Shown here: piece by piece, positions 1 through 64,000 of the stretch | Position numbering within the stretch: position 1 is the first letter of the stretch | Layout: every line of letters begins with the position of its first letter | Assembly (NCBI GenBank): GCA_965247425.1 | Contig: OZ252023.1 | Span: 4,064,575-4,128,574, forward strand | DNA from: Terriglobia bacterium | GTDB taxonomy: Bacteria > Acidobacteriota > Terriglobia > 20CM-2-55-15 | Reading direction: 5' to 3' | DNA: 64,000 nt | Notes under the pieces: generated by a model | What the model was told of the DNA's origin: nothing | The model's database searches: none | What the model saw: the letters and a program-made list of their open reading frames with translations, nothing else | Program-made: the position numbers and the translations under genes

Positions 1-300
1 CTGCTCACGCATTTCGTCAAGTTTCGCTCTTTGAACCGCGTCGGATTCCGGCAACTGCAACAGGAATGCGATGACCTTGGATCGAATTGCCCAAACCACA
101 GCGAGCATATATAGACCGACGATGATCGGCATCATGTGTGTCAGAGAGTTCTCAACAAGGTCGAGCACCGACCAGAACGGCGATTCACGTCCCATCGCAT
201 CGATCAGGTGGCTTCCAATCGCCCCCATGTCCATGACCCAGTCGTCAAGGTTCAGGGCAACCATTGACGCGCCCAGAACGACAAAGGTCAGCGCCATCAT
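1..300 (-). CDS. hypothetical membrane protein, 5' part only (runs off window start)
   Basis: Own translation of the minus strand from the ATG at 298-300 (overlapping the patatin stop): MMALTFVVLGASMVALNLDDWVMDMGAIGSHLIDAMGRESPFWSVLDLVENSLTHMMPIIVGLYMLAVVWAIRSKVIAFLLQLPESDAVQRAKLDEMREQ. It has no stop within the window and hydrophobic stretches. Not in the ORF track because it lacks a stop. Confidence 0.35.
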   Translation of the reverse strand, partial: MMALTFVVLGASMVALNLDDWVMDMGAIGSHLIDAMGRESPFWSVLDLVENSLTHMMPIIVGLYMLAVVWAIRSKVIAFLLQLPESDAVQRAKLDEMREQ

Positions 301-1337
301 GTGATATGACCGAGCGTCAATCGACTACTGCCACGGGCTTCCTCGTCCGGGTCCGGCGCCGGATAGATGTTGTCGTTCAGGATCGGAGTGTCCGATATGA
401 TGAGGGGCCCGAGCGACTGCGTTATCGGTATTTCGTCGTACTTGGAGACGAATCGGGCGGCGATCGTCTGGGCCTTTTCGAGATCCGGGATGTCGGATTC
501 CTTCGTGAGCGCGATCGCCACCGAGTCCGTGCCCTGGTTGTCGTACACGCCGCCGTCCATCAGCGACACGGCTTTCACTTTGTTCCCCTTCGTGTCGCTG
601 CCGCAGTGGTATGCGATGTACCCTTCGATCTCACCGCAGAGCTTCGGTTCATTCTCCGGCCAGCGGAAATCTTGCGGGAAAGAGATGGGATCGAGTCCGA
701 TGGGAATGCAGGAGGATGCGGCGACGATATCGGCCAGGCGCGCCTTCCGGGCCCAGCTCTCCGGAAGCGGGATAAAGCGGTTGCCGCTCCTGCGAGGGAA
801 CTCGCCCTTATGAAAGCGGAAAGCCAGTCCCGTCTTGAACTCCGTCGTATTGAGGATGATTTCCTTCAGGTGGATTTCCCTGTCTCCCCACAAGACATCG
901 AATCGCGCGCCGTTCAGGAAGTTTTCCGTTTCGTCGTAGATGTCCGCCAGAGCCAGCACCGCATTCTGGCGCCCGGATTTCCGCGTGGAGTGCCGCTCGG
1001 GCTGTTCGCCCAGTTTCTTGAAGACACGGCGTACCAGATCCGCATGCATGAGGTAGTCGAAGAACTCTTTGTAGAATCGACGAAATGTGTCGTGGAGCGG
1101 TTCGTCGGCGGGCGCGGTCTTCAGGGTGAGCGCGTACTTGGCCGCGACGTGGCTGCCTCCGGACACCGACGAAAGGACCGAAACGTCCTTCAGCAACTTG
1201 ACGCGATCCAGATACCCGAGGGTACCCAGGTGGAATCCGGCCGCCCGACCGCCGCCGCCGGAGAGGGACAAGGAAATACTGCCCAACGGTTGCTCGTCAG
1301 TTCCAGGTATCTGGCTTTGGGTCATGTGATCAGTCAT
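297..1337 (-). CDS. patatin-like phospholipase
   Basis: Oxyanion-hole motif SGGGGRAAGFHLG near the N-terminus, then the GxSxG nucleophile elbow (SVSGGS); 346 aa. Confidence 0.85.
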   Translation of the reverse strand: MTDHMTQSQIPGTDEQPLGSISLSLSGGGGRAAGFHLGTLGYLDRVKLLKDVSVLSSVSGGSHVAAKYALTLKTAPADEPLHDTFRRFYKEFFDYLMHADLVRRVFKKLGEQPERHSTRKSGRQNAVLALADIYDETENFLNGARFDVLWGDREIHLKEIILNTTEFKTGLAFRFHKGEFPRRSGNRFIPLPESWARKARLADIVAASSCIPIGLDPISFPQDFRWPENEPKLCGEIEGYIAYHCGSDTKGNKVKAVSLMDGGVYDNQGTDSVAIALTKESDIPDLEKAQTIAARFVSKYDEIPITQSLGPLIISDTPILNDNIYPAPDPDEEARGSSRLTLGHIT

Positions 1338-1401
1338 CAGTGCAACCCTCCTGTGGGTTCGCCGAAGCTAGTTGTTCGACATGATGCTTGGTCCCCAGGC
1401 C

Positions 1402-3063
1402 TCAGGCTCTGGCTTTCCGTACCTGCAACTTCTCTGTCGGACCATCGACAGCTGATCCACCGGTCGTCGGCAGAAACGCCAGACCATCCCTCTTGAGCGT
1501 TTCCCAATCCTTCTGTCCCCGGGCAAAAAGCGAGTCGCCGAGTTGAGACTTCTTTGCGGGATTCTTCCTCAAGTAGTCCAGGAGTTTGTATAGCATCGTG
1601 ATCTGTCCGCAGGCGACGAGGACATTAAGCTGTTCTTTCGTCAACCACAGCGTTGTCGGCGTCTTGGATGCTCGAGCTGCAATCTCGATCATCTGGCCCG
1701 AAGGCTGCAACCATTCCGGCACATTTTGTTTCTCGTGGGCCAGATCATATATCTTGCAGGGAATGAGTCTGGAACGGAGATCGTCCGTAGCTCCCGGGTG
1801 GGTCGAAGGATCCTGGAGCGGGGTATCACGCTCTCCTGCCCCTTTGGGTTTTCTCGCCGCATAGATGATGTGGTACATGAGCCGACGTATTCGATTCAGG
1901 AAGATGGTGCTCGTCAGCGACCAGGTCGAGGTCAGCCGGGACTCGAGCATATAGCGGAGGTCGTACAATGTGAGCAGCCGAAGGTGTTTCCACATGTGGG
2001 GAGCCTCGGGCGAAACCGCACGCAGAATGTTGTTCACGCAGGCTCGAAGCCAGAGGAGGATGCCGATCAAAGCTCCCGCCAGCACCAGAGGAACGCACTG
2101 GGACAAGAAGGACCCGACGGTCCAATCCGTCTCTCCGTACGGAGGCCAGTAGATGATCGCACTGGCAACGAGTTGCACGATCGTACCGGCGGCAGTCAGA
2201 AGAAGAACCCACGCCAGCACAATCATGTGACCTACAGTGAACCAGCCGCCGACGCCGTGGGTTTTCATCGAGGCCTTCAAGTTCGGGCGATAGATGTCTT
2301 GTTCCAACTCCGGCACATCCGAGATGATGTAGAGCCCGAGTGCGTCTTCAGAGGGAATAAAGGCTTCGACCCAATTCTGCATCTTCTCCGGATCGTCGGT
2401 CGGCATCTTCTCGTCACCCGCGCAAGCCGCCATCATCACGCCCTCAATGCCCTCGTTGTCGATCACTCCACCGTCCATCAGAGGCAATGTCTCAATTCCG
2501 AAACTGTCCTTCAGATGACTCTGCACGTCGAGCCACAGATCCGGCTGTTCCTTCGGCCACACGAAATCTTGAGGAAACAATAGGGGTTCCAATCCCACGG
2601 GTATGTCCGAGGACGCGGCAACGACGTCGGCCAGGCGCATGGCGCCGGCATGTTGGCTGTCGATCCAGACCATCGGATTACCGATCCTGTGGAATCCGTC
2701 AATCGTCTGGAATCGAAACGCCCTGCCATCCTTGCATTCGGTAGAATTGAAAATGATGTTCTTCAGGTGGATCTCCCGACCGCCGAGGATCTCGGCGAAC
2801 AGAGCGCCATCCATGAAAGTCTCGTTATAGACATCAGCCAGAGCCTTGACGATGGTTCGGCGGGGCGAAGGCGTCGCCGGTGGAGGGCCGGTCAACCAAT
2901 CCAACGCTCTTGGCACGAGGTCGGCGTTGAGCAGAAAATCGTAAAAACTGTCGAAAAACATCTTGAAGGTCGCATGCCGATCTTCGTCCTCGGGCGCTCT
3001 CTTCAGCGTCAGGGCGTACCTCGCGGCAGTGAAAGTTCCGCCCGAAACACTGGAAAGGATCGA
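1402..3063 (-). pseudogene. patatin-like phospholipase paralog, C-terminal portion; gene split by the IS21 insertion
   Basis: The translation upstream of the annotated Met continues in frame as ...NVSILSSVSGGTFTAARYALTLKRAPEDEDRHATFKMFFDSF. This is colinear with the intact paralog (VSVLSSVSGGSHVAAKYALTLK...FFDYLMHADL). The reading frame breaks at the IS boundary at 3064-3068. Confidence 0.8.
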
Positions 3064-3068
3064 AACGT
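3064..3068. repeat. target-site duplication AACGT (left copy) of the IS21 insertion
   Basis: AACGT directly abuts the IS end. The same pentamer is at 5819-5823. Both patatin fragments read through it in frame (KDV | SIL). Confidence 0.6.
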
Positions 3069-3087
3069 TGATTTCGCTACTCTAAAT

Positions 3088-3122
3088 TGGCCCACTTTTG
3101 ATCGTTTGATTTGGCCCACCCC
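3088..3122. repeat. IS21 left terminal inverted repeat
   Basis: Reverse complement matches 5764-5798 with 2 mismatches. Confidence 0.75.
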
Positions 3123-3176
3123 TGACGACTGAACCGGAGAGGTGTTCCGAACAAAGAGTCGGAATGGAGGGACCCG

Positions 3177-4709
3177 GTGTCAAGGAGATCGAAGGTGGAA
3201 TTATTTGAAGAGATTCGGCGAGAGCACGAGTTTGGTGTGGGAACGATCCAGGGTGTGGCCCGGCGGCTGGGGGTGCATCGGCGGATGGTGCGTCAAGCGC
3301 TGGGAAACGCCGTGCCGCCGGCGAGGAAGAGCCCGGAGCGGAAGAGGCCGAGGCTGGAGCCGGTTATGGAATTTATCAACGGGGTGTTGGAGGCGGACAG
3401 GCAGGCCCCGCGGAAGCAGCGGCACACCAGTCACCGGATCTACGAACGGATCCGGATGGAATTTCCGAAACATCCGATTGGGGAATCGACGGTTCGCCGG
3501 TATGTCGGGCGGCGGAAGCGGGAGATGGGTTTCATCCGACAGGAGACGTTCGTGCCGCAAAGCTACGCCTGGGGTCAGGAAGCACAGATCGACTGGTACG
3601 AAGCCGTCGCGGAGTTGGATGGCGAACGGCAGAAGCTCCAGGTTTTCTGTATGCGGAGCATGGGCAGTGGTGGCGCATTCCATCGAGCTTATCCTCGGGC
3701 GACACAACAGGCATTCCTGGAGGCTCATGAGTTGGGTTTCCGCTATTTTGCGGGGGTCTTCGGGGTGCTGCGTTATGACAACCTGACCAGCGCGGTGAAG
3801 AAGATTCTGCGGGGATACCGGCGTGTAGAGACCGAACGGTTCATCGCGTTTCGGTCGCATTGGAAGTTTCAAGCCGAGTTCTGCACACCCGGCGAGGGCC
3901 ACGAGAAAGGCGGTGTGGAAGGCGAAGCCGGATACTTCCGGCGCAATCACCTGGTACCGGTGCCGAAGGCGAAGGACCTGGCGGATCTGAATGCGCAGCT
4001 GCTGGCCGGTTGCCGTGCCGATGAACGGCGCAAGATCGGCGATCGGGTCCAGACGGTGGGTGAAGGGATGCAGATCGAACAGCCCCATCTGCTCGCGTTA
4101 TCGACCGAAGGGTTCCCTCTGGCCGAGGACAGCTTTCCACGAGTCGATGGTAAGGGATGTGTACGGGTGCGTAACAACTTCTACTCCGCCCCCGTCAAGG
4201 CCGGGACTGTGGTGCGGGCGAGCGTTTTTCCGGCCTACGTGGAGGTCTGGCACGATGGCGGATGCGTGGCGCGGCATGAGCGAGGATATGGAAACGGCCA
4301 GCACTTCTTCAATCTGGAACATTATCTGGAGGTGTTGGAGCGGAAGCCGGGCGCGCTGGCCGGGAGCAAGCCTCTGGAGCAATGGCGGCAACAGGGCCGA
4401 TGGCCGAAAAGCTATGACGAGTTCTGGCAGACGTTGATCGATCGCAACGGAAAACAGAATGGGACCCGCGCAATGGTGGAGTTGCTCCTACTGGGCCGGG
4501 AACATGGCTATAGCGAGCTGGATTCCGCATTCCAACAAGCCCTGCGCCTGGGATGCTCCGATGCCGCCGCGGCGCGCTACCTGATGACCGAGGCCCGATT
4601 CGACCGGCCGGCGGCGCCGCGACTGGAAGTGGCCGCACTACGCGCTTATGAGCGGCCCCTGCCGGAGGTGAATACTTACGATGCACTGCTCACTGCGGAG
4701 GTGGTCTAG
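3177..4709 (+). CDS. istA: IS21-family transposase IstA
   Basis: 510 aa. N-terminal HTH, then a DDE transposase core typical of IstA. Immediately followed by istB with start/stop overlap. Confidence 0.85.
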
Positions 4710-5521
4710 TGTCCGCCACAGCCGGCGGGGTCGAACAGGCGGCGATTCAGCAGTACTGTAAAGCTCTCCGGACGCCCACGATCGGAACGCAGTTTGCGGC
4801 CATGGCCGAGCAGGCCCAGCGGGAAGAGCACACCTACACACGGTATCTGGAAGCCTTGCTGGCGATGGAAGTTGAAGAACGCGAACGGAACACCGTGGCC
4901 CGGCGGATTCAAGCCGCACGTTTCCCTCGAATGAAGACACTCGAGGACTTTGACTTCTCGCGGTCGAAGGTTCCAGCCAACCGGATCCGTGGACTCGCAG
5001 ACGGTGGCTATTTAGAACACGCCGAACCTGTCGTCCTGATCGGGAAGTGTGGAACGGGCAAGACGCACCTGGCCACAGGACTGTGCGTGGCCGCTTGTCG
5101 GCAGAAGAAGCGGGTTCGCTTTACGACGGCCGCCGGCTTGATCAACGAGTTGGTCGAGGCCCAACACAACGACCAGTTCCGCCGGGTTCTGGCCCGATGG
5201 TTCCGATACGAGTTGATTGCCATCGACGAAGTCGGCTATGTCCCGATGGCAGACCTCGGCGCCGAACTCCTCTTTCAAGTCATCTCGGATCGAGCCGAGC
5301 GGGCGACGGTGATCTTGACAACGAATCTGCCGTTCTCGGAATGGACCCAGGTGTTTCCCAATGTTCGGCTGTGCAAGGCGTTGCTGGACCGGATAACCGA
5401 TCGCGCTCACATCATCGAGACCGGAACCGAATCCTTCCGGTTTCGGCGCACGTTGGAGAAACGACAGAAACCACGGCATCCGCCTGGAAAGGAGAAACCC
5501 GCGAAACAAACCACGTCCTGA
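4709..5521 (+). CDS. istB: IS21-family helper ATPase IstB
   Basis: 270 aa. Walker [12 protein letters not shown]. DnaA-like IstB architecture. Confidence 0.85.
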
Positions 5522-5763
5522 GGGTCGGATCGCCGCGCGGTCGTCGATCCTGGGCGATCCTGGAAACGGAGTTTTTTCCCGAAAGAAAGAAAAAGAACCA
5601 AAAAGAAAGAAACGGAGGCCTGTGGAAGATGACGCGCTGTGGAAATCCTAAAAACCAGGATTCCCACAGCGCTTGGAAAAGCCTCGCCAAGGGCGCTCGG
5701 CTTTCCCACATCTACAACACAGGCCCGACGGTAATTATCACTACTCGGAATTATTAACAGGAG

Positions 5764-5798
5764 GGGGTGGCCCAAATCAGACGATCAAAAGTGGGCCA
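5764..5798. repeat. IS21 right terminal inverted repeat
   Basis: GGGGTGGCCCAAATCAGACGATCAAAAGTGGGCCA is the reverse complement of the left IR. Confidence 0.75.
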
Positions 5799-5818
5799 GA
5801 CCGGGTGGACAAACCCAA

Positions 5819-5823
5819 AACGT
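5819..5823. repeat. target-site duplication AACGT (right copy)
   Basis: Identical pentamer to 3064-3068, directly outside the IS end. Confidence 0.6.
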
Positions 5824-5965
5824 CTTTCAACAAGTCAAGACGATCTAGTGTGGAGAGGGTTCCCAGATGGAAAGCGCCGGCACGGCCACCGCCGCCGGAC
5901 AGGGACAGGGCGACCGGGCCCATGGATTCGCCTGTGCCAGGTTTCAGCTGCTCACCAGACGTCAT
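5824..5965 (-). pseudogene. patatin-like phospholipase paralog, N-terminal portion (upstream of the IS21 insertion)
   Basis: MTSGEQLKPGTGESMGPVALSLSGGGGRAGAFHLGTLSTLDRLDLLKDV, then the reading frame enters IS sequence. Homologous to the N-terminus of the intact patatin (SISLSLSGGGGRAAGFHLGTLGYLDRVKLLKDV). Confidence 0.8.
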
Positions 5966-5981
5966 TCCGACTCCTTTTCGA

Positions 5982-7461
5982 TCAGTTCCCAGTCGCGGCG
6001 CGGGAGGCCGGCAAACGAACGTCCGACCCCGTTCCTTTCGATCGGTCGCCATTCGATTCGGCCAGAGTCGTTCGAGCCCCGGGCCACTTTCCTCTCGCCT
6101 GCACTCGTTCCAGGCCCACCCGGGCGAGCGTACGCTGATAAGAGATGAACGAAAGGTTGGCGGTTGCGTTGGCCAGCGGTGTCCAGGGACTCTTGCCCAT
6201 CCTCCTCAAGATCCGCCCCGCTATTCTACTGGGGCTGTAGGCACACTTCATGCATCGAAAGAGCGCGAACTCCAGTTCGTCGGCAGACATGCCCGTCGGC
6301 TCGTACACGAGGTGCATCCCATCCAGATCACCCAGAATGTTTCCCTGGAGAAGGCGGCCGGAATCGCGGAGGCCCGCGTGGAAGGGAGTGCCTTCGATCG
6401 GCGCCGCCAGAGAGAAGACCGGGACGTCGACTCCGATGTCGTGGACGAGGCTCGGAAGATCCTCCAGGTACCGCGGTGTGTCCCCGTCGAGGCCGACAAG
6501 GAAGATACTCATGATCAGAACGCCGTTGTCATGCAGATAACGGATTCTCTGCTTATACTGCGCGACCTGGTTATGCAGTTTGTTCGATGCCCGCAGGCTG
6601 TCGAGCGATAAGCTCTCCAGCCCGATGTACACGAAGCGGCAACCGGCCTTTCCCATCATCCGTGCCGACTCGGGCGTCACGGTGTCGATGGAGGTTTCCG
6701 TAGCCCAGATTCGCTTCAAGGGCGTGAGCGCCTGACAGAGATCCCGGAAGTATTCCCGGTCGGCGCCGAGGTTGTTGTCCCAGAGCATCAGATACTTGCG
6801 CTGCAGCCAGTTCCAGCCCGAAGGAACGGCCTGGATGTCTCGGATGACGTTTGCGACTGGCCTGTGCCGAAAGGGGTGCCGGATGGCCGACAGAACGCAG
6901 AACGAACAGGTGAAGGGACACCCGCGCGTGGCCTCGTAGCTCATCGGGACCTGGAAGTCTGTTTCCACCAGATCGTAACGGGGAACCGGCAGTTGATCCA
7001 GATCCGCGGGGCCGTCTGCCTTGTAAATGGGGTCCAGACGGGATCGTTCGAGGTCGGCAATGATCCGCCCGATCACCGGCTCCGCCTCTCCCACAACGAC
7101 GGAGTCGGCAACATCGGCAAAGTAGGCCGGGTTGAGCGTCGGGAAAAGCCCGCCCACGATCACCTTGACGCCGCGTCTGCCGAATTCTCGCGCCAGATAT
7201 CTGGCATGGTCCGCGCACCAATCCATCGTCGAGAGAAAAACGGCATGAACGTCCATGTCCAGATCCACATCACGGACCATTTCATGGGCTATCGTGATCG
7301 TCCAGTGCCGCGGGAGCAACGACGCCAGGTGGATCGCGGTATATGGCGCGGCGGTTTTGTCGCTGGCCAGCGCGGGCGGCACCAGCCGGCCAAGCTCTGA
7401 ATCTCTGCCCGTCCAGGTGGGGTAGTTCTTCGGTCGCCACACCACAATGACCCCAACTCGC
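5982..7461 (-). CDS. B12-binding domain-containing radical SAM protein
   Basis: Start taken at the internal Met ([11 protein letters not shown]...). N-terminal Rossmann-like B12-binding region ([11 protein letters not shown]...GVKVIVGG), then the radical SAM motif CPFTCSFC. Its start abuts the plsC stop. Confidence 0.8.
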
Positions 7462-7462
7462 A

Positions 7463-8278
7463 TCAGCCCTCCTCTCTCGCGTTCAGTTGTACGGCCTCGG
7501 ACCGGAGTTCCAGGATCCGCCGGCGAACAACTTCCATCAGAACATCGCTTGTCCCGCTCGTATAGCCCGTGGTGTCGATCGGGCGCCCCACTACCGCAGA
7601 CACAGGACTGCGTCCGGTCAGGTGCCAGCCTTTCGGACAAACCTTGCGCGTGTCGGCGATTCCGACGGGAATGATCGGCGCTCCTGATCGAACCGCAAGC
7701 AGGAAACCGCCTTTCTTGAAAGGCAGCAACTCGGAGCTGTCGGACCGGGTGCCCTCAGGATAGATCAGCACGCGATTCTTGCCGGCGATAGCCTGCGCGG
7801 CTTTTCCCAGACTGCGGCGTGTGTCATGCCGGCTTCCGCGACGCACCGCCAGATGCCCATTCGACCACATCGCCCAGCCGAACAGTGGAAGGTAGAAGAG
7901 GTCCTGCCGGGCAAAAAACCGTATCGGAGCTTTCGACAGCACCATCATGACGACGGGGTCGAACAAGCTCTCGTGGTTGCTCATCACGATCGCACCACGG
8001 ACACCGTTCAGATATTCGAACCCTTGAGACCGTATTCCCTGGACTCCGCCGGTGACGAGAACCATCCAGGCCCAGAGGCGGCTGGAAAACCAACCGAGGC
8101 GACCGGATCGGTCGACCAGGCCCAATACAAAGATTGGTAACAGAAGGGTTGCCGAAGCGAGGGTCAGACCCAGAAGACTCACCAACGACCGGAAACACTT
8201 CAACCACCTGTCCCGGCTCTCGTTCATCCAGGTGCCCGGAGGCAGATCCGAAACGCGGGTTCGATTCAGGTTAATCAA
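7463..8278 (-). CDS. plsC: 1-acyl-sn-glycerol-3-phosphate acyltransferase-like (PlsC/LPLAT family)
   Basis: Acyltransferase motifs NHESLFDP (NHxxxxD) and YPEGTRS. N-terminal TM helix. Confidence 0.75.
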
Positions 8279-8336
8279 TGTAAAGTTCCATCACTTCCAA
8301 CGGCGGCTTACGCGCACCGAACCTGCTAAAAGGAAG

Positions 8337-11300
8337 TCAGAAAGTCACTCGGAGTCCCAATTGGATTCGTCTCGGATCGAACGCGGACGTGAATCCGAGC
8401 GGTTGGCTGGGACCCACATCCTTCCGTCCCCTGACATCAAACGGACCGGGTATGTTCCCGACCGTGTTGTTGACACTTTGAAAATTCAGCCGATTGAGCG
8501 TATTAAAAGCTTCCGCTATGAAACTGATATTGGCGCCATCCCCGAATTGGATCCGCTTGCTCAGGCGGAGATCCAGCGTCCAGAAACTGGGACCAAGGCC
8601 CGTGTTGCGGCCGGCAAAGGGAGGCCTGTCGGTCGTGCTGTGCCTGTCGCCGTTTATGTCGGCGCCGACGAGCAGGTTGAACGGCCGGCCGCTGTTGCCT
8701 CGAAGGATCGTAGTCAACGAGATGTCGGCCAGGGCAGCCTCCCAGGCGTCCCTGCCGGTCTCGAACGGAGTCTCCAGAGTCCCGTACATGACGAGTTTGT
8801 GGCGCTGGTCAAAAGACGAGAGCGCGCGTTCCGCATCAAGGTCCAACTGATTCGTCGCCTGGAAATCGGAATTAAAATCAACGACCTCGTCGATCGCCTT
8901 GCTGAACGTGTAGTTGAGATTCAGACTGAACTGGTCGGCAAAACGTTTGGTCATCTCGAACACGAGCCCGTGATAGAAAGCCCTGCCCGTTGATTCATAG
9001 ACGTTGTCCTGAAACAGCAGTGGCTGTTTGAAGAACTGGGGGGACCAGACGGGGATACCAAGATCCAGATCAACCGGAGCCGGCAGCAAATTGTCGTCGC
9101 GCGCCCGGATGATTTTGAGGGTTCGAGAGAACATATAGGAGGCGCCGATCGACAGAGTCCGATTGATGGCGCGTTCGATGCCCAAACTGGCCTGCTGGGA
9201 GTAGGCATTGACGAAGTCGTCCGAGTTCCTGAACAACACGGTCAACGGCGGAACCGGGCCGTCATGTGTGACACTGATTCCGAACTGACCGAGGTCCGCC
9301 TCGGTGATTGATCTTGTCGGTGACGGAAGAGTGATCACGCCTTGCGCCGAAAGGGTCCGGTAAATGTTGGCCGCGCTGGCTGCTCCCGGTGTCTGGATGG
9401 TCGTAAAGACCTGTGCGATCTGGCGATGATCGTCGAGGTTGGCGAAAGCCCTGGCAACAAAATCCAACTGGTAGTAGTGCGGCGAATAGAAAATGCCATA
9501 TCCGCCGCGAACCGTGGTCAAGCCATCCTCGAACGGATCCCATGCGAAAGCGAACCTGGGAGCAAAGTTGTTCGTGTCGGTTGGCACGGGATCAGTTCGA
9601 TCATCCAGTTCGTAACGTATCCCCAGGTCGAGCGTCAGGTGAGGCGTCAGTTTCCAGCTATCCTGGACATACCCCGCAAAAAACGGAATCGTCGAACCGA
9701 CTCTGGGGTTCCCGAAACCCTGCTGATAGGCCTGCGGCAGCCCCAGGTTAAATGCCTGCAGGCCGTTGATCGAGGTTGAAGCCAGGGCCGGGCTGATCAG
9801 AGCTCCGGGTAACTCACCGAAGAAAAAACGGCCGCTGAAAAACACGAAAGCGTCGTTTGCAATCCCGCGAATCAAGACGCGACCACCCAGTTTCAGGTTA
9901 TGTGCTCCGCGGACAATGTTCAGGCTGTCTGAAAACTCGTAGTTCCGGGTAATGGTGTTGCTCGGAAGAAACGCATCGCGATTGAAGAAGCCAAATCCAT
10001 TAATGTTGATCTCCGGTCCGAACTTCTCGGCCGTGCTTACGAAAAAGTTGCGGTAGTTGAAGAGGAATCGTGCCTGGTTGACGACGGTTGGACCCGCGAC
10101 GTGAGTCCACGAGACGAAGCTGTCGCCATCCAGGATGTCCGTACTGAAGCCTCGTGACGCACCCACCAGCGCCCTGGTGTTGGGATTGGTTTCCGTGATG
10201 TCGGCCAGGTTCAGACGAAGCATGAACTGATTGCTGTCGTCGAGACTGTGGTCCAGGCGAAGCGAGAACTTGTTTGAAGACGTATCGAAAGGAAAGACCC
10301 CACTATTCTCCTCAAAGAGCGCCCTCGTGCCGGGCGGGCTGGTCAAGACCTGGCGGAGCGCGGCGCTGGCGGGGGCGGGCAGAACGCCGAGAATCTGTTC
10401 CTGCGCGGGTGTCGGCCGAAATATGGATCGATCCGTCAAAACCGGGACCGAGTTGGATTCATTTCGCTGGAGCCCTTCATAGGCCGCAAAGAAGAAAGTC
10501 CTGTTTCTCGTAATCGGTCCACCCAGGGTCACGCCAAACTGCTGACGGTCCGACGGCGGCTCGATACGTTCGAGCCGGTCACCGGACAGGCCGAGGGCAA
10601 ACGGATCCGCGGCATCGAGTTTCTCGTGTCTCAGGAAACCATAGACCGACCCGTGAAAATCGTTGGTGCCCGACTTCGAGACGATGTTGATCACCCCGCC
10701 GCTGGCGCCGCCCAACTCGGCGGAATAGCCACTGCGATTGACCTGGAACTCCTGAACGGCATCCTGGCTGAGCGTTTCGCGGACGCCCCCGGCGAAGTCG
10801 TTGGCTTCGGCGCCGTCTGCCATGACACTGTTACCCCTCCCGTTGTTGCCAAAGAAGGAGATCCCGGAATCACGTGTCTGAGTGACGCGAAAGTCGCTGG
10901 AGTCGGCAAGCGCCTTGGAATCCACGACCCCCGGGGCCAACAACGTATAGGAGAGATAGTCTCTGCGATCAATCGGCAGTTCCCGAATAGCAACCTCATC
11001 TATCGTATTGGCTTGATGGGAGCGTTCGGTTTCGACGATCGGCACGTCGGCAACCACGTTCACCTCTGTTGACAGCCCGAGTAGTTCCATCCGGAAGTCT
11101 GTCTGGGTGACCTGCCCCACCGTCACCTGGATGCCCGTGTGAGTCTGGGAAGCGAAAGGCTCCTGGACGACCTCCACTGCGTAGCGACCCGGAGGCATCA
11201 GGAGGGCGAAGTAGTTACCGCCGTTGTCGGTCGCCACGGCCCGTTGGATGCCCGTATAGGAGTTGATGACCCTCACCTGGACGCCGAGAATCGGCAATCC

Positions 11301-11423
11301 TGAAGGGTCCCGCACCGTTCCCTGGATCTCACCCGTCGCGACACCCGATTGCGCCTCGGCAATCACTACCGTCCAGGCGAGTATCACCAACGTGATCCCG
11401 ATCTTCCTTCTCATGTCTTGCAT
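8337..11423 (-). CDS. TonB-dependent receptor with N-terminal carboxypeptidase-regulatory-like domain
   Basis: 1028 aa. Signal peptide, CarbopepD_reg-like N-domain (GTVRDPSGLPILGVQVRV...TDNGGNY), plug and barrel. Terminal aromatic residue (…LGLRVTF). Confidence 0.8.
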   Translation of the reverse strand: MQDMRRKIGITLVILAWTVVIAEAQSGVATGEIQGTVRDPSGLPILGVQVRVINSYTGIQRAVATDNGGNYFALLMPPGRYAVEVVQEPFASQTHTGIQVTVGQVTQTDFRMELLGLSTEVNVVADVPIVETERSHQANTIDEVAIRELPIDRRDYLSYTLLAPGVVDSKALADSSDFRVTQTRDSGISFFGNNGRGNSVMADGAEANDFAGGVRETLSQDAVQEFQVNRSGYSAELGGASGGVINIVSKSGTNDFHGSVYGFLRHEKLDAADPFALGLSGDRLERIEPPSDRQQFGVTLGGPITRNRTFFFAAYEGLQRNESNSVPVLTDRSIFRPTPAQEQILGVLPAPASAALRQVLTSPPGTRALFEENSGVFPFDTSSNKFSLRLDHSLDDSNQFMLRLNLADITETNPNTRALVGASRGFSTDILDGDSFVSWTHVAGPTVVNQARFLFNYRNFFVSTAEKFGPEININGFGFFNRDAFLPSNTITRNYEFSDSLNIVRGAHNLKLGGRVLIRGIANDAFVFFSGRFFFGELPGALISPALASTSINGLQAFNLGLPQAYQQGFGNPRVGSTIPFFAGYVQDSWKLTPHLTLDLGIRYELDDRTDPVPTDTNNFAPRFAFAWDPFEDGLTTVRGGYGIFYSPHYYQLDFVARAFANLDDHRQIAQVFTTIQTPGAASAANIYRTLSAQGVITLPSPTRSITEADLGQFGISVTHDGPVPPLTVLFRNSDDFVNAYSQQASLGIERAINRTLSIGASYMFSRTLKIIRARDDNLLPAPVDLDLGIPVWSPQFFKQPLLFQDNVYESTGRAFYHGLVFEMTKRFADQFSLNLNYTFSKAIDEVVDFNSDFQATNQLDLDAERALSSFDQRHKLVMYGTLETPFETGRDAWEAALADISLTTILRGNSGRPFNLLVGADINGDRHSTTDRPPFAGRNTGLGPSFWTLDLRLSKRIQFGDGANISFIAEAFNTLNRLNFQSVNNTVGNIPGPFDVRGRKDVGPSQPLGFTSAFDPRRIQLGLRVTF

Positions 11424-11442
11424 TTGCTTCAGTATGAACCGC

Positions 11443-12357
11443 CTATGTTCCAGAGGTGCGGGATGCTCCGATCGCCGCGCGTTTCACCGTTTCAGGCACG
11501 GGTTTCATGTCCCAGATGATCCCGAGCCACGACAGTATCTTCAAGACACAAAAGATAAGATCCAGTTCGTACCAGAAGAACCCGGATCGCGCCGAACCTG
11601 GATAGAAGTGATGATTGTTATGCCAACCCTCACCCAGGATGAAGAACGACAGCACCGGCCGGTTCGTGGAGTAGTCGTTCGTGTCGTACTGCCTCTTGCC
11701 TCCTCTGTGACAGAAATAGTTCACGGCCGAAGTGGCATGCAGAACGGCGACGAAACTCAGGCAGAAACCGGTCGCAAACATCGTGTAGCCACCCATCAGA
11801 TATGTAGTGACCGCAGCCGCCAGCGCGGACAGATAAAAGTACCGATGAAGCCACATCAACTCCGGGTATCGGGTCAGGTCCGATGACACCGCCAGAACTT
11901 CCTCCTCCGTGTAGCCCTCGTCGAGCAGACTTCCGATCCAGCAATACCAGAACCCCTGTTGCGGACTGTGGACGTCCTTCGGCGTGTCCGAATACTTGTG
12001 GTGGATACGGTGCTTCCCACTGAAGGCGACCGGGTCCCCCAGGGCAGTTCCCGCGGCCAGACCGAGAATGAACTGGCCGGCGCGACTCGTTTTGAACGAG
12101 CGGTGGGCGAAATACCGATGCAGTGCCCCACCGACACCAAAAATCATGACGGCGTACATGATTCCGAACGCAACCCAGTCGCGGGTTGAAGTTCCGGTCC
12201 AGAACAGACCCAGAGGGATCAGATGCAGGGCGAGGATGACAGCCGCCGCCCTGGCCTTGTCATACGGGGATCTGGTGGAACGGATTCGCCCACGCATAGA
12301 ACTCAGCGGCTGGACCGGGTGAGCCGTCCCTGCAGGTACTTCCCTGGAAATCGACAT
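11443..12357 (-). CDS. acyl-CoA/acyl-lipid (delta-9-type) fatty acid desaturase
   Basis: Three histidine boxes: HRYFAHRS, HRIHHKYSD, HNNHH. Multi-TM. Confidence 0.8.
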   Translation of the reverse strand: MSISREVPAGTAHPVQPLSSMRGRIRSTRSPYDKARAAAVILALHLIPLGLFWTGTSTRDWVAFGIMYAVMIFGVGGALHRYFAHRSFKTSRAGQFILGLAAGTALGDPVAFSGKHRIHHKYSDTPKDVHSPQQGFWYCWIGSLLDEGYTEEEVLAVSSDLTRYPELMWLHRYFYLSALAAAVTTYLMGGYTMFATGFCLSFVAVLHATSAVNYFCHRGGKRQYDTNDYSTNRPVLSFFILGEGWHNNHHFYPGSARSGFFWYELDLIFCVLKILSWLGIIWDMKPVPETVKRAAIGASRTSGT

Positions 12358-12649
12358 TCAAAGCCTCTTGCCCGATCAACAGGTTGAGTTCACGGCATGG
12401 CCGAGCCGGGTCGAATCCTCAATGTCCGGTTGCCGACGATCGGTCGGCTGCTTTCGGAACACCCCTGTAGGTTATAGATTCGATGGTTTTTATACTAGGT
12501 TTTATCTGTCTGATAATGGGATTTCAAAGAATCCGTGTTTTGCTGACAGCCGTTGACTGACTTCGATTTCGGGCCAACCTGGTCAAACGACATGGACCCA
12601 TCGCCCGGCCTCACCGTCACCAACGTGGAGATTCTTGCTAGGAGCCTGG

Positions 12650-15600
12650 CTACGCCAATCCTATTTTTTCGAGTACGGAAAGAAACTGGGGCTCCTGGCG
12701 GAGGGCGGCGTAGACCGGATCGGCCTTGGTCCACACCAGATAGAACGAGCGCTCTTCATAGGCCTTCCGCAGCCACTCGGCGGCCTCGGCCGTTTCCCCC
12801 AACCCGATATGGATGGGTGCACGGCAGGCCGCCGGGATATACCGCTCCTCGGACTGTCGATCCATCTCGGCCAGCAGATTACGGGCGTCCTCGATGTGCC
12901 CTTCGGTGGCATAACAGTAACCCAGGTGGCCGTCAATCAAAGGTAGGTTGTAGATGCTCTTCGCCTTTTGCATTTCCTCCATGGACTTGTCTTGTTGTCC
13001 GCACTCCCAGTAGGCACGGCCGAGAAAATAGTGGCCAATGACGGCAGTCGAATCCATCTCCAACGCTCGCTCGAGCTCCTCGACGGCACGGTCGTATTCA
13101 CGGTTGAAGAAGAGACACGCTCCGGCGACCACGTTTATCGTCGACGTAATCGGATCAAGCTGCTGCGCCCGCCTGGCTTCGGTCACCGCCTCGGTCAGTT
13201 GTCCGACGGGTACCAGGAAAAACAATGCATGCCACATGTGCGCCAGCGCGTAATCGGGATTGTCGCGGAGCGCTACGCCAAAATGGTGTTCGGCTTTCGG
13301 CCAGTCGTAGTCATACAGGGAAGCGGTCATGCCAAGCGAGGTGTGGGCTTCGACAAGGTTGGGATCGATGGCAAGCGCCCTCTCGGCGGCTGCCTTGGCC
13401 AGGGGCATGACCTGGCCGGGAAGCTGGCTCCCGTAATATCCCGGCACAAGGTAGCAGTCGGCCAGGCCACAATACGCCAGCGCATAATTCGGGTCGAGAT
13501 CGAGCGCCTGCTTGTAAACCTGGATGGATTTTCGGATCGCGTCCGGAACGCGATGGTTCCAGTAATACCGACCCTTCAAATACAGGTTATAAGCCTCGAT
13601 GTTGTCGGTATAACGGCGGACAGGACCCTGGTCTTCGGCAACATCCGGCTTCACCTTCTTGAGGATCCCCATCGAAATTTCGTCCTGGATCTCGAAGATG
13701 TCGTCGGCGTTCCGGTCGAATCTTTCGGACCAGACCTGATAGCCGTCCGAAGTGTTTGTGAGCTGTGCCGTGATTCGGAGTCGGTTCCCTGCTCGACGGA
13801 GACTGCCTTCGGTCACCTGCTCAACGTTGAGCTTGTGGCCAATGTCGCGAACATCGTATGCCTTGTCGAACTGGAACGAGGACCCACGAGAAGCCACCTG
13901 GAGACCTTTCACCTGCATGAGGGCGTTGATGATTTCTTCGGCGATGCCCTCGCAAAAATACCCCTGGTCCCGGCCGGGGCTCATGTCGCGAAAAGGAAGC
14001 ACGGCGATAGAACGCGGAGCTTCCTCGGTGGAACCGAGGGCCGCCCCGGGTCCTCTCCTCTGACCCACCTTTTGTATCGCTTGCAGCTCCGCAACCATCT
14101 CTTCGATTTGCGGGTAGCGTTGGTCGGGAAACTTGGCCATCGCTCGTCGCACCACCCAGTCGAGTTCCTGTGGCGCCTCGGGGCGCACGGAGGCTATCGA
14201 CTCGGGGTGGTCGTTGACCATGGCGTTGAGGAACGCATGGGGAGCTACCGCCTGGAAGGGATGCTTTCCGGTGGCCGCTTCATAGGCGAGAACACCCAGA
14301 GACCAGATATCGCTGCGATAGTCGACTTTGGTGCCGCGCGCCTGCTCGGGCGACATATAGAGGAGGGTAACCGAGACGGCTCCTTCCTGGGTGAGTGCCG
14401 TCGTCTCCATTCCGTCCGTCGGATTGACGATCATCGCCAAGCCAAAATCGACGATCTTGGGTATGTCTTCGGTCGTCATCATGATGTTGGCCGGCTTGAT
14501 GTCACGGTGAACGATGCCGTGGGCATGAGCGCGAGCGAGTCCAGACCCGATTTGGATGATGATGCCGATGACGTCAGAGATCGGCAACGGTTCTTCAAGG
14601 AGTTTTTCCTTGAGGCTGCCGCCTTGGATATAGGGCATGGAGATAAAAGTCTGCCGGTCGGGCCCCTCACCCACTTCATCGATTTCGAACACCGGGCAGA
14701 TGTTCGGATGATCCAACAGAGCCGCGGCCCGGGCTTCACGGATGAAGCGCTCTCGTACCTTGGGATTCTGGAGGGCGCGCGCCAGGAGGAACTTCAGAAC
14801 GACGCGGCGTTTCAACCGGATGTCTTCAGCCAGGTAGAGGGCGCCCATGCCCCCTTCGGCCAGTTTCTCGATTATCCGGTAGTGGGAAATCATGCCGCCG
14901 ACGACGGGTTTCGGCGGACTGGCACCCGGGTCGTGGCCGGGCGCCGCTCCGAACGCGGCTGAACTTCGACGTCGAGCTTCGGCCTCCAGGCCTGTCGGTA
15001 TCTGAGAGTCGCCAGGCGCGGATGTGCGTTCCCCGGATTCGAGTCGACTGCGGCGTTCATGCAAACGCCGAAGATGGTCCGCTACCTCGAGGGCGTTGTC
15101 CTTGCGGCGATCCGTCGAGCCGTCGACCAGCGAGCGGATGTCCTCACGGAGAAGTTCGTCGTTGATGTTCCGTTCCCATCCCGACGCCAGCGCACGACCG
15201 AAGTCGGCGACAGCGACCTGATAAAGCATGACTCCGAGCGCAAAGATGTCGGCCTGAACGGTCGCCTCTTTGCCCTCGATCACTTCCGGCGCCTTATAAA
15301 GGTGCGGGCTACCTGTCGCCGAATCGCTATCGGGCAAGACGATGTCGGTCATGCTGTAGAACGTTATTCCCATGTCCAGAAACAATTGTGCGGCCTTGCT
15401 TGCACCGACCCCAAAGTCGGTGAGCCGAACCTTCGGGACGCCGTTGGAGTCTGTCGCAATCAGAACGCTGGTCGGTTTGAGGTCCTTGTGCAGGACGCCA
15501 ACCGAATGTGCGGCAGCCAGGGCCTCAGCCAGTTGGGCAATCAATTCCAATCGGACGGAGAGAGGCACCTTGTCGAGACCGCCCTGCCTTTCTGCCCACT

Positions 15601-16570
15601 CGATGAAGTTCCCATCCTCGCTCCACTCCGACTCCAGGAAGTAGGGTGCCTCGTCGAACTGCCAATCGAGAATCCGCACGATGTCATCGCGATTGCCGAG
15701 GAGCTCCCGCATCAGCCGGAAAATCGACACCTCGCGGCGCAGGGTTCCCAGCCGCTCGGCATCCAGACAGAACTTGAACGTGCGCTGCTCACCGGTCTTC
15801 CGATTGGCCACAAGCCAGGCCTCTCCGAAGCCGCCTTCACCCAGCTTCTCCCGAAGCACCCAGTTGGACCGGTGCGGGATGTCCAGCCCCAGCCCCGGTC
15901 GCCATCCGAGCATCAATTCATCGGCCGGCGTGAGGGCGCGGCTGGCCTTTTCCGAATCAAGCGGAGCAGCGAGCGGGGCAAACCCGGTAATTCCGACCTC
16001 GAATATCTCCATCGGTTCGGTGACCCCTTTGAACCGATACTGGCCGTGGGCCAGCCATTGCAATGCCTCGTCGGGGGTCGTCTCACCGACGGAGCCACGT
16101 CTGGACAGGTCGAATGCGCCGCGCGTCAGGAGAGTCTGTTTCGCGCCTGCAAGCGACATCAGACGCGCAGCGGTGTGCTTTGCCAGTCCGTCCACCTCCA
16201 CGGGTTTGGCGCCGAGTTCAACATCCCCGGGAGCGTTCTCGCGCAGAACGACCTCACCCAGGTGGATTCCGGCCCTCGACGAGATCGATGCGCCCGTGCG
16301 GCTCTCCAACTCCGCAAGAGCCGTGTGATAGGCCAGGGCATATCGGACAGCGTCGATGGGACGTTCGAAAAGGAACAAAAACCCATCGGTCTTGTCGATC
16401 TCGGTTCCATCGAACCGGACGAGCAGATCGCGGGCAATCCGATCGGAGTCGGCCAGAATTTCGGAGGAACGCACATCGCCCAGTCGCTCGATCAACCGAG
16501 TACTTTCGACCAAGTCTGTCAGGAGAAGCGTTCTGACAACGGCTCCGCCCGTTCGGCTGGACAAGGACAC
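12650..16570 (-). CDS. multidomain signalling protein: adenylate/guanylate-cyclase-like domain, tandem Ser/Thr protein kinase domains, TolB-N-like domain, TPR repeats
   Basis: 1306 aa. N-terminus LLLTDLVESTRL (class III cyclase-like). Kinase 1 has GEGGFGEAW, HKDLKP, DFG. Kinase 2 has AEGGMGALY, HRDIKPANIM, DFGLA, SPEQ. Then VLPFRDMSP...YFCEGIAEEIINAL (TolB-N-like) and C-terminal TPRs. Confidence 0.8.
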   Translation of the reverse strand: MSLSSRTGGAVVRTLLLTDLVESTRLIERLGDVRSSEILADSDRIARDLLVRFDGTEIDKTDGFLFLFERPIDAVRYALAYHTALAELESRTGASISSRAGIHLGEVVLRENAPGDVELGAKPVEVDGLAKHTAARLMSLAGAKQTLLTRGAFDLSRRGSVGETTPDEALQWLAHGQYRFKGVTEPMEIFEVGITGFAPLAAPLDSEKASRALTPADELMLGWRPGLGLDIPHRSNWVLREKLGEGGFGEAWLVANRKTGEQRTFKFCLDAERLGTLRREVSIFRLMRELLGNRDDIVRILDWQFDEAPYFLESEWSEDGNFIEWAERQGGLDKVPLSVRLELIAQLAEALAAAHSVGVLHKDLKPTSVLIATDSNGVPKVRLTDFGVGASKAAQLFLDMGITFYSMTDIVLPDSDSATGSPHLYKAPEVIEGKEATVQADIFALGVMLYQVAVADFGRALASGWERNINDELLREDIRSLVDGSTDRRKDNALEVADHLRRLHERRSRLESGERTSAPGDSQIPTGLEAEARRRSSAAFGAAPGHDPGASPPKPVVGGMISHYRIIEKLAEGGMGALYLAEDIRLKRRVVLKFLLARALQNPKVRERFIREARAAALLDHPNICPVFEIDEVGEGPDRQTFISMPYIQGGSLKEKLLEEPLPISDVIGIIIQIGSGLARAHAHGIVHRDIKPANIMMTTEDIPKIVDFGLAMIVNPTDGMETTALTQEGAVSVTLLYMSPEQARGTKVDYRSDIWSLGVLAYEAATGKHPFQAVAPHAFLNAMVNDHPESIASVRPEAPQELDWVVRRAMAKFPDQRYPQIEEMVAELQAIQKVGQRRGPGAALGSTEEAPRSIAVLPFRDMSPGRDQGYFCEGIAEEIINALMQVKGLQVASRGSSFQFDKAYDVRDIGHKLNVEQVTEGSLRRAGNRLRITAQLTNTSDGYQVWSERFDRNADDIFEIQDEISMGILKKVKPDVAEDQGPVRRYTDNIEAYNLYLKGRYYWNHRVPDAIRKSIQVYKQALDLDPNYALAYCGLADCYLVPGYYGSQLPGQVMPLAKAAAERALAIDPNLVEAHTSLGMTASLYDYDWPKAEHHFGVALRDNPDYALAHMWHALFFLVPVGQLTEAVTEARRAQQLDPITSTINVVAGACLFFNREYDRAVEELERALEMDSTAVIGHYFLGRAYWECGQQDKSMEEMQKAKSIYNLPLIDGHLGYCYATEGHIEDARNLLAEMDRQSEERYIPAACRAPIHIGLGETAEAAEWLRKAYEERSFYLVWTKADPVYAALRQEPQFLSVLEKIGLA

Positions 16571-16836
16571 CCACGACCTCCTATCGTCGGGGCAGCTCGC
16601 TCGCTTTCAATAACAGGACTACAGGCGCCATCCAGGAAAGCGAGGGCTGTGTTCAGGGATATGTCACACACATTAGGAGCCTGTCCTATGTAAGGAGCAC
16701 ACCCATCAGGGACACAAATCCTATCATGCCTCCGAACGCTTATTCTTTGGATTCACAGTTGGCGGTATCCAGACGGTTGCGGTTCGAACTCGTGGGGCTC
16801 ACGCTTGACGACGAAAAATATTCGGTTCTCTCCGGC

Positions 16837-17106
16837 TTATCCGGGAAAGAAGATTCGCGCACACAGTTCGCCGAATCGGCGGTCTGATCGGAGGACATCA
16901 AATACCGGACGGGCCTTAAGCCAGATCAGGTCGCAGGAACGCAGGGAGTAAGCCTTCTCAAGGCTATCGAATGCCGCGTCGTAATCGCCCAGACCGGCAT
17001 AAACCTGGCTCAACAGGACCGGCGACACGTAGCGTTCCCTGGACCGATCAATCAACTCGTCGGTCAGTTGGAGGGCCATATTTTCTTCACCGACCAGCGT
17101 GGGCAT
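16837..17106 (-). pseudogene. frameshifted C-terminal TPR tail of the GspE-REC-TPR gene
   Basis: The 89-aa ORF (…EENMALQLTDELIDRSRERYVSP…) aligns with the C-terminus of the neighbouring kinase (…HIEDARNLLAEMDRQSEERYIP…). It lies in a different frame from the 1111-aa ORF that stops at 17087. A single-base indel is implied near 17090-17100. Confidence 0.6.
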
Positions 17107-20100
17107 GGGCCAGCGCCGCGAGCACTTCCGGACTGCGGCTCGTCAGCGATTCGGCTCGTTTCAGCTCGGCGATCGCATCTTCGTGCCTCTGTTTCTGGAC
17201 ATGCGCCAGACCGAGGAAATAATGAACGATGCCAAAGTTCGGATCCATCTCGATCACCTTGAGGTACTGGGTCACGGCCTCATCGTAACGGCGGTCGAAA
17301 TAGAGTTGAACGCCAACGGACATCGTCATGACCAGGGAGTGCGGATCCAGGCGCAAGGCCTGCTCGGCCTCTTGATGGGCTTCTTGCATACGACCCATCG
17401 GTGTCAGGTAATTGCTCGCGTACCAATTGTGGGCATTTGCATAGTTCGGGTTGATTTCAATCGCCCGTTTGAAGTGTGTCTCGGCCTCCAAGTCCCAGGC
17501 ATACATCGCCTGGACGCAACCCAGCGAATTGTGGGCTTCGGCCAGACCCGGATCGATATCGAGCGCATGTTCGGCCGCTTCCCTGGCCAGAGGCATCACC
17601 TCGTCGGGCGACAGTGCGCCATAAATACCAAGTGTGGTGTAGGACTCGGCCAGGCCGGCAAACGCCAGAGCGAAATCCGAATCCCGAGCGAGTGCCAGCT
17701 TGAACTGTTCGACGCTTTGGTTCAAACCATCTTCGGTCCGCATGTTCCAGTAATAGCGACCCTTCAGATACAGCTCGTAGGCCTGGGCATCCGTCGTGGG
17801 CTTCGGGGCGGGCGCCACTTCCTCGACTCCCATGAGGGTAACCTTAAGCTTGTCGACGATCGCGCGGGCGATGTCGTCCTGGACTTCGAACACGTCACCC
17901 ATCTCCCGATCGTATCGCTCGGACCAGAGGTCATATCCGTCTTCAACCTTGACGAGCTGGGCCGAGATGCGAAGCCGATCCTGGGACTTCCGAATGCTCC
18001 CCTCAAGAACCGCCTTCACGCCCAGCTGTTTGCCTAGTTCTCGAATATCAAGCCCTTTGTCTCGAAAACGGAAGGCAGACGTTCGCGCCGCGACACGCAG
18101 ACCTTCCAGCTTCGTCAGGGAGTTGATCAGCTCCTCGGCCAGTCCCTCGCAGAGGTAATCCAGATCGGACTCCGGGCTCATATCCGCAAACGGAAGCACC
18201 ACGATCGAAGGCTCGGTGTCTTCGAGAAGCCGGGACAGGTCGGTCTGGATCTCACCGGAAGGCTCATGGATTCTGGACCGCTCCAGCGTCGCCTTGACAC
18301 GTCTGATAAAGGCCTTGGGCACATAAGGTTTGCGCAGATAATCATCCGCCCCTTCCTCCATCAGGCTCGTCTCGAGAGCGTTGTCGTCGGACTCTGTCAA
18401 GACGATAACGGGAAGCCCGACAGTAGATACGGAGCCCCTCACACGGGACAGTAATTCGTGACCGTCCAGTCCGGGCATCGCCACTTCGGTGACGATCAGG
18501 TCCAGGTCTTTTTGACGATCGATGGCCTTGAGGGCGACTACTCTGCTTCCGGCCTCGGTGACGCGATAACCATTCTCTTCGAGGACACTTCGAGACTGAG
18601 CACGGCCTTCAGCCGTATGGTCGACGACCAGAACGTGCGGCCCCTTCGACGCCACGGTCGGCTCAGACTGGAACACCTGACCCAGTACTCGCTCCACCTC
18701 CTCCAGGCTTGTCAAGCCCTCCTTAACTTTGTCGAGAGCCATCGTGATCAACGGGACCGTTCCGGACTCGATTGAGGCCCGGGTCAATTCCTGAGCGCTC
18801 GCCCCGCTCCCGATCAGATCCTCCATCTCGGCGCTCTTCACAAGGAGTTCCAACACGGGAAGCCGGCCGCGATAGCCGGACTGGCCGCATTTGTCGCAAC
18901 CCGGCGCTCGCACCGGGGGTTTCACGCCAAAGCGATCGGCCAGACGTTGTTCGCCTGGTGTGAGGTCCTCTATCGTCTCGCTGCAATTGGTGCAGAGCTT
19001 TCGGATCAGACGCTGTGCGACGGCGCCGCGGAACGAACTCGCAACAGCCGAGGGATGCAATCCGAGTGCGGCCAGGCGCGGAATCACGCCGACGGCGTCG
19101 TTGGTATGTAGCGTGGCCATTACGAGGTGTCCGGTCACGCTCGCCTGGACGGCAATACCTGCAGTTTCAAGGTCTCGGATCTCCCCGACCAGAATCACGT
19201 CCGGATCCTGTCGGAGGATCGCTCGAAGCGACGATGCAAAGGTGACGCCACGCCGGGGGGCGACCTGGATCTGGGTGACACCGGAAAGCTCGTATTCAAC
19301 CGGGTCTTCGACGGTCATGATGTTGATCTGACCCGAGCTGGCAAGTTCTCGTATTGCGGCGTAAAGGGTTGTTGTCTTTCCCGAACCAGTCGGGCCGGTC
19401 ACAATCACGATTCCGTCACGCTGGGAAATCAGGTGGCGGAGCCGTTGCAGGTCCCCCTCCGGTAGAGCCAGTTCCGCCAGCCTGTGCCCGCCTTCCGGGC
19501 TCAGAATCCGAATGACGGCCTTCTCCGTGTCCCGTGTGGGCACCGTTGAGATACGGAGATCGTAGCTGACGCCGCCCACGCTGACGCGAGTCCGACCGCT
19601 GTGAGGCCGCAACCGATCCGCGATGTCCATCCCTCCAAGAACCTTGATGCGCGAAACGACGCGATTCAAAATCGGACGCGGCATCTTGAGATAGCTTCGG
19701 AGTACTCCGTCGACCCGAATCCGGACGCACCCGCCGTTGAGTTCGGGCTCCACGTGGATGTCGCTGGCGCCGCTGCCGATGGCATCGTGGAGGATCAGAT
19801 TCGTCAGTTTGACGACGGGCGCCTTCTCGACTTCCTGAACGGAAATGTCTTCAGGCTCGGACGACTCGATGACACGAACGGTGTTAGCCAGTTCCGACTG
19901 GACCCGGCTCATGAGGTTTTCCGTCAGTTGGTCCGGGGAGTATTTCGTGTTGATCGCGTCCTTGATGGTGGGAGGGGCGGCAACCTCAAACACCGCGTGT
20001 CTGCCGCACGCGAATCCGATCGCCTGCTCCGCAAGCAGGTTGGTCGGATCACTCGTCGTCACAATTAAGCGATTGTGTTCTTCGCGCAGGGGAAAAACCT

Positions 20101-20422
20101 CAAACCGCCGTGCGACCTTCTCGGGAAGCAATCTCAGCGCATGTTCTTCGGCGGAGGACAGATCGGCGACCCCAAGACGTTGGTGCGACGCCACGTGGCG
20201 CACCAGGTCGACCTCACTGGTCCGGCACGCTTCCTCGACCATCCGCCAGGCCTCGTCAAGGGGAACGGTGGAACGGATGTCCAGCACGTTGCTCCCCTCC
20301 AGATCAGCCTGGATCGCAACGCGGACTAGCCAGTGTCTCGGTTGTGGTGCTTGCTTCACGGAATCCTCTCCTGATCGCAATCGCTCGACGTCCATCCTAG
20401 ATGGACCGCGCGGTCGAGGCAA
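17087..20422 (-). CDS. GspE/PilB-family secretion ATPase fused to a CheY-like receiver, a TolB-N-like domain and TPR repeats
   Basis: T2SSE_N domain. Walker A GPTGSGKTT. Tetracysteine CTNC...CDKC. Then a receiver (DLDLIVTEVAMPGLDG...KP) and IVVLPFADMSP...YLCEGLAEELINSL (TolB-N-like). TPRs are paralogous to those of the upstream kinase. Confidence 0.8.
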   Translation of the reverse strand: MPRPRGPSRMDVERLRSGEDSVKQAPQPRHWLVRVAIQADLEGSNVLDIRSTVPLDEAWRMVEEACRTSEVDLVRHVASHQRLGVADLSSAEEHALRLLPEKVARRFEVFPLREEHNRLIVTTSDPTNLLAEQAIGFACGRHAVFEVAAPPTIKDAINTKYSPDQLTENLMSRVQSELANTVRVIESSEPEDISVQEVEKAPVVKLTNLILHDAIGSGASDIHVEPELNGGCVRIRVDGVLRSYLKMPRPILNRVVSRIKVLGGMDIADRLRPHSGRTRVSVGGVSYDLRISTVPTRDTEKAVIRILSPEGGHRLAELALPEGDLQRLRHLISQRDGIVIVTGPTGSGKTTTLYAAIRELASSGQINIMTVEDPVEYELSGVTQIQVAPRRGVTFASSLRAILRQDPDVILVGEIRDLETAGIAVQASVTGHLVMATLHTNDAVGVIPRLAALGLHPSAVASSFRGAVAQRLIRKLCTNCSETIEDLTPGEQRLADRFGVKPPVRAPGCDKCGQSGYRGRLPVLELLVKSAEMEDLIGSGASAQELTRASIESGTVPLITMALDKVKEGLTSLEEVERVLGQVFQSEPTVASKGPHVLVVDHTAEGRAQSRSVLEENGYRVTEAGSRVVALKAIDRQKDLDLIVTEVAMPGLDGHELLSRVRGSVSTVGLPVIVLTESDDNALETSLMEEGADDYLRKPYVPKAFIRRVKATLERSRIHEPSGEIQTDLSRLLEDTEPSIVVLPFADMSPESDLDYLCEGLAEELINSLTKLEGLRVAARTSAFRFRDKGLDIRELGKQLGVKAVLEGSIRKSQDRLRISAQLVKVEDGYDLWSERYDREMGDVFEVQDDIARAIVDKLKVTLMGVEEVAPAPKPTTDAQAYELYLKGRYYWNMRTEDGLNQSVEQFKLALARDSDFALAFAGLAESYTTLGIYGALSPDEVMPLAREAAEHALDIDPGLAEAHNSLGCVQAMYAWDLEAETHFKRAIEINPNYANAHNWYASNYLTPMGRMQEAHQEAEQALRLDPHSLVMTMSVGVQLYFDRRYDEAVTQYLKVIEMDPNFGIVHYFLGLAHVQKQRHEDAIAELKRAESLTSRSPEVLAALAHAHAGR

Positions 20423-20511
20423 ACAGATTTCGACTCGTCTGGGAGCCTAGGGCGATATCCTATGCCCTACTGTCGTGACAAATTGATGCTTCGATCCACC
20501 ATCGAAGCCCA

Positions 20512-20546
20512 CGTAAAAAGTGCGCCACCAGGGCGCACTTTTTACG
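20512..20546. terminator. bidirectional rho-independent terminator hairpin (downstream of the FKBP gene)
   Basis: Perfect 15-bp stem CGTAAAAAGTGCGCC / GGCGCACTTTTTACG with a 4-nt loop. A/T runs lie inside the stem ends. Confidence 0.6.
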
Positions 20547-20576
20547 GGGAGCGTTAAGGGAAGCTTCGACTTCGTT

Positions 20577-20996
20577 CTAATGAACTCCAAGCAGCTCGAC
20601 TTCAAAATCAAGGGTCGCGTTCGGGGGAATGACCCCCCCTGCTCCCGAGCTTCCATACCCGAGATCGGGAGGAATAAAGAGCTCCCGCTTGCCTCCGACT
20701 TTCATCCCGGCAACGCCTTCGTCCCAACCCTTGATGACGCGGCCGGCTCCCAGTAGAAAAGGGAACGGCTGACCGCGATCCACGGAGCTGTCGAACTTCT
20801 CTCCTCGCTGCCCATCGACGTACAGGTACCCGGTGTAATGAACGTCAACAGTCTTACCGGCAACAGCTTCTTCACCCGTGCCGACCTCGTGGTCGATATA
20901 TTTGAGTCCGGATTCGGTTTCTATCATATTGGATTGTGCAACGGCACATGCGGCCGCGAACAGGATCACGCCCAGAAAGATGACAGTTCTCTTCAT
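20577..20996 (-). CDS. FKBP-type peptidyl-prolyl cis-trans isomerase (secreted)
   Basis: Signal peptide followed by the FKBP fold signature ([18 protein letters not shown]...[17 protein letters not shown]). Confidence 0.85.
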
Positions 20997-21089
20997 GCCG
21001 CAGATACTCCTCTCGATCTTTAATTTGACAGCAGAAAGTTTAACCGGTGATTCGGTGAAAGTACAATATGTTGGTCTGTTCGTCGCGGA

Positions 21090-22877
21090 CTACGACCCGG
21101 CCGGAATCAATCGGACCTGCACCTGGGCCTGGCCGCGCTGCTGGATTTCGACGGACTGTCCCCAGTCCTCATAGAGGCGGATAAAATCGGGATCGCGGTA
21201 GGCGCCGGATGGCGCATCTTCCCACGCGAAGATCTTGTAGTTGCCCGGGGCGATTCCAACGATCGAGAATCGACCGTACTGGTCGGCACTGGCTGTCTTG
21301 TAGAGGTCGGGCCGTCCGCGATCCGCGGCTGACGGAACCAGAACAACCTGTGCCCCGGTAAACGACTCTTCGGTCCCCACCTGGACCGCGCCATCAACCC
21401 GACCGCCGGCGCCACTGATCCAGAACTCCAGGGGGCCGGGGGGATCGGCTGTCACCGTCAAACCGGTCCGAAGAACGTCCGCCGCTCCGAAACGAACCTC
21501 TGCTACGTAATAGTCCGGAGGCAAGCCGGTCAGCGACGTCTGGTAGGTGGCCTGGCTGACATTGGGCATGAGGAAGGTCCCGTCATCTTCGACACCGGAG
21601 TTCGGCGCGTTGAAGGGCATGTTGTTCGCGGGCTGGAGGCGGATCCTCAAGCGACCGGTCTGTAGTCCGGATGCACTCTGATCCACGAGGACGTTTCCCG
21701 CGAGTTCCACTCCCGGCTGGACGGCCACCAGGACGTTGTCCAGATCCTGCTCGCCGACTTCGATGTCGGCGACACCCACGAGTTGGCCCTGCCCATCCCG
21801 GCCTCCGCGGCCTTGTTGGGTGCGCAGAATTGCAACGAGGGTGTAGGGTCCCGGAGCAACTCCGGTCAATTCGAACGTCCCATCCTGATTATCCCCACCG
21901 CGATTGGCCCGACCTCCGCCTCTGAGATTAAATCGGTTGCCCGAGTTGACACCGTTACGGGAAACAATCGTCACGACCGGAACAGGAGCACCTTCTCCGG
22001 TAAACGGACTGACAACCCGGCCTCGCACTGTGACCGCTCGTGTCGGGAGCACGACAAAATCGACCGCGGGGACCTCGGCCCCACCTGGCAGCGTGATGCC
22101 CGTTGCAAGCGCGGGCTCGCTGGTACCCGGATAGTACGTATCCACATAGATCTCTTCCACCGGCGATTCCAGAGCGTCCAGAAGTGCCGCTCCGCCACCG
22201 GTGCCACCACGACCTCCACGGCCGCCGCGAGCTCCACGGCCGCCCCGGCCACCGAAACCTCTTCCCTGCCCACCGCCCAGGGCCCCCCGGAATCGAGACT
22301 CGAACGTAGCGGAGACGAAGTACTCGCCGGGGTCGAGCCAGAACAATCGGTATTCGCCCAGATCGTTCGTCTGGGTCTGTTCAACCTGGGTCAGGATCTT
22401 TTCGCCATCCTGGTATTCGTAACGTAACGCACGAACATTCGCGCGGACAACCGGCTCACCGTCTTCATCGAACACACGACCCGCAATCGTCCCGGTCGGA
22501 ACCAGACTGATCACCAGATCCTCCACTTGCTGCCCGGGAGCCAGAACCAGGACCGTGCCAGGGCGGCTCGGGCTGATCTGGCCATATTGATGATCCACAT
22601 ATCCGTCTCGTTCGACGTACAGGCGGTAGTTACCCGGTTGGATGGACTCGAGGGTGAAGTGCCCGCTCGCGTCCGTAACCGCCCGGAAAGTCGGGCTGCG
22701 TCCGCGCTCGGGCCGAAGGACCACCTGCGCGCTCTTCAGCGGCTCTCCCGAGGCCACTCGAACAACGTACCCGTCGATCAAACCTAAGTCGGGAGACTCC
22801 ACTACCGGCGTCTGGGCAAACGCAAGTTGTCCGCAGAGAAGGCCACACATGATTCCAAGCTTCGCTCTAAACGTCAT
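21090..22877 (-). CDS. secreted carboxypeptidase-regulatory-like domain protein with a Gly/Arg-rich low-complexity segment
   Basis: Signal peptide. CarbopepD_reg-like N-domain (DASGHFTLESIQPGNYRLY). (GGRG)n repeat region. Confidence 0.6.
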   Translation of the reverse strand: MTFRAKLGIMCGLLCGQLAFAQTPVVESPDLGLIDGYVVRVASGEPLKSAQVVLRPERGRSPTFRAVTDASGHFTLESIQPGNYRLYVERDGYVDHQYGQISPSRPGTVLVLAPGQQVEDLVISLVPTGTIAGRVFDEDGEPVVRANVRALRYEYQDGEKILTQVEQTQTNDLGEYRLFWLDPGEYFVSATFESRFRGALGGGQGRGFGGRGGRGARGGRGGRGGTGGGAALLDALESPVEEIYVDTYYPGTSEPALATGITLPGGAEVPAVDFVVLPTRAVTVRGRVVSPFTGEGAPVPVVTIVSRNGVNSGNRFNLRGGGRANRGGDNQDGTFELTGVAPGPYTLVAILRTQQGRGGRDGQGQLVGVADIEVGEQDLDNVLVAVQPGVELAGNVLVDQSASGLQTGRLRIRLQPANNMPFNAPNSGVEDDGTFLMPNVSQATYQTSLTGLPPDYYVAEVRFGAADVLRTGLTVTADPPGPLEFWISGAGGRVDGAVQVGTEESFTGAQVVLVPSAADRGRPDLYKTASADQYGRFSIVGIAPGNYKIFAWEDAPSGAYRDPDFIRLYEDWGQSVEIQQRGQAQVQVRLIPAGS

Positions 22878-23184
22878 CTATCCTCTCATTCTCTTAATTA
22901 CGGATCGCCTTAGACAGAGGTTACCCCAGGTGTCCGATTTAACAACTTCAAACGATTGGGATTGCAGGCCGGAACACCCACGCCTCCGCCATCCGTTTGA
23001 ATTCCCAATAGAATCAAGCTATTACAGCGGCATCGTGTCGACCAGCAATTATATGATATAAATATACTCATATTATTTGATATAATAACCATCATGCTTT
23101 ATAACTAAACATGTCAATAGTCGCCGGGACGAATGCCCGGCTGGACTCAGATCCAATAACGATTTATTCGAGGAGGGTAGAAAC

Positions 23185-23628
23185 ATGGCATTGGTAAGAT
23201 GGGACCCATTTCGGGAACTGAACACGTTCGAGAGTCAGGTCAACCGGATTTTCGGAGGGCCGGGCAGAAACTGCTCCGGCCGGGGTTCGGCCAATACGAC
23301 AACCTGGGCGCCGAACGTCGACATCTTTGAAACCGATACCGACCTGGTCTTGAAGGCCGAGCTGCCGGGAGTCGATCCGAAGAACGTCGATCTCAGCCTG
23401 GAGAAGAACGTTCTGACGCTCAAGGGGGAGCGGGCCTTTGAGAACGAGGACGAGAAGGACAACTATCACCGCATCGAGCGCTCATACGGCTCGTTCACCC
23501 GCTCCTTCACACTGCCTGCCATCATCGAGGAGGCCAAGATCCGTGCCGATTACAAGGACGGAGTCCTCACGGTGAGCCTGCCGAAGAAGGAAACCGTAAA
23601 GCCCCGCCAGATCAAGATCGCGTCATGA
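23185..23628 (+). CDS. Hsp20/alpha-crystallin family small heat-shock protein
   Basis: Classic sHSP features (WDPFRELN...; GVLTVSLPK). Strong SD GAGGAGG upstream. Confidence 0.9.
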   Translation: MALVRWDPFRELNTFESQVNRIFGGPGRNCSGRGSANTTTWAPNVDIFETDTDLVLKAELPGVDPKNVDLSLEKNVLTLKGERAFENEDEKDNYHRIERSYGSFTRSFTLPAIIEEAKIRADYKDGVLTVSLPKKETVKPRQIKIAS

Positions 23629-23629
23629 G

Positions 23630-23660
23630 TTTTTTGAAGGGGCCAGCCCCTTCAAAAAAC
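23630..23660. terminator. rho-independent terminator after hsp20
   Basis: TTTTTTGAAGGGG-CCAG-CCCCTTCAAAAAA: perfect stem flanked by T/A runs (bidirectional). Confidence 0.7.
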
Positions 23661-23668
23661 TTTAAATA

Positions 23669-23696
23669 GGGAAATGAGGCCCAGGCCTCATTTCCC
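23669..23696. terminator. second perfect hairpin (GGGAAATGAGGCC/GGCCTCATTTCCC) just before the ampG start
   Basis: 13-bp perfect inverted repeat with a 2-nt loop. Confidence 0.4.
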
Positions 23697-23697
23697 T

Positions 23698-24969
23698 ATG
23701 TCAATATTGGCGGCGATGTTCGAGAGTGATCGCTCCCTGCTGAACGTCTTCAGGAGCCGGAAGATGTTCTACGTTCTGCTGCTGGGGTTTTCCTCGGGGC
23801 TGCCGCTCTATCTGACGAGCCGGACCCTCCAGGCCTGGCTGACCGTCGAAGGCGTCGATCTGACCACCATCGGACTTTTCAGTCTGGTTGCGATTCCCTA
23901 CTCCCTCAAGTTCGTCTGGTCCCCGATTCTCGACCGCTTCTCCCTGCCGTTCCTCGGACGCCGAAGAGGGTGGATGGGACTGTCTCAATTATTCCTGGTG
24001 GCCGCAATCGGTGCGATGGCCCTGGCCCGGCCCGGCGATGGGACCACTTTCCTGGCCACCGTAGCGCTCCTGATCGCCTTCTTCAGCGCCACACAGGATA
24101 TCGCGATCGACGCCTACAGAACCGATGTACTCGAAGAGCGGGAAATGGGCGCCGGAGCCGCATTGAACGTTCTGGGCTACCGTGTCGCAATGCTTCTCAC
24201 CGGCGCGGGCGCCCTGATCCTGGCGGACAGTATGGGCTGGCCCCTTGTCTATATAGTCATGGCTGGCTTCATGCTCGTCGGCATGGCCGCCTCCTACCGG
24301 GCTCCAGAACCGACAAACCCGGGCACACCGCCGGCGTCACTGGTTCAGGCGATTCGGGATCCGTTCGTGGAGTTTGTCACCCGGTTCAGATTCGGGAGGG
24401 CGTTTTTCGTCCTGGGTTTCATCGTCGTTTACAAGCTCGGTGATGCGCTCGTGAACAACATGACGACGCCGTTCCTGCTGCAAACCGGCTTTACTCAAAC
24501 CGATGTCGGCGCCGTTCAGGGAGGCATGGGGCTGTTGGCGACAATCATCGGGATACTGGCCGGTGGCGCCCTGTTGAGTCGGATGGGGATTCTTCGGTCC
24601 CTGTGGATCTTTGGATTCTTCCAGGCCGCCAGCAACCTGGTTTACCTCGCCCTGGCCGAAGCCGGCCGAAACTACTGGATGATGGTCGTCACGATCAACT
24701 TTGAGTATTTTTCGGCGGGGCTCGGGACCGCGGCCTTTGTGGCGTTCCTGATGAGTCTCTGCAACCACCGGTTCACCGCCACCCAGTATGCTCTGCTTTC
24801 GTCCTTGATGGCCGTCAGCCGCGACGTCATCGCGGCGCCTTCGGGCAGAATCGTTGAGGTGGTGGGTTGGCCGATGTTCTTCTTCATCAGCTTCGTCGTA
24901 GCGCTGCCGGGCCTGGCGATGCTGTGGTTCTTACGATCCAAGACAGGACCAGAAGCTCATTTTCGATGA
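23698..24969 (+). CDS. ampG: AmpG-family MFS muropeptide permease
   Basis: Multi-TM MFS. AmpG-like loop motif (SGLPLYLTSRTLQAWL...LKFVWSPILDRF). Start chosen after the hairpins. Confidence 0.6.
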   Translation: MSILAAMFESDRSLLNVFRSRKMFYVLLLGFSSGLPLYLTSRTLQAWLTVEGVDLTTIGLFSLVAIPYSLKFVWSPILDRFSLPFLGRRRGWMGLSQLFLVAAIGAMALARPGDGTTFLATVALLIAFFSATQDIAIDAYRTDVLEEREMGAGAALNVLGYRVAMLLTGAGALILADSMGWPLVYIVMAGFMLVGMAASYRAPEPTNPGTPPASLVQAIRDPFVEFVTRFRFGRAFFVLGFIVVYKLGDALVNNMTTPFLLQTGFTQTDVGAVQGGMGLLATIIGILAGGALLSRMGILRSLWIFGFFQAASNLVYLALAEAGRNYWMMVVTINFEYFSAGLGTAAFVAFLMSLCNHRFTATQYALLSSLMAVSRDVIAAPSGRIVEVVGWPMFFFISFVVALPGLAMLWFLRSKTGPEAHFR

Positions 24970-25041
24970 ACTGACGGATAGGGTTGTCACTTTGCCGGCT
25001 TCCTACCCGATGACCCCGGCTGTATCCATGACTCTTCAAAA

Positions 25042-25725
25042 TCAGTCATCGATCGGGCCCTCGGCCAGGCCCGCGTGGCGCCGCATCTGCCCGATGAACC
25101 GCCGATCGATTTCCCGTAAGGTCGCCCAGTCGAGGTCCTCCTGATTCGACGTTTGATCCGGATCCAGGGAAAGAAGAGCCGAATCGGCCATCAACAGAAC
25201 GTTGAGGAAGGGCCCGTACGGATTCGATGAACCTGCGGCTTCCACCGCTATGGCTTCGCATTGGGAGGGGTCGAATCCTTGAAGCGGCCGTTTCGCTATC
25301 AAGGCGCCGAACCTGTCCTTGATCTCTTGAAACGGGACGGGCACCTTCAGATAGTCCGGGTCGCTTCCGTCGGGCTGTGTTTCCGAAGGAGCCGCTTCGC
25401 GGATACACAACATGCTTTCCTGGAACTGCATGCCATTCCAGGAGGAGGTCTGATGGGTCATACATCGGAAACCCAGGACCTCGAACAGCGGTTCAATCGA
25501 ACCTGCTAGGAAGAACCGAAAACCCGTTGTTCTGGTAAATCCGCGGAGTATCTGCCGCAGACGCTCCGACACCGCCCCGACATCCTGGCGTTGAATCCCC
25601 CGGTGCAGTTCCAGAGGGCCATAGCCCTCCTGCTCTTCTGCGTAATGCAACCATCCACGCTCTTCCATAGACATGGCGATCCGGACTGCAAGCAGACATC
25701 GCGAATCCACGTTATGAGACATCAT
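25042..25725 (-). CDS. hypothetical protein
   Basis: 227-aa ORF with coding-like composition. No motif recognised. Confidence 0.35.
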   Translation of the reverse strand: MMSHNVDSRCLLAVRIAMSMEERGWLHYAEEQEGYGPLELHRGIQRQDVGAVSERLRQILRGFTRTTGFRFFLAGSIEPLFEVLGFRCMTHQTSSWNGMQFQESMLCIREAAPSETQPDGSDPDYLKVPVPFQEIKDRFGALIAKRPLQGFDPSQCEAIAVEAAGSSNPYGPFLNVLLMADSALLSLDPDQTSNQEDLDWATLREIDRRFIGQMRRHAGLAEGPIDD

Positions 25726-25758
25726 GTTGCAGTAGACAAAGCTGAAGACCTCGGACGG

Positions 25759-26088
25759 TTAGTAATACTCGGCCCGGGCGTTGTCGAAACGAACGTTGGT
25801 GACGCCGGCGCCGCGTGCGATCGCGTCGGCTTCGGCGATCGCAGCCGCGTCGGGATCGATGGCGACAACCCGGTCGAAGTGACTGGCCAGGGCAAACGAA
25901 TCGAGACCGGCTTGACATCCGATGTCCAAAGCGGCGGCGTTCGAGAGCCTGTCACACCCTTCGAGCACCTGTTCGATGTGGCTGTAGCTGGAATTTATCC
26001 GTTTGACCGTATATTCGGACGCGATCTCGCGGTTATTCTCAAGCCACGGGCGGATGTCGCGCGTCAAGATCTGCTCGGTGGTGCTCAT
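25759..26088 (-). CDS. class I SAM-dependent methyltransferase, short and probably truncated
   Basis: Motif I LDIGCQAGLDS, acidic VVAIDPD, then NVRFDNARAEYY followed directly by a stop. Only 109 aa. Confidence 0.5.
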   Translation of the reverse strand: MSTTEQILTRDIRPWLENNREIASEYTVKRINSSYSHIEQVLEGCDRLSNAAALDIGCQAGLDSFALASHFDRVVAIDPDAAAIAEADAIARGAGVTNVRFDNARAEYY

Positions 26089-26475
26089 CGAAGTCCTCTT
26101 ATTCCAAGATGCGGGTATCGCAACAAAAGCTTCAGCGTACTGCTAAGCAGTTGGGTTGCCGTTCGTTCGAGCGACCGCACCGGGTGACTGTCGCCCGATC
26201 AGCCGAACTCAGGAGGGAAGCCAATTCGACGTAATGCATTTGTTTTAAATGAGATATCTTCAGTTGTGATAGGTGCGCGGGATGCCCGGTCGCGATGCAC
26301 CCGGTTCGACCCTGTCGGTTGCCCCATCCTCCTTCCTGTCAAATTCTTGAATCCCAGGAATCAGGACCGCTGACACGACCGGGCAGTTTCCGGACCACGG
26401 ATATGATTGATTCGGTTCTCTTTTGCGTCTATTCTTGCGAATCCAGGATCGCAAGAACAGGAGCCGGCAGGGACT

Positions 26476-27924
26476 ATGAGCAGGAAGAGAAAAACGCGGA
26501 TACTCTGGCAGACCGCAATCAACGAGATCGAGTACGACATCCAGATGATGTTCGCCGGTTTGCCCCGCTACACGGTGAGTTTGAGCGATCCATCCCCCAG
26601 AAACACCTACTTCTTCCCTGTGGACGTGAAGATCGACTATTTCAACACGGTCTCGGAGGGCGCCATCACGGTCGCAATCAAGGAGTTCAAGCCCGACATC
26701 ATGGTGCATCGGTACCGGCAGCCGATCGAGCCGTTGCTTGCGGCCTGCAAGAAGACGAAGACACGCCTGCTCGTCTGGATCAGCGAGCAGGGGCCGGAAC
26801 GGGAAGTGGAGATCGGACGGGCGCAGCGCTTTCACAACGTCATAGCCAACAACGACTCCGATTACGATTACTACAGAGAAAACGGTGTCGAGAACATGTA
26901 CAAAATGCCGTTCGGCTGCACGCCTTCGTTTCACAGGAAGGTGCGCGCTCCCGCAAAGTACAGGACCGACGTCGTCTGTTACGGCAACCCGCTCTACAAC
27001 CACTACGAAAGCAAGCGGAAAGCGGTCGACACCCTGGTAAAACCCGTCGTGCGGGCCGGAATCGACGTGTCGCTCTGGGGCACGGCTACTGGAAGCGGGG
27101 GATGGCTCGAGATACCGTACGTCAAGCGGAAGGCCGACGCGTACCGCGGCGTGTTTTCCTACGAAGATCTACCGGCGGTGAACTCGGGGGCCAAGATCGT
27201 GCTTGGAATTACAGCCAACGCCCAGTACGGCGCTTATGGAAGCAGGCTGGCCCGCGCGCTCGCATGCGGTTCTTTCCTGATCTGGCACTACACCGAAGGG
27301 ATGGAAAAGTATGCCGAAAATCACAAGCACCTCTGTTGGAGTTCATCGCCGAAAGAAACGCTGGAGCTGGTGAAGTTCTACCTCAAGAATGACAGGGCGC
27401 GGAACAAGATCGCCCGAGAGGGACAGCGGTACGCCTACGAGCACCTCAGCTACGAGAAAATGCTTCTCCCCATCATCGACGACGTTCTCGACCAACCCAA
27501 GGTCAAGCACTCGTCGGCGTGGTACCGGAAGTGGCTGCCCGTCAAGACGCGCTACCGTAACGGCGACTATGAGGCCACTGTGGAGGGGGTCGACCGGTTG
27601 CTCGCCGTATCCCATGGTGCGGAGTCACTGAGAGATGAGCTGCTCTTCTACCAGGCGAATTCGTTCTACCACCTTGGCCAGTTCAAACGATCCGTAGATG
27701 TGCTGCGCGACGTGCTCGGGCGTAAGAAGCATCCCGAGGTCCTGAATAATCTCGGTGTGTTGCTGTACAAGCTGGGAAAGACTGCCGAGGGGCAACGCCG
27801 GATTCAGGAAGCGCTGGACGTGAGGCCCGGATACCTGGACGCAAAATTCAACCTGGAGTTTGCCCGCCTCAATGCGCCCAACGCCATCGAACTGAAACTC
27901 ACCAACGGCTTCATCCGGACCTAG
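26476..27924 (+). CDS. CgeB-like glycosyltransferase (DUF3880 + GT1-like) with C-terminal TPR repeats
   Basis: Start at MSRKRK. C-terminal GT segment (KIVLGITANAQYGAYGSRLARALACGSFLIWHY) resembles the CgeB family. The last ~100 aa are TPR-like. Confidence 0.55.
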   Translation: MSRKRKTRILWQTAINEIEYDIQMMFAGLPRYTVSLSDPSPRNTYFFPVDVKIDYFNTVSEGAITVAIKEFKPDIMVHRYRQPIEPLLAACKKTKTRLLVWISEQGPEREVEIGRAQRFHNVIANNDSDYDYYRENGVENMYKMPFGCTPSFHRKVRAPAKYRTDVVCYGNPLYNHYESKRKAVDTLVKPVVRAGIDVSLWGTATGSGGWLEIPYVKRKADAYRGVFSYEDLPAVNSGAKIVLGITANAQYGAYGSRLARALACGSFLIWHYTEGMEKYAENHKHLCWSSSPKETLELVKFYLKNDRARNKIAREGQRYAYEHLSYEKMLLPIIDDVLDQPKVKHSSAWYRKWLPVKTRYRNGDYEATVEGVDRLLAVSHGAESLRDELLFYQANSFYHLGQFKRSVDVLRDVLGRKKHPEVLNNLGVLLYKLGKTAEGQRRIQEALDVRPGYLDAKFNLEFARLNAPNAIELKLTNGFIRT

Positions 27925-27971
27925 TACTGTCATGGAGAAAGCCTCCACCGCAACCTCACCCGGAGGCCAGA

Positions 27972-29129
27972 TTGCCCAACCCTGACGACTATCTCGAACG
28001 GGCCAGGCAATACTGGAGGCACGCCCCCGGAGGCGGGGGGAAAGTCGATACCGTCCGTCTCCTGGAAGCTTCCGACGAAGAGTTTCTGCGCACATGGGAC
28101 GAAGCCAGACGGGGCAGACGACTGACTTACTGGGAAGAAGAGGACTTCCTCAGGTATTTCGCATCGCGAGCACGCGACCGTGATGTTTTTTCTTTCGGCT
28201 GTGGCCTGGGGTACAGCGAACTGGACTTGCTCGAAGCTAATGCGCGCGTCACGTTCGCCGACATCGTGCCGAGCACGATAGCTTGTGTCGAACGCCTGTG
28301 TAGCCTGCGAGGGTACGCGGATCGCAGCCGTTTCATGCTCATGGATGATTCTGCCGACGTCGGCGTCGGGGGACCGTATGACTTCGTCTTTGCCTACGGC
28401 AGCCTGATGCACATGCCGGAAGAACGTCAGGCTGCGGTTCTCGGGAGCATGTTCGATGCGCTCCGGCCGGGCGGAGCGATCTGGCTGATGCTCTACACTC
28501 CCCGTTTCGTTCAGTCGGTCGGCTCTGCCTTCAGCCAGGAGGAGTTTGGACGCGCTTCGGATCCATCGGTCGGCGAGTTGGACAACCCGTGGTCGGACTG
28601 GCACGACGACGAAAAGCTACTTCGCCTTGCCGGCCCCCAGGCATGCATCTTGAACCGCGAGGAATTCAACGAAGGCCGCTATGTCTGGTACGGCCTGGGT
28701 CGGCGTGACGAACATGGTTCAACTTCGGCCGAGCTGTTTGTCGATCTCCCCTCAATCGAGGCTGCGCGTAGCGCCGAGGAATCAAGGGTTGACGGAGGAT
28801 TGGATATCTCCACAACTCCGAACAATTTCCACTACGCGGTCGAATTTCCGGAGATCGGCCTGGGCGGGACTATTCCCGATCGCTTGTTGTTTGACGCCTT
28901 CGTCGAGCGGGGAGGGTTCGCGATCGGTCTTCTCGACATCGAAATGAACCGTTTCTTCTACAACTGTGTCGTCTGGCGGGACGGCATGGTTCGCGGAAGC
29001 AGAGACCTTGGCACAGTCGAGTGGCCGGACCGTTTTCGGGTCGTCGTTTCGAACTACCAGCCGGGTACGCCCGCCGCTTCAGAGTGGAGGCTGGATCGGA
29101 TCGCCTTCTACAAGACTTCCGAAGACTAA
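27972..29129 (+). CDS. class I SAM-dependent methyltransferase with a C-terminal extension
   Basis: Motif I VFSFGCGLGYSELDL. D/E post-I. LRPGGAIW (motif III). 385 aa. Confidence 0.6.
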   Translation: MPNPDDYLERARQYWRHAPGGGGKVDTVRLLEASDEEFLRTWDEARRGRRLTYWEEEDFLRYFASRARDRDVFSFGCGLGYSELDLLEANARVTFADIVPSTIACVERLCSLRGYADRSRFMLMDDSADVGVGGPYDFVFAYGSLMHMPEERQAAVLGSMFDALRPGGAIWLMLYTPRFVQSVGSAFSQEEFGRASDPSVGELDNPWSDWHDDEKLLRLAGPQACILNREEFNEGRYVWYGLGRRDEHGSTSAELFVDLPSIEAARSAEESRVDGGLDISTTPNNFHYAVEFPEIGLGGTIPDRLLFDAFVERGGFAIGLLDIEMNRFFYNCVVWRDGMVRGSRDLGTVEWPDRFRVVVSNYQPGTPAASEWRLDRIAFYKTSED

Positions 29130-29169
29130 TTAGGGGGCAGAGCCCTCAAGACCCTAATTCGTTTTGGGC

Positions 29170-30525
29170 TCAGTCTTTGCGAGTGACTTCCAAAACAAGC
29201 AGCACAAGGGCATTGGCGCCAAGGGCCGGCAGGACGGGATCCAGTTGTGACAACCCGCTACCCAACAACCCACCGTCAAGCAGAACCTTCCAAACCAGGG
29301 CGGTACCGAGACCGGCAACCATTCCACCGACAACAGCGCGTCCGGATGTCTTTGGGCGTAGCAGCGCGGCCAGCAACGCAGGCGTGAGACTGGCTCCATA
29401 GAGCGTGTACGCATAAAGCGCAACACTCAAAAACTCTTCCCAGAGAAAGGCGGGCAACAGGGCGAACAGCCCGAACGCGACGACAAGAACGCGTTGCTTG
29501 AACGTCGTCGTCATTCCACTGCCCAGATCCATCGAGGCGGTCGTCGAACAGGCCAGCAGGTAGGAATCGGCCGTCGACACGATGACGGCGACTGCCGTTG
29601 CGGCCAGCAGCAGCCCAACCACGGGAGGAAAGACGGTGAAGGCCATTTCGATGATCACGTGCCCAGGGTTGGCAGGTTCGTTCGGCAACAGAACCCGACC
29701 GAACAACGCAACTCCGATAATGGCGCTTTCCAGCACCAGCAACGCCGCAAACGCTCCGAAAGCCGCCCGGCGGGCCGTTCGGGGTGACTCGGCCGCCAGG
29801 AAACGCTGATACATGTTCGCGTCTCCCAGGATTAACAGAAACGGTGGGAGCATCACGTTGATCCATCCCAACGTCCCCAGACCTCCTGAGAGTCGCAGCA
29901 GGTCGGGGTCGAATGGCTGGAGCTGCGGGTTCCAGCCGCTCCAGGCCAACCCCAGCGCAAACAGCAGTCCGGTACTCAACACGATGCCGTTCACCACGTC
30001 GGTCAATGCCACGCTGATCAAACCGGCAAGGGCGGTATAAAGAATGATGAAGGCGGCAAAGCCGACGCGCAGCATGGCCTGGTCCGCCCCGGGGAAGATT
30101 CTCTCTGCAACCGCGGCACCCGCCCTGTACTGATAGGAAACGATGACCAGGTACGCCAGAATCACCGAGACCGCACTCAAGACCTGAGCGACGCGGCCGA
30201 ATCGGAGGCCGAGAATCTGTGGGACGCTCGATGCCGGCAGTTCGCGGATCCGCGGCGCCAGGTAGGCCAGCAGGAGCATGCCGACAATTCCGGATATGGG
30301 GAGAAAGAAGCCAGCGACGCCGGTCTCGTAGGTGAACTCGCTGTTTCCGAAAAGTGAACCGGTTCCGATCCAGGTGGCCGTCAGCGTTCCGGCCAGAACC
30401 GGGGCTCCGATCCTCCTACCGGCAAGGGCGAAGTCCTCCGCTGAGCGAACCTTCCGGGCATGCCACACCCCGATGCCCGTCATACCCAGCAGGAACAGGA
30501 CGATTACCGGAAGCGCCAGTTCCAT
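29170..30525 (-). CDS. sodium:solute symporter family (SSF) transporter
   Basis: Roughly 13 TM helices. SSF-like N-terminal region (GRRIGAPVLAGTLTATWIGTGSLFG). Confidence 0.75.
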   Translation of the reverse strand: MELALPVIVLFLLGMTGIGVWHARKVRSAEDFALAGRRIGAPVLAGTLTATWIGTGSLFGNSEFTYETGVAGFFLPISGIVGMLLLAYLAPRIRELPASSVPQILGLRFGRVAQVLSAVSVILAYLVIVSYQYRAGAAVAERIFPGADQAMLRVGFAAFIILYTALAGLISVALTDVVNGIVLSTGLLFALGLAWSGWNPQLQPFDPDLLRLSGGLGTLGWINVMLPPFLLILGDANMYQRFLAAESPRTARRAAFGAFAALLVLESAIIGVALFGRVLLPNEPANPGHVIIEMAFTVFPPVVGLLLAATAVAVIVSTADSYLLACSTTASMDLGSGMTTTFKQRVLVVAFGLFALLPAFLWEEFLSVALYAYTLYGASLTPALLAALLRPKTSGRAVVGGMVAGLGTALVWKVLLDGGLLGSGLSQLDPVLPALGANALVLLVLEVTRKD

Positions 30526-30864
30526 CGAATACCCTTACGTTACCGCCCTCGACAATAAAAATGCCGCGCCTCCGTGCTTAATCCCCCACGCCATTTACGG
30601 GTGACCAATAACTGGAGACGCGGCCCCCGATACAAACTTTTTGATGTCTGGTCGAGGCTGGGCCTTATTCAATAGGAAGACGTCGGGTTTTGCAACCGAT
30701 TCATACAGTTTTTCTTGGGATGCCGCCGGTTCCAATTTCCCTGAGGATATGGTAGTTTCTAGCCCGGTTTGACGGGGTTCGGGAAGCGAGCAAGTTTCTG
30801 GAATTGTCCCAGGGACTGTTTGGTTCTGTTTAACGGCTTTCAAAAGAAGAGGAGAGGAAGACCG

Positions 30865-31476
30865 ATGCTGGACCTGCACACGACACTAATGTTTCTGCTG
30901 AGATGGATCCACCTTTTGGCGGGTATCACGTGGATCGGTCTGCTTTACTTCTTCAACTTCATCAACATTCCCTTAACGGGCACGATGGATGGTGACACGA
31001 AGAAGAAAGTGGTGCCGGAACTGATGCCGCGAGTGCTGTTTTTCTTCCGTTGGGGCGCGATGTTCACATTCCTGTCGGGACTGGGCATCATCGTCATCAA
31101 GTATTTCATTCTGGGATCGGGGTTCACCGGTCCGTCGGGGCTGATGTCGACGCCCGGAGGATTGTGGATCACCGTCGGCGGGCTTTTCGGAACCGTGATG
31201 TGGTTCAACGTCTGGTTCATTATCTGGCCCGCGCAACAAAAAATCATTCCCGCCATCAAGGCAGGAGAGGCGCCACCGGCCGGCCTGCCGGCCAAGGCAG
31301 GCATGGCCTCGAAGATCAACACGTACATGTCGGTCCCGCTGCTCTTCTTCATGGGAGCCGGGTCGGAAGGGCACTATCCGATCTTCAACTACTACACGCT
31401 GGTGCTGGTCACCGTGGGAGGCTTTGCGTTCGTGAAGTTCTGTTACGGATTTTCGAAGAAAGTCAAAGGGATGTAG
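30865..31476 (+). CDS. CopD/HemJ/PuuD-like integral membrane protein
   Basis: Start at MLDLHTT with SD GAGGAGAGG upstream. Motif RWIHLLAGITWIGLLYFFNF (HxxAGxxWxG), typical of this superfamily. Four TM helices. Confidence 0.45.
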   Translation: MLDLHTTLMFLLRWIHLLAGITWIGLLYFFNFINIPLTGTMDGDTKKKVVPELMPRVLFFFRWGAMFTFLSGLGIIVIKYFILGSGFTGPSGLMSTPGGLWITVGGLFGTVMWFNVWFIIWPAQQKIIPAIKAGEAPPAGLPAKAGMASKINTYMSVPLLFFMGAGSEGHYPIFNYYTLVLVTVGGFAFVKFCYGFSKKVKGM

Positions 31477-31492
31477 CTCTAAAGGCAACAAA

Positions 31493-31522
31493 AAAAGGGT
31501 GACTTCGGTCACCCTTTTGTTG
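31493..31522. terminator. bidirectional rho-independent terminator between convergent genes
   Basis: AAAAAGGGTGAC-TTCG-GTCACCCTTTTTG: perfect stem with A/T runs on both sides. Confidence 0.75.
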
Positions 31523-31609
31523 TTGCCTGCTGTTAGCGGTTGGCTTTTGGCTATTAGCTTTGGGCCGGTCTGAAAGCCAACAGCTAAGAGCTAACAGCCG
31601 AAAGCTCAC

Positions 31610-32359
31610 CTACAACGAGAAGCTGAAGTTCACGACTACGTCTTCGCTGTCTCCCACGGTGACTTCCGCCGTCCTTGTCCCAAAAACCTCGTGCCAGGCT
31701 TCCAGGGTGTAGGTTCCGGGTGGCAGGTTCGGGAGTTCGAATGAACCGTCGGACGGCGTGACCGCGAAGTAGGGGTGGTCGACAACACCGATGTAGGCTT
31801 TCATCCACCCGTGAACATCGCACTTGATCGACACCATCACCTCTTCCTCCTTGAACTGTACCACGCTGACCATGCCGGCCACCGGCTGGCCAAAATTGAA
31901 GCCGGCCTGTTTCTCGGGAGTGGCATGCACGTTGTGAAGCAACGTGTCGCTGTTGAGAACCTGGACCGGTTGGTAGCGTTGGACCCCCAGAACGTGGGGC
32001 ACATAGAGACAACCCATCTGGTCGAACACGGCAGGCTCGGTCGGAACGGCGAACGTCTTGTCGCCAAGGCCCTCGCTGATGTGGATGAAGACGTTTCCCA
32101 GCCGGCCGTCAAGCACGAGAACCGAGTCGTCGCGGGGAGGCTCGTCATGCTGTGCAGCGCAGCCGGGGAAGCCGCCCAGGGCCAGGCCCGCGGACTCTGG
32201 CACCTGTCCGGTGAACGCGACGGTCCCGCGAATCGTCCCGACCGTGCTGGAATCGATAGGGGTCGGTGTCCGGACCGGAATCTCAAGGGGCTCCTCGGCG
32301 CAAGCCGAAACCGTGATCCAGACAGCGGCCAGAACGAACGAGACAAGAATCTGCTTCAT
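31610..32359 (-). CDS. lipoprotein with cupredoxin-like Cu-ligand spacing and a carboxypeptidase-regulatory-like C-domain
   Basis: Lipobox (…ITVSAC). H-x~40-C-x2-H-x2-M (HNVH…CDVHGWM) resembles type-1 copper ligands. C-terminus is CarbopepD_reg-like (GTYTLEAWHE). Confidence 0.45.
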   Translation of the reverse strand: MKQILVSFVLAAVWITVSACAEEPLEIPVRTPTPIDSSTVGTIRGTVAFTGQVPESAGLALGGFPGCAAQHDEPPRDDSVLVLDGRLGNVFIHISEGLGDKTFAVPTEPAVFDQMGCLYVPHVLGVQRYQPVQVLNSDTLLHNVHATPEKQAGFNFGQPVAGMVSVVQFKEEEVMVSIKCDVHGWMKAYIGVVDHPYFAVTPSDGSFELPNLPPGTYTLEAWHEVFGTRTAEVTVGDSEDVVVNFSFSL

Positions 32360-32482
32360 GGGCGTAATACCGCTCCTCTCATGCATTATACAAGTCAACT
32401 CGGCAGCCGATGGCGGAAGTCTTGCATCCGTCTCGAACCCCCAACTCTGTCTCGGGTCGGCGTATAATCGCTGACCAGTTAT

Positions 32483-33940
32483 ATGAAGATCGCAACATCG
32501 GAAATCGAGCCTCGGGTTTTGATCGTAGGGGCGGGAACCACAGGGCGAGAGCTCCTCCGCCGACTGGTCACTATCTGGCGTGTGTCCATCGTTGACAGCG
32601 ACTTAACAAAGTTGGATCTAATCGGCGACGAAGTGGACCCGGATCGGATTCGGAAAACCCACGGCGACGGCACAAGCAGACTCGTCCTCGAAGAGGCAGG
32701 GATCGAGCACGTCGACTACGTCGCCGCGATCACGGGCTTGGACAAGGCGAATCTGGAGATCTGCCGGCTGGCCCGGGAAGACTACGATAAGACGAACCTC
32801 TTTGCCTCCGTCGTCAAGTTCGCCGAACGGGAAAGATACCGGCAGGCGAACATCGATTTCGTCACGCCCTCATACGCCGCCGCCCTCAACCTGGAGACCC
32901 GAATCCTGCATGGAGTGGGGACCTCTTTGAACACGGGTGAGGGGCGCGGAGAGGTGATCGAGATCACGGTATTGTCATCCTCCCCGATGATCGGACGGCC
33001 TCTGTCCTCTGTTCGATCCCGACGCTGGCATGTAGGCGCTATCTATCGCGGGGGCAAGCTGATCGTACCGAACGGACCGACGACGATCGAACAGGACGAT
33101 CGCGTGATCCTGATCGGCGAGCCGGAAATTCTACGGGCCATCGGAGACTTCTTCCGGATCGGCGAGCCGGAGTTTCCCCTCGAATTCGGGTCGAACTTTC
33201 ATGTGATGACCGAGAGTTCAACCGACTTCGAACATGTCGTCGGAGAGCTGCGCTACCTGCTGGACCACAGTCACGCACGGGGCGTCGAAGTCCTGTACTG
33301 GCCGCATGAACCGGGCATCCAGCCCGCCCTTCTGCGAATCCTCAAAGATCACCGGATTGAAGCGTCCACGCTGGCCGTTTTTGGCGGATACGGAGATGTG
33401 GCCGCAAAGCACGTCGTAACGAAAGACTGCGGGTGCCTCATCGTTCCAGACGAACGCTTTCGATTCCTCGAGCGCGTCGGGCTTCGAAGGACCGCCCTGG
33501 CAGAGATCTTCAAGCAGATGGAATCGCCTGTCGTCGTACTGCGGGGAAGCCACCCCTATCGCAAGATCCTGCTTCCGGTCACCGAGTCCGAATCCTCCAT
33601 GCGGATGGCGCGGATGGCGTTCGATCTGGCTCGAATCTATAAGGCAAGCATCACGATCGTTACCGTGACGGCGCCTCGCTTCGTCGTCGGGTTCCGCGCG
33701 GTCGAGGATCAAAAGGCCGCACTCCGGAAGATCAACCACCTGGCGAACCTGTATCACGTCGAGGTCGAACAGATCCACCTGGAGGGAAACCCGATCGAGG
33801 AAGTGCTCAAGCTCTCGGCCGACTATCAATTGATGGTCCTCTCTCACGGAAAGGACAGAAAGCCGTCGTTCTTCAACCCGGACGCGAGCCAACACCTCGT
33901 GCGACGTTCCACGATCACGACGTTCGTCCTCCCCGTCTAA
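32483..33940 (+). CDS. TrkA-N/TrkA-C (RCK) regulatory protein fused to universal stress protein domains
   Basis: NAD-binding VLIVGAGTTGRELLRRL. RCK_C region. C-terminal UspA-like domains. Confidence 0.7.
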   Translation: MKIATSEIEPRVLIVGAGTTGRELLRRLVTIWRVSIVDSDLTKLDLIGDEVDPDRIRKTHGDGTSRLVLEEAGIEHVDYVAAITGLDKANLEICRLAREDYDKTNLFASVVKFAERERYRQANIDFVTPSYAAALNLETRILHGVGTSLNTGEGRGEVIEITVLSSSPMIGRPLSSVRSRRWHVGAIYRGGKLIVPNGPTTIEQDDRVILIGEPEILRAIGDFFRIGEPEFPLEFGSNFHVMTESSTDFEHVVGELRYLLDHSHARGVEVLYWPHEPGIQPALLRILKDHRIEASTLAVFGGYGDVAAKHVVTKDCGCLIVPDERFRFLERVGLRRTALAEIFKQMESPVVVLRGSHPYRKILLPVTESESSMRMARMAFDLARIYKASITIVTVTAPRFVVGFRAVEDQKAALRKINHLANLYHVEVEQIHLEGNPIEEVLKLSADYQLMVLSHGKDRKPSFFNPDASQHLVRRSTITTFVLPV

Positions 33941-35115
33941 TGGAAGTCTCTCAGGCCATCACCCTGCTGGTGATCTCGATCGGAGCGTTCGTCGTCCCGT
34001 TGCTGAGCGGACGCCTGGGTGTACCGGCCGCCGTTGGAGAGATCGTCTTCGGAATGCTGGTCGGCCCGTACTTGCTCGGGATCGTCTCGGAAACTGAATT
34101 CTTCGGGTTTATTGCCGAGTTCGGGTTTGCGTTCCTGATGTTTCTGGCCGGGCTTGAACTGGATTTTACGAGCCTGGAACGCCGCGGCAAACACCTCGTC
34201 GCGGTGAGCGTCATGGTGTCGGTCAGTGTTCTGGGACTCGCATTCTTCACGGCCTATCAGCGGGGATGGTCTCCCTTTTTCGGAATCGTTCTGGGAGCGA
34301 TGTCCATCGGTATCGTTCTGGTCAGCCTCCGGGAAACCGGGGCGGCCCGGTCGGATTTCGGGCAAACCATCATTCTGGTCGGCTCGATCGGCGAGTTCCT
34401 GACGATGATCATCGCCACGTTCTACAACATCGTTTTCACTTTCGGATTCAGCGTGGCGATCGTTGGGGAGGTCTTCCGGATCGGAGCGGTTTTTGCGGTC
34501 GCGTATCTCGTGTTGAAGATTCTCGGCCTGCTGGTGTGGTGGTACCCCGCGGGGTTCTCGAGGATGATTGAAATCGAAGACCCGTCGGAGATAGGGGTCC
34601 GGGCGGGCCTCGCGCTGATGATTGCTTTCGTCGCGATATCGGAACTGATGGGCATGGAAGCCATCCTGGGTGCGTTTCTTGCCGGCGCCCTGTTCTCGTT
34701 CGTTTTTCGGGAAAAGGGCATTCTCGAAACCAAGCTCGCCGGAATCGGGCAGGGTTTTTTCATACCGGTTTTCTTCATCCATGTCGGCGTGAGCTTTAAC
34801 CTGGGAGCCCTCCGCAGCCCCGAGATCATTCCGTTACTGATCCAGCTTCTGGTGCTCTCATTCCTCGTAAAAGCAATCGCCTCCCTGCTGCTCGTCATCA
34901 TGCGCTTCGGCCTGCGGCAACTCGCCGGCGCCGCCCTGCTCCTGGCAACGCCCCTGACGCTCCTAGTGGCAATCGCCACGCTCGGCCTCGAACTGGGAGC
35001 CCTGACGGAGCTGGAGAGCGCCACGATCATCCTGGCCGCCCTCATATCGGGCCTGGTGTTCCCGACCCTGTTCAAGTTGATTGTGCCGAGGGAAGGAACG
35101 GCAGGGGAAGAATAG
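33940..35115 (+). CDS. cation:proton antiporter (CPA2/Kef-type)
   Basis: 391 aa, roughly 11-12 TM helices. Typical Na_H_exchanger composition. Start overlaps the stop of the upstream RCK gene. Confidence 0.75.
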   Translation: MEVSQAITLLVISIGAFVVPLLSGRLGVPAAVGEIVFGMLVGPYLLGIVSETEFFGFIAEFGFAFLMFLAGLELDFTSLERRGKHLVAVSVMVSVSVLGLAFFTAYQRGWSPFFGIVLGAMSIGIVLVSLRETGAARSDFGQTIILVGSIGEFLTMIIATFYNIVFTFGFSVAIVGEVFRIGAVFAVAYLVLKILGLLVWWYPAGFSRMIEIEDPSEIGVRAGLALMIAFVAISELMGMEAILGAFLAGALFSFVFREKGILETKLAGIGQGFFIPVFFIHVGVSFNLGALRSPEIIPLLIQLLVLSFLVKAIASLLLVIMRFGLRQLAGAALLLATPLTLLVAIATLGLELGALTELESATIILAALISGLVFPTLFKLIVPREGTAGEE

Positions 35116-35316
35116 ACGGGGACTCTCAACGCAAAAACGCGATGACGCAAAGGACGCAAAAGGGAAGAGAGAGTTTTGGTCATCCAGTCATGCACCCGTG
35201 TACGACACCGGTTTCTGGGGACCGTGGTTTGGTGCTCTCAGAAATAAGAATTTTGCGGACTTTGCGACTTAGCGTTTTTGCGTTGAAATCCGGACTGGCC
35301 CCCTTCGCACGTCAAT

Positions 35317-36168
35317 CTACCTGGCGGCGATGATCAAGGGTTGCTTCAGCGTAAATTCGAGCAAGGTTTCAGCTGGGATATAGAGCTGTTCGCCCTTCGT
35401 CAGTACCTGAACGGTACCGGCGGCGCCGGCACCGACGCCCGCACCGATGGCGGCGCCCTTGCCGCCTCCGGCGATAAGACCGATCAGTGCGCCGATACCA
35501 GCCGCTTTACCCATTCGGCCGGCTGTCTCGCCGCCGCGAGCTTCGCCGACTTCCTGGTACTCGGCAGTAGTCACCGCGTAGGGGATGCCGTTCACCACGA
35601 TCTGAGACAGTTCGAGACGGAGCTCGGCGGACCCACGGACACGGCCGGCGTCCCGCACTTCGGTTATTCGACCTCGCAGATCCGAACCTCGCGGCGCCAC
35701 CTCGATTCCCCCGACAAGGAGCGGCTCGGCCAACGTTGCCGTAAACGTCTGACCGGCCTTGTCTGATTCGCTGTCGATGCTGTCGATCATCCGGATCCGA
35801 ACGTGGGAACCTGTGGGAACAGTGTAGGCCGTAGCGGCCACACTGTCGGCCTTAGGGGGGGCGGCCGCCTCCGCTTTCGATCTGAGACGCGGGCCGTCGG
35901 GTCGCTCGGGTGCAGGAGCGACAAGCTTCGGCCGAGGCGCCGCGTCGGCGACCACATCATCGTTTCCAAAAAGGATTCGGGTGACGCCAAGAAGGTTGTA
36001 GTCGGCAACGCCGGCTTCGGTGCGGAAGCGAATAACGCGCGCCGTTCCACCCTCGTAGTAGCCCTTAATCTGCTCGCCGCTCTTCAGGATCAATGTGTCG
36101 GAAAAGCCCGTCACCGCAAGCGACATCAGGGCCACCACGCAAAACATGTGTTTGATAACTGTCTTCAT
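35317..36168 (-). CDS. secreted glycine-zipper domain protein
   Basis: Signal peptide. C-terminal GALIGLIAGGGKGAAIGAGVGAGAAG glycine zipper. Confidence 0.5.
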   Translation of the reverse strand: MKTVIKHMFCVVALMSLAVTGFSDTLILKSGEQIKGYYEGGTARVIRFRTEAGVADYNLLGVTRILFGNDDVVADAAPRPKLVAPAPERPDGPRLRSKAEAAAPPKADSVAATAYTVPTGSHVRIRMIDSIDSESDKAGQTFTATLAEPLLVGGIEVAPRGSDLRGRITEVRDAGRVRGSAELRLELSQIVVNGIPYAVTTAEYQEVGEARGGETAGRMGKAAGIGALIGLIAGGGKGAAIGAGVGAGAAGTVQVLTKGEQLYIPAETLLEFTLKQPLIIAAR

Positions 36169-36327
36169 CGATCCCCCTCATCGAAGTTTGGCGCTGGTCA
36201 GACTGAGACCTACGGTGGTTAGACGGAGTCCAGCCAGGAAAGTTTACAATCCGATTGCGCCAGGTCAGGACCACTGAATCCCGCATCTCCGGATCACGGG
36301 AACGAAAAATATGGGAGGTACTATTCT

Positions 36328-36669
36328 ATGTGCCTGTCCTGGCACGAACACGCGAAGGTTCGATCCGGCCTCATCGAAGGCGAGGAAACCAAAGACCTCG
36401 GTTTCGATGATCCGGACTTTGTCCTCCACGCGCTGCGCCACACAATGCTCACCCGACTTGGCGAATCCGGTGCGGATCCGTATACAATCATGAAGATCGC
36501 CGGCCACTCGTCGATCATCGTCAGTCAGCGTTACGTTCACCCGACACCGGAACGAATGGAGTCGGCGTTCGCGCAGATGGAAACGATGAATCAGATCATG
36601 CGGGGTGACGAAGAAGCCGGCGGAATGCTCGGGGTACCTACGGAATCCAATAACAACGACAGGTCCTGA
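36328..36669 (+). pseudogene. tyrosine recombinase/phage integrase, C-terminal catalytic fragment only
   Basis: HALRHTMLTRLGESGADPYTIMKIAGHSSIIVSQRYVHP = integrase box II (H-x-x-R…Y). The N-terminal ~250 aa are absent. Lies 11 bp upstream of a tRNA gene. Confidence 0.7.
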
Positions 36670-36680
36670 GCTGTAAGTTC

Positions 36681-36754
<74 letters not shown>

Positions 36755-37061
36755 CTTCGAGCGAGACCGGGCGGCGGCTCATTCCGCCCCCCGAAACCCC
36801 ACCCAACCGGCACCTGCGGACGAGTTATTTTCGCGCAAGTTCTGCGCAAATGGTGCGTCGACCCACAGGTGTTCCGGGGCTCGAAGTTTCGTGTCTCGAA
36901 AGTGACCAATGACCTCGAAACCCATTGTTTAAAGGCGCTTAAAACCCCCACCCCCCCGAAATAGACCCACTTTACTCACAGGTGTTTCATGTTATAGTCA
37001 GACGTTGGGTAGGGCGTCAAACCCCCCCATACACTAGGTCTGATCTTAAAAAGGAGATCAC

Positions 37062-38915
37062 GTGTCCCAGCAATCCACTCAAACAGCCGTGGTTGACGAA
37101 GAAGGTGGAGAAGGAGGGGGTCCCGTCGTAAACGATCTCAGCATACAGGTAGCGACCGTCAACGGTTCCGGAAGCCAATCCGCGAACTCGGTGCTGATTC
37201 GATCGATTTTTCAGATGGGAATCCCCGTCAGCGGCAAGAACCTGTTTCCCTCCAACATTGCAGGTCTTCCGACCTGGTTCACGATTCGGGCGAACAAAGA
37301 CGGCTGGATAGCCAACCGGAAGGAACTTGATGTCGTCATCGCGATGAACTCCCAGACGGCTCGCGAGGACGTCATGAATCTCGGGCCGGGGAAAGTCGTT
37401 GTGTATGAGGAAAAGCTCGGCCTTTCCTCCGTGCGTGACGATCTTATTTTTTACCCGGTTCCTTTCGCTAAGCTCGCGACTGAAGTCAGCTCGGACTCCC
37501 GACTGCGAAAACTCCTGGCCAACATGCTCTATGTCGGTGTCGTCGGCGAGTTGCTCCAGATCGAGATGGCCGAGATCGAAAGCGCCGTCGCCAAGCAGTT
37601 CAAAGGGAAGGCCAAGGCGATCGAACTGAACCTGAAAACCATCGAAATAGGGGCACGGTACGCGAAGGAACACCTTCCGAAGCTGGATCCCTTCCATTGC
37701 GAACGGATAGACAAGACGCGCGGCAAGATCCTTATCGACGGAAACTCGGCTTGTGCCCTGGGTGCGATGTTCGCTGGCGTAACGGTCGCGATCTGGTACC
37801 CGATCACGCCATCATCGTCTGTTGTCGAAAGTCTGACCGGCTACATGAAGCAATACCGTCACGACGAAGACGGGAAGGCCACCTACGCCATCGTTCAGGC
37901 GGAAGACGAACTCGCCGCGGTCGGCATGGCTATAGGCGCAGGCTGGGCTGGCGCTCGCTCGATGACCTCTACGTCGGGTCCGGGCATCTCGCTGATGGCG
38001 GAGTTTGTCGGCTTTGCCTACTATGCCGAGGTCCCGATCGTGATCTACGATGTCACACGGGTGGGTCCCAGTACCGGGCTGCCCACCAGGACCCAGCAAT
38101 CCGATATTCTGTCACTGGCGTTCCTCTCTCACGGAGACACCAAGCACATCGTGCTCATACCGGGCAGCGTCGAGGAATGTTTCTCCATGTCGATCGATTC
38201 GTTCGACCTGGCCGAAAGGTTCCAGACACCGGTGTTTGTCATGTCCGATCTGGATCTGGGCATGAACAACTGGATGTCCGACCAGTTCGATTATCCGACC
38301 AGGAAGCTTGATCGCGGCAAAGTGTTGAGCAAGGAAGACCTCGACCGCATCGGCAAGTTCGAACGTTACCGGGACGTTGACGGGGACGCGATTCCCTACC
38401 GAACTCTTCCGGGAACCGACCACCCTCTGGCGTCCTACTTCACACGCGGGAGCGGGCACGACGAGGCCGCAGCTTACAGCGAACGCCCCGAAGACTATCA
38501 GAACAATGTGGACCGGCTGAACCGCAAGTACGACACAGCCCGAAAACACGTTCCGCGCCCTGTGATCGACTACGCGGAGGATTCGCGGGTGGGTATTCTG
38601 GCGTTCGGGAGCAGTGACGTCGCAATCGGCGAGTCCCGCGTGCAGCTGGAAAGGGAGATTGGCCTGACGACGCACTACTCCAGGCTGCGGGCGATTCCGT
38701 TTACGAGTGACCTCGGGGAATTCTTCGAGCGATGTGATCGCGTCTATGTCGTCGAACAAAACCGCGACGCTCAGATGGCGATACTGATCAAACTGGATCT
38801 TCCGATTGAGCAGGCCGCGAAGATTCGAAACATACTCCATTACGACGGGATTCCGATCGATGCAAGATTCGTGACGGACCAACTCATCGAAGCGGAAAGA
38901 GGAGAGGGAAACTAA
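37062..38915 (+). CDS. korA: 2-oxoacid:ferredoxin oxidoreductase alpha subunit (KorA-type, alpha/gamma fusion)
   Basis: 617 aa, OFOR alpha architecture. Followed with start/stop overlap by the TPP-binding beta subunit. Confidence 0.8.
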   Translation: MSQQSTQTAVVDEEGGEGGGPVVNDLSIQVATVNGSGSQSANSVLIRSIFQMGIPVSGKNLFPSNIAGLPTWFTIRANKDGWIANRKELDVVIAMNSQTAREDVMNLGPGKVVVYEEKLGLSSVRDDLIFYPVPFAKLATEVSSDSRLRKLLANMLYVGVVGELLQIEMAEIESAVAKQFKGKAKAIELNLKTIEIGARYAKEHLPKLDPFHCERIDKTRGKILIDGNSACALGAMFAGVTVAIWYPITPSSSVVESLTGYMKQYRHDEDGKATYAIVQAEDELAAVGMAIGAGWAGARSMTSTSGPGISLMAEFVGFAYYAEVPIVIYDVTRVGPSTGLPTRTQQSDILSLAFLSHGDTKHIVLIPGSVEECFSMSIDSFDLAERFQTPVFVMSDLDLGMNNWMSDQFDYPTRKLDRGKVLSKEDLDRIGKFERYRDVDGDAIPYRTLPGTDHPLASYFTRGSGHDEAAAYSERPEDYQNNVDRLNRKYDTARKHVPRPVIDYAEDSRVGILAFGSSDVAIGESRVQLEREIGLTTHYSRLRAIPFTSDLGEFFERCDRVYVVEQNRDAQMAILIKLDLPIEQAAKIRNILHYDGIPIDARFVTDQLIEAERGEGN

Positions 38916-39961
38916 TGTCGACCACGGTGAAGCCTCCGTCCAGGGGGAAGGTCAACCGGCTCGGTCTGAGCATGAAGGAGTACAAGGGCGGCAACTCCAC
39001 CCTCTGTGCCGGTTGTGGCCACGACGCCATCACGAGTCAGATCATCAAGTCCTTCTGGGAGTACGGTGTGGAACCGCACCGCCTGGCAAAACTGAGCGGC
39101 ATCGGCTGCTCGAGTAAGACTCCAGCGTACTTCGTGAACCAGTCCCACGGCTTGAACGCGGTTCACGGGCGGATGCCGGCAATCGGCACCGGCGCGATGC
39201 TGGCGAACCGGGACCTGCTGGCAATCGGTGTCAGTGGCGACGGCGACAGTGCCTCGATCGGCCTCGGACAGTTCTGCCACCTGCTCCGGCGGAACGTCCC
39301 CTTGATCTACATAATCGAGAACAACGGAGTGTACGGCCTGACAAAGGGTCAGTTCTCGGCGACCGCGGATTTCGGCTCCTCCTCGAAGGGCGGCGAACTG
39401 AACGACCTGCCGGCGATGGACGTTTGCGCCCTGGCTATCCAACTGGGCTGCAACTTCGTCGCGCGATCTTTCGCGGGTGATCCCAAACAATTGAACGCCC
39501 TGTTGAAGGCGGCGATTGCTCATCGTGGGACGGCGTTGCTGGACGTGGTCAGCCCTTGCGTCACGTTCAATAATCACGAAGGATCCACTAAGAGCTACAA
39601 GTACGCCAAGGATAACGAAGAGGTCCTTCATGAGATCGACTTCGTCCCCTTCTTTGAGCAGATCGACGTGGATTACGGGGAAGGCGAATCGATAGACGTC
39701 GAAATGCACGACCAATCGCACATGCGACTGCGCAAATTGCACGAAGGCTACAGCCCAACGGACAAGCTCGCTGCACTGAGAATACTTGCTGAAACCACGT
39801 CCCGCCAGGAACTGCTGACGGGAATGATCTACATCAACGAGGAACAGCCGGATTTTCTGACGCAACTCGAAATGGTCGATCAGCCTCTGGCACATCTGGG
39901 CCCGGACAAGACGCTGCCCGGCCCGGAAGTGTTGGAAGAAGTCATGGCGGGATTGACGTAG
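38915..39961 (+). CDS. korB: 2-oxoacid:ferredoxin oxidoreductase beta subunit (TPP-binding)
   Basis: TPP motif (GDGDSASIG...N) and CxxC-containing N-terminus typical of KorB. Confidence 0.8.
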   Translation: MSTTVKPPSRGKVNRLGLSMKEYKGGNSTLCAGCGHDAITSQIIKSFWEYGVEPHRLAKLSGIGCSSKTPAYFVNQSHGLNAVHGRMPAIGTGAMLANRDLLAIGVSGDGDSASIGLGQFCHLLRRNVPLIYIIENNGVYGLTKGQFSATADFGSSSKGGELNDLPAMDVCALAIQLGCNFVARSFAGDPKQLNALLKAAIAHRGTALLDVVSPCVTFNNHEGSTKSYKYAKDNEEVLHEIDFVPFFEQIDVDYGEGESIDVEMHDQSHMRLRKLHEGYSPTDKLAALRILAETTSRQELLTGMIYINEEQPDFLTQLEMVDQPLAHLGPDKTLPGPEVLEEVMAGLT

Positions 39962-39998
39962 CCGACCGATAACCCGACAAAGCACAACAGAGAAGACG

Positions 39999-40037
39999 AA
40001 CAGGGACAGTCACACCCGACTGTCCCTGTTGTTTTTG
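39999..40037 (+). terminator. rho-independent terminator after korAB
   Basis: GAACAGGGACAGTC-loop-GACTGTCCCTGTT followed by GTTTTT. Confidence 0.7.
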
Positions 40038-40136
40038 GCACCGTGACCCATGTCACAGCACGGGCCACCGCTTCCAGTTAAGCTAGCGACATGGGGTGTT
40101 TATCTTTCTATACCCCAAATCATATCGTGGAGAAAA

Positions 40137-41456
40137 ATGATGCCTTTTTTGACACGTCCCCCCGGAAGGCGCACTCGGAATGCGTGGAAAGCCTCTATCG
40201 TAATCTTGACGATCGGCCTGGTCGCAGGAACCGCCACACTGCGACAGACGGCGATCGGGGCAGCGCAGAATTTCGATCCCGAACTGCTGACCGATCCGAT
40301 TGCCATTCTTCAGGGACAAATCGACCGCGGCGAAGTGGAACTGGATTTCTCCTCTCCCCAGGGGTACCTGGAATCGGTGCTCGAGGTTCCTCTCTCGTCT
40401 CAGACGCTCGTGTTTTCGAAGACCAGCTTCCAGGCCCCCCGGATCTCGCCGGAGTCCCCACGCGCCCTGTATTTCAACGATGACGTTTATATCGGCTGGG
40501 TGAAGGGTGGGCCGGTGGTTGAAATCGCGGCCGTCCATCCGAAGTTCGGGACCATCTTCTACACCCTGGACCAGAAAGAAACGGCCAAACCGCAGTTCGA
40601 GCGGGAGACCGTACGTTGTATCTCGTGTCACCTGCCGGCGCGCTCTCAGATACCGATCCCGCGCCTTCTTGTGATGTCGATCCTTCCGAGTCGCTCCGGC
40701 GATGCCGTGGGCCCCTACGTACTGACCACGACGGACCGGAGCCCGCTTCGAGAACGCTGGGGCGGATCGTACGTCACGGGGACACACGGTGATCAGATTC
40801 ACAGGGGCAACATGATAGTCGGTGGATCGCCCGAAGCAAACGCAGCCGCTATGAAACGCAGTCGGCGCGCCAACGTGACAGACCTGACGGATCGTTTCGA
40901 CACGAAGGACTACCTGACCCGCCACAGCGACATCATCGCCCTGTCCCTGCTGGCCCACCAGTCGGAGGTTCACAACCTGATCGGCGAAGCCAGCCACGCG
41001 ATCCGAATCGCTGTCCGAAGAGAAACCGTGACGGCGCAGGATAAGGGCCATTCCCGCCAGACGATGGCTATCGTAACGGAAATGATAGAACCTTTGCTTC
41101 GAGCCCTCCTGCTATCGGACTCCGCCCCACTGAATGCGACGATCACCGGCTCGACCGATTTCGCGTCCGACTTCGTCGCCAGGGGACCATTCGACAGCCG
41201 CGGACGTTCACTTCGAGACCTGGATCTGGACGGAAAGATTCTTCGATATCCCCTGAGCTACCTGATCTATTCGAATGGGTTCGACGGTATGCCGGTGGTT
41301 GCCAGAGACTATGCCTACCGTCGGCTATGGGAAATTCTGAGCGGCGACAATACGGCTCCGGAGTGGGATCATATTTCCGATGCCGACCGTGTGGCGGTGA
41401 CGGAGATACTCAAAGACACAAAGCCGGATTTCGCAGCCAGTGGCCCAACTCGCTGA
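40137..41456 (+). CDS. hypothetical exported protein with a single CxxCH heme-binding motif
   Basis: Start at MMPFL. N-terminal TM/signal region. CISCH motif. No other family recognised. Confidence 0.4.
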   Translation: MMPFLTRPPGRRTRNAWKASIVILTIGLVAGTATLRQTAIGAAQNFDPELLTDPIAILQGQIDRGEVELDFSSPQGYLESVLEVPLSSQTLVFSKTSFQAPRISPESPRALYFNDDVYIGWVKGGPVVEIAAVHPKFGTIFYTLDQKETAKPQFERETVRCISCHLPARSQIPIPRLLVMSILPSRSGDAVGPYVLTTTDRSPLRERWGGSYVTGTHGDQIHRGNMIVGGSPEANAAAMKRSRRANVTDLTDRFDTKDYLTRHSDIIALSLLAHQSEVHNLIGEASHAIRIAVRRETVTAQDKGHSRQTMAIVTEMIEPLLRALLLSDSAPLNATITGSTDFASDFVARGPFDSRGRSLRDLDLDGKILRYPLSYLIYSNGFDGMPVVARDYAYRRLWEILSGDNTAPEWDHISDADRVAVTEILKDTKPDFAASGPTR

Positions 41457-41546
41457 CACGCACCGGTCGGGGGCGACCGCGATGCGCTATACTCGAATCG
41501 TGGGTTCCGGGGATGTCGCCGAACCCGTATCATCGCAAGAATTTCT

Positions 41547-41620
41547 GGTGAGCGTAGCTCAGTCGGTAGAGCGCTGGATTGTGGCTCCAGTGGTCGCGGG
41601 TTCAATTCCCGTCGCTCACC
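41547..41620 (+). tRNA. tRNA-His (anticodon GTG) with encoded G-1
   Basis: Cloverleaf. Anticodon loop TTGTGGC. Extra 5' G pairing with the discriminator C. Confidence 0.85.
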
Positions 41621-41709
41621 CTTTCACTTGAACAATTTATGAGGGAAGGGATCGACGGCAAGACTGGAGCCAGCAGGCAGACACGCCCAGTTACCGTCGA
41701 CTTTGGCTC

Positions 41710-42258
41710 CTATGGCACCGGCGGCTCCAGGGCCTGCAAGTCTTCAAGAGCCGCCCGGTCCCTGTCCAGGTCGATCCGGATCTGGGCTAACGCCGCTTCG
41801 GCCACGACCATCTGCACTTCAGCGGAGTTCTTTTCGGCCGCGGTGGTGACAGGGGCAACGAAGACATTTCGGATTCGGCTGATTTCCAGTTGCTGGCGGA
41901 CCTCCCGATCCTCGAGATCCTGAACGACTGACTGTTGCTCGGATACGTCGACCTCCCATGCAGCGCGTGTCTCTTCCGGGGTTGGAGCGGCCGGTTCATT
42001 GGGGGTCTCCAGATCCATGCCTTCGGAAGCACGGGCGCCTTCGCCCTCGGGCGATTCGGCGTCGACCGCTGGAGGCGGCACGACAAGTGGCGGCGCGGGA
42101 CGCAGATGAGAGTTCGTGAAGACGCGCCCCTCGACCGCCAGTCGAGCCACAGCGGTTTTCTCCCGACGCGCGCGTTCCTCGCGGGCCAGGTCGGCCAGAG
42201 ACTGGGCCTGGGCGTGGGCCGTCAGACAGAAAAACAGGATTGCTATCAGCGCTTTCAT
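41710..42258 (-). CDS. secreted coiled-coil-like hypothetical protein (paralog A)
   Basis: Start at MKALIAILFF. Signal peptide ending AQAQS, then the conserved motif SLADLAREERARR, shared with the 42531-43073 ORF. Confidence 0.5.
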   Translation of the reverse strand: MKALIAILFFCLTAHAQAQSLADLAREERARREKTAVARLAVEGRVFTNSHLRPAPPLVVPPPAVDAESPEGEGARASEGMDLETPNEPAAPTPEETRAAWEVDVSEQQSVVQDLEDREVRQQLEISRIRNVFVAPVTTAAEKNSAEVQMVVAEAALAQIRIDLDRDRAALEDLQALEPPVP

Positions 42259-42278
42259 GAGGGGTGCGGAATCACCTA

Positions 42279-42545
42279 AGTGGTCCCCGCCAGAGATAGC
42301 GTTACTAGATTTCGGAGTGCAACGGTACCGGATTTGGGGGAGCGACGACGAGGCCAATGCTTCGACATTGTAAGGAGGAGCGACGCCAAAGACGGTGCCG
42401 TTCCGCCCGAACCCGTAGGGCCGATGGAGGTTGCCCCTCATGAACGCCCAACACCGTCGAAAGCTCATACACACCACACGGTGGATTCCACCCATCAGTC
42501 CGCTCGCAACCTCCTTCGGAGATAGTAACGTTATCTCTGGCGGGG
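42279..42545. repeat. MITE-like element: 29-bp terminal inverted repeats (1 mismatch) flanking ~205 bp
   Basis: TAGTGGTCCCCGCCAGAGATAGCGTTACTA at 42279-42308. Its reverse complement (with A for G) is at 42516-42545, overlapping the last codons of paralog B. Confidence 0.5.
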
Positions 42546-43073
42546 ACCACTAGCGCCCGGGCCGCTCTCAAGGTCCGCCAGCTTTGCCCGTGTATCGGCC
42601 AGTTCCGCCCTCACCTCACCCAGCACACGCTCGGCGTCGTCAAGTTCCTCCTGCGCCTGGGCCCGGCCTGCGCTGCTCATGACAGGATTCGCCAGTTGGG
42701 CACGCAAACGGCCGATCTCCTGCTGGGTCGCAACCTCCATGCCCTCCAGGCTCTGGATCATCGTACGAAACAGATCGACGCCCGCTCCAACCACTTCCCT
42801 CCCCGACTCCACAATACCTGAATTCGCCAGCTCCTCAAGGCTACCCTGGAGGTCACCCAGAGCACCGATCAGTTCCTCGTTCGCCGCGGGATCGATGGCG
42901 ACCGGTGGAGGCGCTAGAAGCGCCTGAAGGGTCTGGTTGTTGAAGACTTTCCTCGCCGAAGTCCGGGTCGTCCGACGAGCCCGCTCCTCGCGGGCCAGAT
43001 CGGCCAGCGACTGGGCTTGCGCCGTCATCGCGAACAAGAGCGTTATAATCAGTACTCTAATCGAGAACTTCAT
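42531..43073 (-). CDS. secreted coiled-coil-like hypothetical protein (paralog B)
   Basis: MKFSIRVLIITLLFAMTAQAQSLADLAREERARR…; same N-terminal architecture as paralog A. Confidence 0.5.
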   Translation of the reverse strand: MKFSIRVLIITLLFAMTAQAQSLADLAREERARRTTRTSARKVFNNQTLQALLAPPPVAIDPAANEELIGALGDLQGSLEELANSGIVESGREVVGAGVDLFRTMIQSLEGMEVATQQEIGRLRAQLANPVMSSAGRAQAQEELDDAERVLGEVRAELADTRAKLADLESGPGASGPRQR

Positions 43074-43530
43074 GCCTCAAATTATACATTTCAAGTGTCG
43101 AGGATGTGAAACAGAACTGGAGGTGTCGCCCGAGGCCGCCGAAGATCTCGTCTGCGACGAGTGCGGACAGGAAGGGGGGTTACGCCTCGGATCAGGCTTT
43201 CGGTCCAGTCCCAGGATCGATACCTGTGCGGTGTGCGGACACGACAACCTGTACATTCAAAAAGATTTTAATCGTGCTTTGGGCCTGTTCATCGTTGTCC
43301 TGGGAGTCGGTCTGAGTATCTATTTTTTTGCTTGGGGCCGACCTTTCGCCGCGATGCTGGCTCTGGTCGGAATGGCAGCGGTCGACGCAGGCATATACCT
43401 CATGGTCGGAGATGTTGCCGTCTGCTACGCCTGTCATGCGATCTACAGGGGCTTCGATCGGAATCCTCAACACGCGCCGTTCGACCTGGAACTACTTGAA
43501 AAATACGGTGGGCGATCCCCGAGGCGGTAG
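43072..43530 (+). CDS. zinc-ribbon membrane protein (two CxxC pairs, two TM helices, C-terminal CxxC)
   Basis: MPQIIHFKCRGCETELEV…VCDECGQ…CAVCGHDNL. Start codon overlaps the start of paralog B on the opposite strand. Confidence 0.5.
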   Translation: MPQIIHFKCRGCETELEVSPEAAEDLVCDECGQEGGLRLGSGFRSSPRIDTCAVCGHDNLYIQKDFNRALGLFIVVLGVGLSIYFFAWGRPFAAMLALVGMAAVDAGIYLMVGDVAVCYACHAIYRGFDRNPQHAPFDLELLEKYGGRSPRR

Positions 43531-43686
43531 CTTGAACCACCCTCACGGCCTTAACCTGAAAATCAGTTTGTCAACCTTTTAACGAACCCTCGAACCCTTG
43601 AAAACCGGCCCTCTTTGCGATATCTTGAGCCGTTAACGGCCAGTACAGACTTCAACCGATTTCTTGCTTGAACAGAGAGTATTGCT

Positions 43687-44706
43687 GTGAAAACCATGAG
43701 GCCCCAGTCTGCGGTAGAAGATGCACAGCCGCCCTCCCGCGTGCCCAGCCCGGAGACGCTCACGGATCTGCTTTACTACATGAAGCTCACCCGAGAGCTT
43801 GAAGACCGAATCGAACGAAAACTGTACCGGCAGGGGAAGATCGTCGGGGGTGTCTACGTGGGTCGGGGCCAGGAGGCCATCGCCGTCGGAGCATGCATCG
43901 ATTCGGAAAAGGACGATGTGATTTGTGTGTCCCACCGCGACATGGGCGCTTTCCTGATTCGAGGAATGTCGCCCAGGGAAATCCTGGCCCAATATATGGG
44001 TCGCAAGACCGGGCCAACTCGCGGGAAAGACGCCAACATGCACATGGGGTCGATGAAATACAATCTCGTGGCCTTCGTCAGCATGCTCGGAGACAACGTT
44101 CCCGTCGCAGCCGGGGTCGGCTTGTCTTTCAAGATGCGCAACCAGAAGCAGGTGGCGCTCTGCTTCTTCGGAGACGGGGCGACCAGTCGCGGGGACTGGC
44201 ACGAGGGCATGAACATGGCAGCTGTCCTCAAGAGCCCGGTCGTCTACCTTTGCAACAACAACCAGTACGCGTATTCAACTCCCCTTGAACGGCAAATGGC
44301 AGTCGAGAACATCGCGGACCGAGCCGATGCTTACGGTATGCCCGGAGAAATCGTCGACGGAAACGACGTCACCGCGGTCTGGGAGGCGACAGCCCGGGCG
44401 GTCGAGCGCGCCCGCAACGGCGGTGGCCCCACGCTGATCGAATGCAAGACCTTCCGAATGACTGGGCATTCGGCACACGACGACGCCGGCTACGTCCCCC
44501 GTGAACTATTTGAATTCTGGGAAAAGCGCGACCCCATCAAGCGGCTCGAAGCCTCGCTCACCGAGCAGGGGCTGATGAACCAAGCCAAGATCGAGGCACT
44601 CGACAAGCGCATCGTCAAGGAGATCGACGACGCGGTGGCGATCGCGGAAAACGATCCCTTCCCGGACCCCGAAGATTGCCTCACAGACGTTTACTACGAA
44701 GATTGA
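43687..44706 (+). CDS. pdhA: 2-oxoacid dehydrogenase E1 component alpha subunit (PDH/BCKDH type, TPP-dependent)
   Basis: E1-alpha TPP-binding region (GDGATSRGDWHEGMNMAA...YLCNNNQYA). 339 aa. Confidence 0.8.
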   Translation: MKTMRPQSAVEDAQPPSRVPSPETLTDLLYYMKLTRELEDRIERKLYRQGKIVGGVYVGRGQEAIAVGACIDSEKDDVICVSHRDMGAFLIRGMSPREILAQYMGRKTGPTRGKDANMHMGSMKYNLVAFVSMLGDNVPVAAGVGLSFKMRNQKQVALCFFGDGATSRGDWHEGMNMAAVLKSPVVYLCNNNQYAYSTPLERQMAVENIADRADAYGMPGEIVDGNDVTAVWEATARAVERARNGGGPTLIECKTFRMTGHSAHDDAGYVPRELFEFWEKRDPIKRLEASLTEQGLMNQAKIEALDKRIVKEIDDAVAIAENDPFPDPEDCLTDVYYED

Positions 44707-44751
44707 CGGCGGAAGTCTCGGGCTACCCAGCAGAATCGAACTGATGTTTTT

Positions 44752-45726
44752 ATGGCACTGACAACTTACATCGAAGCGATCAAACAGGGAATATGGGAAG
44801 AAATGTCCAGCGACGAGCGTGTCTTCATCCTCGGAGAGGACGTCGGCATTTATGGCGGCGCGTTCAAGGTGACGGCGGGCATGCTGGAAGAATTTGGTGA
44901 AGCTCGGGTCATCGACACTCCGATTTCCGAGTCCGCGATCGTTGGGACCGCGATCGGCGCTGCGATGATGGGGATGCGCCCGATCGCGGAGATGCAGTTT
45001 GCGGATTTCATCTCCTGCGCCTTCGACCAGATCACGAACTTTGCAGCCAAATGCCGCTACCGCTGGGGTGCCGGGATACCAATCGTGATCCGGGGACCGA
45101 GCGGCGGGGGGGTCCATGGCGGACCGTTTCACTCCCAGAATCCGGAGATGTACTACGTCCACACCCCAGGTCTCAAAGTGGTGTGTCCGTCAACCGCCTA
45201 CGACGCCAAGGGCTTGATCAAGGCGGCGATTCGCGACCCGGACCCCGTGATCTACTTCGAGCACAAGTTTCTGTACCGCCGTATCAAAGAAGAGTTGCCC
45301 ACCGAAGACTACGTGGTTCCGATCGGAAAGGCGGCCGTTCGCCGCAACGGCAACGACATCTCGGTCATTACCTACGGCGCGATGGTGTTCCTGGCTCTGG
45401 ACGCGGCAAAGGAGCTCGAAAAGGAGGGTATCGATCTGGAAGTTGTCGACCTGCGATCGCTGCTCCCCTATGACAAGGAAGCAGTCCTCGAATCCGTTAA
45501 GAAAACCAACAAGGTGATCCTGTTGCACGAAGACACCAGGACAGGCGGGTTTGCGGGCGAACTGGCGGCGACGATTGCAGACGAGGCGTTTGAGTACCTG
45601 GACGGACCGATCCGGCGGATTACCGCACCGGACACACCGGTACCCTACAGTCCTCCCCTGGAAGAGTTCTTTCTTCCGAAAGTTTCCGACATCGTTCGGG
45701 TTGCCAGAGATTTGAACGCGTTTTAG
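44752..45726 (+). CDS. pdhB: 2-oxoacid dehydrogenase E1 component beta subunit
   Basis: Transketolase-like pyrimidine-binding and C-terminal domains. 324 aa. Confidence 0.8.
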   Translation: MALTTYIEAIKQGIWEEMSSDERVFILGEDVGIYGGAFKVTAGMLEEFGEARVIDTPISESAIVGTAIGAAMMGMRPIAEMQFADFISCAFDQITNFAAKCRYRWGAGIPIVIRGPSGGGVHGGPFHSQNPEMYYVHTPGLKVVCPSTAYDAKGLIKAAIRDPDPVIYFEHKFLYRRIKEELPTEDYVVPIGKAAVRRNGNDISVITYGAMVFLALDAAKELEKEGIDLEVVDLRSLLPYDKEAVLESVKKTNKVILLHEDTRTGGFAGELAATIADEAFEYLDGPIRRITAPDTPVPYSPPLEEFFLPKVSDIVRVARDLNAF

Positions 45727-45730
45727 TCTA

Positions 45731-46002
45731 GGAGCCCGTGGTGGAAGTCTGTAGGGTCGCGCGCAGGGGTATTCGGGTCACAGGCGCGAAATGAGGAGCG
45801 GAACGATGCTTTGTCATCGTGACCGACGAATGACAAAGCCTGTGGGCCGAAGACCCCTGCGCCCTACGGGTTACGACGGCATGGGGCCAGCTGCGGCGTT
45901 GCCACTCCTAGATCGATGGGAAGCATCGACGTCGTCGTGGCGCCTTGCATCTAGCCCCATGGCGCTCGTAACGCGACCCTACAGACTTCCACCACGGGCT
46001 CC
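45731..46002. repeat. MITE-like/structured element: perfect 31-bp terminal inverted repeats flanking ~210 bp, with nested internal palindromes
   Basis: GGAGCCCGTGGTGGAAGTCTGTAGGGTCGCG at 45731-45761. Its exact reverse complement is at 45972-46002. Inner pairs GCGCAGGGGT/ACCCCTGCGC, GCTTTGTCAT/ATGACAAAGC and GTTACGACGGCATGGGGC/GCCCCATGGCGCTCGTAAC. Confidence 0.55.
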
Positions 46003-46099
46003 TGGGAACGACGCGGCACGACCTCATCGTGGAAACAGTCAAAACGACTGCGCGGCCGCGAAAACTCCCGGCCGCCCACACTGACACAGGATCCAATTC

Positions 46100-47362
46100 A
46101 TGCCTGACACAAAAGTGATCATGCCCCAGATGGGCGAAAGTATCTTTGAAGGGACGCTCACACGCTGGTTGAAGAACAAGGGCGACCAGATTGAGCGTGA
46201 CGAGCCGCTTTTCGAAATCTCGACGGACAAAGTGGATTCCGAGATACCGGCGCCGGCGGCGGGAGTTCTCAAGGACGTTCTTGTCGAGGAAGGCCAGACA
46301 GTAGAAATCAACACGGTGGTCGCCTGGATCGGGGAGCCCGGGGACGAAGCCGTGGAAACCGCTCCGAGCCAGGCTGAGACCACTGGAAACGGTGACGGCA
46401 GTGCCGCGGTAAGGGACGAGACCCCAGAGTTGGCAGCGGCTCCGGCCGCGAAGGCGGCCAGTGCGAGTGCAGGCACCGCGGGCGTTCGATCATCACCGCT
46501 GGTTCGTCGTATCGCGCGTGAGCACGGAATCGACCTGGCGACGATCTCGGAGAAGGGCACCGGCGTCGGTGGACGGATCACCAAACGTGACATCTTGAGT
46601 TACATCGAACAGGGCGCCCCACAGAAAGCGGCTCCCGTGGCGCCGCAAGCCGCACCGGCGGCCCCGGCTCCCGCGTTCAAAGGCCCGGCCGAGCGCAAGA
46701 AGATGACGGCGATGAGGCGGTCGATCGCTGAACACATGGTTACGAGTCGCCGCACCTCGGCACATGTCGCCACAGTGTTTGAAGTCGATTGTTCCGCAGT
46801 GATGAGGGCGCGCGCCGTCCTGAAACCGGAGTTTGAACGGTCGGGCGTAAATCTGACCGTGACGCCGTTCTTCATCCAGGCGGCGGTCCGGGCCATCCAG
46901 AAGTTCCCGATCGTCAATTCATCCATCGATGGAGACACGGTCGTCTACAAACGCGACATCAATGTCGGTATCGCCGTGGCGTTGGAATGGGGCCTGATCG
47001 TACCGGTGGTCAAGAACGCGGACGAGAAGAACCTGCTGGGGCTGGCCCGTTCGCTGAATGATCTGGGCGAGCGAGCGCGGACAAAAAAGCTAAAACCCGA
47101 GGAGGTTCAGGACGGCACGTTCACCATCACCAACCCGGGCAACTTTGGCGGCCTGTTCGGCCTTCCCATCATCAACCAGCCGCAGGTTGCGATACTGGGA
47201 TTGGGCGGCATCGAGAAGCGCGCCGTCGTCATCGATGACGCCATCGCGATTCGGCCCATGGTGTACCTGTCGTTGTCGTTCGACCATCGTTCGATCGATG
47301 GAGCCGTGGCCGACCAGTTTATGGCCGAGATCAAGCACACTCTGGAAAACTGGCAAGCATAA
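46100..47362 (+). CDS. 2-oxoacid dehydrogenase E2 component (dihydrolipoamide acyltransferase)
   Basis: Lipoyl domain (…EISTDKVDSEIPAP…). E3-binding domain. Catalytic DHRSIDGA. Confidence 0.85.
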   Translation: MPDTKVIMPQMGESIFEGTLTRWLKNKGDQIERDEPLFEISTDKVDSEIPAPAAGVLKDVLVEEGQTVEINTVVAWIGEPGDEAVETAPSQAETTGNGDGSAAVRDETPELAAAPAAKAASASAGTAGVRSSPLVRRIAREHGIDLATISEKGTGVGGRITKRDILSYIEQGAPQKAAPVAPQAAPAAPAPAFKGPAERKKMTAMRRSIAEHMVTSRRTSAHVATVFEVDCSAVMRARAVLKPEFERSGVNLTVTPFFIQAAVRAIQKFPIVNSSIDGDTVVYKRDINVGIAVALEWGLIVPVVKNADEKNLLGLARSLNDLGERARTKKLKPEEVQDGTFTITNPGNFGGLFGLPIINQPQVAILGLGGIEKRAVVIDDAIAIRPMVYLSLSFDHRSIDGAVADQFMAEIKHTLENWQA

Positions 47363-47384
47363 GGATCGAGGTGCGGTGAGCGCC

Positions 47385-47571
47385 CCTAGGAGCCTGCGCG
47401 GCAGAAGGGATCGTAGAGAGAAAGTGGAGAATCGAGGACAGATTCCCTCGACTGTGAGGCATTTTCTCGATTTTGAGGCGAATAGTGGGTCTATTTAACG
47501 AAAAATCGGGGGAATATGGACCGATTCCTACCGCTTTCGCAGTAGATTCCTTCTGCCGCGCAGGCTCCTAG
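47385..47571. repeat. MITE-like element: perfect 22-bp terminal inverted repeats flanking ~140 bp; right arm ends 3 nt before the cysE ATG
   Basis: TAGGAGCCTGCGCGGCAGAAGG at 47387-47408. Its reverse complement is at 47549-47570. Shares the terminal CTAGGAGCC with the 45731 element. Confidence 0.5.
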
Positions 47572-47573
47572 AC

Positions 47574-48491
47574 ATGCGGGAACATCTCAAGAAACGCGGC
47601 GAGATTCGCAGCATCACCGAGGGCATTCTCAAGACCTACGGAACGCTGGACCCAAAACTCCAGCACCTGGAAGTCAATCCCCTTCCCGACAAACATTCTG
47701 TCATCAACATCCTCGATGACATTCTCGAGGTCATCTATCCCGGATACTTCGGTGCCAAACACCTCGAGGAATCGAACATCGAGTATCACCTCGGGGACCT
47801 TCTCGACTCCATCTATTCCAGGCTGTGTGAAGAAATCTACCGCAGTGTGAGGCCGGAGTGCGCCCACGAGGACGATCCCTGCAAACACTGCTACGAGATT
47901 GCGGAAGACCAGACGCTGGCCCTGCTGCACGGAATCCCGGCGTTACGCCGGCAGCTTGCAGAGGATGTCCAGGCCGGCTACGACGGCGACCCGGCCGCCA
48001 AGAGCACCGACGAGGTAATTTTCGCCTACCCTGCGATCTATACGATCAGCGTGTATCGCATCGCTCACGAACTCAGCAACAACGGCATCCCGCTGCTCCC
48101 GCGCATCATGACCGAGTATGCACACTCGCGGACGGGGATCGACGTCCATCCCGGAGCCACCATAGGCAGAAGGTTCTTCATCGACCACGGCACCGGTGTA
48201 GTGATTGGAGAGACAACGATCATCGGCGACAACGTCAAGATCTACCAGGGCGTGACGATCGGCGCACTGAGCTTCGCCAAGGACGAGGAAGGCCAAATGG
48301 TCAGAGGCAAGAAACGGCACCCCACGATCGGAAACAACGTCGTGATCTACTCCGGAGCAACGATCCTCGGCGGCGACACCACAATCGGCGAAGGCTCCGT
48401 CATCGGCGGCAACGTCTGGCTGACCCGCTCGGTCCCCCCACGGACAAGGGTGATCATCTCTGAACCGGAGTTGGTCATCGACCCCAAGTAG
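47574..48491 (+). CDS. cysE: serine O-acetyltransferase
   Basis: SATase N-domain plus left-handed beta-helix hexapeptide repeats (GIDVHPGATIGRRFFIDHGTGVVIGETTIIGDNV…). Confidence 0.8.
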   Translation: MREHLKKRGEIRSITEGILKTYGTLDPKLQHLEVNPLPDKHSVINILDDILEVIYPGYFGAKHLEESNIEYHLGDLLDSIYSRLCEEIYRSVRPECAHEDDPCKHCYEIAEDQTLALLHGIPALRRQLAEDVQAGYDGDPAAKSTDEVIFAYPAIYTISVYRIAHELSNNGIPLLPRIMTEYAHSRTGIDVHPGATIGRRFFIDHGTGVVIGETTIIGDNVKIYQGVTIGALSFAKDEEGQMVRGKKRHPTIGNNVVIYSGATILGGDTTIGEGSVIGGNVWLTRSVPPRTRVIISEPELVIDPK

Positions 48492-48552
48492 CGAAACCCG
48501 AACCTGACATTCAGGCCTGAACCGAAACTGCCTTCATTTCGAAACGTTGTTT

Positions 48553-48634
48553 TGACGCAGAGGCCCAGAGACGCAGAGAAAGTCTTTCTCAGGTCCCTCC
48601 CGGAAAAAAGTTCTTCTCTGCGCCTCTGCGTCAA
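48553..48634. repeat. REP-like palindromic repeat (copy A), nested inside a larger palindrome (48511-48672) at the cysE/thiC convergent junction
   Basis: GACGCAGAGGCCCAGAGACGCAGAGAA … TTCTCTGCGCCTCTGCGTC. Outer arms GGCCTGAACCGAAA / TTTCGGTTCAGGCC. Confidence 0.5.
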
Positions 48635-48672
48635 ACAAAATTATCGGACTGCCGAAGTTTTCGGTTCAGGCC

Positions 48673-50714
<2,042 letters not shown>

Positions 50715-50831
50715 TGTTTGGCCACATGATGACTACTTGACTTCGGCCGGAACGCAAGCGCGCTTCCAGCCAGGCGGGGGACAGGCCTCACCGCAACCCG
50801 TTTTACCAGCGAGGCCTGAAGTGAAATCAGT

Positions 50832-51176
50832 CTATGTGCTGAACGATTCGCCGCATCCACACGTGCTGGTCACGGTCGGGTTGTTGAACTTGAAGCCGGC
50901 GCCATGGAGTCCTTCGACGTAGTCCACCTCGGTCCCCTCCATGTGGAGCAGGCTCGACCTGTCGACCAGGACCTTCAATCCGTCGAACTCAAACACTTGA
51001 TCGGTTTCTTCGTTGTAGCTCTTATCAAATCCCATCTTGTACTGGTAGCCGGAACACCCGCCACCGACGACCTGGATCCTCAAACCCGCATATTCTTCGG
51101 GCTGATCCGCCATGATGGCCTTGACCTTTTCCTCTGCCTTCGCAGTCAGTGTAATTGTCGTAGTTTGAACTGCCAT
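50832..51176 (-). CDS. erpA: iron-sulfur cluster insertion protein ErpA/IscA (HesB family)
   Basis: 114 aa with C-terminal CGCGESF. Confidence 0.85.
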   Translation of the reverse strand: MAVQTTTITLTAKAEEKVKAIMADQPEEYAGLRIQVVGGGCSGYQYKMGFDKSYNEETDQVFEFDGLKVLVDRSSLLHMEGTEVDYVEGLHGAGFKFNNPTVTSTCGCGESFST

Positions 51177-51193
51177 TCTTCCCCCCTTATTTT

Positions 51194-51691
51194 CTACTCG
51201 CCCCCGACACCCATCACCTGCAACCGCACGATCCTCTCACGGGGACCGTCGAGCTCTCCCATAATCACGCTTTGCCATTCCCCGAGGACGACGTTACCGT
51301 CCGCGACGGGAAGCGCGATGTGGGTTCCCAGAGCGAGCGTCCGCAGGTGTGAATCGGCGTTGTTGCGATCACAGTCGGACCACTCCGGATCATTGTGGCG
51401 ATAATAACCGCTCTGGCTGATCAGGTTCTCAATGTGGGTTTTGATGTCAAACAGTAATGCATCCTGCCATTCATTTATAAAGATGGCGCTCGTCGTGTGC
51501 ATGGACGCAATGATCACCTGGCCGGCGAGCACTCCCGAAGACCGGACAAAGTCCTGCACCTGCTCGCTCAGATTGTGCAGCTCAAGCCGATCTCGGGTCT
51601 GGACCTTCATGGTAGTGCTGACGACTCGATATGGCCCTGAAGCAACTTCAACGTCGGACTGGTCTAGAGCTTTCGCGGAGACGGAAGCCAT
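51194..51691 (-). CDS. YjbQ/UPF0047-family protein (secondary thiamine-phosphate synthase-like)
   Basis: Conserved HTTSAIFINE and VLGEWQSVIMGELDGPRER. Start chosen at the Met preceded by GAGAAGGGG. The ORF-track N-extension is probably not translated. Confidence 0.6.
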   Translation of the reverse strand: MASVSAKALDQSDVEVASGPYRVVSTTMKVQTRDRLELHNLSEQVQDFVRSSGVLAGQVIIASMHTTSAIFINEWQDALLFDIKTHIENLISQSGYYRHNDPEWSDCDRNNADSHLRTLALGTHIALPVADGNVVLGEWQSVIMGELDGPRERIVRLQVMGVGGE

Positions 51692-52026
51692 ATGTCTTAA
51701 CCCCTTCTCATAAGGTTCTGTTCGAACGACCTGTGATTTAAACTCAAGCGTCTCCTCTTCGCGCTTCGTCTCCGCCTCCCGAAGAACTGCGCGCGAACGC
51801 CCTGAACTCTTACCAAGGGTCGTCAAGGTTGATACAACGAGGCATTATACCAAAGTTTCGGGGGTGTTTGGAGCCGCCAACTCGCACTTCTCACCGGCTG
51901 TCGTTCTACGACTCGTCTGGGCCGACAACAAATTTCGACTTGAATGACCGGCGGACAACAGGGACAATCCATTTTCAGGCTAAAATAGCCATCAGAACCG
52001 ACAAGTTCCGCGTTCGAGGAGGGGAT

Positions 52027-52542
52027 TTGCTCACATACCTACTGATCGGGATTCCGGTTGTCGTCATCGGCGGCCTGATTTATGCGACCAGGAAACAGTC
52101 GAGGATCACGGCAGATTTCGCGAGTGTCGAACCGGATCTCGACTTGACCTTTCGCACTCCGGACTGGACGGAAACCAGTTCGGAACAAACGAAGGACTCC
52201 GCGCTGGCGGAGTTAGTGGACCAGGCCAGGGACCCGAAGCTCGCCCAGATGAGCGAAAAGGATCTCATCATGGAGGTTCTCAAAGAATGCTACGACCCGG
52301 AAATCCCCCTCAACATCGTGGACCTGGGCCTCATCTACGACATTGAGGTGAAAAAAGACGCCATCAACGTCCGCATGTCCCTGACGGCGCCCGGCTGCCC
52401 CTCAAGTCAGGAAATCAGCCAGGACATCCGAGCCAAACTGGAAGAAGCCGGTTTCCAAAACCCCAAAATTGAACTGGTCTGGGATCCTCCGTGGTCGGCG
52501 CATCGCATCTCGGAATACGGGAAGAAGCAACTCGGCCTGTAG
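52027..52542 (+). CDS. DUF59/SufT-like Fe-S assembly domain protein with an N-terminal TM anchor (TTG start; alternative ATG at 52249)
   Basis: C-terminal MSEKDLIMEVLKECYDPEIPLNIVDLGLIYDI…WDPPWS = MIP18/DUF59. Strong SD AGGAGGGG 4-5 nt before the TTG. AT-rich non-coding sequence lies upstream. Confidence 0.5.
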   Translation: MLTYLLIGIPVVVIGGLIYATRKQSRITADFASVEPDLDLTFRTPDWTETSSEQTKDSALAELVDQARDPKLAQMSEKDLIMEVLKECYDPEIPLNIVDLGLIYDIEVKKDAINVRMSLTAPGCPSSQEISQDIRAKLEEAGFQNPKIELVWDPPWSAHRISEYGKKQLGL

Positions 52543-52597
52543 ACGAGTCGAGCCTTGGCCGTACATTCCGGTGTGCCGGCACAGTTCTTAGACGTAA

Positions 52598-52676
52598 AGG
52601 CGCAGAGACGCAAAGGGATCCTTTCTTATCTGAGCCAGCAAAGATTGTCTTCTCTGCGTCTTTGCGCCTCTGCGTT
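52598..52676. repeat. REP-like palindromic repeat (copy B)
   Basis: AGGCGCAGAGACGCAAAG … TCTTCTCTGCGTCTTTGCGCCTCTGCGTT. Shares the right-arm core TCTTCTCTGCG…CCTCTGCGT with copy A. Confidence 0.5.
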
Positions 52677-52747
52677 GAAGTCCCTTCCATAAAAAAAGGC
52701 GACCCCTTGCGGGATCGCCTTCAGTTAAAACTTTCAGCTGGGCTGGT

Positions 52748-54877
52748 TTACTTGCCGGCGGCTGACATTTCTTTTTCTTTATCGTCGCGGCGGTTCAGCA
52801 CTTCGATCTTGATCAGGTCTAGTTTGCTGGGTTTCTTGCCCAGGACCATCTCTTCATAGATCTCGCGGGCTTTTTCCGCTTCACGTTCGGCTTTCCTAGC
52901 CTGGCGCTCCTCGTCGGATGCGGTCAGGGGGAGTTCGCCGCGGTCGCGCTGTTTGTCGGCGTCTTCGGCTCGAATGGTCAAGCTGTGTTCGATGCTCTCC
53001 AGCTTGACTTCTTTGCCGCCGGCGTAAACGTCGTGCTTGCCGTGCTCCTTGTACCAATCGGCCACCGACGCAGTCTTGTACATGTTCTCGATGATGTTCC
53101 TCCAACCGACTCCCGTGTTGTAGGCGCAGAAAGAAATCTCACCAATCTGCGTCGCGTACGGGATGATGCACATCTCGGTTCGTCGGAAGTCATAATTGAA
53201 CAGATCCTGGAACCACATACCCGCGACGAAGAGGAAGTTCCACGGATCCTCGCGACGATGCTGGGTGTCCTCCCAGCTTCTGTCGCCGGTCACCTTTCCG
53301 TAATCCTTACCTGACAGGCCGAAGGACTTGTCGAATTTTTTGAACAGATCCTTGAGTGTCATGGTTCCCGGAGCGCGGGACGGATTGTAGTGCCGCAACA
53401 GGGCGAGTCCCATCATGGCATTCGACGCCCATTTGCTTCGGCCCGCATCGGTAACCTTCTGCATATCGGCAACCAGGCCGGGAATGTTCAAAAACTCCGG
53501 CACGGGCGCCATATCGCCGGTTTCCTTGTTGATCATCAACGCCGTTCCGACTCCACAGTTGGGATGACATCCGCAACTGACCTGGCCCCAGTCGCGGCCG
53601 GGTCCGTGTGCCAGATCCGCGAAATCAGCGAAGGCCCCCATCAAAGAAAGCGGGAACCAGTCTCTGGTGGGCTCGGTGATGCCAACCTGCTGCTTCACGT
53701 CATGGGCCAGATGCGACAGCGTGTAGCGTTGGCGCAACCGGCGTTCCGGTGTGATCGCCTCATCACGGCCCGTAAAAGAAACAGGCTGGAACGCGATGAA
53801 GGAGATCTTCTTCGGGTTGTCCATCGCGAACCGCAGGATCGAACCCACCTGATCGTTGTTGACGCCGTTGACGAGGGTGACAACGAGGATAATATCGACG
53901 CCTGCCGCATGCAGGTTGTTGATCGCTCGAAGCTTCACATCGAAGAGGTTGCCCACCTGTCGGTGGCTGTTGGCATCGTTGCCGATGCCGTCGAACTGGA
54001 GATAGGCGAAACGAAGCCCAGCCTTGTAAGCCTTCTTGCAGAACTCTTCACTCTTTGCGAACTCGATCCCGTTCGTCGCCGCCTGAGTACTGGAGAACCC
54101 TAGCTTGCGGGCGTAACTGACGGCATCCAGGAAGAAGGGCGACATCGTCGGTTCCCCGCCGGAAAACTGGATCGACATCTGGCGCTTCGGTTTGATCGTC
54201 ATGGCGTTGTCCATGATTTCCTGGATATCGGGCCAGGTCAGCTCGTGGACATATCCCACCTGGTTGGCGTCCATGAAGCAGGGATCGCACATCATGTTGC
54301 AGCGGTTGGTCAGGTCGACCGTCAACACGCTGCCACGGCCGTGTTTGATCGTGCTGCTGCCGTGGTTGTGCAGGTCTTTGTCGTTATGGGCCGGCATGTC
54401 GCGTCCCGGGAAGTTCTTCTCGATCCACTCCAGGAAACGGACATCGATCGCCATGAGGTCCTCGATCTTGCCGTGCTCCGGACATTCTTTGACCATCCAC
54501 ACCTGACCATCCCGCTCAATGACCTCGGCTTTGATTTCGCCGACCGTTTCATGGAGCAAGGTCGTCCAATCCTGCTCGCCACTGATGATGGCCTCGCGCG
54601 TTTCGCTCACGCACTTTGGACACAGGGAGTCGGTTTGGCGAGGCCAGCCCAGCGTTGGCTTGGTCTTCTCCCAGGACTTCTGTAACGGCTTCTCAGCCCA
54701 TTTGGGCGTAAAACCGGGCGTGGGCTTGTACTTGTTGAGATACTGAATGGTGTCGAATGCGACACCGGCGGTGTAGCACACAACAGAGTCTACAGCCTTC
54801 AGCGCACGATTACCCATCGTTAACTTTCGGGTCGGGTTCGGGGCGTTCGAAACCATCAACTCATTCAACGTAGCCAA
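52748..54877 (-). CDS. large radical SAM enzyme with N-terminal rubredoxin-like Cys knuckles; candidate Tes/Mss-type membrane-spanning lipid synthase homolog
   Basis: 709 aa. CPKC…(35 aa)…CPEHG. Radical SAM CNMMCDPC within VDLTNRCNMMCDPCF. Further Cys clusters CGCHPNCG and C…FCAYNTG. The family assignment is inference only. Confidence 0.45.
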   Translation of the reverse strand: MATLNELMVSNAPNPTRKLTMGNRALKAVDSVVCYTAGVAFDTIQYLNKYKPTPGFTPKWAEKPLQKSWEKTKPTLGWPRQTDSLCPKCVSETREAIISGEQDWTTLLHETVGEIKAEVIERDGQVWMVKECPEHGKIEDLMAIDVRFLEWIEKNFPGRDMPAHNDKDLHNHGSSTIKHGRGSVLTVDLTNRCNMMCDPCFMDANQVGYVHELTWPDIQEIMDNAMTIKPKRQMSIQFSGGEPTMSPFFLDAVSYARKLGFSSTQAATNGIEFAKSEEFCKKAYKAGLRFAYLQFDGIGNDANSHRQVGNLFDVKLRAINNLHAAGVDIILVVTLVNGVNNDQVGSILRFAMDNPKKISFIAFQPVSFTGRDEAITPERRLRQRYTLSHLAHDVKQQVGITEPTRDWFPLSLMGAFADFADLAHGPGRDWGQVSCGCHPNCGVGTALMINKETGDMAPVPEFLNIPGLVADMQKVTDAGRSKWASNAMMGLALLRHYNPSRAPGTMTLKDLFKKFDKSFGLSGKDYGKVTGDRSWEDTQHRREDPWNFLFVAGMWFQDLFNYDFRRTEMCIIPYATQIGEISFCAYNTGVGWRNIIENMYKTASVADWYKEHGKHDVYAGGKEVKLESIEHSLTIRAEDADKQRDRGELPLTASDEERQARKAEREAEKAREIYEEMVLGKKPSKLDLIKIEVLNRRDDKEKEMSAAGK

Positions 54878-55175
54878 AGTGCCTCCTTAAAGATCTTGCG
54901 CCTGTCACGTTGCCTGTACAACGCGGAAGGGCTTCTCCTCTTTGCAGCGTTAGATCCCGCCGAACTCCCAAACAGCACTGGGGGAAGCGCTTGGGCATCC
55001 GCCCGTCGGGCCTTGCGGATGACTGCGGAGCAAACGTATAAATTCAATAACAATCCTGACAAACCCTCTGGCAGGTACAGTTAGCCAGAGTGTCATATGA
55101 GCGCCGGTAGAATAGCGCAAATTTTTCCATTTCTCCAACAGAAAATATTCTGGAAGTCCGTTTCTTCCGAATCGT

Positions 55176-55559
55176 TTAGACCATTTTCGGGGTCGCCGAG
55201 CGGACAATTTCCACAGACACGAAATTAACCCGGCTCGCAAGAACGGGCGTCAGTTTCCGAACAACGACCCTCACGGTGTCTGTCTCGAAGTCCGATAAGA
55301 CGCGACCGGCGATCTGTTCCGCAAGCGTTTCGATCAAATGGAAGTCGCGGCCGGACGCGACTTCGACAACCGCCCTCGCGACACCGGAATAGTCCATCGC
55401 GTCCTTCAACGAATCGCTCTGGGCTGCCATTCGGATGTCGGTGGTCATTTCTACGTCCACCGACAGGCGTTGCTTCATCGTCCGCTCTTCCGGAGTCACG
55501 CCGATAGCCGCAACACAGTCGATCCCGGACACGAAAATTTTGTCGGGAGGCAGAGTCAC
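55176..55559 (-). CDS. folB: dihydroneopterin aldolase
   Basis: 127 aa. FolB-like (IFVSGIDCVAAIGVTPEER…DYSGVA). Confidence 0.75.
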   Translation of the reverse strand: MTLPPDKIFVSGIDCVAAIGVTPEERTMKQRLSVDVEMTTDIRMAAQSDSLKDAMDYSGVARAVVEVASGRDFHLIETLAEQIAGRVLSDFETDTVRVVVRKLTPVLASRVNFVSVEIVRSATPKMV

Positions 55560-55954
55560 AGGTCGTGTTCCCCCAGCCGTTCGCGGCCGGAAAAACCGGA
55601 CTCCATGTCGTGCCAGTATTCAATGGAGTCCTCTCCCAATTGCCAACAGAGGTAGACGACCCGATCCCGCTTTAGATAGGGAAAATCGCACAGCCCTTTG
55701 TCGAGATCCTTTACCACCACGCCCATCTCCCGCACCTCGCGCATGACAAGCATCAGGTGAGAAACCGATTCGACGTACTCGACACCATGGGGACTGAATG
55801 CATCCATCAGCGCCTTCTCGCGCGTCTTCTGGATCTTCGGATTCAGGAACTTGATTCGCCCCCACTCTTCCTGCAGGTCCCGAACCAGCGGCCTTAAACT
55901 TTTGAGGAGGCCGTTGGCTTCGTCGCGCGTGAAGATGCGTTCTTTCTGTTCCAA
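55556..55954 (-). CDS. DUF2203-family protein
   Basis: Conserved C-terminal VVYLCWQLGEDSIEYWHD…GFSGR. Start set at a TTG after the trxB stop. The ORF-track N-terminus overlaps trxB and is unlikely to be real. Confidence 0.5.
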   Translation of the reverse strand: MEQKERIFTRDEANGLLKSLRPLVRDLQEEWGRIKFLNPKIQKTREKALMDAFSPHGVEYVESVSHLMLVMREVREMGVVVKDLDKGLCDFPYLKRDRVVYLCWQLGEDSIEYWHDMESGFSGRERLGEHDL

Positions 55955-55961
55955 ACTACAC

Positions 55962-56873
55962 TCAGCCTTCGATAAATTTTTCGGCCTCAAGCGCGGCCAT
56001 ACAGCCGGATCCAGCCGCTGTGATCGCCTGCTTGAAGATCGGATCCTGGACATCGCCGCACGCGTAGACGCCGCGTATGTTGGTCGCCGTGGAATCGGGC
56101 TGCGTCTTCACATAGCCTTTCTCGTCGAGATCGATCTGACCCGCAAAAATTCCGGTGTTCGGGTTGTGGCCGATGGCGATAAACACACCATCCAGATCCA
56201 GTTCCGAAGTGGTCTTCTCCTTGACGTCCACCAGCCTGATTCCCGAAACAGCCTCGTCACCCAGAACATCATCGAGAACGGAGTTGTAGTGAACGTTGAT
56301 CTTCGGGTTCGCCAACATCCGGTCCTGCATGATCTGTGACGCCCGGAACGCATCGCGCCGATGAATCAACGCGACGTTTGATGCGAATTTGGTCAGGAAG
56401 GTGGCTTCCTCCATGGCCGAGTCTCCCCCGCCCACAACCGCGATCTTCTTCTCGCGGAAGAAGAACCCATCGCATGTGGCGCAGGTGGACACGCCGTGCC
56501 CCATCAGGCGCCGCTCGTTTTCGAGACCGAGCAGATTGGCGGACGATCCGGTGGAAATAATGACCGTCTTCGCCTGGAATTCCTCTTCTTCGATGAAGAC
56601 ACGGAACGGCTGTTCCCCCAGTTCCACACGGTCGACATAGCCGGTCCGGAACTCGGCACCGAAGCGTTCGGCCTGCTTCTTCATGTCCTCCATCAACTGC
56701 GGCCCCATCACACCGTCGACAAAGCCTGGAAAGTTCTCCACCATGGTCGTCAAGGTCAACTGGCCGCCCGGTTCCGGTCCCTCGATCAACAAAGGCTTGA
56801 GGTTCGCCCGGGCGGCGTAAATGGCCGCGGTCAAACCCGCCGGTCCGGACCCCACAATGACAACGTTTCGCAT
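55962..56873 (-). CDS. trxB: thioredoxin-disulfide reductase
   Basis: FAD motif VIVGSGPAGLTAAIYAARA. Redox-active CATCDGFF. NADPH motif. Confidence 0.9.
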   Translation of the reverse strand: MRNVVIVGSGPAGLTAAIYAARANLKPLLIEGPEPGGQLTLTTMVENFPGFVDGVMGPQLMEDMKKQAERFGAEFRTGYVDRVELGEQPFRVFIEEEEFQAKTVIISTGSSANLLGLENERRLMGHGVSTCATCDGFFFREKKIAVVGGGDSAMEEATFLTKFASNVALIHRRDAFRASQIMQDRMLANPKINVHYNSVLDDVLGDEAVSGIRLVDVKEKTTSELDLDGVFIAIGHNPNTGIFAGQIDLDEKGYVKTQPDSTATNIRGVYACGDVQDPIFKQAITAAGSGCMAALEAEKFIEG

Positions 56874-57034
56874 TCGTTCACCTCATCGAGTATTGACGAA
56901 TCCTATAAGTTAACATATTCGGATCAGTGGCAAGCGGAAGGCAGATTACCGAATCCCTGGCGCACAGAGGAGCGAGGAACCCCATGCCCGCTGTGCTACC
57001 CTTGGTGAACTTTTCGGCAGCGTTGGAGACTTAG

Positions 57035-58138
57035 ATGAAGCTTCGCAATTTCGAGATGGAACGTTGGCAGTCTACCTGGGAAAATTCCGTCGAGTACAAC
57101 CTCACTGAAAGCGGTGTCCACCCGATCACGCCCGCCGATCTGGGCATGTCGGCTGACGAGCTGCTGACCCAGCGGTTGGGATACGGGCATAGCAACGGCA
57201 GCGTCCGTCTCAGGGAATTGGCGTCGGAGCTCTACGAAGGAGCGACCATCGATAACTTCGTGGCCACGATCGGCGGCTGCGAGGCCAATTTCCACTGCAT
57301 GTCGAGCCTGATAGAGCCAGGAGACGAAGCGGTCTTCGTGCTTCCCAACTACATGCAGACCTATGGCGCCGCCGAAGCGTTCGGCGCCACCATCGTCCCG
57401 GTGTGGACAAATCCGGAAAACGACTGGATGCCGGATCCGGATGAGATCGCGTCCAAACTGACCCCTAAGACGAAGGTGATCTCGATTTCGAATCCGAACA
57501 ACCCGACGGGCGCCGCGTACGGTACGGACACGCTCAAGGCCATCGCAGCCGCGGCCGACAAAGTCGGCTGTTGGATTCATTCGGACGAAGTCTACCGGGG
57601 GGCGGAACGGGAAGGAGACAGGACACCGTCCATGTGGGGGGTCTATCCGAAAACCCTCGTCGTTCACAGCATGTCGAAATCATACGGAATGCCCGGCACG
57701 CGCCTTGGATGGGTCCTGGGTCCCGAAGACCAGATCGCCAGGGTATGGGCAAACAAGGATTACACCTCGATCGCGCCGAGTATCCTGTCGGACAAGATCG
57801 CCTGCCGCGGCCTGGAGCTTCGCGACAAGCTTCGAGTCCGTACTCAGGAATTCATCGGTCGCAACCTCCCATTCGTTCAGGAATGGCTGGCGCTGAGACC
57901 CGGCATGTTCGAACTGGTACCCCCAAAGGCAGCCGCGATCGCCATGATCCGCTACAAGCATCCGATCGAATCGAATAAACTGGCCGAGCGTCTCAAGGAC
58001 GAACAGTCCACGCTGATCGTCCCCGGTCAGCAGTTCATGCTGGACGGCTATATCCGGCTCGGCTTCGGCCCTCCACAGGACTACCTGGAAAAGGGCCTGG
58101 AACGGGTGCTGAAAGTCCTGGACTCCACGGTGGATTAG
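57035..58138 (+). CDS. pyridoxal-phosphate-dependent aminotransferase (class I/II)
   Basis: SNPNNPTGAAY. PLP-lysine motif SMSKSYGMPGTRLGW. Confidence 0.8.
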   Translation: MKLRNFEMERWQSTWENSVEYNLTESGVHPITPADLGMSADELLTQRLGYGHSNGSVRLRELASELYEGATIDNFVATIGGCEANFHCMSSLIEPGDEAVFVLPNYMQTYGAAEAFGATIVPVWTNPENDWMPDPDEIASKLTPKTKVISISNPNNPTGAAYGTDTLKAIAAAADKVGCWIHSDEVYRGAEREGDRTPSMWGVYPKTLVVHSMSKSYGMPGTRLGWVLGPEDQIARVWANKDYTSIAPSILSDKIACRGLELRDKLRVRTQEFIGRNLPFVQEWLALRPGMFELVPPKAAAIAMIRYKHPIESNKLAERLKDEQSTLIVPGQQFMLDGYIRLGFGPPQDYLEKGLERVLKVLDSTVD

Positions 58139-58218
58139 AGTCCGCGAACAATAGTGGGATCGGGTATGCGAAAGCGCGACTTGGACCATACCCGCCGCAT
58201 CCGTTACAATGACGGTCC

Positions 58219-58292
<74 letters not shown>

Positions 58293-58392
58293 CTATTTTT
58301 CAACAAGTTAACGGAGAGGGTAGCACCCCGTTTAGGTGTGATTGTGCATGGTTGAGCACAGTGGACAATCACATTTTTAATCACAGTCCGCG

Positions 58393-58614
58393 TCATAGCC
58401 TCGTCGCCCGCGCCTTGTTCTGCTCGATGAATTCGTCCAGGTCCCGCCGATCGATCAAGGCTTTCCGAACCATCTTTCCGTTCCTGGACGGATAGTGGAC
58501 TCTCGGGACCGCACCGACGTTCACGAAGTACTGCATCATCCGGTAGGAGACGCCGCAGTAAGCAGCCGCGTCCCGCAGCGACAAGATTCGAAGTTCACGC
58601 TTGTCGACCGTCAC
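58393..58614 (-). CDS. AlpA/excisionase-family HTH DNA-binding protein (prophage regulatory)
   Basis: LRILSLRDAAAYCGVSYRMMQYFVNVGAVP = MerR-like excisionase HTH. First gene after the tRNA. Confidence 0.65.
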   Translation of the reverse strand: MTVDKRELRILSLRDAAAYCGVSYRMMQYFVNVGAVPRVHYPSRNGKMVRKALIDRRDLDEFIEQNKARATRL

Positions 58615-58851
58615 TCACTCCTCTCCCTTCCCCATCAACCGAAACCCCTCCCGGAGCCATTCGGAAAGCCGGTCCCGTCCGGCGCGAGGTGGCTTGAAAC
58701 TTCGCAGTTGCTCGAACTCGTCCCGGAGCCGCCGCCCGTATTCGGCGCGGCACTCCTCACAAAATCGAGGATCGCTCGCGACATACCGGGTCACCTGTTG
58801 CTCGCAGCCACGGGTCGGGCACGGATTCATCTGTGGAAACTCCCGCGTCAT
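58615..58851 (-). CDS. small zinc-ribbon protein (phage-associated hypothetical)
   Basis: MTREFPQMNPCPTRGCEQQV…FCEECRAEY: two CxxC pairs. Start chosen at the internal Met. Confidence 0.4.
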   Translation of the reverse strand: MTREFPQMNPCPTRGCEQQVTRYVASDPRFCEECRAEYGRRLRDEFEQLRSFKPPRAGRDRLSEWLREGFRLMGKGEE

Positions 58852-58870
58852 CGGATTCGCATCGGTACCT

Positions 58871-59389
58871 TCAGAACGGAATGTCGTTGTCGGTGATCGG
58901 GCCAGCAGGAGCTGCAGGCGCCCCAGCCGTCGACGCGGCTGCCGCGCGCAACAGGGACCCGAACCGGTTCTGCAACTGACCGACCTTTTCCCTGTCAGCT
59001 CCCGGCTGTTGCGGCGCATGGTTTTCCGGGTTCATCCAGGCCGCCTTGAAACGGGTCTGCCCGTTGTACTGGTCGGCCTTGACCGTGATCTGAACAACTC
59101 GGTCGGGTGACGTTGCCAGAATGCTGTGCAGGTCGCCGTTCCAGCCTAGCGATTCGGTCAGCTGCTCGACGGCGTCCGTATTGATCTGGCCGCCCTTCTT
59201 GACGACCCACCAGCTCCCGAAGCATCGGTGCTCCTCATATTCGGACCAATCGCTCCAGCCGCCGGCGCCGTCCCATTGAGCCAGGACGTGGAACTCGCAG
59301 GAGACGGCGACCGCTCCGCTCTTGGCGGCCAACACCTTCCAGCCCAACAGTCGTGCCTTGAAAATGCCTTCGCGGTCCAGCAGCCTCAT
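58871..59389 (-). CDS. hypothetical prophage protein
   Basis: About 172 aa, coding-like, within the early-operon gene string. No motif recognised. Confidence 0.4.
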   Translation of the reverse strand: MRLLDREGIFKARLLGWKVLAAKSGAVAVSCEFHVLAQWDGAGGWSDWSEYEEHRCFGSWWVVKKGGQINTDAVEQLTESLGWNGDLHSILATSPDRVVQITVKADQYNGQTRFKAAWMNPENHAPQQPGADREKVGQLQNRFGSLLRAAAASTAGAPAAPAGPITDNDIPF

Positions 59390-60120
59390 GACGCACCCCC
59401 GAAGATCCGCCGCCACACCGTATCGTCGCTCCCGTCCTGAAACTGGACCGGATCGGCGATCCGCCGGGACTTGGCGATATGGCTGGGCTGCTCGATGGGC
59501 CAGATGGTGCGTGTCCCCGCCCCCTTGCCCTTGCCGTCTTCCGACACCACGTCATAGCCGAGGAACAGTACGTGGTCCGCCCATTGCACAACACGGTTGC
59601 GGATCGACGCCTTGCCGGATTTGGGCCGCTGCAAATGCGGTTCGTAGCGAATCCAGTCGTCTCCCGTCGGGTTCGGTACGCTGTCGATGCAGTCATGCGC
59701 GATCAGGATGACGTTGCGGCCCGCTCGCGCTTGCCGGTCCAGGTCCGACAACAGCAGCAGGAACGTGTCGTAGACGTGCTGGTAGCCCTTGCCGAAGCCG
59801 TAGCCTTCGACGCTGCCCACCGTCATTCCCTTCTCGTGCTTGACGGTTTCGAGCGTGTGGGCGACGGCCAGTTCTTCGGCCTTGGTCGCCGAGTCGATCA
59901 CCACCGTGCGGCGGCCTTCGAGCGCGTTCCCCTGAAGGCATGCCCGCAAGGCGGCGAAGGAGTCAACAGTCTCGATCCGGTCCACATCCAGGTCCCGCGT
60001 ACCGGACTCGATATCGAGGATGATGGCTCCGGGCGCCAGTGAGGCGAGCGTGGACTTGCCGATCCCTCCAGGACCGTAGAGCAAGATTTTCTGCGGTGCG
60101 TCGATCTTTCCCGACGTCAT
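59386..60120 (-). CDS. AAA_24-type phage ATPase (RecA-like/Sak4-like)
   Basis: Walker A ILLYGPGGIGKST close to the N-terminus (start set at MTSGK; alternative MTTPATK at 60213). Walker B-like VVIDSAT. Confidence 0.65.
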   Translation of the reverse strand: MTSGKIDAPQKILLYGPGGIGKSTLASLAPGAIILDIESGTRDLDVDRIETVDSFAALRACLQGNALEGRRTVVIDSATKAEELAVAHTLETVKHEKGMTVGSVEGYGFGKGYQHVYDTFLLLLSDLDRQARAGRNVILIAHDCIDSVPNPTGDDWIRYEPHLQRPKSGKASIRNRVVQWADHVLFLGYDVVSEDGKGKGAGTRTIWPIEQPSHIAKSRRIADPVQFQDGSDDTVWRRIFGGAS

Positions 60121-61225
60121 CGGGAATTCCCGAACGGTCTGTTGTTGCTGTGGGGCCGCGCCTCGAGGTGGACCTGGCGCCGGGGGCGGCAGCTTGGTAG
60201 CGGGTGTCGTCATCTGTGGTTTCTCCTTGTTCCTGTTGCCCACTGGCCTGGGCGTGGCTTGCCGGACTCGCCTCCGGCGTGGCAAGTTCCGGATGGACCG
60301 AATCCAACCGGGCAAATCCGTTCGGAGTCACCTGCTCCAGGTCCCGCTGCCGGCAGATCGACAGGTACGCGCATGGCCAGGGCGAAAAGCACGCTCCCGG
60401 ATTCCGGTACCAGTGCCCCGCTCTCTGGGCCGTGCGCATGGCCTTTTGCTGTTGCCACAACTCGGCGGCGCAGTCTTCGAGATCCTGGTCCAGCCGCGCG
60501 ATCTCGATACGGGCGAAGTAGTGATCCGGACGCGTGCGCATCTCTTCGGCCACCCGAGCCGCGAACGCTTCGGGGAATTCGTCCTCGGCGCGTTGGCTGG
60601 CGTACGGTTCGCCGTTGCCCTTGTACTTGCGCTTCTCTTCTGGCGTCGCCATCAACGGGCGCTGCGCCGGCCGCCGGGTCACGTCATAGAGAACCGTATC
60701 GATCGGGTAGCCCAACTCGCGGGCGGCCAATACGTAGATCGATATCTGCTGATCCATGTGCAGCCGCAGCCAGTAGTCGGCTCCGGGGCTGAAATCCAGA
60801 GAGGTCGTCTTGCACTCCATCAGCGCGGTCCGTCCGTCAGCAAGCCGGACGATCCGGTCGATGACCCCGGCAAGGCGCCATACCCTGCTGGCGGTTCCCG
60901 TGGCCGGGTTACGCAGCGGCAGATCGAAAGCCAATTCCGAGGCGACGGTTTCAAGCGGCCCGGACCCCAAGTAGCGTTCGGCGTACCCTTGGACCATCGC
61001 CGCTACCAACGCCAGGTCATAGGGATCCTCGAGCGCCTGCTCCATCGCCGCTTCAACATCTCCGCCCTTGGCCAGCGTATCCAGGGCCAGGTGGAAGGCC
61101 GACCCGACGCGCATGACAAAGCTGTCCCGTTCCGGACTCAGTCCCAGCTCGTAGCGCATCCAATGTTGGCGCGGGCAGGCTCGGAACGAGGACAGCCGGG
61201 AGTGCGTTAGCGTGTTCGTGTTCAT
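59963..61225 (-). CDS. Cas4-like PD-(D/E)XK nuclease with a 4-Cys Fe-S cluster motif (phage exonuclease)
   Basis: N-terminal SRLSSFRACPRQ. D…ECK catalytic triad region (VIDRIV…LMECKTT). C-terminal C-x8-C-x5-C (NPGACFSPWPCAYLSIC). The low-complexity 3' tail overlaps the AAA_24 ORF, so the true stop is uncertain. Confidence 0.6.
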   Translation of the reverse strand: MNTNTLTHSRLSSFRACPRQHWMRYELGLSPERDSFVMRVGSAFHLALDTLAKGGDVEAAMEQALEDPYDLALVAAMVQGYAERYLGSGPLETVASELAFDLPLRNPATGTASRVWRLAGVIDRIVRLADGRTALMECKTTSLDFSPGADYWLRLHMDQQISIYVLAARELGYPIDTVLYDVTRRPAQRPLMATPEEKRKYKGNGEPYASQRAEDEFPEAFAARVAEEMRTRPDHYFARIEIARLDQDLEDCAAELWQQQKAMRTAQRAGHWYRNPGACFSPWPCAYLSICRQRDLEQVTPNGFARLDSVHPELATPEASPASHAQASGQQEQGETTDDDTRYQAAAPGARSTSRRGPTATTDRSGIPDDVGKDRRTAENLALRSWRDRQVHARLTGARSHHPRYRVRYAGPGCGPDRDC

Positions 61226-61789
61226 AATCAATTCATCGACGGCCAGACATGCTGCTGCTCGGACAGGCGCGGCAGCCACGCAATCTCGCGCTGGAGTTCC
61301 TCACCCAACGTGATGCACTTTTCCAGTTGTGCCGTCATTTCCGGGCCCCGGTTTGCCGGATCGTGATACGCCCGGTCCAGAGAGCGCACGATCCCCGGCC
61401 AGCACGTCGGCCATGAGCAGGTAGTTTTCCTTCACGACGCCTGTTGCCCTCTTTGACCTGAAGTGGCCATACACTGTTTGATCCTTTAAGACCACGCTAC
61501 TGGCGGTCGGGTCGCCGATCTGCTCTCACAGAGCTTGCAGGCCAACGAGGACATCACGGCAACCCGGTGGTTCCGCCACTCGAAAACTCCGGCCTGCCAA
61601 GGAAACCCTGACAATGAACGCATCACCGGACATAAAGGTTGAAGACTTTGAGATCAAACACACGCTCGACATGGTCGAAGTCAATTGCACAATGCGACAC
61701 GTTGACGGTTCTGCAAGCACCATCATGACGGTCTCGTCTCGATTTCCCGCGCCTAGGGGCCTTCCAGTCCTCGGAACACCAGAACCCCA

Positions 61790-62011
61790 TCACGTCCCCT
61801 CCGCCAGCGCCTTCTCGTAAGCTTTCCGAGCCGCTTTCTTGGCCCGCCCCAGCTTATCCAGGGCCGCGTTGACGCGATTCTCGAAGTCGGGGGGCGGCTC
61901 GATGATTCCGTTTAGGTAGCGGCTGAACTGCGACGGGTGGATGCCCGCCGCCCGCGCAACGGCCTCCCGCGTCAGCCCCGACAGCGCAACCCGGTCTCTG
62001 ACTCGCTGCAT
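61790..62011 (-). CDS. Cro-like XRE-family HTH regulator
   Basis: LSGLTREAVARAAGIHPSQFSRYLNG = HTH_3. Divergent from the cI-like gene. Start placed downstream of the operator palindromes. Confidence 0.6.
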   Translation of the reverse strand: MQRVRDRVALSGLTREAVARAAGIHPSQFSRYLNGIIEPPPDFENRVNAALDKLGRAKKAARKAYEKALAEGT

Positions 62012-62013
62012 TT

Positions 62014-62031
62014 CATGACCCATAGGCCATG
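62014..62031. promoter_or_regulatory. operator-like palindrome O1 (CATGACCCATAGGCCATG) in the cI/cro intergenic region
   Basis: Near-palindromic 18-mer, 1 mismatch from O2. Located between the divergent repressor genes. Confidence 0.5.
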
Positions 62032-62037
62032 TACTGT

Positions 62038-62055
62038 ACATGACCTATAAGTCAT
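62038..62055. promoter_or_regulatory. operator-like palindrome O2 (CATGACCTATAAGTCATG, perfect)
   Basis: Perfect palindrome CATGAC-N6-GTCATG, 6 bp after O1. Confidence 0.55.
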
Positions 62056-62070
62056 GTCGCAACAAGATTA

Positions 62071-62784
62071 TTGCGCTACCCTCAGATTATGTTGGGACGA
62101 CGTCTTGCAGCCGCCCGCGAGCGAGCTGGTCTGAAGCAGGTGGATCTTGCCGTAGCCATCGGTGACGGGTACGACCAGTCGATGATCTCTCACGTCGAGG
62201 CCGGGCGAAAGCCGATACGGTTCGAGCGTGCGACGGTAGCTGCCCGCGAGTTGGGCGTCTCGCTCGACTACCTCGCGGGCCTAACCGACGACCCGACGCC
62301 CTCAGCCGAGCTTGCGGCAAGAGTTGGCGAACTCGCCGACGAAGCCGCCCTAGCCCTATCGCCCGAAATCCGTGAAGTTCCCGGCGCCCGCCCCATCCCT
62401 GTCCACCGGCTTGGGTCGGCGGCGGGCAGTGGCGCTCTGGATCTGGACGAAACGATCAAGGCCTACGCCTACTTCCGTCAAGACTGGCTCTCCAAGAAGG
62501 GCCTCATCCCGAACCGTTGCAACATCATTAACGTCATGGGCGAGTCGATGGAGCCGACCCTGCCCGACGGTTGCGTGATCCTGCTGGACCGTAACCGGAC
62601 GCGACGGCTACCAAGGCATATCTTCGTCGTGCGGACCGAGGCCGGCCTGATCGTCAAACGAGCGGGCAAGAACAAAGACGGCGGCTGGCAACTGGTCAGC
62701 GATCATCCATCGTGGAAGCCCGTGTCATGGCCGGACACCGCAGAGGTCATCGGCGAAGTGAAGTGGATGGCTAGGGAATTGTGA
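62071..62784 (+). CDS. CI/LexA-like phage repressor (XRE HTH + S24 peptidase domain)
   Basis: N-terminal HTH (LKQVDLAVAIGDGYDQSMISHVEAG). C-terminal S24 Ser/Lys dyad context (GESMEPTLPDGCVILLD…VKRAGK). Confidence 0.8.
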   Translation: MRYPQIMLGRRLAAARERAGLKQVDLAVAIGDGYDQSMISHVEAGRKPIRFERATVAARELGVSLDYLAGLTDDPTPSAELAARVGELADEAALALSPEIREVPGARPIPVHRLGSAAGSGALDLDETIKAYAYFRQDWLSKKGLIPNRCNIINVMGESMEPTLPDGCVILLDRNRTRRLPRHIFVVRTEAGLIVKRAGKNKDGGWQLVSDHPSWKPVSWPDTAEVIGEVKWMAREL

Positions 62785-62882
62785 GAGTCCCTACGTCTAG
62801 GTCGGGAGTCTGGGCGGAGTTCCGGGCGTCCGCAGGGCAGCGACCGGCAACACGCTGTTTTCGCTGGAAGTAGGAGGTTCAC

Positions 62883-63295
62883 TGGTTGCCGAGGCGGTGG
62901 TCGAGTCAGCCGAAGAAATTGTGTCGGGTGGGACCGAAGCTCAATTCCTTGCCGATCACCGAGACGGAGCACGGTTCGGGATGGCGGTGGCGAACCCGTC
63001 AAATCAAGCGATCAACGTATCGGTTCGGGTGGCAGATTTGCAGGGACAACAGATTGGAAGTACTACGGTGAACGTCTTCGCGGACGCCGCCCAAGCGTTT
63101 TTTGTGGACGATCTTCTAACGATACCGACAGGACATACCGGACAGGTTTTCATAGGAGCTACGGGGTCGCTCTATGCCCTACTTATTACTTGGATTTCGT
63201 CAGTCCTGGATGTTTCAGGGAAACCTCCTTCGTACGGATGGCGAAAACAAACTCAGCCAATGAGACGGCTGACAAATTGGGAGAACAGAGAATGA
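62883..63295 (+). CDS. hypothetical protein (prophage cargo), TTG start
   Basis: AGGAGG 8 nt upstream of a TTG. ORF ends overlapping the next gene start (ATGA). Confidence 0.3.
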
Positions 63296-63894
63296 ATATC
63301 AAGGCCGTCCACCGTAACCTCATGATGTCGATCATTCTGACCTCGTGCGTGACAGCATTCGCACAAGACGGACTCGAACTGAATGTGTCGACCGTCCGTG
63401 GCACGGCGTTGGAGGAACGCGGCAAACAACAACTACTCCGACTGGTTGAGGAATATGCTGTCGATCGTTGGATTTACACGCGTGACGTAGTCATCCAAAC
63501 TCGTGGTCTGGTCCGGAGCCATCCGGTACTGAGCCTAAACACTCAATACATACAAGATGACCACGCGCAGCTGGCCGTCTTTCTTCATGAACAATTTCAC
63601 TGGTTCCTAGTGGATAAAAGAGACTGGCGTGACGAAGCGATCGAGGAGCTTCGACTGCTGTATCCAGATGTTCCTGAATACTACGAGGGGGGAGCACGGA
63701 CAGAGGAAAGCACGTATCTTCATCTCGTCGTCTGTTCACTGGAATTCGATGCAGTGCGCACACTACTAGGTGAGGACGAAGCCAGACGGGTCATTAGCGA
63801 CAAGACCGTCTATCGCTGGATCTACAGGACCATTCTGGAAGATTATGACCGCCTTCACGATGTAATGGCGAAGCACGGTGTACTGTTGCCATAA
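63292..63894 (+). CDS. secreted hypothetical protein with an HExxH motif (putative zinc-dependent)
   Basis: Signal peptide MNIKAVHRNLMMSIILTSCVTAFAQ. FLHEQFHWF (HExxH). Lower GC than flanking chromosome. Confidence 0.5.
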   Translation: MNIKAVHRNLMMSIILTSCVTAFAQDGLELNVSTVRGTALEERGKQQLLRLVEEYAVDRWIYTRDVVIQTRGLVRSHPVLSLNTQYIQDDHAQLAVFLHEQFHWFLVDKRDWRDEAIEELRLLYPDVPEYYEGGARTEESTYLHLVVCSLEFDAVRTLLGEDEARRVISDKTVYRWIYRTILEDYDRLHDVMAKHGVLLP

Positions 63895-64000
63895 GGACGG
63901 GCAAGCATCAACGGCGGCGAATGCGCTTCGGTAGCGAGGGTCGCTGTTGAGCTCAAAGAGAAGAAACAAACGTAACCGCTGGCCACTCGTCAGCGATCAC

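What the first reader, a model, noticed from the sequence alone, without database searches (positions are those of the whole stretch)
52748..54877. 709-aa radical SAM enzyme with rubredoxin-like N-terminal knuckles: candidate Tes/Mss-type membrane-spanning lipid synthase
It has a CxxC…CPxxG pair ahead of a CNMMCDPC radical SAM core, plus extra Cys clusters (CGCHPNCG; C…FCAYNTG). Its size is well beyond minimal rSAMs. Archaeal GDGT/MAS tetraether synthase is a radical SAM with additional Fe-S clusters and a rubredoxin-like metal site. Bacterial homologs have been proposed to make membrane-spanning lipids. The gene is flanked by Fe-S delivery genes (ErpA, DUF59/SufT-like) and is in the same genome as the lipid string at 0.3–12 kb. 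The assignment is inference only; I cannot align to Tes here.
Basis: inference. Interest (0 to 1): 0.6.

Follow-up and report, generated by a model that had tools for sequence, protein, structure and literature searches.

The report
Acidobacterial Tes-like radical SAM lipid synthase
This is a real, highly conserved gene in a soil acidobacterium. It encodes a bacterial relative of the archaeal enzyme that welds two membrane lipids into one membrane-spanning lipid, which makes it a candidate, already flagged in the literature but never tested, for making the bacterial lipids used as palaeoclimate markers.

Summary
The gene has its own Shine-Dalgarno site and terminator.

- Its best NCBIfam family is tetraether lipid synthase Tes (E 5e-94).
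- Its best solved structure is GDGT-MAS, 7TOL (E 8e-62).
- A confident AlphaFold model (pLDDT 87) matches 7TOM/7TOL over the whole chain (TM 0.85). Other radical SAM enzymes match only the core.

It is not a canonical Tes:
- It scores 315 bits against a 450-bit cut-off.
- It has lost all ligands of the N-terminal auxiliary [4Fe-4S] cluster.
- It carries N- and C-terminal extensions.
- It keeps the rubredoxin-like site, the SAM cluster, and the catalytic C-terminal cluster ligands plus Met/Tyr.

It appears to belong to the same class as Solibacter usitatus Acid_2410. That protein is a published but uncharacterised second "Tes homolog". The class occurs in at least 598 species genomes, mostly Acidobacteriota, at 67-92% identity.

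The Fe-S and FolB neighbours are lineage-specific, and no lipid operon is conserved around the gene.

The most likely function is tail-to-tail coupling of iso-branched lipid chains (iso-diabolic acid/brGDGT type). That is inferred, not shown.

The parts
52748..54877 (-). Complete CDS of the 709-aa Tes-like radical SAM protein. The start is the TTG at 54877, or possibly the TTG at 54868.
54882..54888 (-). Shine-Dalgarno sequence AAGGAGG, 4 nt upstream of the TTG start
   Evidence: read directly from the sequence
52695..52722 (-). Intrinsic terminator-like hairpin (12-bp stem, 7 G-C pairs, T-run) just after the stop codon. The gene therefore looks monocistronic.
54644..54877 (-). N-terminal extension (residues 1-78), absent from M. 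jannaschii GDGT-MAS. It has a predicted helix at 21-48 and a conserved P58/W60...P79-R80 stretch. No transmembrane segment is predicted.
54449..54643 (-). Rubredoxin-like zinc-ribbon domain (residues 79-143), with ligands C86, C89, C132 and H135. Spacing is CX2C-X42-CX2H, against X20 in MJ0619.
54329..54415 (-). Remodelled segment (residues 155-183) in the place of the N-terminal auxiliary [4Fe-4S] domain. MJ0619 C73/C77/C80/H83 align with D168/H172/S175/K178. There is no cysteine between C132 and C193. A conserved H-x-H-G-S...G-R-G motif takes its place.
53825..54313 (-). Radical SAM core (residues 189-351). The CX3CX2C motif is C193/C197/C200 (54278-54301). The SAM-contacting residues F201, Q364, S367 and R371 are conserved.
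53048..53680 (-). C-terminal Tes-type domain (residues about 400-610). It carries the putative catalytic auxiliary cluster ligands C441, C570 and C584, plus M554 (equivalent to Met439) and Y574 (equivalent to Tyr459). Extra conserved cysteines are C435 and C437.
52751..53047 (-). C-terminal extension (residues 611-709). Residues to about 630 are conserved (W608, H615). They are followed by a variable, charged, helical E/K/R/A-rich tail.

Best explanation
The gene encodes a Tes/GDGT-MAS-family radical SAM enzyme from an uncultured Acidobacteriota (Terriglobia) bacterium. It appears to belong to the same homologue class as Solibacter usitatus Acid_2410.

Proposed mechanism, inferred by homology to M. 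jannaschii GDGT-MAS:
1. The C193/C197/C200 [4Fe-4S] cluster cleaves SAM to give a 5'-deoxyadenosyl radical.
2. That radical abstracts hydrogen from the terminal carbon of an iso-branched (iso-C15-type) chain. The chain belongs to a glycerolipid held in a hydrophobic tunnel.
3. The C-terminal auxiliary cluster (C441/C570/C584, with labile M554) parks the substrate radical as a C-S adduct.
4. A second SAM turnover on a second chain then forms the C-C bond. The product is an iso-diabolic-acid-type membrane-spanning chain, the core of tetraester lipids and brGDGTs.

The rubredoxin-like site (C86/C89/C132/H135) probably relays electrons. Unlike archaeal Tes, the enzyme has no N-terminal auxiliary cluster. 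It would therefore carry three metallocofactors, not four.

Shown here: the homology, the fold and the conservation of ligands. Inferred: the substrate, the product and every chemical step.
For: - Full-length sequence and fold homology to Tes/GDGT-MAS.
- All residues tied to catalysis in GDGT-MAS are invariant in 25 of 25 window-type sequences: the RS cysteines, F106, Q268, S271, R275, C338, M439, C455, Y459 and C470.
- Very strong purifying selection. Identity is 67-77% across acidobacterial classes. Against the same close relatives the neighbours score lower: ThiC 68-74%, TrxB about 70%.
- At least 598 species-level genomes carry a relative, mostly labelled Acidobacteriota. This is the phylum in which iso-diabolic acid occurs, in subdivisions 1, 3, 4 and 6.
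- S. usitatus, a brGDGT producer, has a 714-aa homologue that is 30.1% identical to MA_1486 (E 4e-62). The authors proposed that 'one or both' of its Tes homologues make tetraethers.
- E. aggregans, also a brGDGT producer, has a single Tes homologue at a similar similarity level (32%, 4e-61).
- The terminal isopropyl end of iso-C15 is chemically the same as a phytanyl terminus.
Against: - No member of this subfamily has been tested. As of 2025-26, papers still call bacterial Tes function unconfirmed.
- It scores below the curated Tes equivalog cut-off (315 against 450). Canonical bacterial Tes-like proteins pass at 474-593 bits.
- It lacks the [Fe4S4]N cluster.
- Related genomes hold a more canonical paralogue, Acid_5929 (40% identical to MA_1486), which could be the real coupling enzyme.
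- A stringent published screen (E<=1e-50, identity>=30%) found Tes homologues in only 3 of 14 iso-diabolic-acid-producing Acidobacteria. Window-type proteins sit right on that 30% line (29-31% to MJ0619), so the screen may have missed them.
- No lipid gene is a conserved neighbour in 80 related loci.
Confidence: 0.5

Rival explanations
1. It is a Tes-family lipid-tail radical enzyme that has specialised on a different reaction. The canonical ~545-aa paralogue would do the tail-to-tail coupling. This one might close only the second (macrocycle) bond, act on another lipid class, or form a different C-C or C-S link on alkyl chains.
For: - S. usitatus has two distinct paralogues.
- This one has a different cofactor set and extra N- and C-terminal regions.
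- It fails the equivalog cut-off that the canonical bacterial forms pass.
- In the related T. roseus-type subgroup the C-terminal cluster ligands are not conserved. The scaffold therefore tolerates a change of mechanism.
Against: Every residue implicated in the coupling chemistry is invariant in the window-type subfamily. E. aggregans makes brGDGT with a single Tes homologue of similar divergence. No alternative product is known that would need such an enzyme across the phylum.
Confidence: 0.3
2. It acts on a non-lipid hydrophobic substrate or has a housekeeping maturation role, and has merely kept the Tes fold.
For: - Conservation is unusually high for a lipid-tailoring enzyme (67-92%).
- It is a stand-alone gene among housekeeping neighbours such as SurE, Pcm, QueG, FtsB-like and Fe-S assembly proteins.
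- It carries labels beyond Acidobacteriota, such as Gemmatimonadota and Eisenbacteria.
Against: The whole C-terminal lipid-binding/auxiliary-cluster domain of GDGT-MAS is retained (target TM 0.85). No other family or domain is detected. No conserved partner gene points to another substrate.
Confidence: 0.12
3. It is a pterin C-methyltransferase (7,8-dihydro-6-hydroxymethylpterin dimethyltransferase). This is the older annotation of MJ0619, and IMG still applies it to many homologues.
For: - The gene directly follows folB, whose product is 6-hydroxymethyl-7,8-dihydropterin (established knowledge of the folate pathway, not tested here).
- That arrangement holds in the window and in the closest relatives (L001-L003, L081, L082).
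- IMG uses this name for many homologues.
Against: - The structural study of MJ0619 could not reproduce the pterin activity. It found a lipid tunnel holding bound phospholipids.
- folB adjacency is missing in the other 77 of the first 80 related loci (L001-L080).
- About 300 bp of intergenic DNA and a separate SD site separate folB from this gene.
Confidence: 0.03

Closest known systems
Archaeal tetraether synthase Tes / GDGT-MAS (M. jannaschii MJ0619, PDB 7TOL/7TOM; M. acetivorans MA_1486)
   Same: - Same overall fold across the whole GDGT-MAS chain (TM 0.85).
- Rubredoxin-type CX2C...CX2H site.
- CX3CX2C radical SAM cluster and SAM-binding residues.
- C-terminal auxiliary cluster ligands (C338/C455/C470 align with C441/C570/C584).
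- Labile Met439 (M554) and Tyr459 (Y574).

   Different: - Only 29% identity over 470 aligned residues.
- 315 bits against the 450-bit equivalog cut-off.
- All three cysteines and the probable histidine of the N-terminal auxiliary [4Fe-4S] cluster are replaced (D168/H172/S175/K178).
- A 22-residue insertion in the rubredoxin domain.
- A ~77-residue N-terminal and a ~100-residue C-terminal extension.
- The expected substrate is a bacterial iso-branched acyl/alkyl lipid, not archaeol.
Solibacter usitatus Acid_2410 (Q025C7, 714 aa), the second 'Tes homolog' listed by Halamka et al. 2022
   Same: - Same length class (714 against 709 aa).
- Same divergence from archaeal Tes: 30.1% and 4e-62 to MA_1486 for Acid_2410; 29% and 8e-62 to MJ0619 for this protein.
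- Same part of the phylum: the nearest labelled loci are Solibacteraceae/Sulfopaludibacter MAGs.

   Different: I could not align the two directly because the Acid_2410 sequence was not retrievable, so orthology is inferred. Neither protein has been characterised.
Canonical bacterial Tes-like proteins (e.g. S. usitatus Acid_5929, 545 aa; representatives P0159, P0166, P0176)
   Same: Same superfamily, domain order and catalytic residues.
   Different: The canonical forms keep the CX3CX2C...H N-terminal auxiliary cluster motif. They pass the Tes equivalog cut-off (474-593 bits) and lack the terminal extensions. They are 29-34% identical to the window protein.
Terriglobus roseus WP_014786616-type subfamily (~620 aa)
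   Same: [quoted passage not shown] It is about 40% identical to the window protein.
   Different: Most of the C-terminal cluster ligand positions are replaced. In T. roseus C441, C570, Y574 and C584 become A, S, E and S, while the Met is retained in some members including T. roseus. It therefore cannot use the same radical-parking cluster.
Bacterial membrane-spanning lipid synthase Mss (Thermotoga maritima, Thermoanaerobacter ethanolicus)
   Same: It is a radical SAM enzyme shown to couple fatty-acid tails into (iso-)diabolic acids. That is the reaction proposed here.
   Different: It is a separate family, only remotely related to Tes. It has been found only in anaerobes, and published searches found no homologues in selected acidobacterial genomes. 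I could not test similarity directly.

Membership tests
Tes / GDGT-MAS tetraether synthase (NF045702; PDB 7TOL) | Radical SAM CX3CX2C cluster motif and SAM-binding residues (F106, Q268, S271, R275) | tested here: met
   C193/C197/C200, F201, Q364, S367 and R371 are invariant in 25 window-type sequences.
Tes / GDGT-MAS tetraether synthase (NF045702; PDB 7TOL) | N-terminal rubredoxin-type mononuclear site CX2C...CX2H | tested here: met
   C86, C89, C132 and H135 are invariant in an 87-sequence alignment. PF23545 matches at E 2.7e-15.
Tes / GDGT-MAS tetraether synthase (NF045702; PDB 7TOL) | N-terminal auxiliary [4Fe-4S] cluster (C73, C77, C80 plus a conserved His) | tested here: not met
   These positions align with D168, H172, S175 and K178. 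There is no cysteine between C132 and C193. The motif is present in 15 canonical representatives.
Tes / GDGT-MAS tetraether synthase (NF045702; PDB 7TOL) | C-terminal auxiliary [4Fe-4S] cluster ligands with labile Met439, and conserved Tyr459 | tested here: met
   C441, C570, C584, M554 and Y574 align with C338, C455, C470, M439 and Y459. The choice of the three Cys ligands in MJ0619 is my inference from conservation. Actual metal content is not testable here.
Tes / GDGT-MAS tetraether synthase (NF045702; PDB 7TOL) | Full-length fold including the C-terminal lipid-binding domain | tested here: met
   The AlphaFold2 model has pLDDT 87.3 and pTM 0.87. Foldseek against 7TOM/7TOL gives E 2.4e-36 and target TM 0.85-0.86 over about 557 columns. 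The next hits match only the core.
Tes / GDGT-MAS tetraether synthase (NF045702; PDB 7TOL) | Score at or above the curated NCBIfam equivalog cut-off (450 bits) | tested here: not met
   The window protein scores 315.5 bits. Window-type and related long-clade representatives score 239-414. Canonical bacterial representatives score 474-593.
Tes / GDGT-MAS tetraether synthase (NF045702; PDB 7TOL) | Catalyses tail-to-tail Csp3-Csp3 coupling of two lipid chains | not testable with these tools
   This needs expression, lipid mass spectrometry or in vitro assay. The searched literature reports no such test for this subfamily.
Mss bacterial membrane-spanning lipid synthase | Sequence homology to T. 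maritima / T. ethanolicus Mss (published criterion: E<=1e-50, identity>=30%) | not tested
   No Mss sequence or model was available to the tools. The literature reports no Mss homologues in selected acidobacterial genomes and calls Tes only remotely related to Mss.
SPASM/twitch radical SAM maturases (PqqE, NirJ, AhbC/D, SkfB, anSME) | Family-level score, and a C-terminal SPASM domain match beyond the radical SAM core | tested here: not met
   Best scores are 26-76 bits against cut-offs of 265-650. Matches are confined to residues about 175-396. Structural matches cover only the core.
TrsS radical SAM (seleno)protein (NF045646) | Score at or above the 490-bit cut-off over the full model | tested here: not met
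   211.7 bits, covering model positions 11-296 of 441 only.
7,8-dihydro-6-hydroxymethylpterin dimethyltransferase (older name for the MJ0619 family) | Pterin methylation activity | not testable with these tools
   The activity was not reproducible for MJ0619, and its active site is a lipid tunnel. folB adjacency here is specific to one lineage.

The most novel reading that the evidence does not exclude
The Acid_2410/window-type subfamily, and not the canonical Tes-like paralogue or Mss, is the phylum-wide synthase for iso-diabolic acid and the brGDGT core in mostly aerobic Acidobacteriota. It would work with a reduced cofactor set: a rubredoxin-like iron, the radical SAM cluster and one auxiliary cluster. 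Its T. roseus-type sister group, which has also lost the auxiliary cluster ligands, would then use a different way of holding the first substrate radical.
Probability: 0.3. Interest if true: 0.75.

Novelty: new member of a known kind. Interest (0 to 1): 0.4.

Why it matters
Branched GDGTs are among the most widely used terrestrial palaeotemperature and pH proxies. The enzyme that builds their membrane-spanning core in Acidobacteria has still not been demonstrated.

This gene belongs to a very large and very conserved acidobacterial subfamily of Tes homologues. Published stringent screens (identity >=30%) would sit right on the edge of detecting it. If it is the coupling enzyme, it gives a marker gene for finding brGDGT and iso-diabolic-acid producers in soils and sediments. 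It would also be a natural example of Tes chemistry running without the N-terminal auxiliary cluster.

If it is not the coupling enzyme, it is a conserved lipid-type radical SAM enzyme of unknown product in one of the most abundant soil phyla.

Tried and rejected
- **Operon context as evidence.** I searched 80 related loci by tblastn with the window's neighbours, and separately clustered all flanking ORFs de novo. No neighbour family occurs in more than 19 of the 80 loci. The recurrent ones are housekeeping genes: SurE, Pcm, DedA, QueG, a phosphoglucomutase-type protein and FtsB-like.
  - ErpA, UPF0047 and DUF59 occur only next to the closest relatives (L001-L003). They are absent downstream of the gene in the 83%-identical L081.
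  - I therefore rejected 'Fe-S delivery genes' as functional evidence.
- **folB adjacency as support for the old pterin-methylase annotation.** It is conserved only in the closest lineage, and the activity was refuted for MJ0619.
- **A riboswitch or other RNA element upstream of the gene.** None was found. The region holds only a TPP riboswitch ahead of thiC and a tRNA-Arg.
- **A transmembrane anchor.** None is predicted; the maximum Kyte-Doolittle 19-mer score is 1.7, inside the core.
- **Naming the organism.** Exact look-ups gave no names. The genome is a 6.41-Mb contig held by NCBI and ENA. The species-representative collection did not return the window's own genome.
- **Presence or absence of Tes homologues in lipid-typed Acidobacteria.** The relevant supplement of Sahonero-Canavesi et al. 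is not held, and the Zeng et al. supplements do not name the genera.
- **Foldseek against AFDB50.** I wanted named orthologues, but the library was unavailable.
- **Chen et al. 2025 (GCA).** This paper is cited as linking Tes to tetraesters in Koribacter. It is not held, so I do not know which paralogue it implicates or by what kind of evidence.
- **The 'lipid string' at 0.3-12 kb.** It consists of an IS21 element, an unassigned B12-radical SAM gene, a PlsC-type acyltransferase, a TonB-type outer-membrane protein and a desaturase. It lies about 45 kb away with no demonstrable link to this gene.
Full report
**1. The observation**

An AAGGAGG Shine-Dalgarno sequence lies 4 nt upstream of that TTG. 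A second in-frame TTG lies 9 nt further on and would give 706 aa, the length of the 92%-identical homologue P0002. A 12-bp-stem hairpin with a T-run follows the stop codon at 52722..52695. About 300 bp of non-coding DNA separates the gene from folB upstream. The gene therefore looks like its own transcription unit.

The protein has 13 cysteines. Pfam finds a Radical_SAM domain (residues 189-351) and the PF23545 zinc ribbon (residues 79-143). The neighbours are as described: an ErpA/IscA-type protein, a UPF0047/YjbQ protein and a DUF59/SufT-like protein on one side, and FolB, DUF2203 and thioredoxin reductase on the other.

**2. What the protein is**

- The best NCBIfam family is tetraether lipid synthase Tes (NF045702): 315.5 bits, E 5e-94, covering model positions 1-484 of 486. 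TrsS is second at 212 bits. SPASM-type maturases, MoaA and others score 26-76 bits on the radical SAM core only.
- The best solved structure by sequence is M. jannaschii GDGT-MAS, 7tol_A. E is 8e-62, and query residues 113-610 align with chain residues 34-513.
- An AlphaFold2 model built on an 87-sequence alignment is confident (mean pLDDT 87.3, pTM 0.87).
- Foldseek places 7TOM/7TOL far ahead of everything else: E 2.4e-36, target TM 0.85-0.86, about 557 aligned columns. MoaA, SkfB, HydE, viperin and others match only about 230 residues at E>=1e-8.

The similarity therefore covers the whole GDGT-MAS chain, including the C-terminal lipid-binding/auxiliary-cluster domain, and is not limited to the shared radical SAM core.

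**3. Comparison with the solved enzyme, feature by feature**

I rebuilt MJ0619 residues 14-493 from the HMMER alignment. The numbering reproduces the residues named in the structure paper: C33, H36, C73, C77, C80, C98/C102/C105, M439 and Y459.

| GDGT-MAS feature | Window protein |
|---|---|
| Rubredoxin-type site C9X2C12...C33X2H36 | Kept as C86, C89, C132, H135; invariant in 87 sequences; 22-residue insertion between the knuckles |
| Radical SAM cluster | Kept as C193/C197/C200 |
| SAM and active-site-loop residues F106, Q268, S271, R275 | Kept as F201, Q364, S367, R371 |
| C-terminal auxiliary cluster region (C338, C455, C470, M439, Y459) | Kept as C441, C570, C584, M554, Y574; invariant in 25 of 25 window-type sequences |
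| N-terminal auxiliary cluster (C73, C77, C80, probable H83) | Lost: D168, H172, S175, K178; no cysteine between C132 and C193 |

The C-terminal cluster is the one whose sulfide holds the first substrate radical in the published mechanism. Where the N-terminal cluster would be, a conserved H-x-H-G-S...G-R-G segment takes its place. That segment is modelled with pLDDT of about 90.

The protein also has a ~77-residue N-terminal extension with a helix at 21-48 and conserved residues P58, W60, P79 and R80. It has a ~100-residue C-terminal extension as well. The first ~20 residues of that extension are conserved, and the rest is a charged helical tail. No transmembrane segment is predicted.

**4. 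Position within the family**

Among 74 near-full-length sequences I see four types.
- **Canonical Tes-like proteins.** They keep all four metal sites and are 29-34% identical to the window protein. The sampled bacterial representatives score 474-593 bits on the Tes model, above the 450 cut-off.
- **The window type.** About 680-715 aa, without the N-terminal auxiliary cluster but with everything else kept.
- **A related P0370 type.** About 626-658 aa and 50% identical to the window protein, with the same pattern of kept and lost features. The window protein itself scores 315 bits on the Tes model. The four representatives of the non-canonical long clade that I scored reach 239-414 bits, all below the cut-off.
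- **A Terriglobus roseus type.** About 620 aa and about 40% identical to the window protein. It has also replaced most of the C-terminal cluster ligand positions. P0130, the T. roseus DSM 18391 protein WP_014786616, belongs here.

The window protein is 29% identical to MJ0619 over 470 aligned positions.

**5. Organism and spread**

The exact protein is on record from a 6.41-Mb contig held by NCBI and ENA, without a name. The nearest labelled loci, at 76-77% identity, are MAGs called Solibacteraceae, Candidatus Sulfopaludibacter and 'Acidobacteria gp5'.

Of 600 matched stretches, 598 encode relatives. The best 80 are mostly labelled Terriglobia, Acidiferrales, Pyrinomonadaceae/Blastocatellia, Chloracidobacterium or acidobacterial gp2/gp5/gp18. 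A few carry labels such as Gemmatimonadota or Eisenbacteria, which I did not verify.

Identity stays at 67-77% across these classes. Against the same close relatives, ThiC is 68-74% identical, TrxB about 70%, ErpA 67-71% and DUF59 48-59%. This is one of the most conserved proteins in the neighbourhood.

**6. Genomic context**

Context does not help. The window's neighbours recur only beside the closest relatives (L001-L003). In the 83%-identical L081, TrxB-DUF2203-FolB still lie upstream, but the downstream genes are different.

De novo clustering of all flanking ORFs in 80 loci found no family present in more than 19 of them. The recurrent families are SurE, Pcm, DedA, QueG, a phosphoglucomutase-type protein and FtsB-like. 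There is no conserved lipid operon, and no riboswitch precedes the gene.

It lies about 45 kb away.

**7. What the literature says**

- Zeng et al. 2022 reported 456 bacterial Tes homologues, including ones in Acidobacteria, and proposed a role in brGDGT synthesis. E. aggregans has one homologue (32%, 4e-61). K. versatilis and S. usitatus hold the closest ones (42% and 40%).
- Halamka et al. 2022 list two S. usitatus homologues: Acid_5929 (545 aa, 40.2%, 1e-139) and Acid_2410 (714 aa, 30.1%, 4e-62). They suggest that 'one or both' condense iso-C15 diethers. By length, divergence and taxon, the window protein belongs to the Acid_2410 class. This is an inference, because I could not align the two.
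- Sahonero-Canavesi et al. 2022 found no Mss homologues in selected Acidobacteria. They found Tes homologues in only 3 of 14 iso-diabolic-acid producers, using E<=1e-50 and identity>=30%. Window-type proteins sit at 29-31% identity to MJ0619, so that filter is borderline for them.
- Later papers still describe bacterial Tes function as experimentally unconfirmed.
- One 2026 paper cites Chen et al. 2025 as linking Tes to iso-diabolic tetraesters in K. versatilis and S. usitatus. I could not read that source.
- Searches for Acid_2410, Acid_5929 or their UniProt numbers found nothing.

**8. Most likely mechanism**

By homology, the C193/C197/C200 cluster cleaves SAM. The 5'-deoxyadenosyl radical abstracts hydrogen from the terminal carbon of an iso-branched chain of a bound glycerolipid. 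The C441/C570/C584 cluster, capped by M554, captures that radical as a C-S adduct. A second SAM-derived radical on another chain then attacks to form the C-C bond. The product is a C30 iso-diabolic-type membrane-spanning chain. The rubredoxin-like iron probably passes electrons, and the route must differ from GDGT-MAS because the N-terminal cluster is missing.

What is shown here is the homology, the fold and the conservation of ligands. The substrate, the product and each chemical step are inferred. I give this about 0.5.

The main rival, at about 0.3, is that the canonical paralogue does the coupling and this one has a related but different lipid-tail role. A non-lipid housekeeping role is at about 0.12. 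The old pterin-methylase idea is at about 0.03. folB adjacency in the closest lineage supports it. The structural work on MJ0619 contradicts it, as does the lack of wider linkage.

**9. Verdict**

The finding is real. It is a new member of a kind already flagged in the literature.

What this analysis adds is the definition of the subfamily:
- It has no N-terminal auxiliary cluster.
- Its catalytic C-terminal cluster is intact.
- It carries terminal extensions.
- It scores below the curated cut-off.
- It is highly conserved and widespread, without a conserved operon.

Interest is moderate. The open question of who builds the brGDGT core in Acidobacteria is important, but this gene class was already a named candidate, and nothing here settles its function.

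Noticed in passing
window 5982-7640 (-) and 7463-8278 (-): A 552-aa B12-binding radical SAM protein (PF02310 + PF04055) matches no curated NCBIfam family above cut-off; its best hit is HpnJ at 64 bits against 578. It lies directly downstream of, and overlaps in ORF terms with, a PlsC-type 1-acylglycerol-3-phosphate acyltransferase. A B12-radical SAM gene next to a phospholipid acyltransferase could be a lipid-chain methylase or modifier.
   Followed up: partly
window 11443-12357 (-) and 8337-11423 (-): A DesA-family-like fatty acid desaturase (78 bits, below cut-off) sits beside a 1028-aa TonB-dependent-type outer-membrane beta-barrel protein with a CarboxypepD_reg domain.
   Followed up: partly
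window 3177-5521 (+): An IS21-type insertion element: a transposase with a Mu-transposase C-terminal domain (3177-4709) followed by an IstB ATPase (4709-5521).
   Followed up: partly
window 43687-47362 (+): A three-gene 2-oxoacid dehydrogenase complex (E1 alpha, E1 beta, E2) lies 5-9 kb from the Tes-like gene. NCBIfam specificity is ambiguous (PDH-like, below or near cut-offs). IMG names near-identical E1 beta proteins '2-oxoisovalerate dehydrogenase'. If it is the branched-chain complex, it would supply primers for iso-fatty acids.
   Followed up: partly
window 37062-39961 (+): Alpha and beta subunits of a 2-oxoacid:acceptor (ferredoxin) oxidoreductase. In relative L081 the same gene pair lies immediately upstream of TrxB-DUF2203-FolB-Tes.
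   Followed up: partly
window 50586-50725 (-): A TPP riboswitch ahead of thiC (48673-50595). It scores 53.9 bits, just under the 54.3 gathering score.
   Followed up: no
window 58219-58293 (+) and 58393-61279: A tRNA-Arg(TCG) is followed by what looks like an integrated mobile element. It includes an HTH_17 excisionase-like gene and several phage-type ORFs, and GC content rises to 0.62-0.63.
   Followed up: no
window 51829-52542 (+): The DUF59/SufT-like ORF carries a long N-terminal extension with a hydrophobic stretch (LLTYLLIGIPVVVIGGLIYA), suggesting a membrane-anchored Fe-S assembly factor. The true start codon is uncertain.
   Followed up: no
P0130 (Terriglobus roseus DSM 18391 WP_014786616) and relatives P0304-P0422: A sister subfamily of about 620 aa keeps the rubredoxin site and the radical SAM motif. 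It has replaced most ligands of both auxiliary clusters. It could not use the published sulfur-adduct mechanism.
   Followed up: partly
P0140 (561 aa): A window-type homologue (about 40% identity) in which the CX3CX2C radical SAM motif itself is missing, while the C-terminal cluster residues remain. It may be a degenerate or non-catalytic paralogue.
   Followed up: no
P0233 / P0288-P0290 (Parcubacteria, Minisyncoccales): A 510-aa protein labelled as coming from candidate-phyla-radiation bacteria scores 584 bits on the Tes equivalog model, well above the cut-off. It lacks the N-terminal auxiliary cluster cysteines.
   Followed up: partly
L005, L009, L020, L023, L026, L049, L039: Window-type genes at 68-72% identity sit on contigs labelled Gemmatimonadota or Eisenbacteria, from several independent studies. 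This is either real spread beyond Acidobacteriota or mislabelled bins.
   Followed up: no
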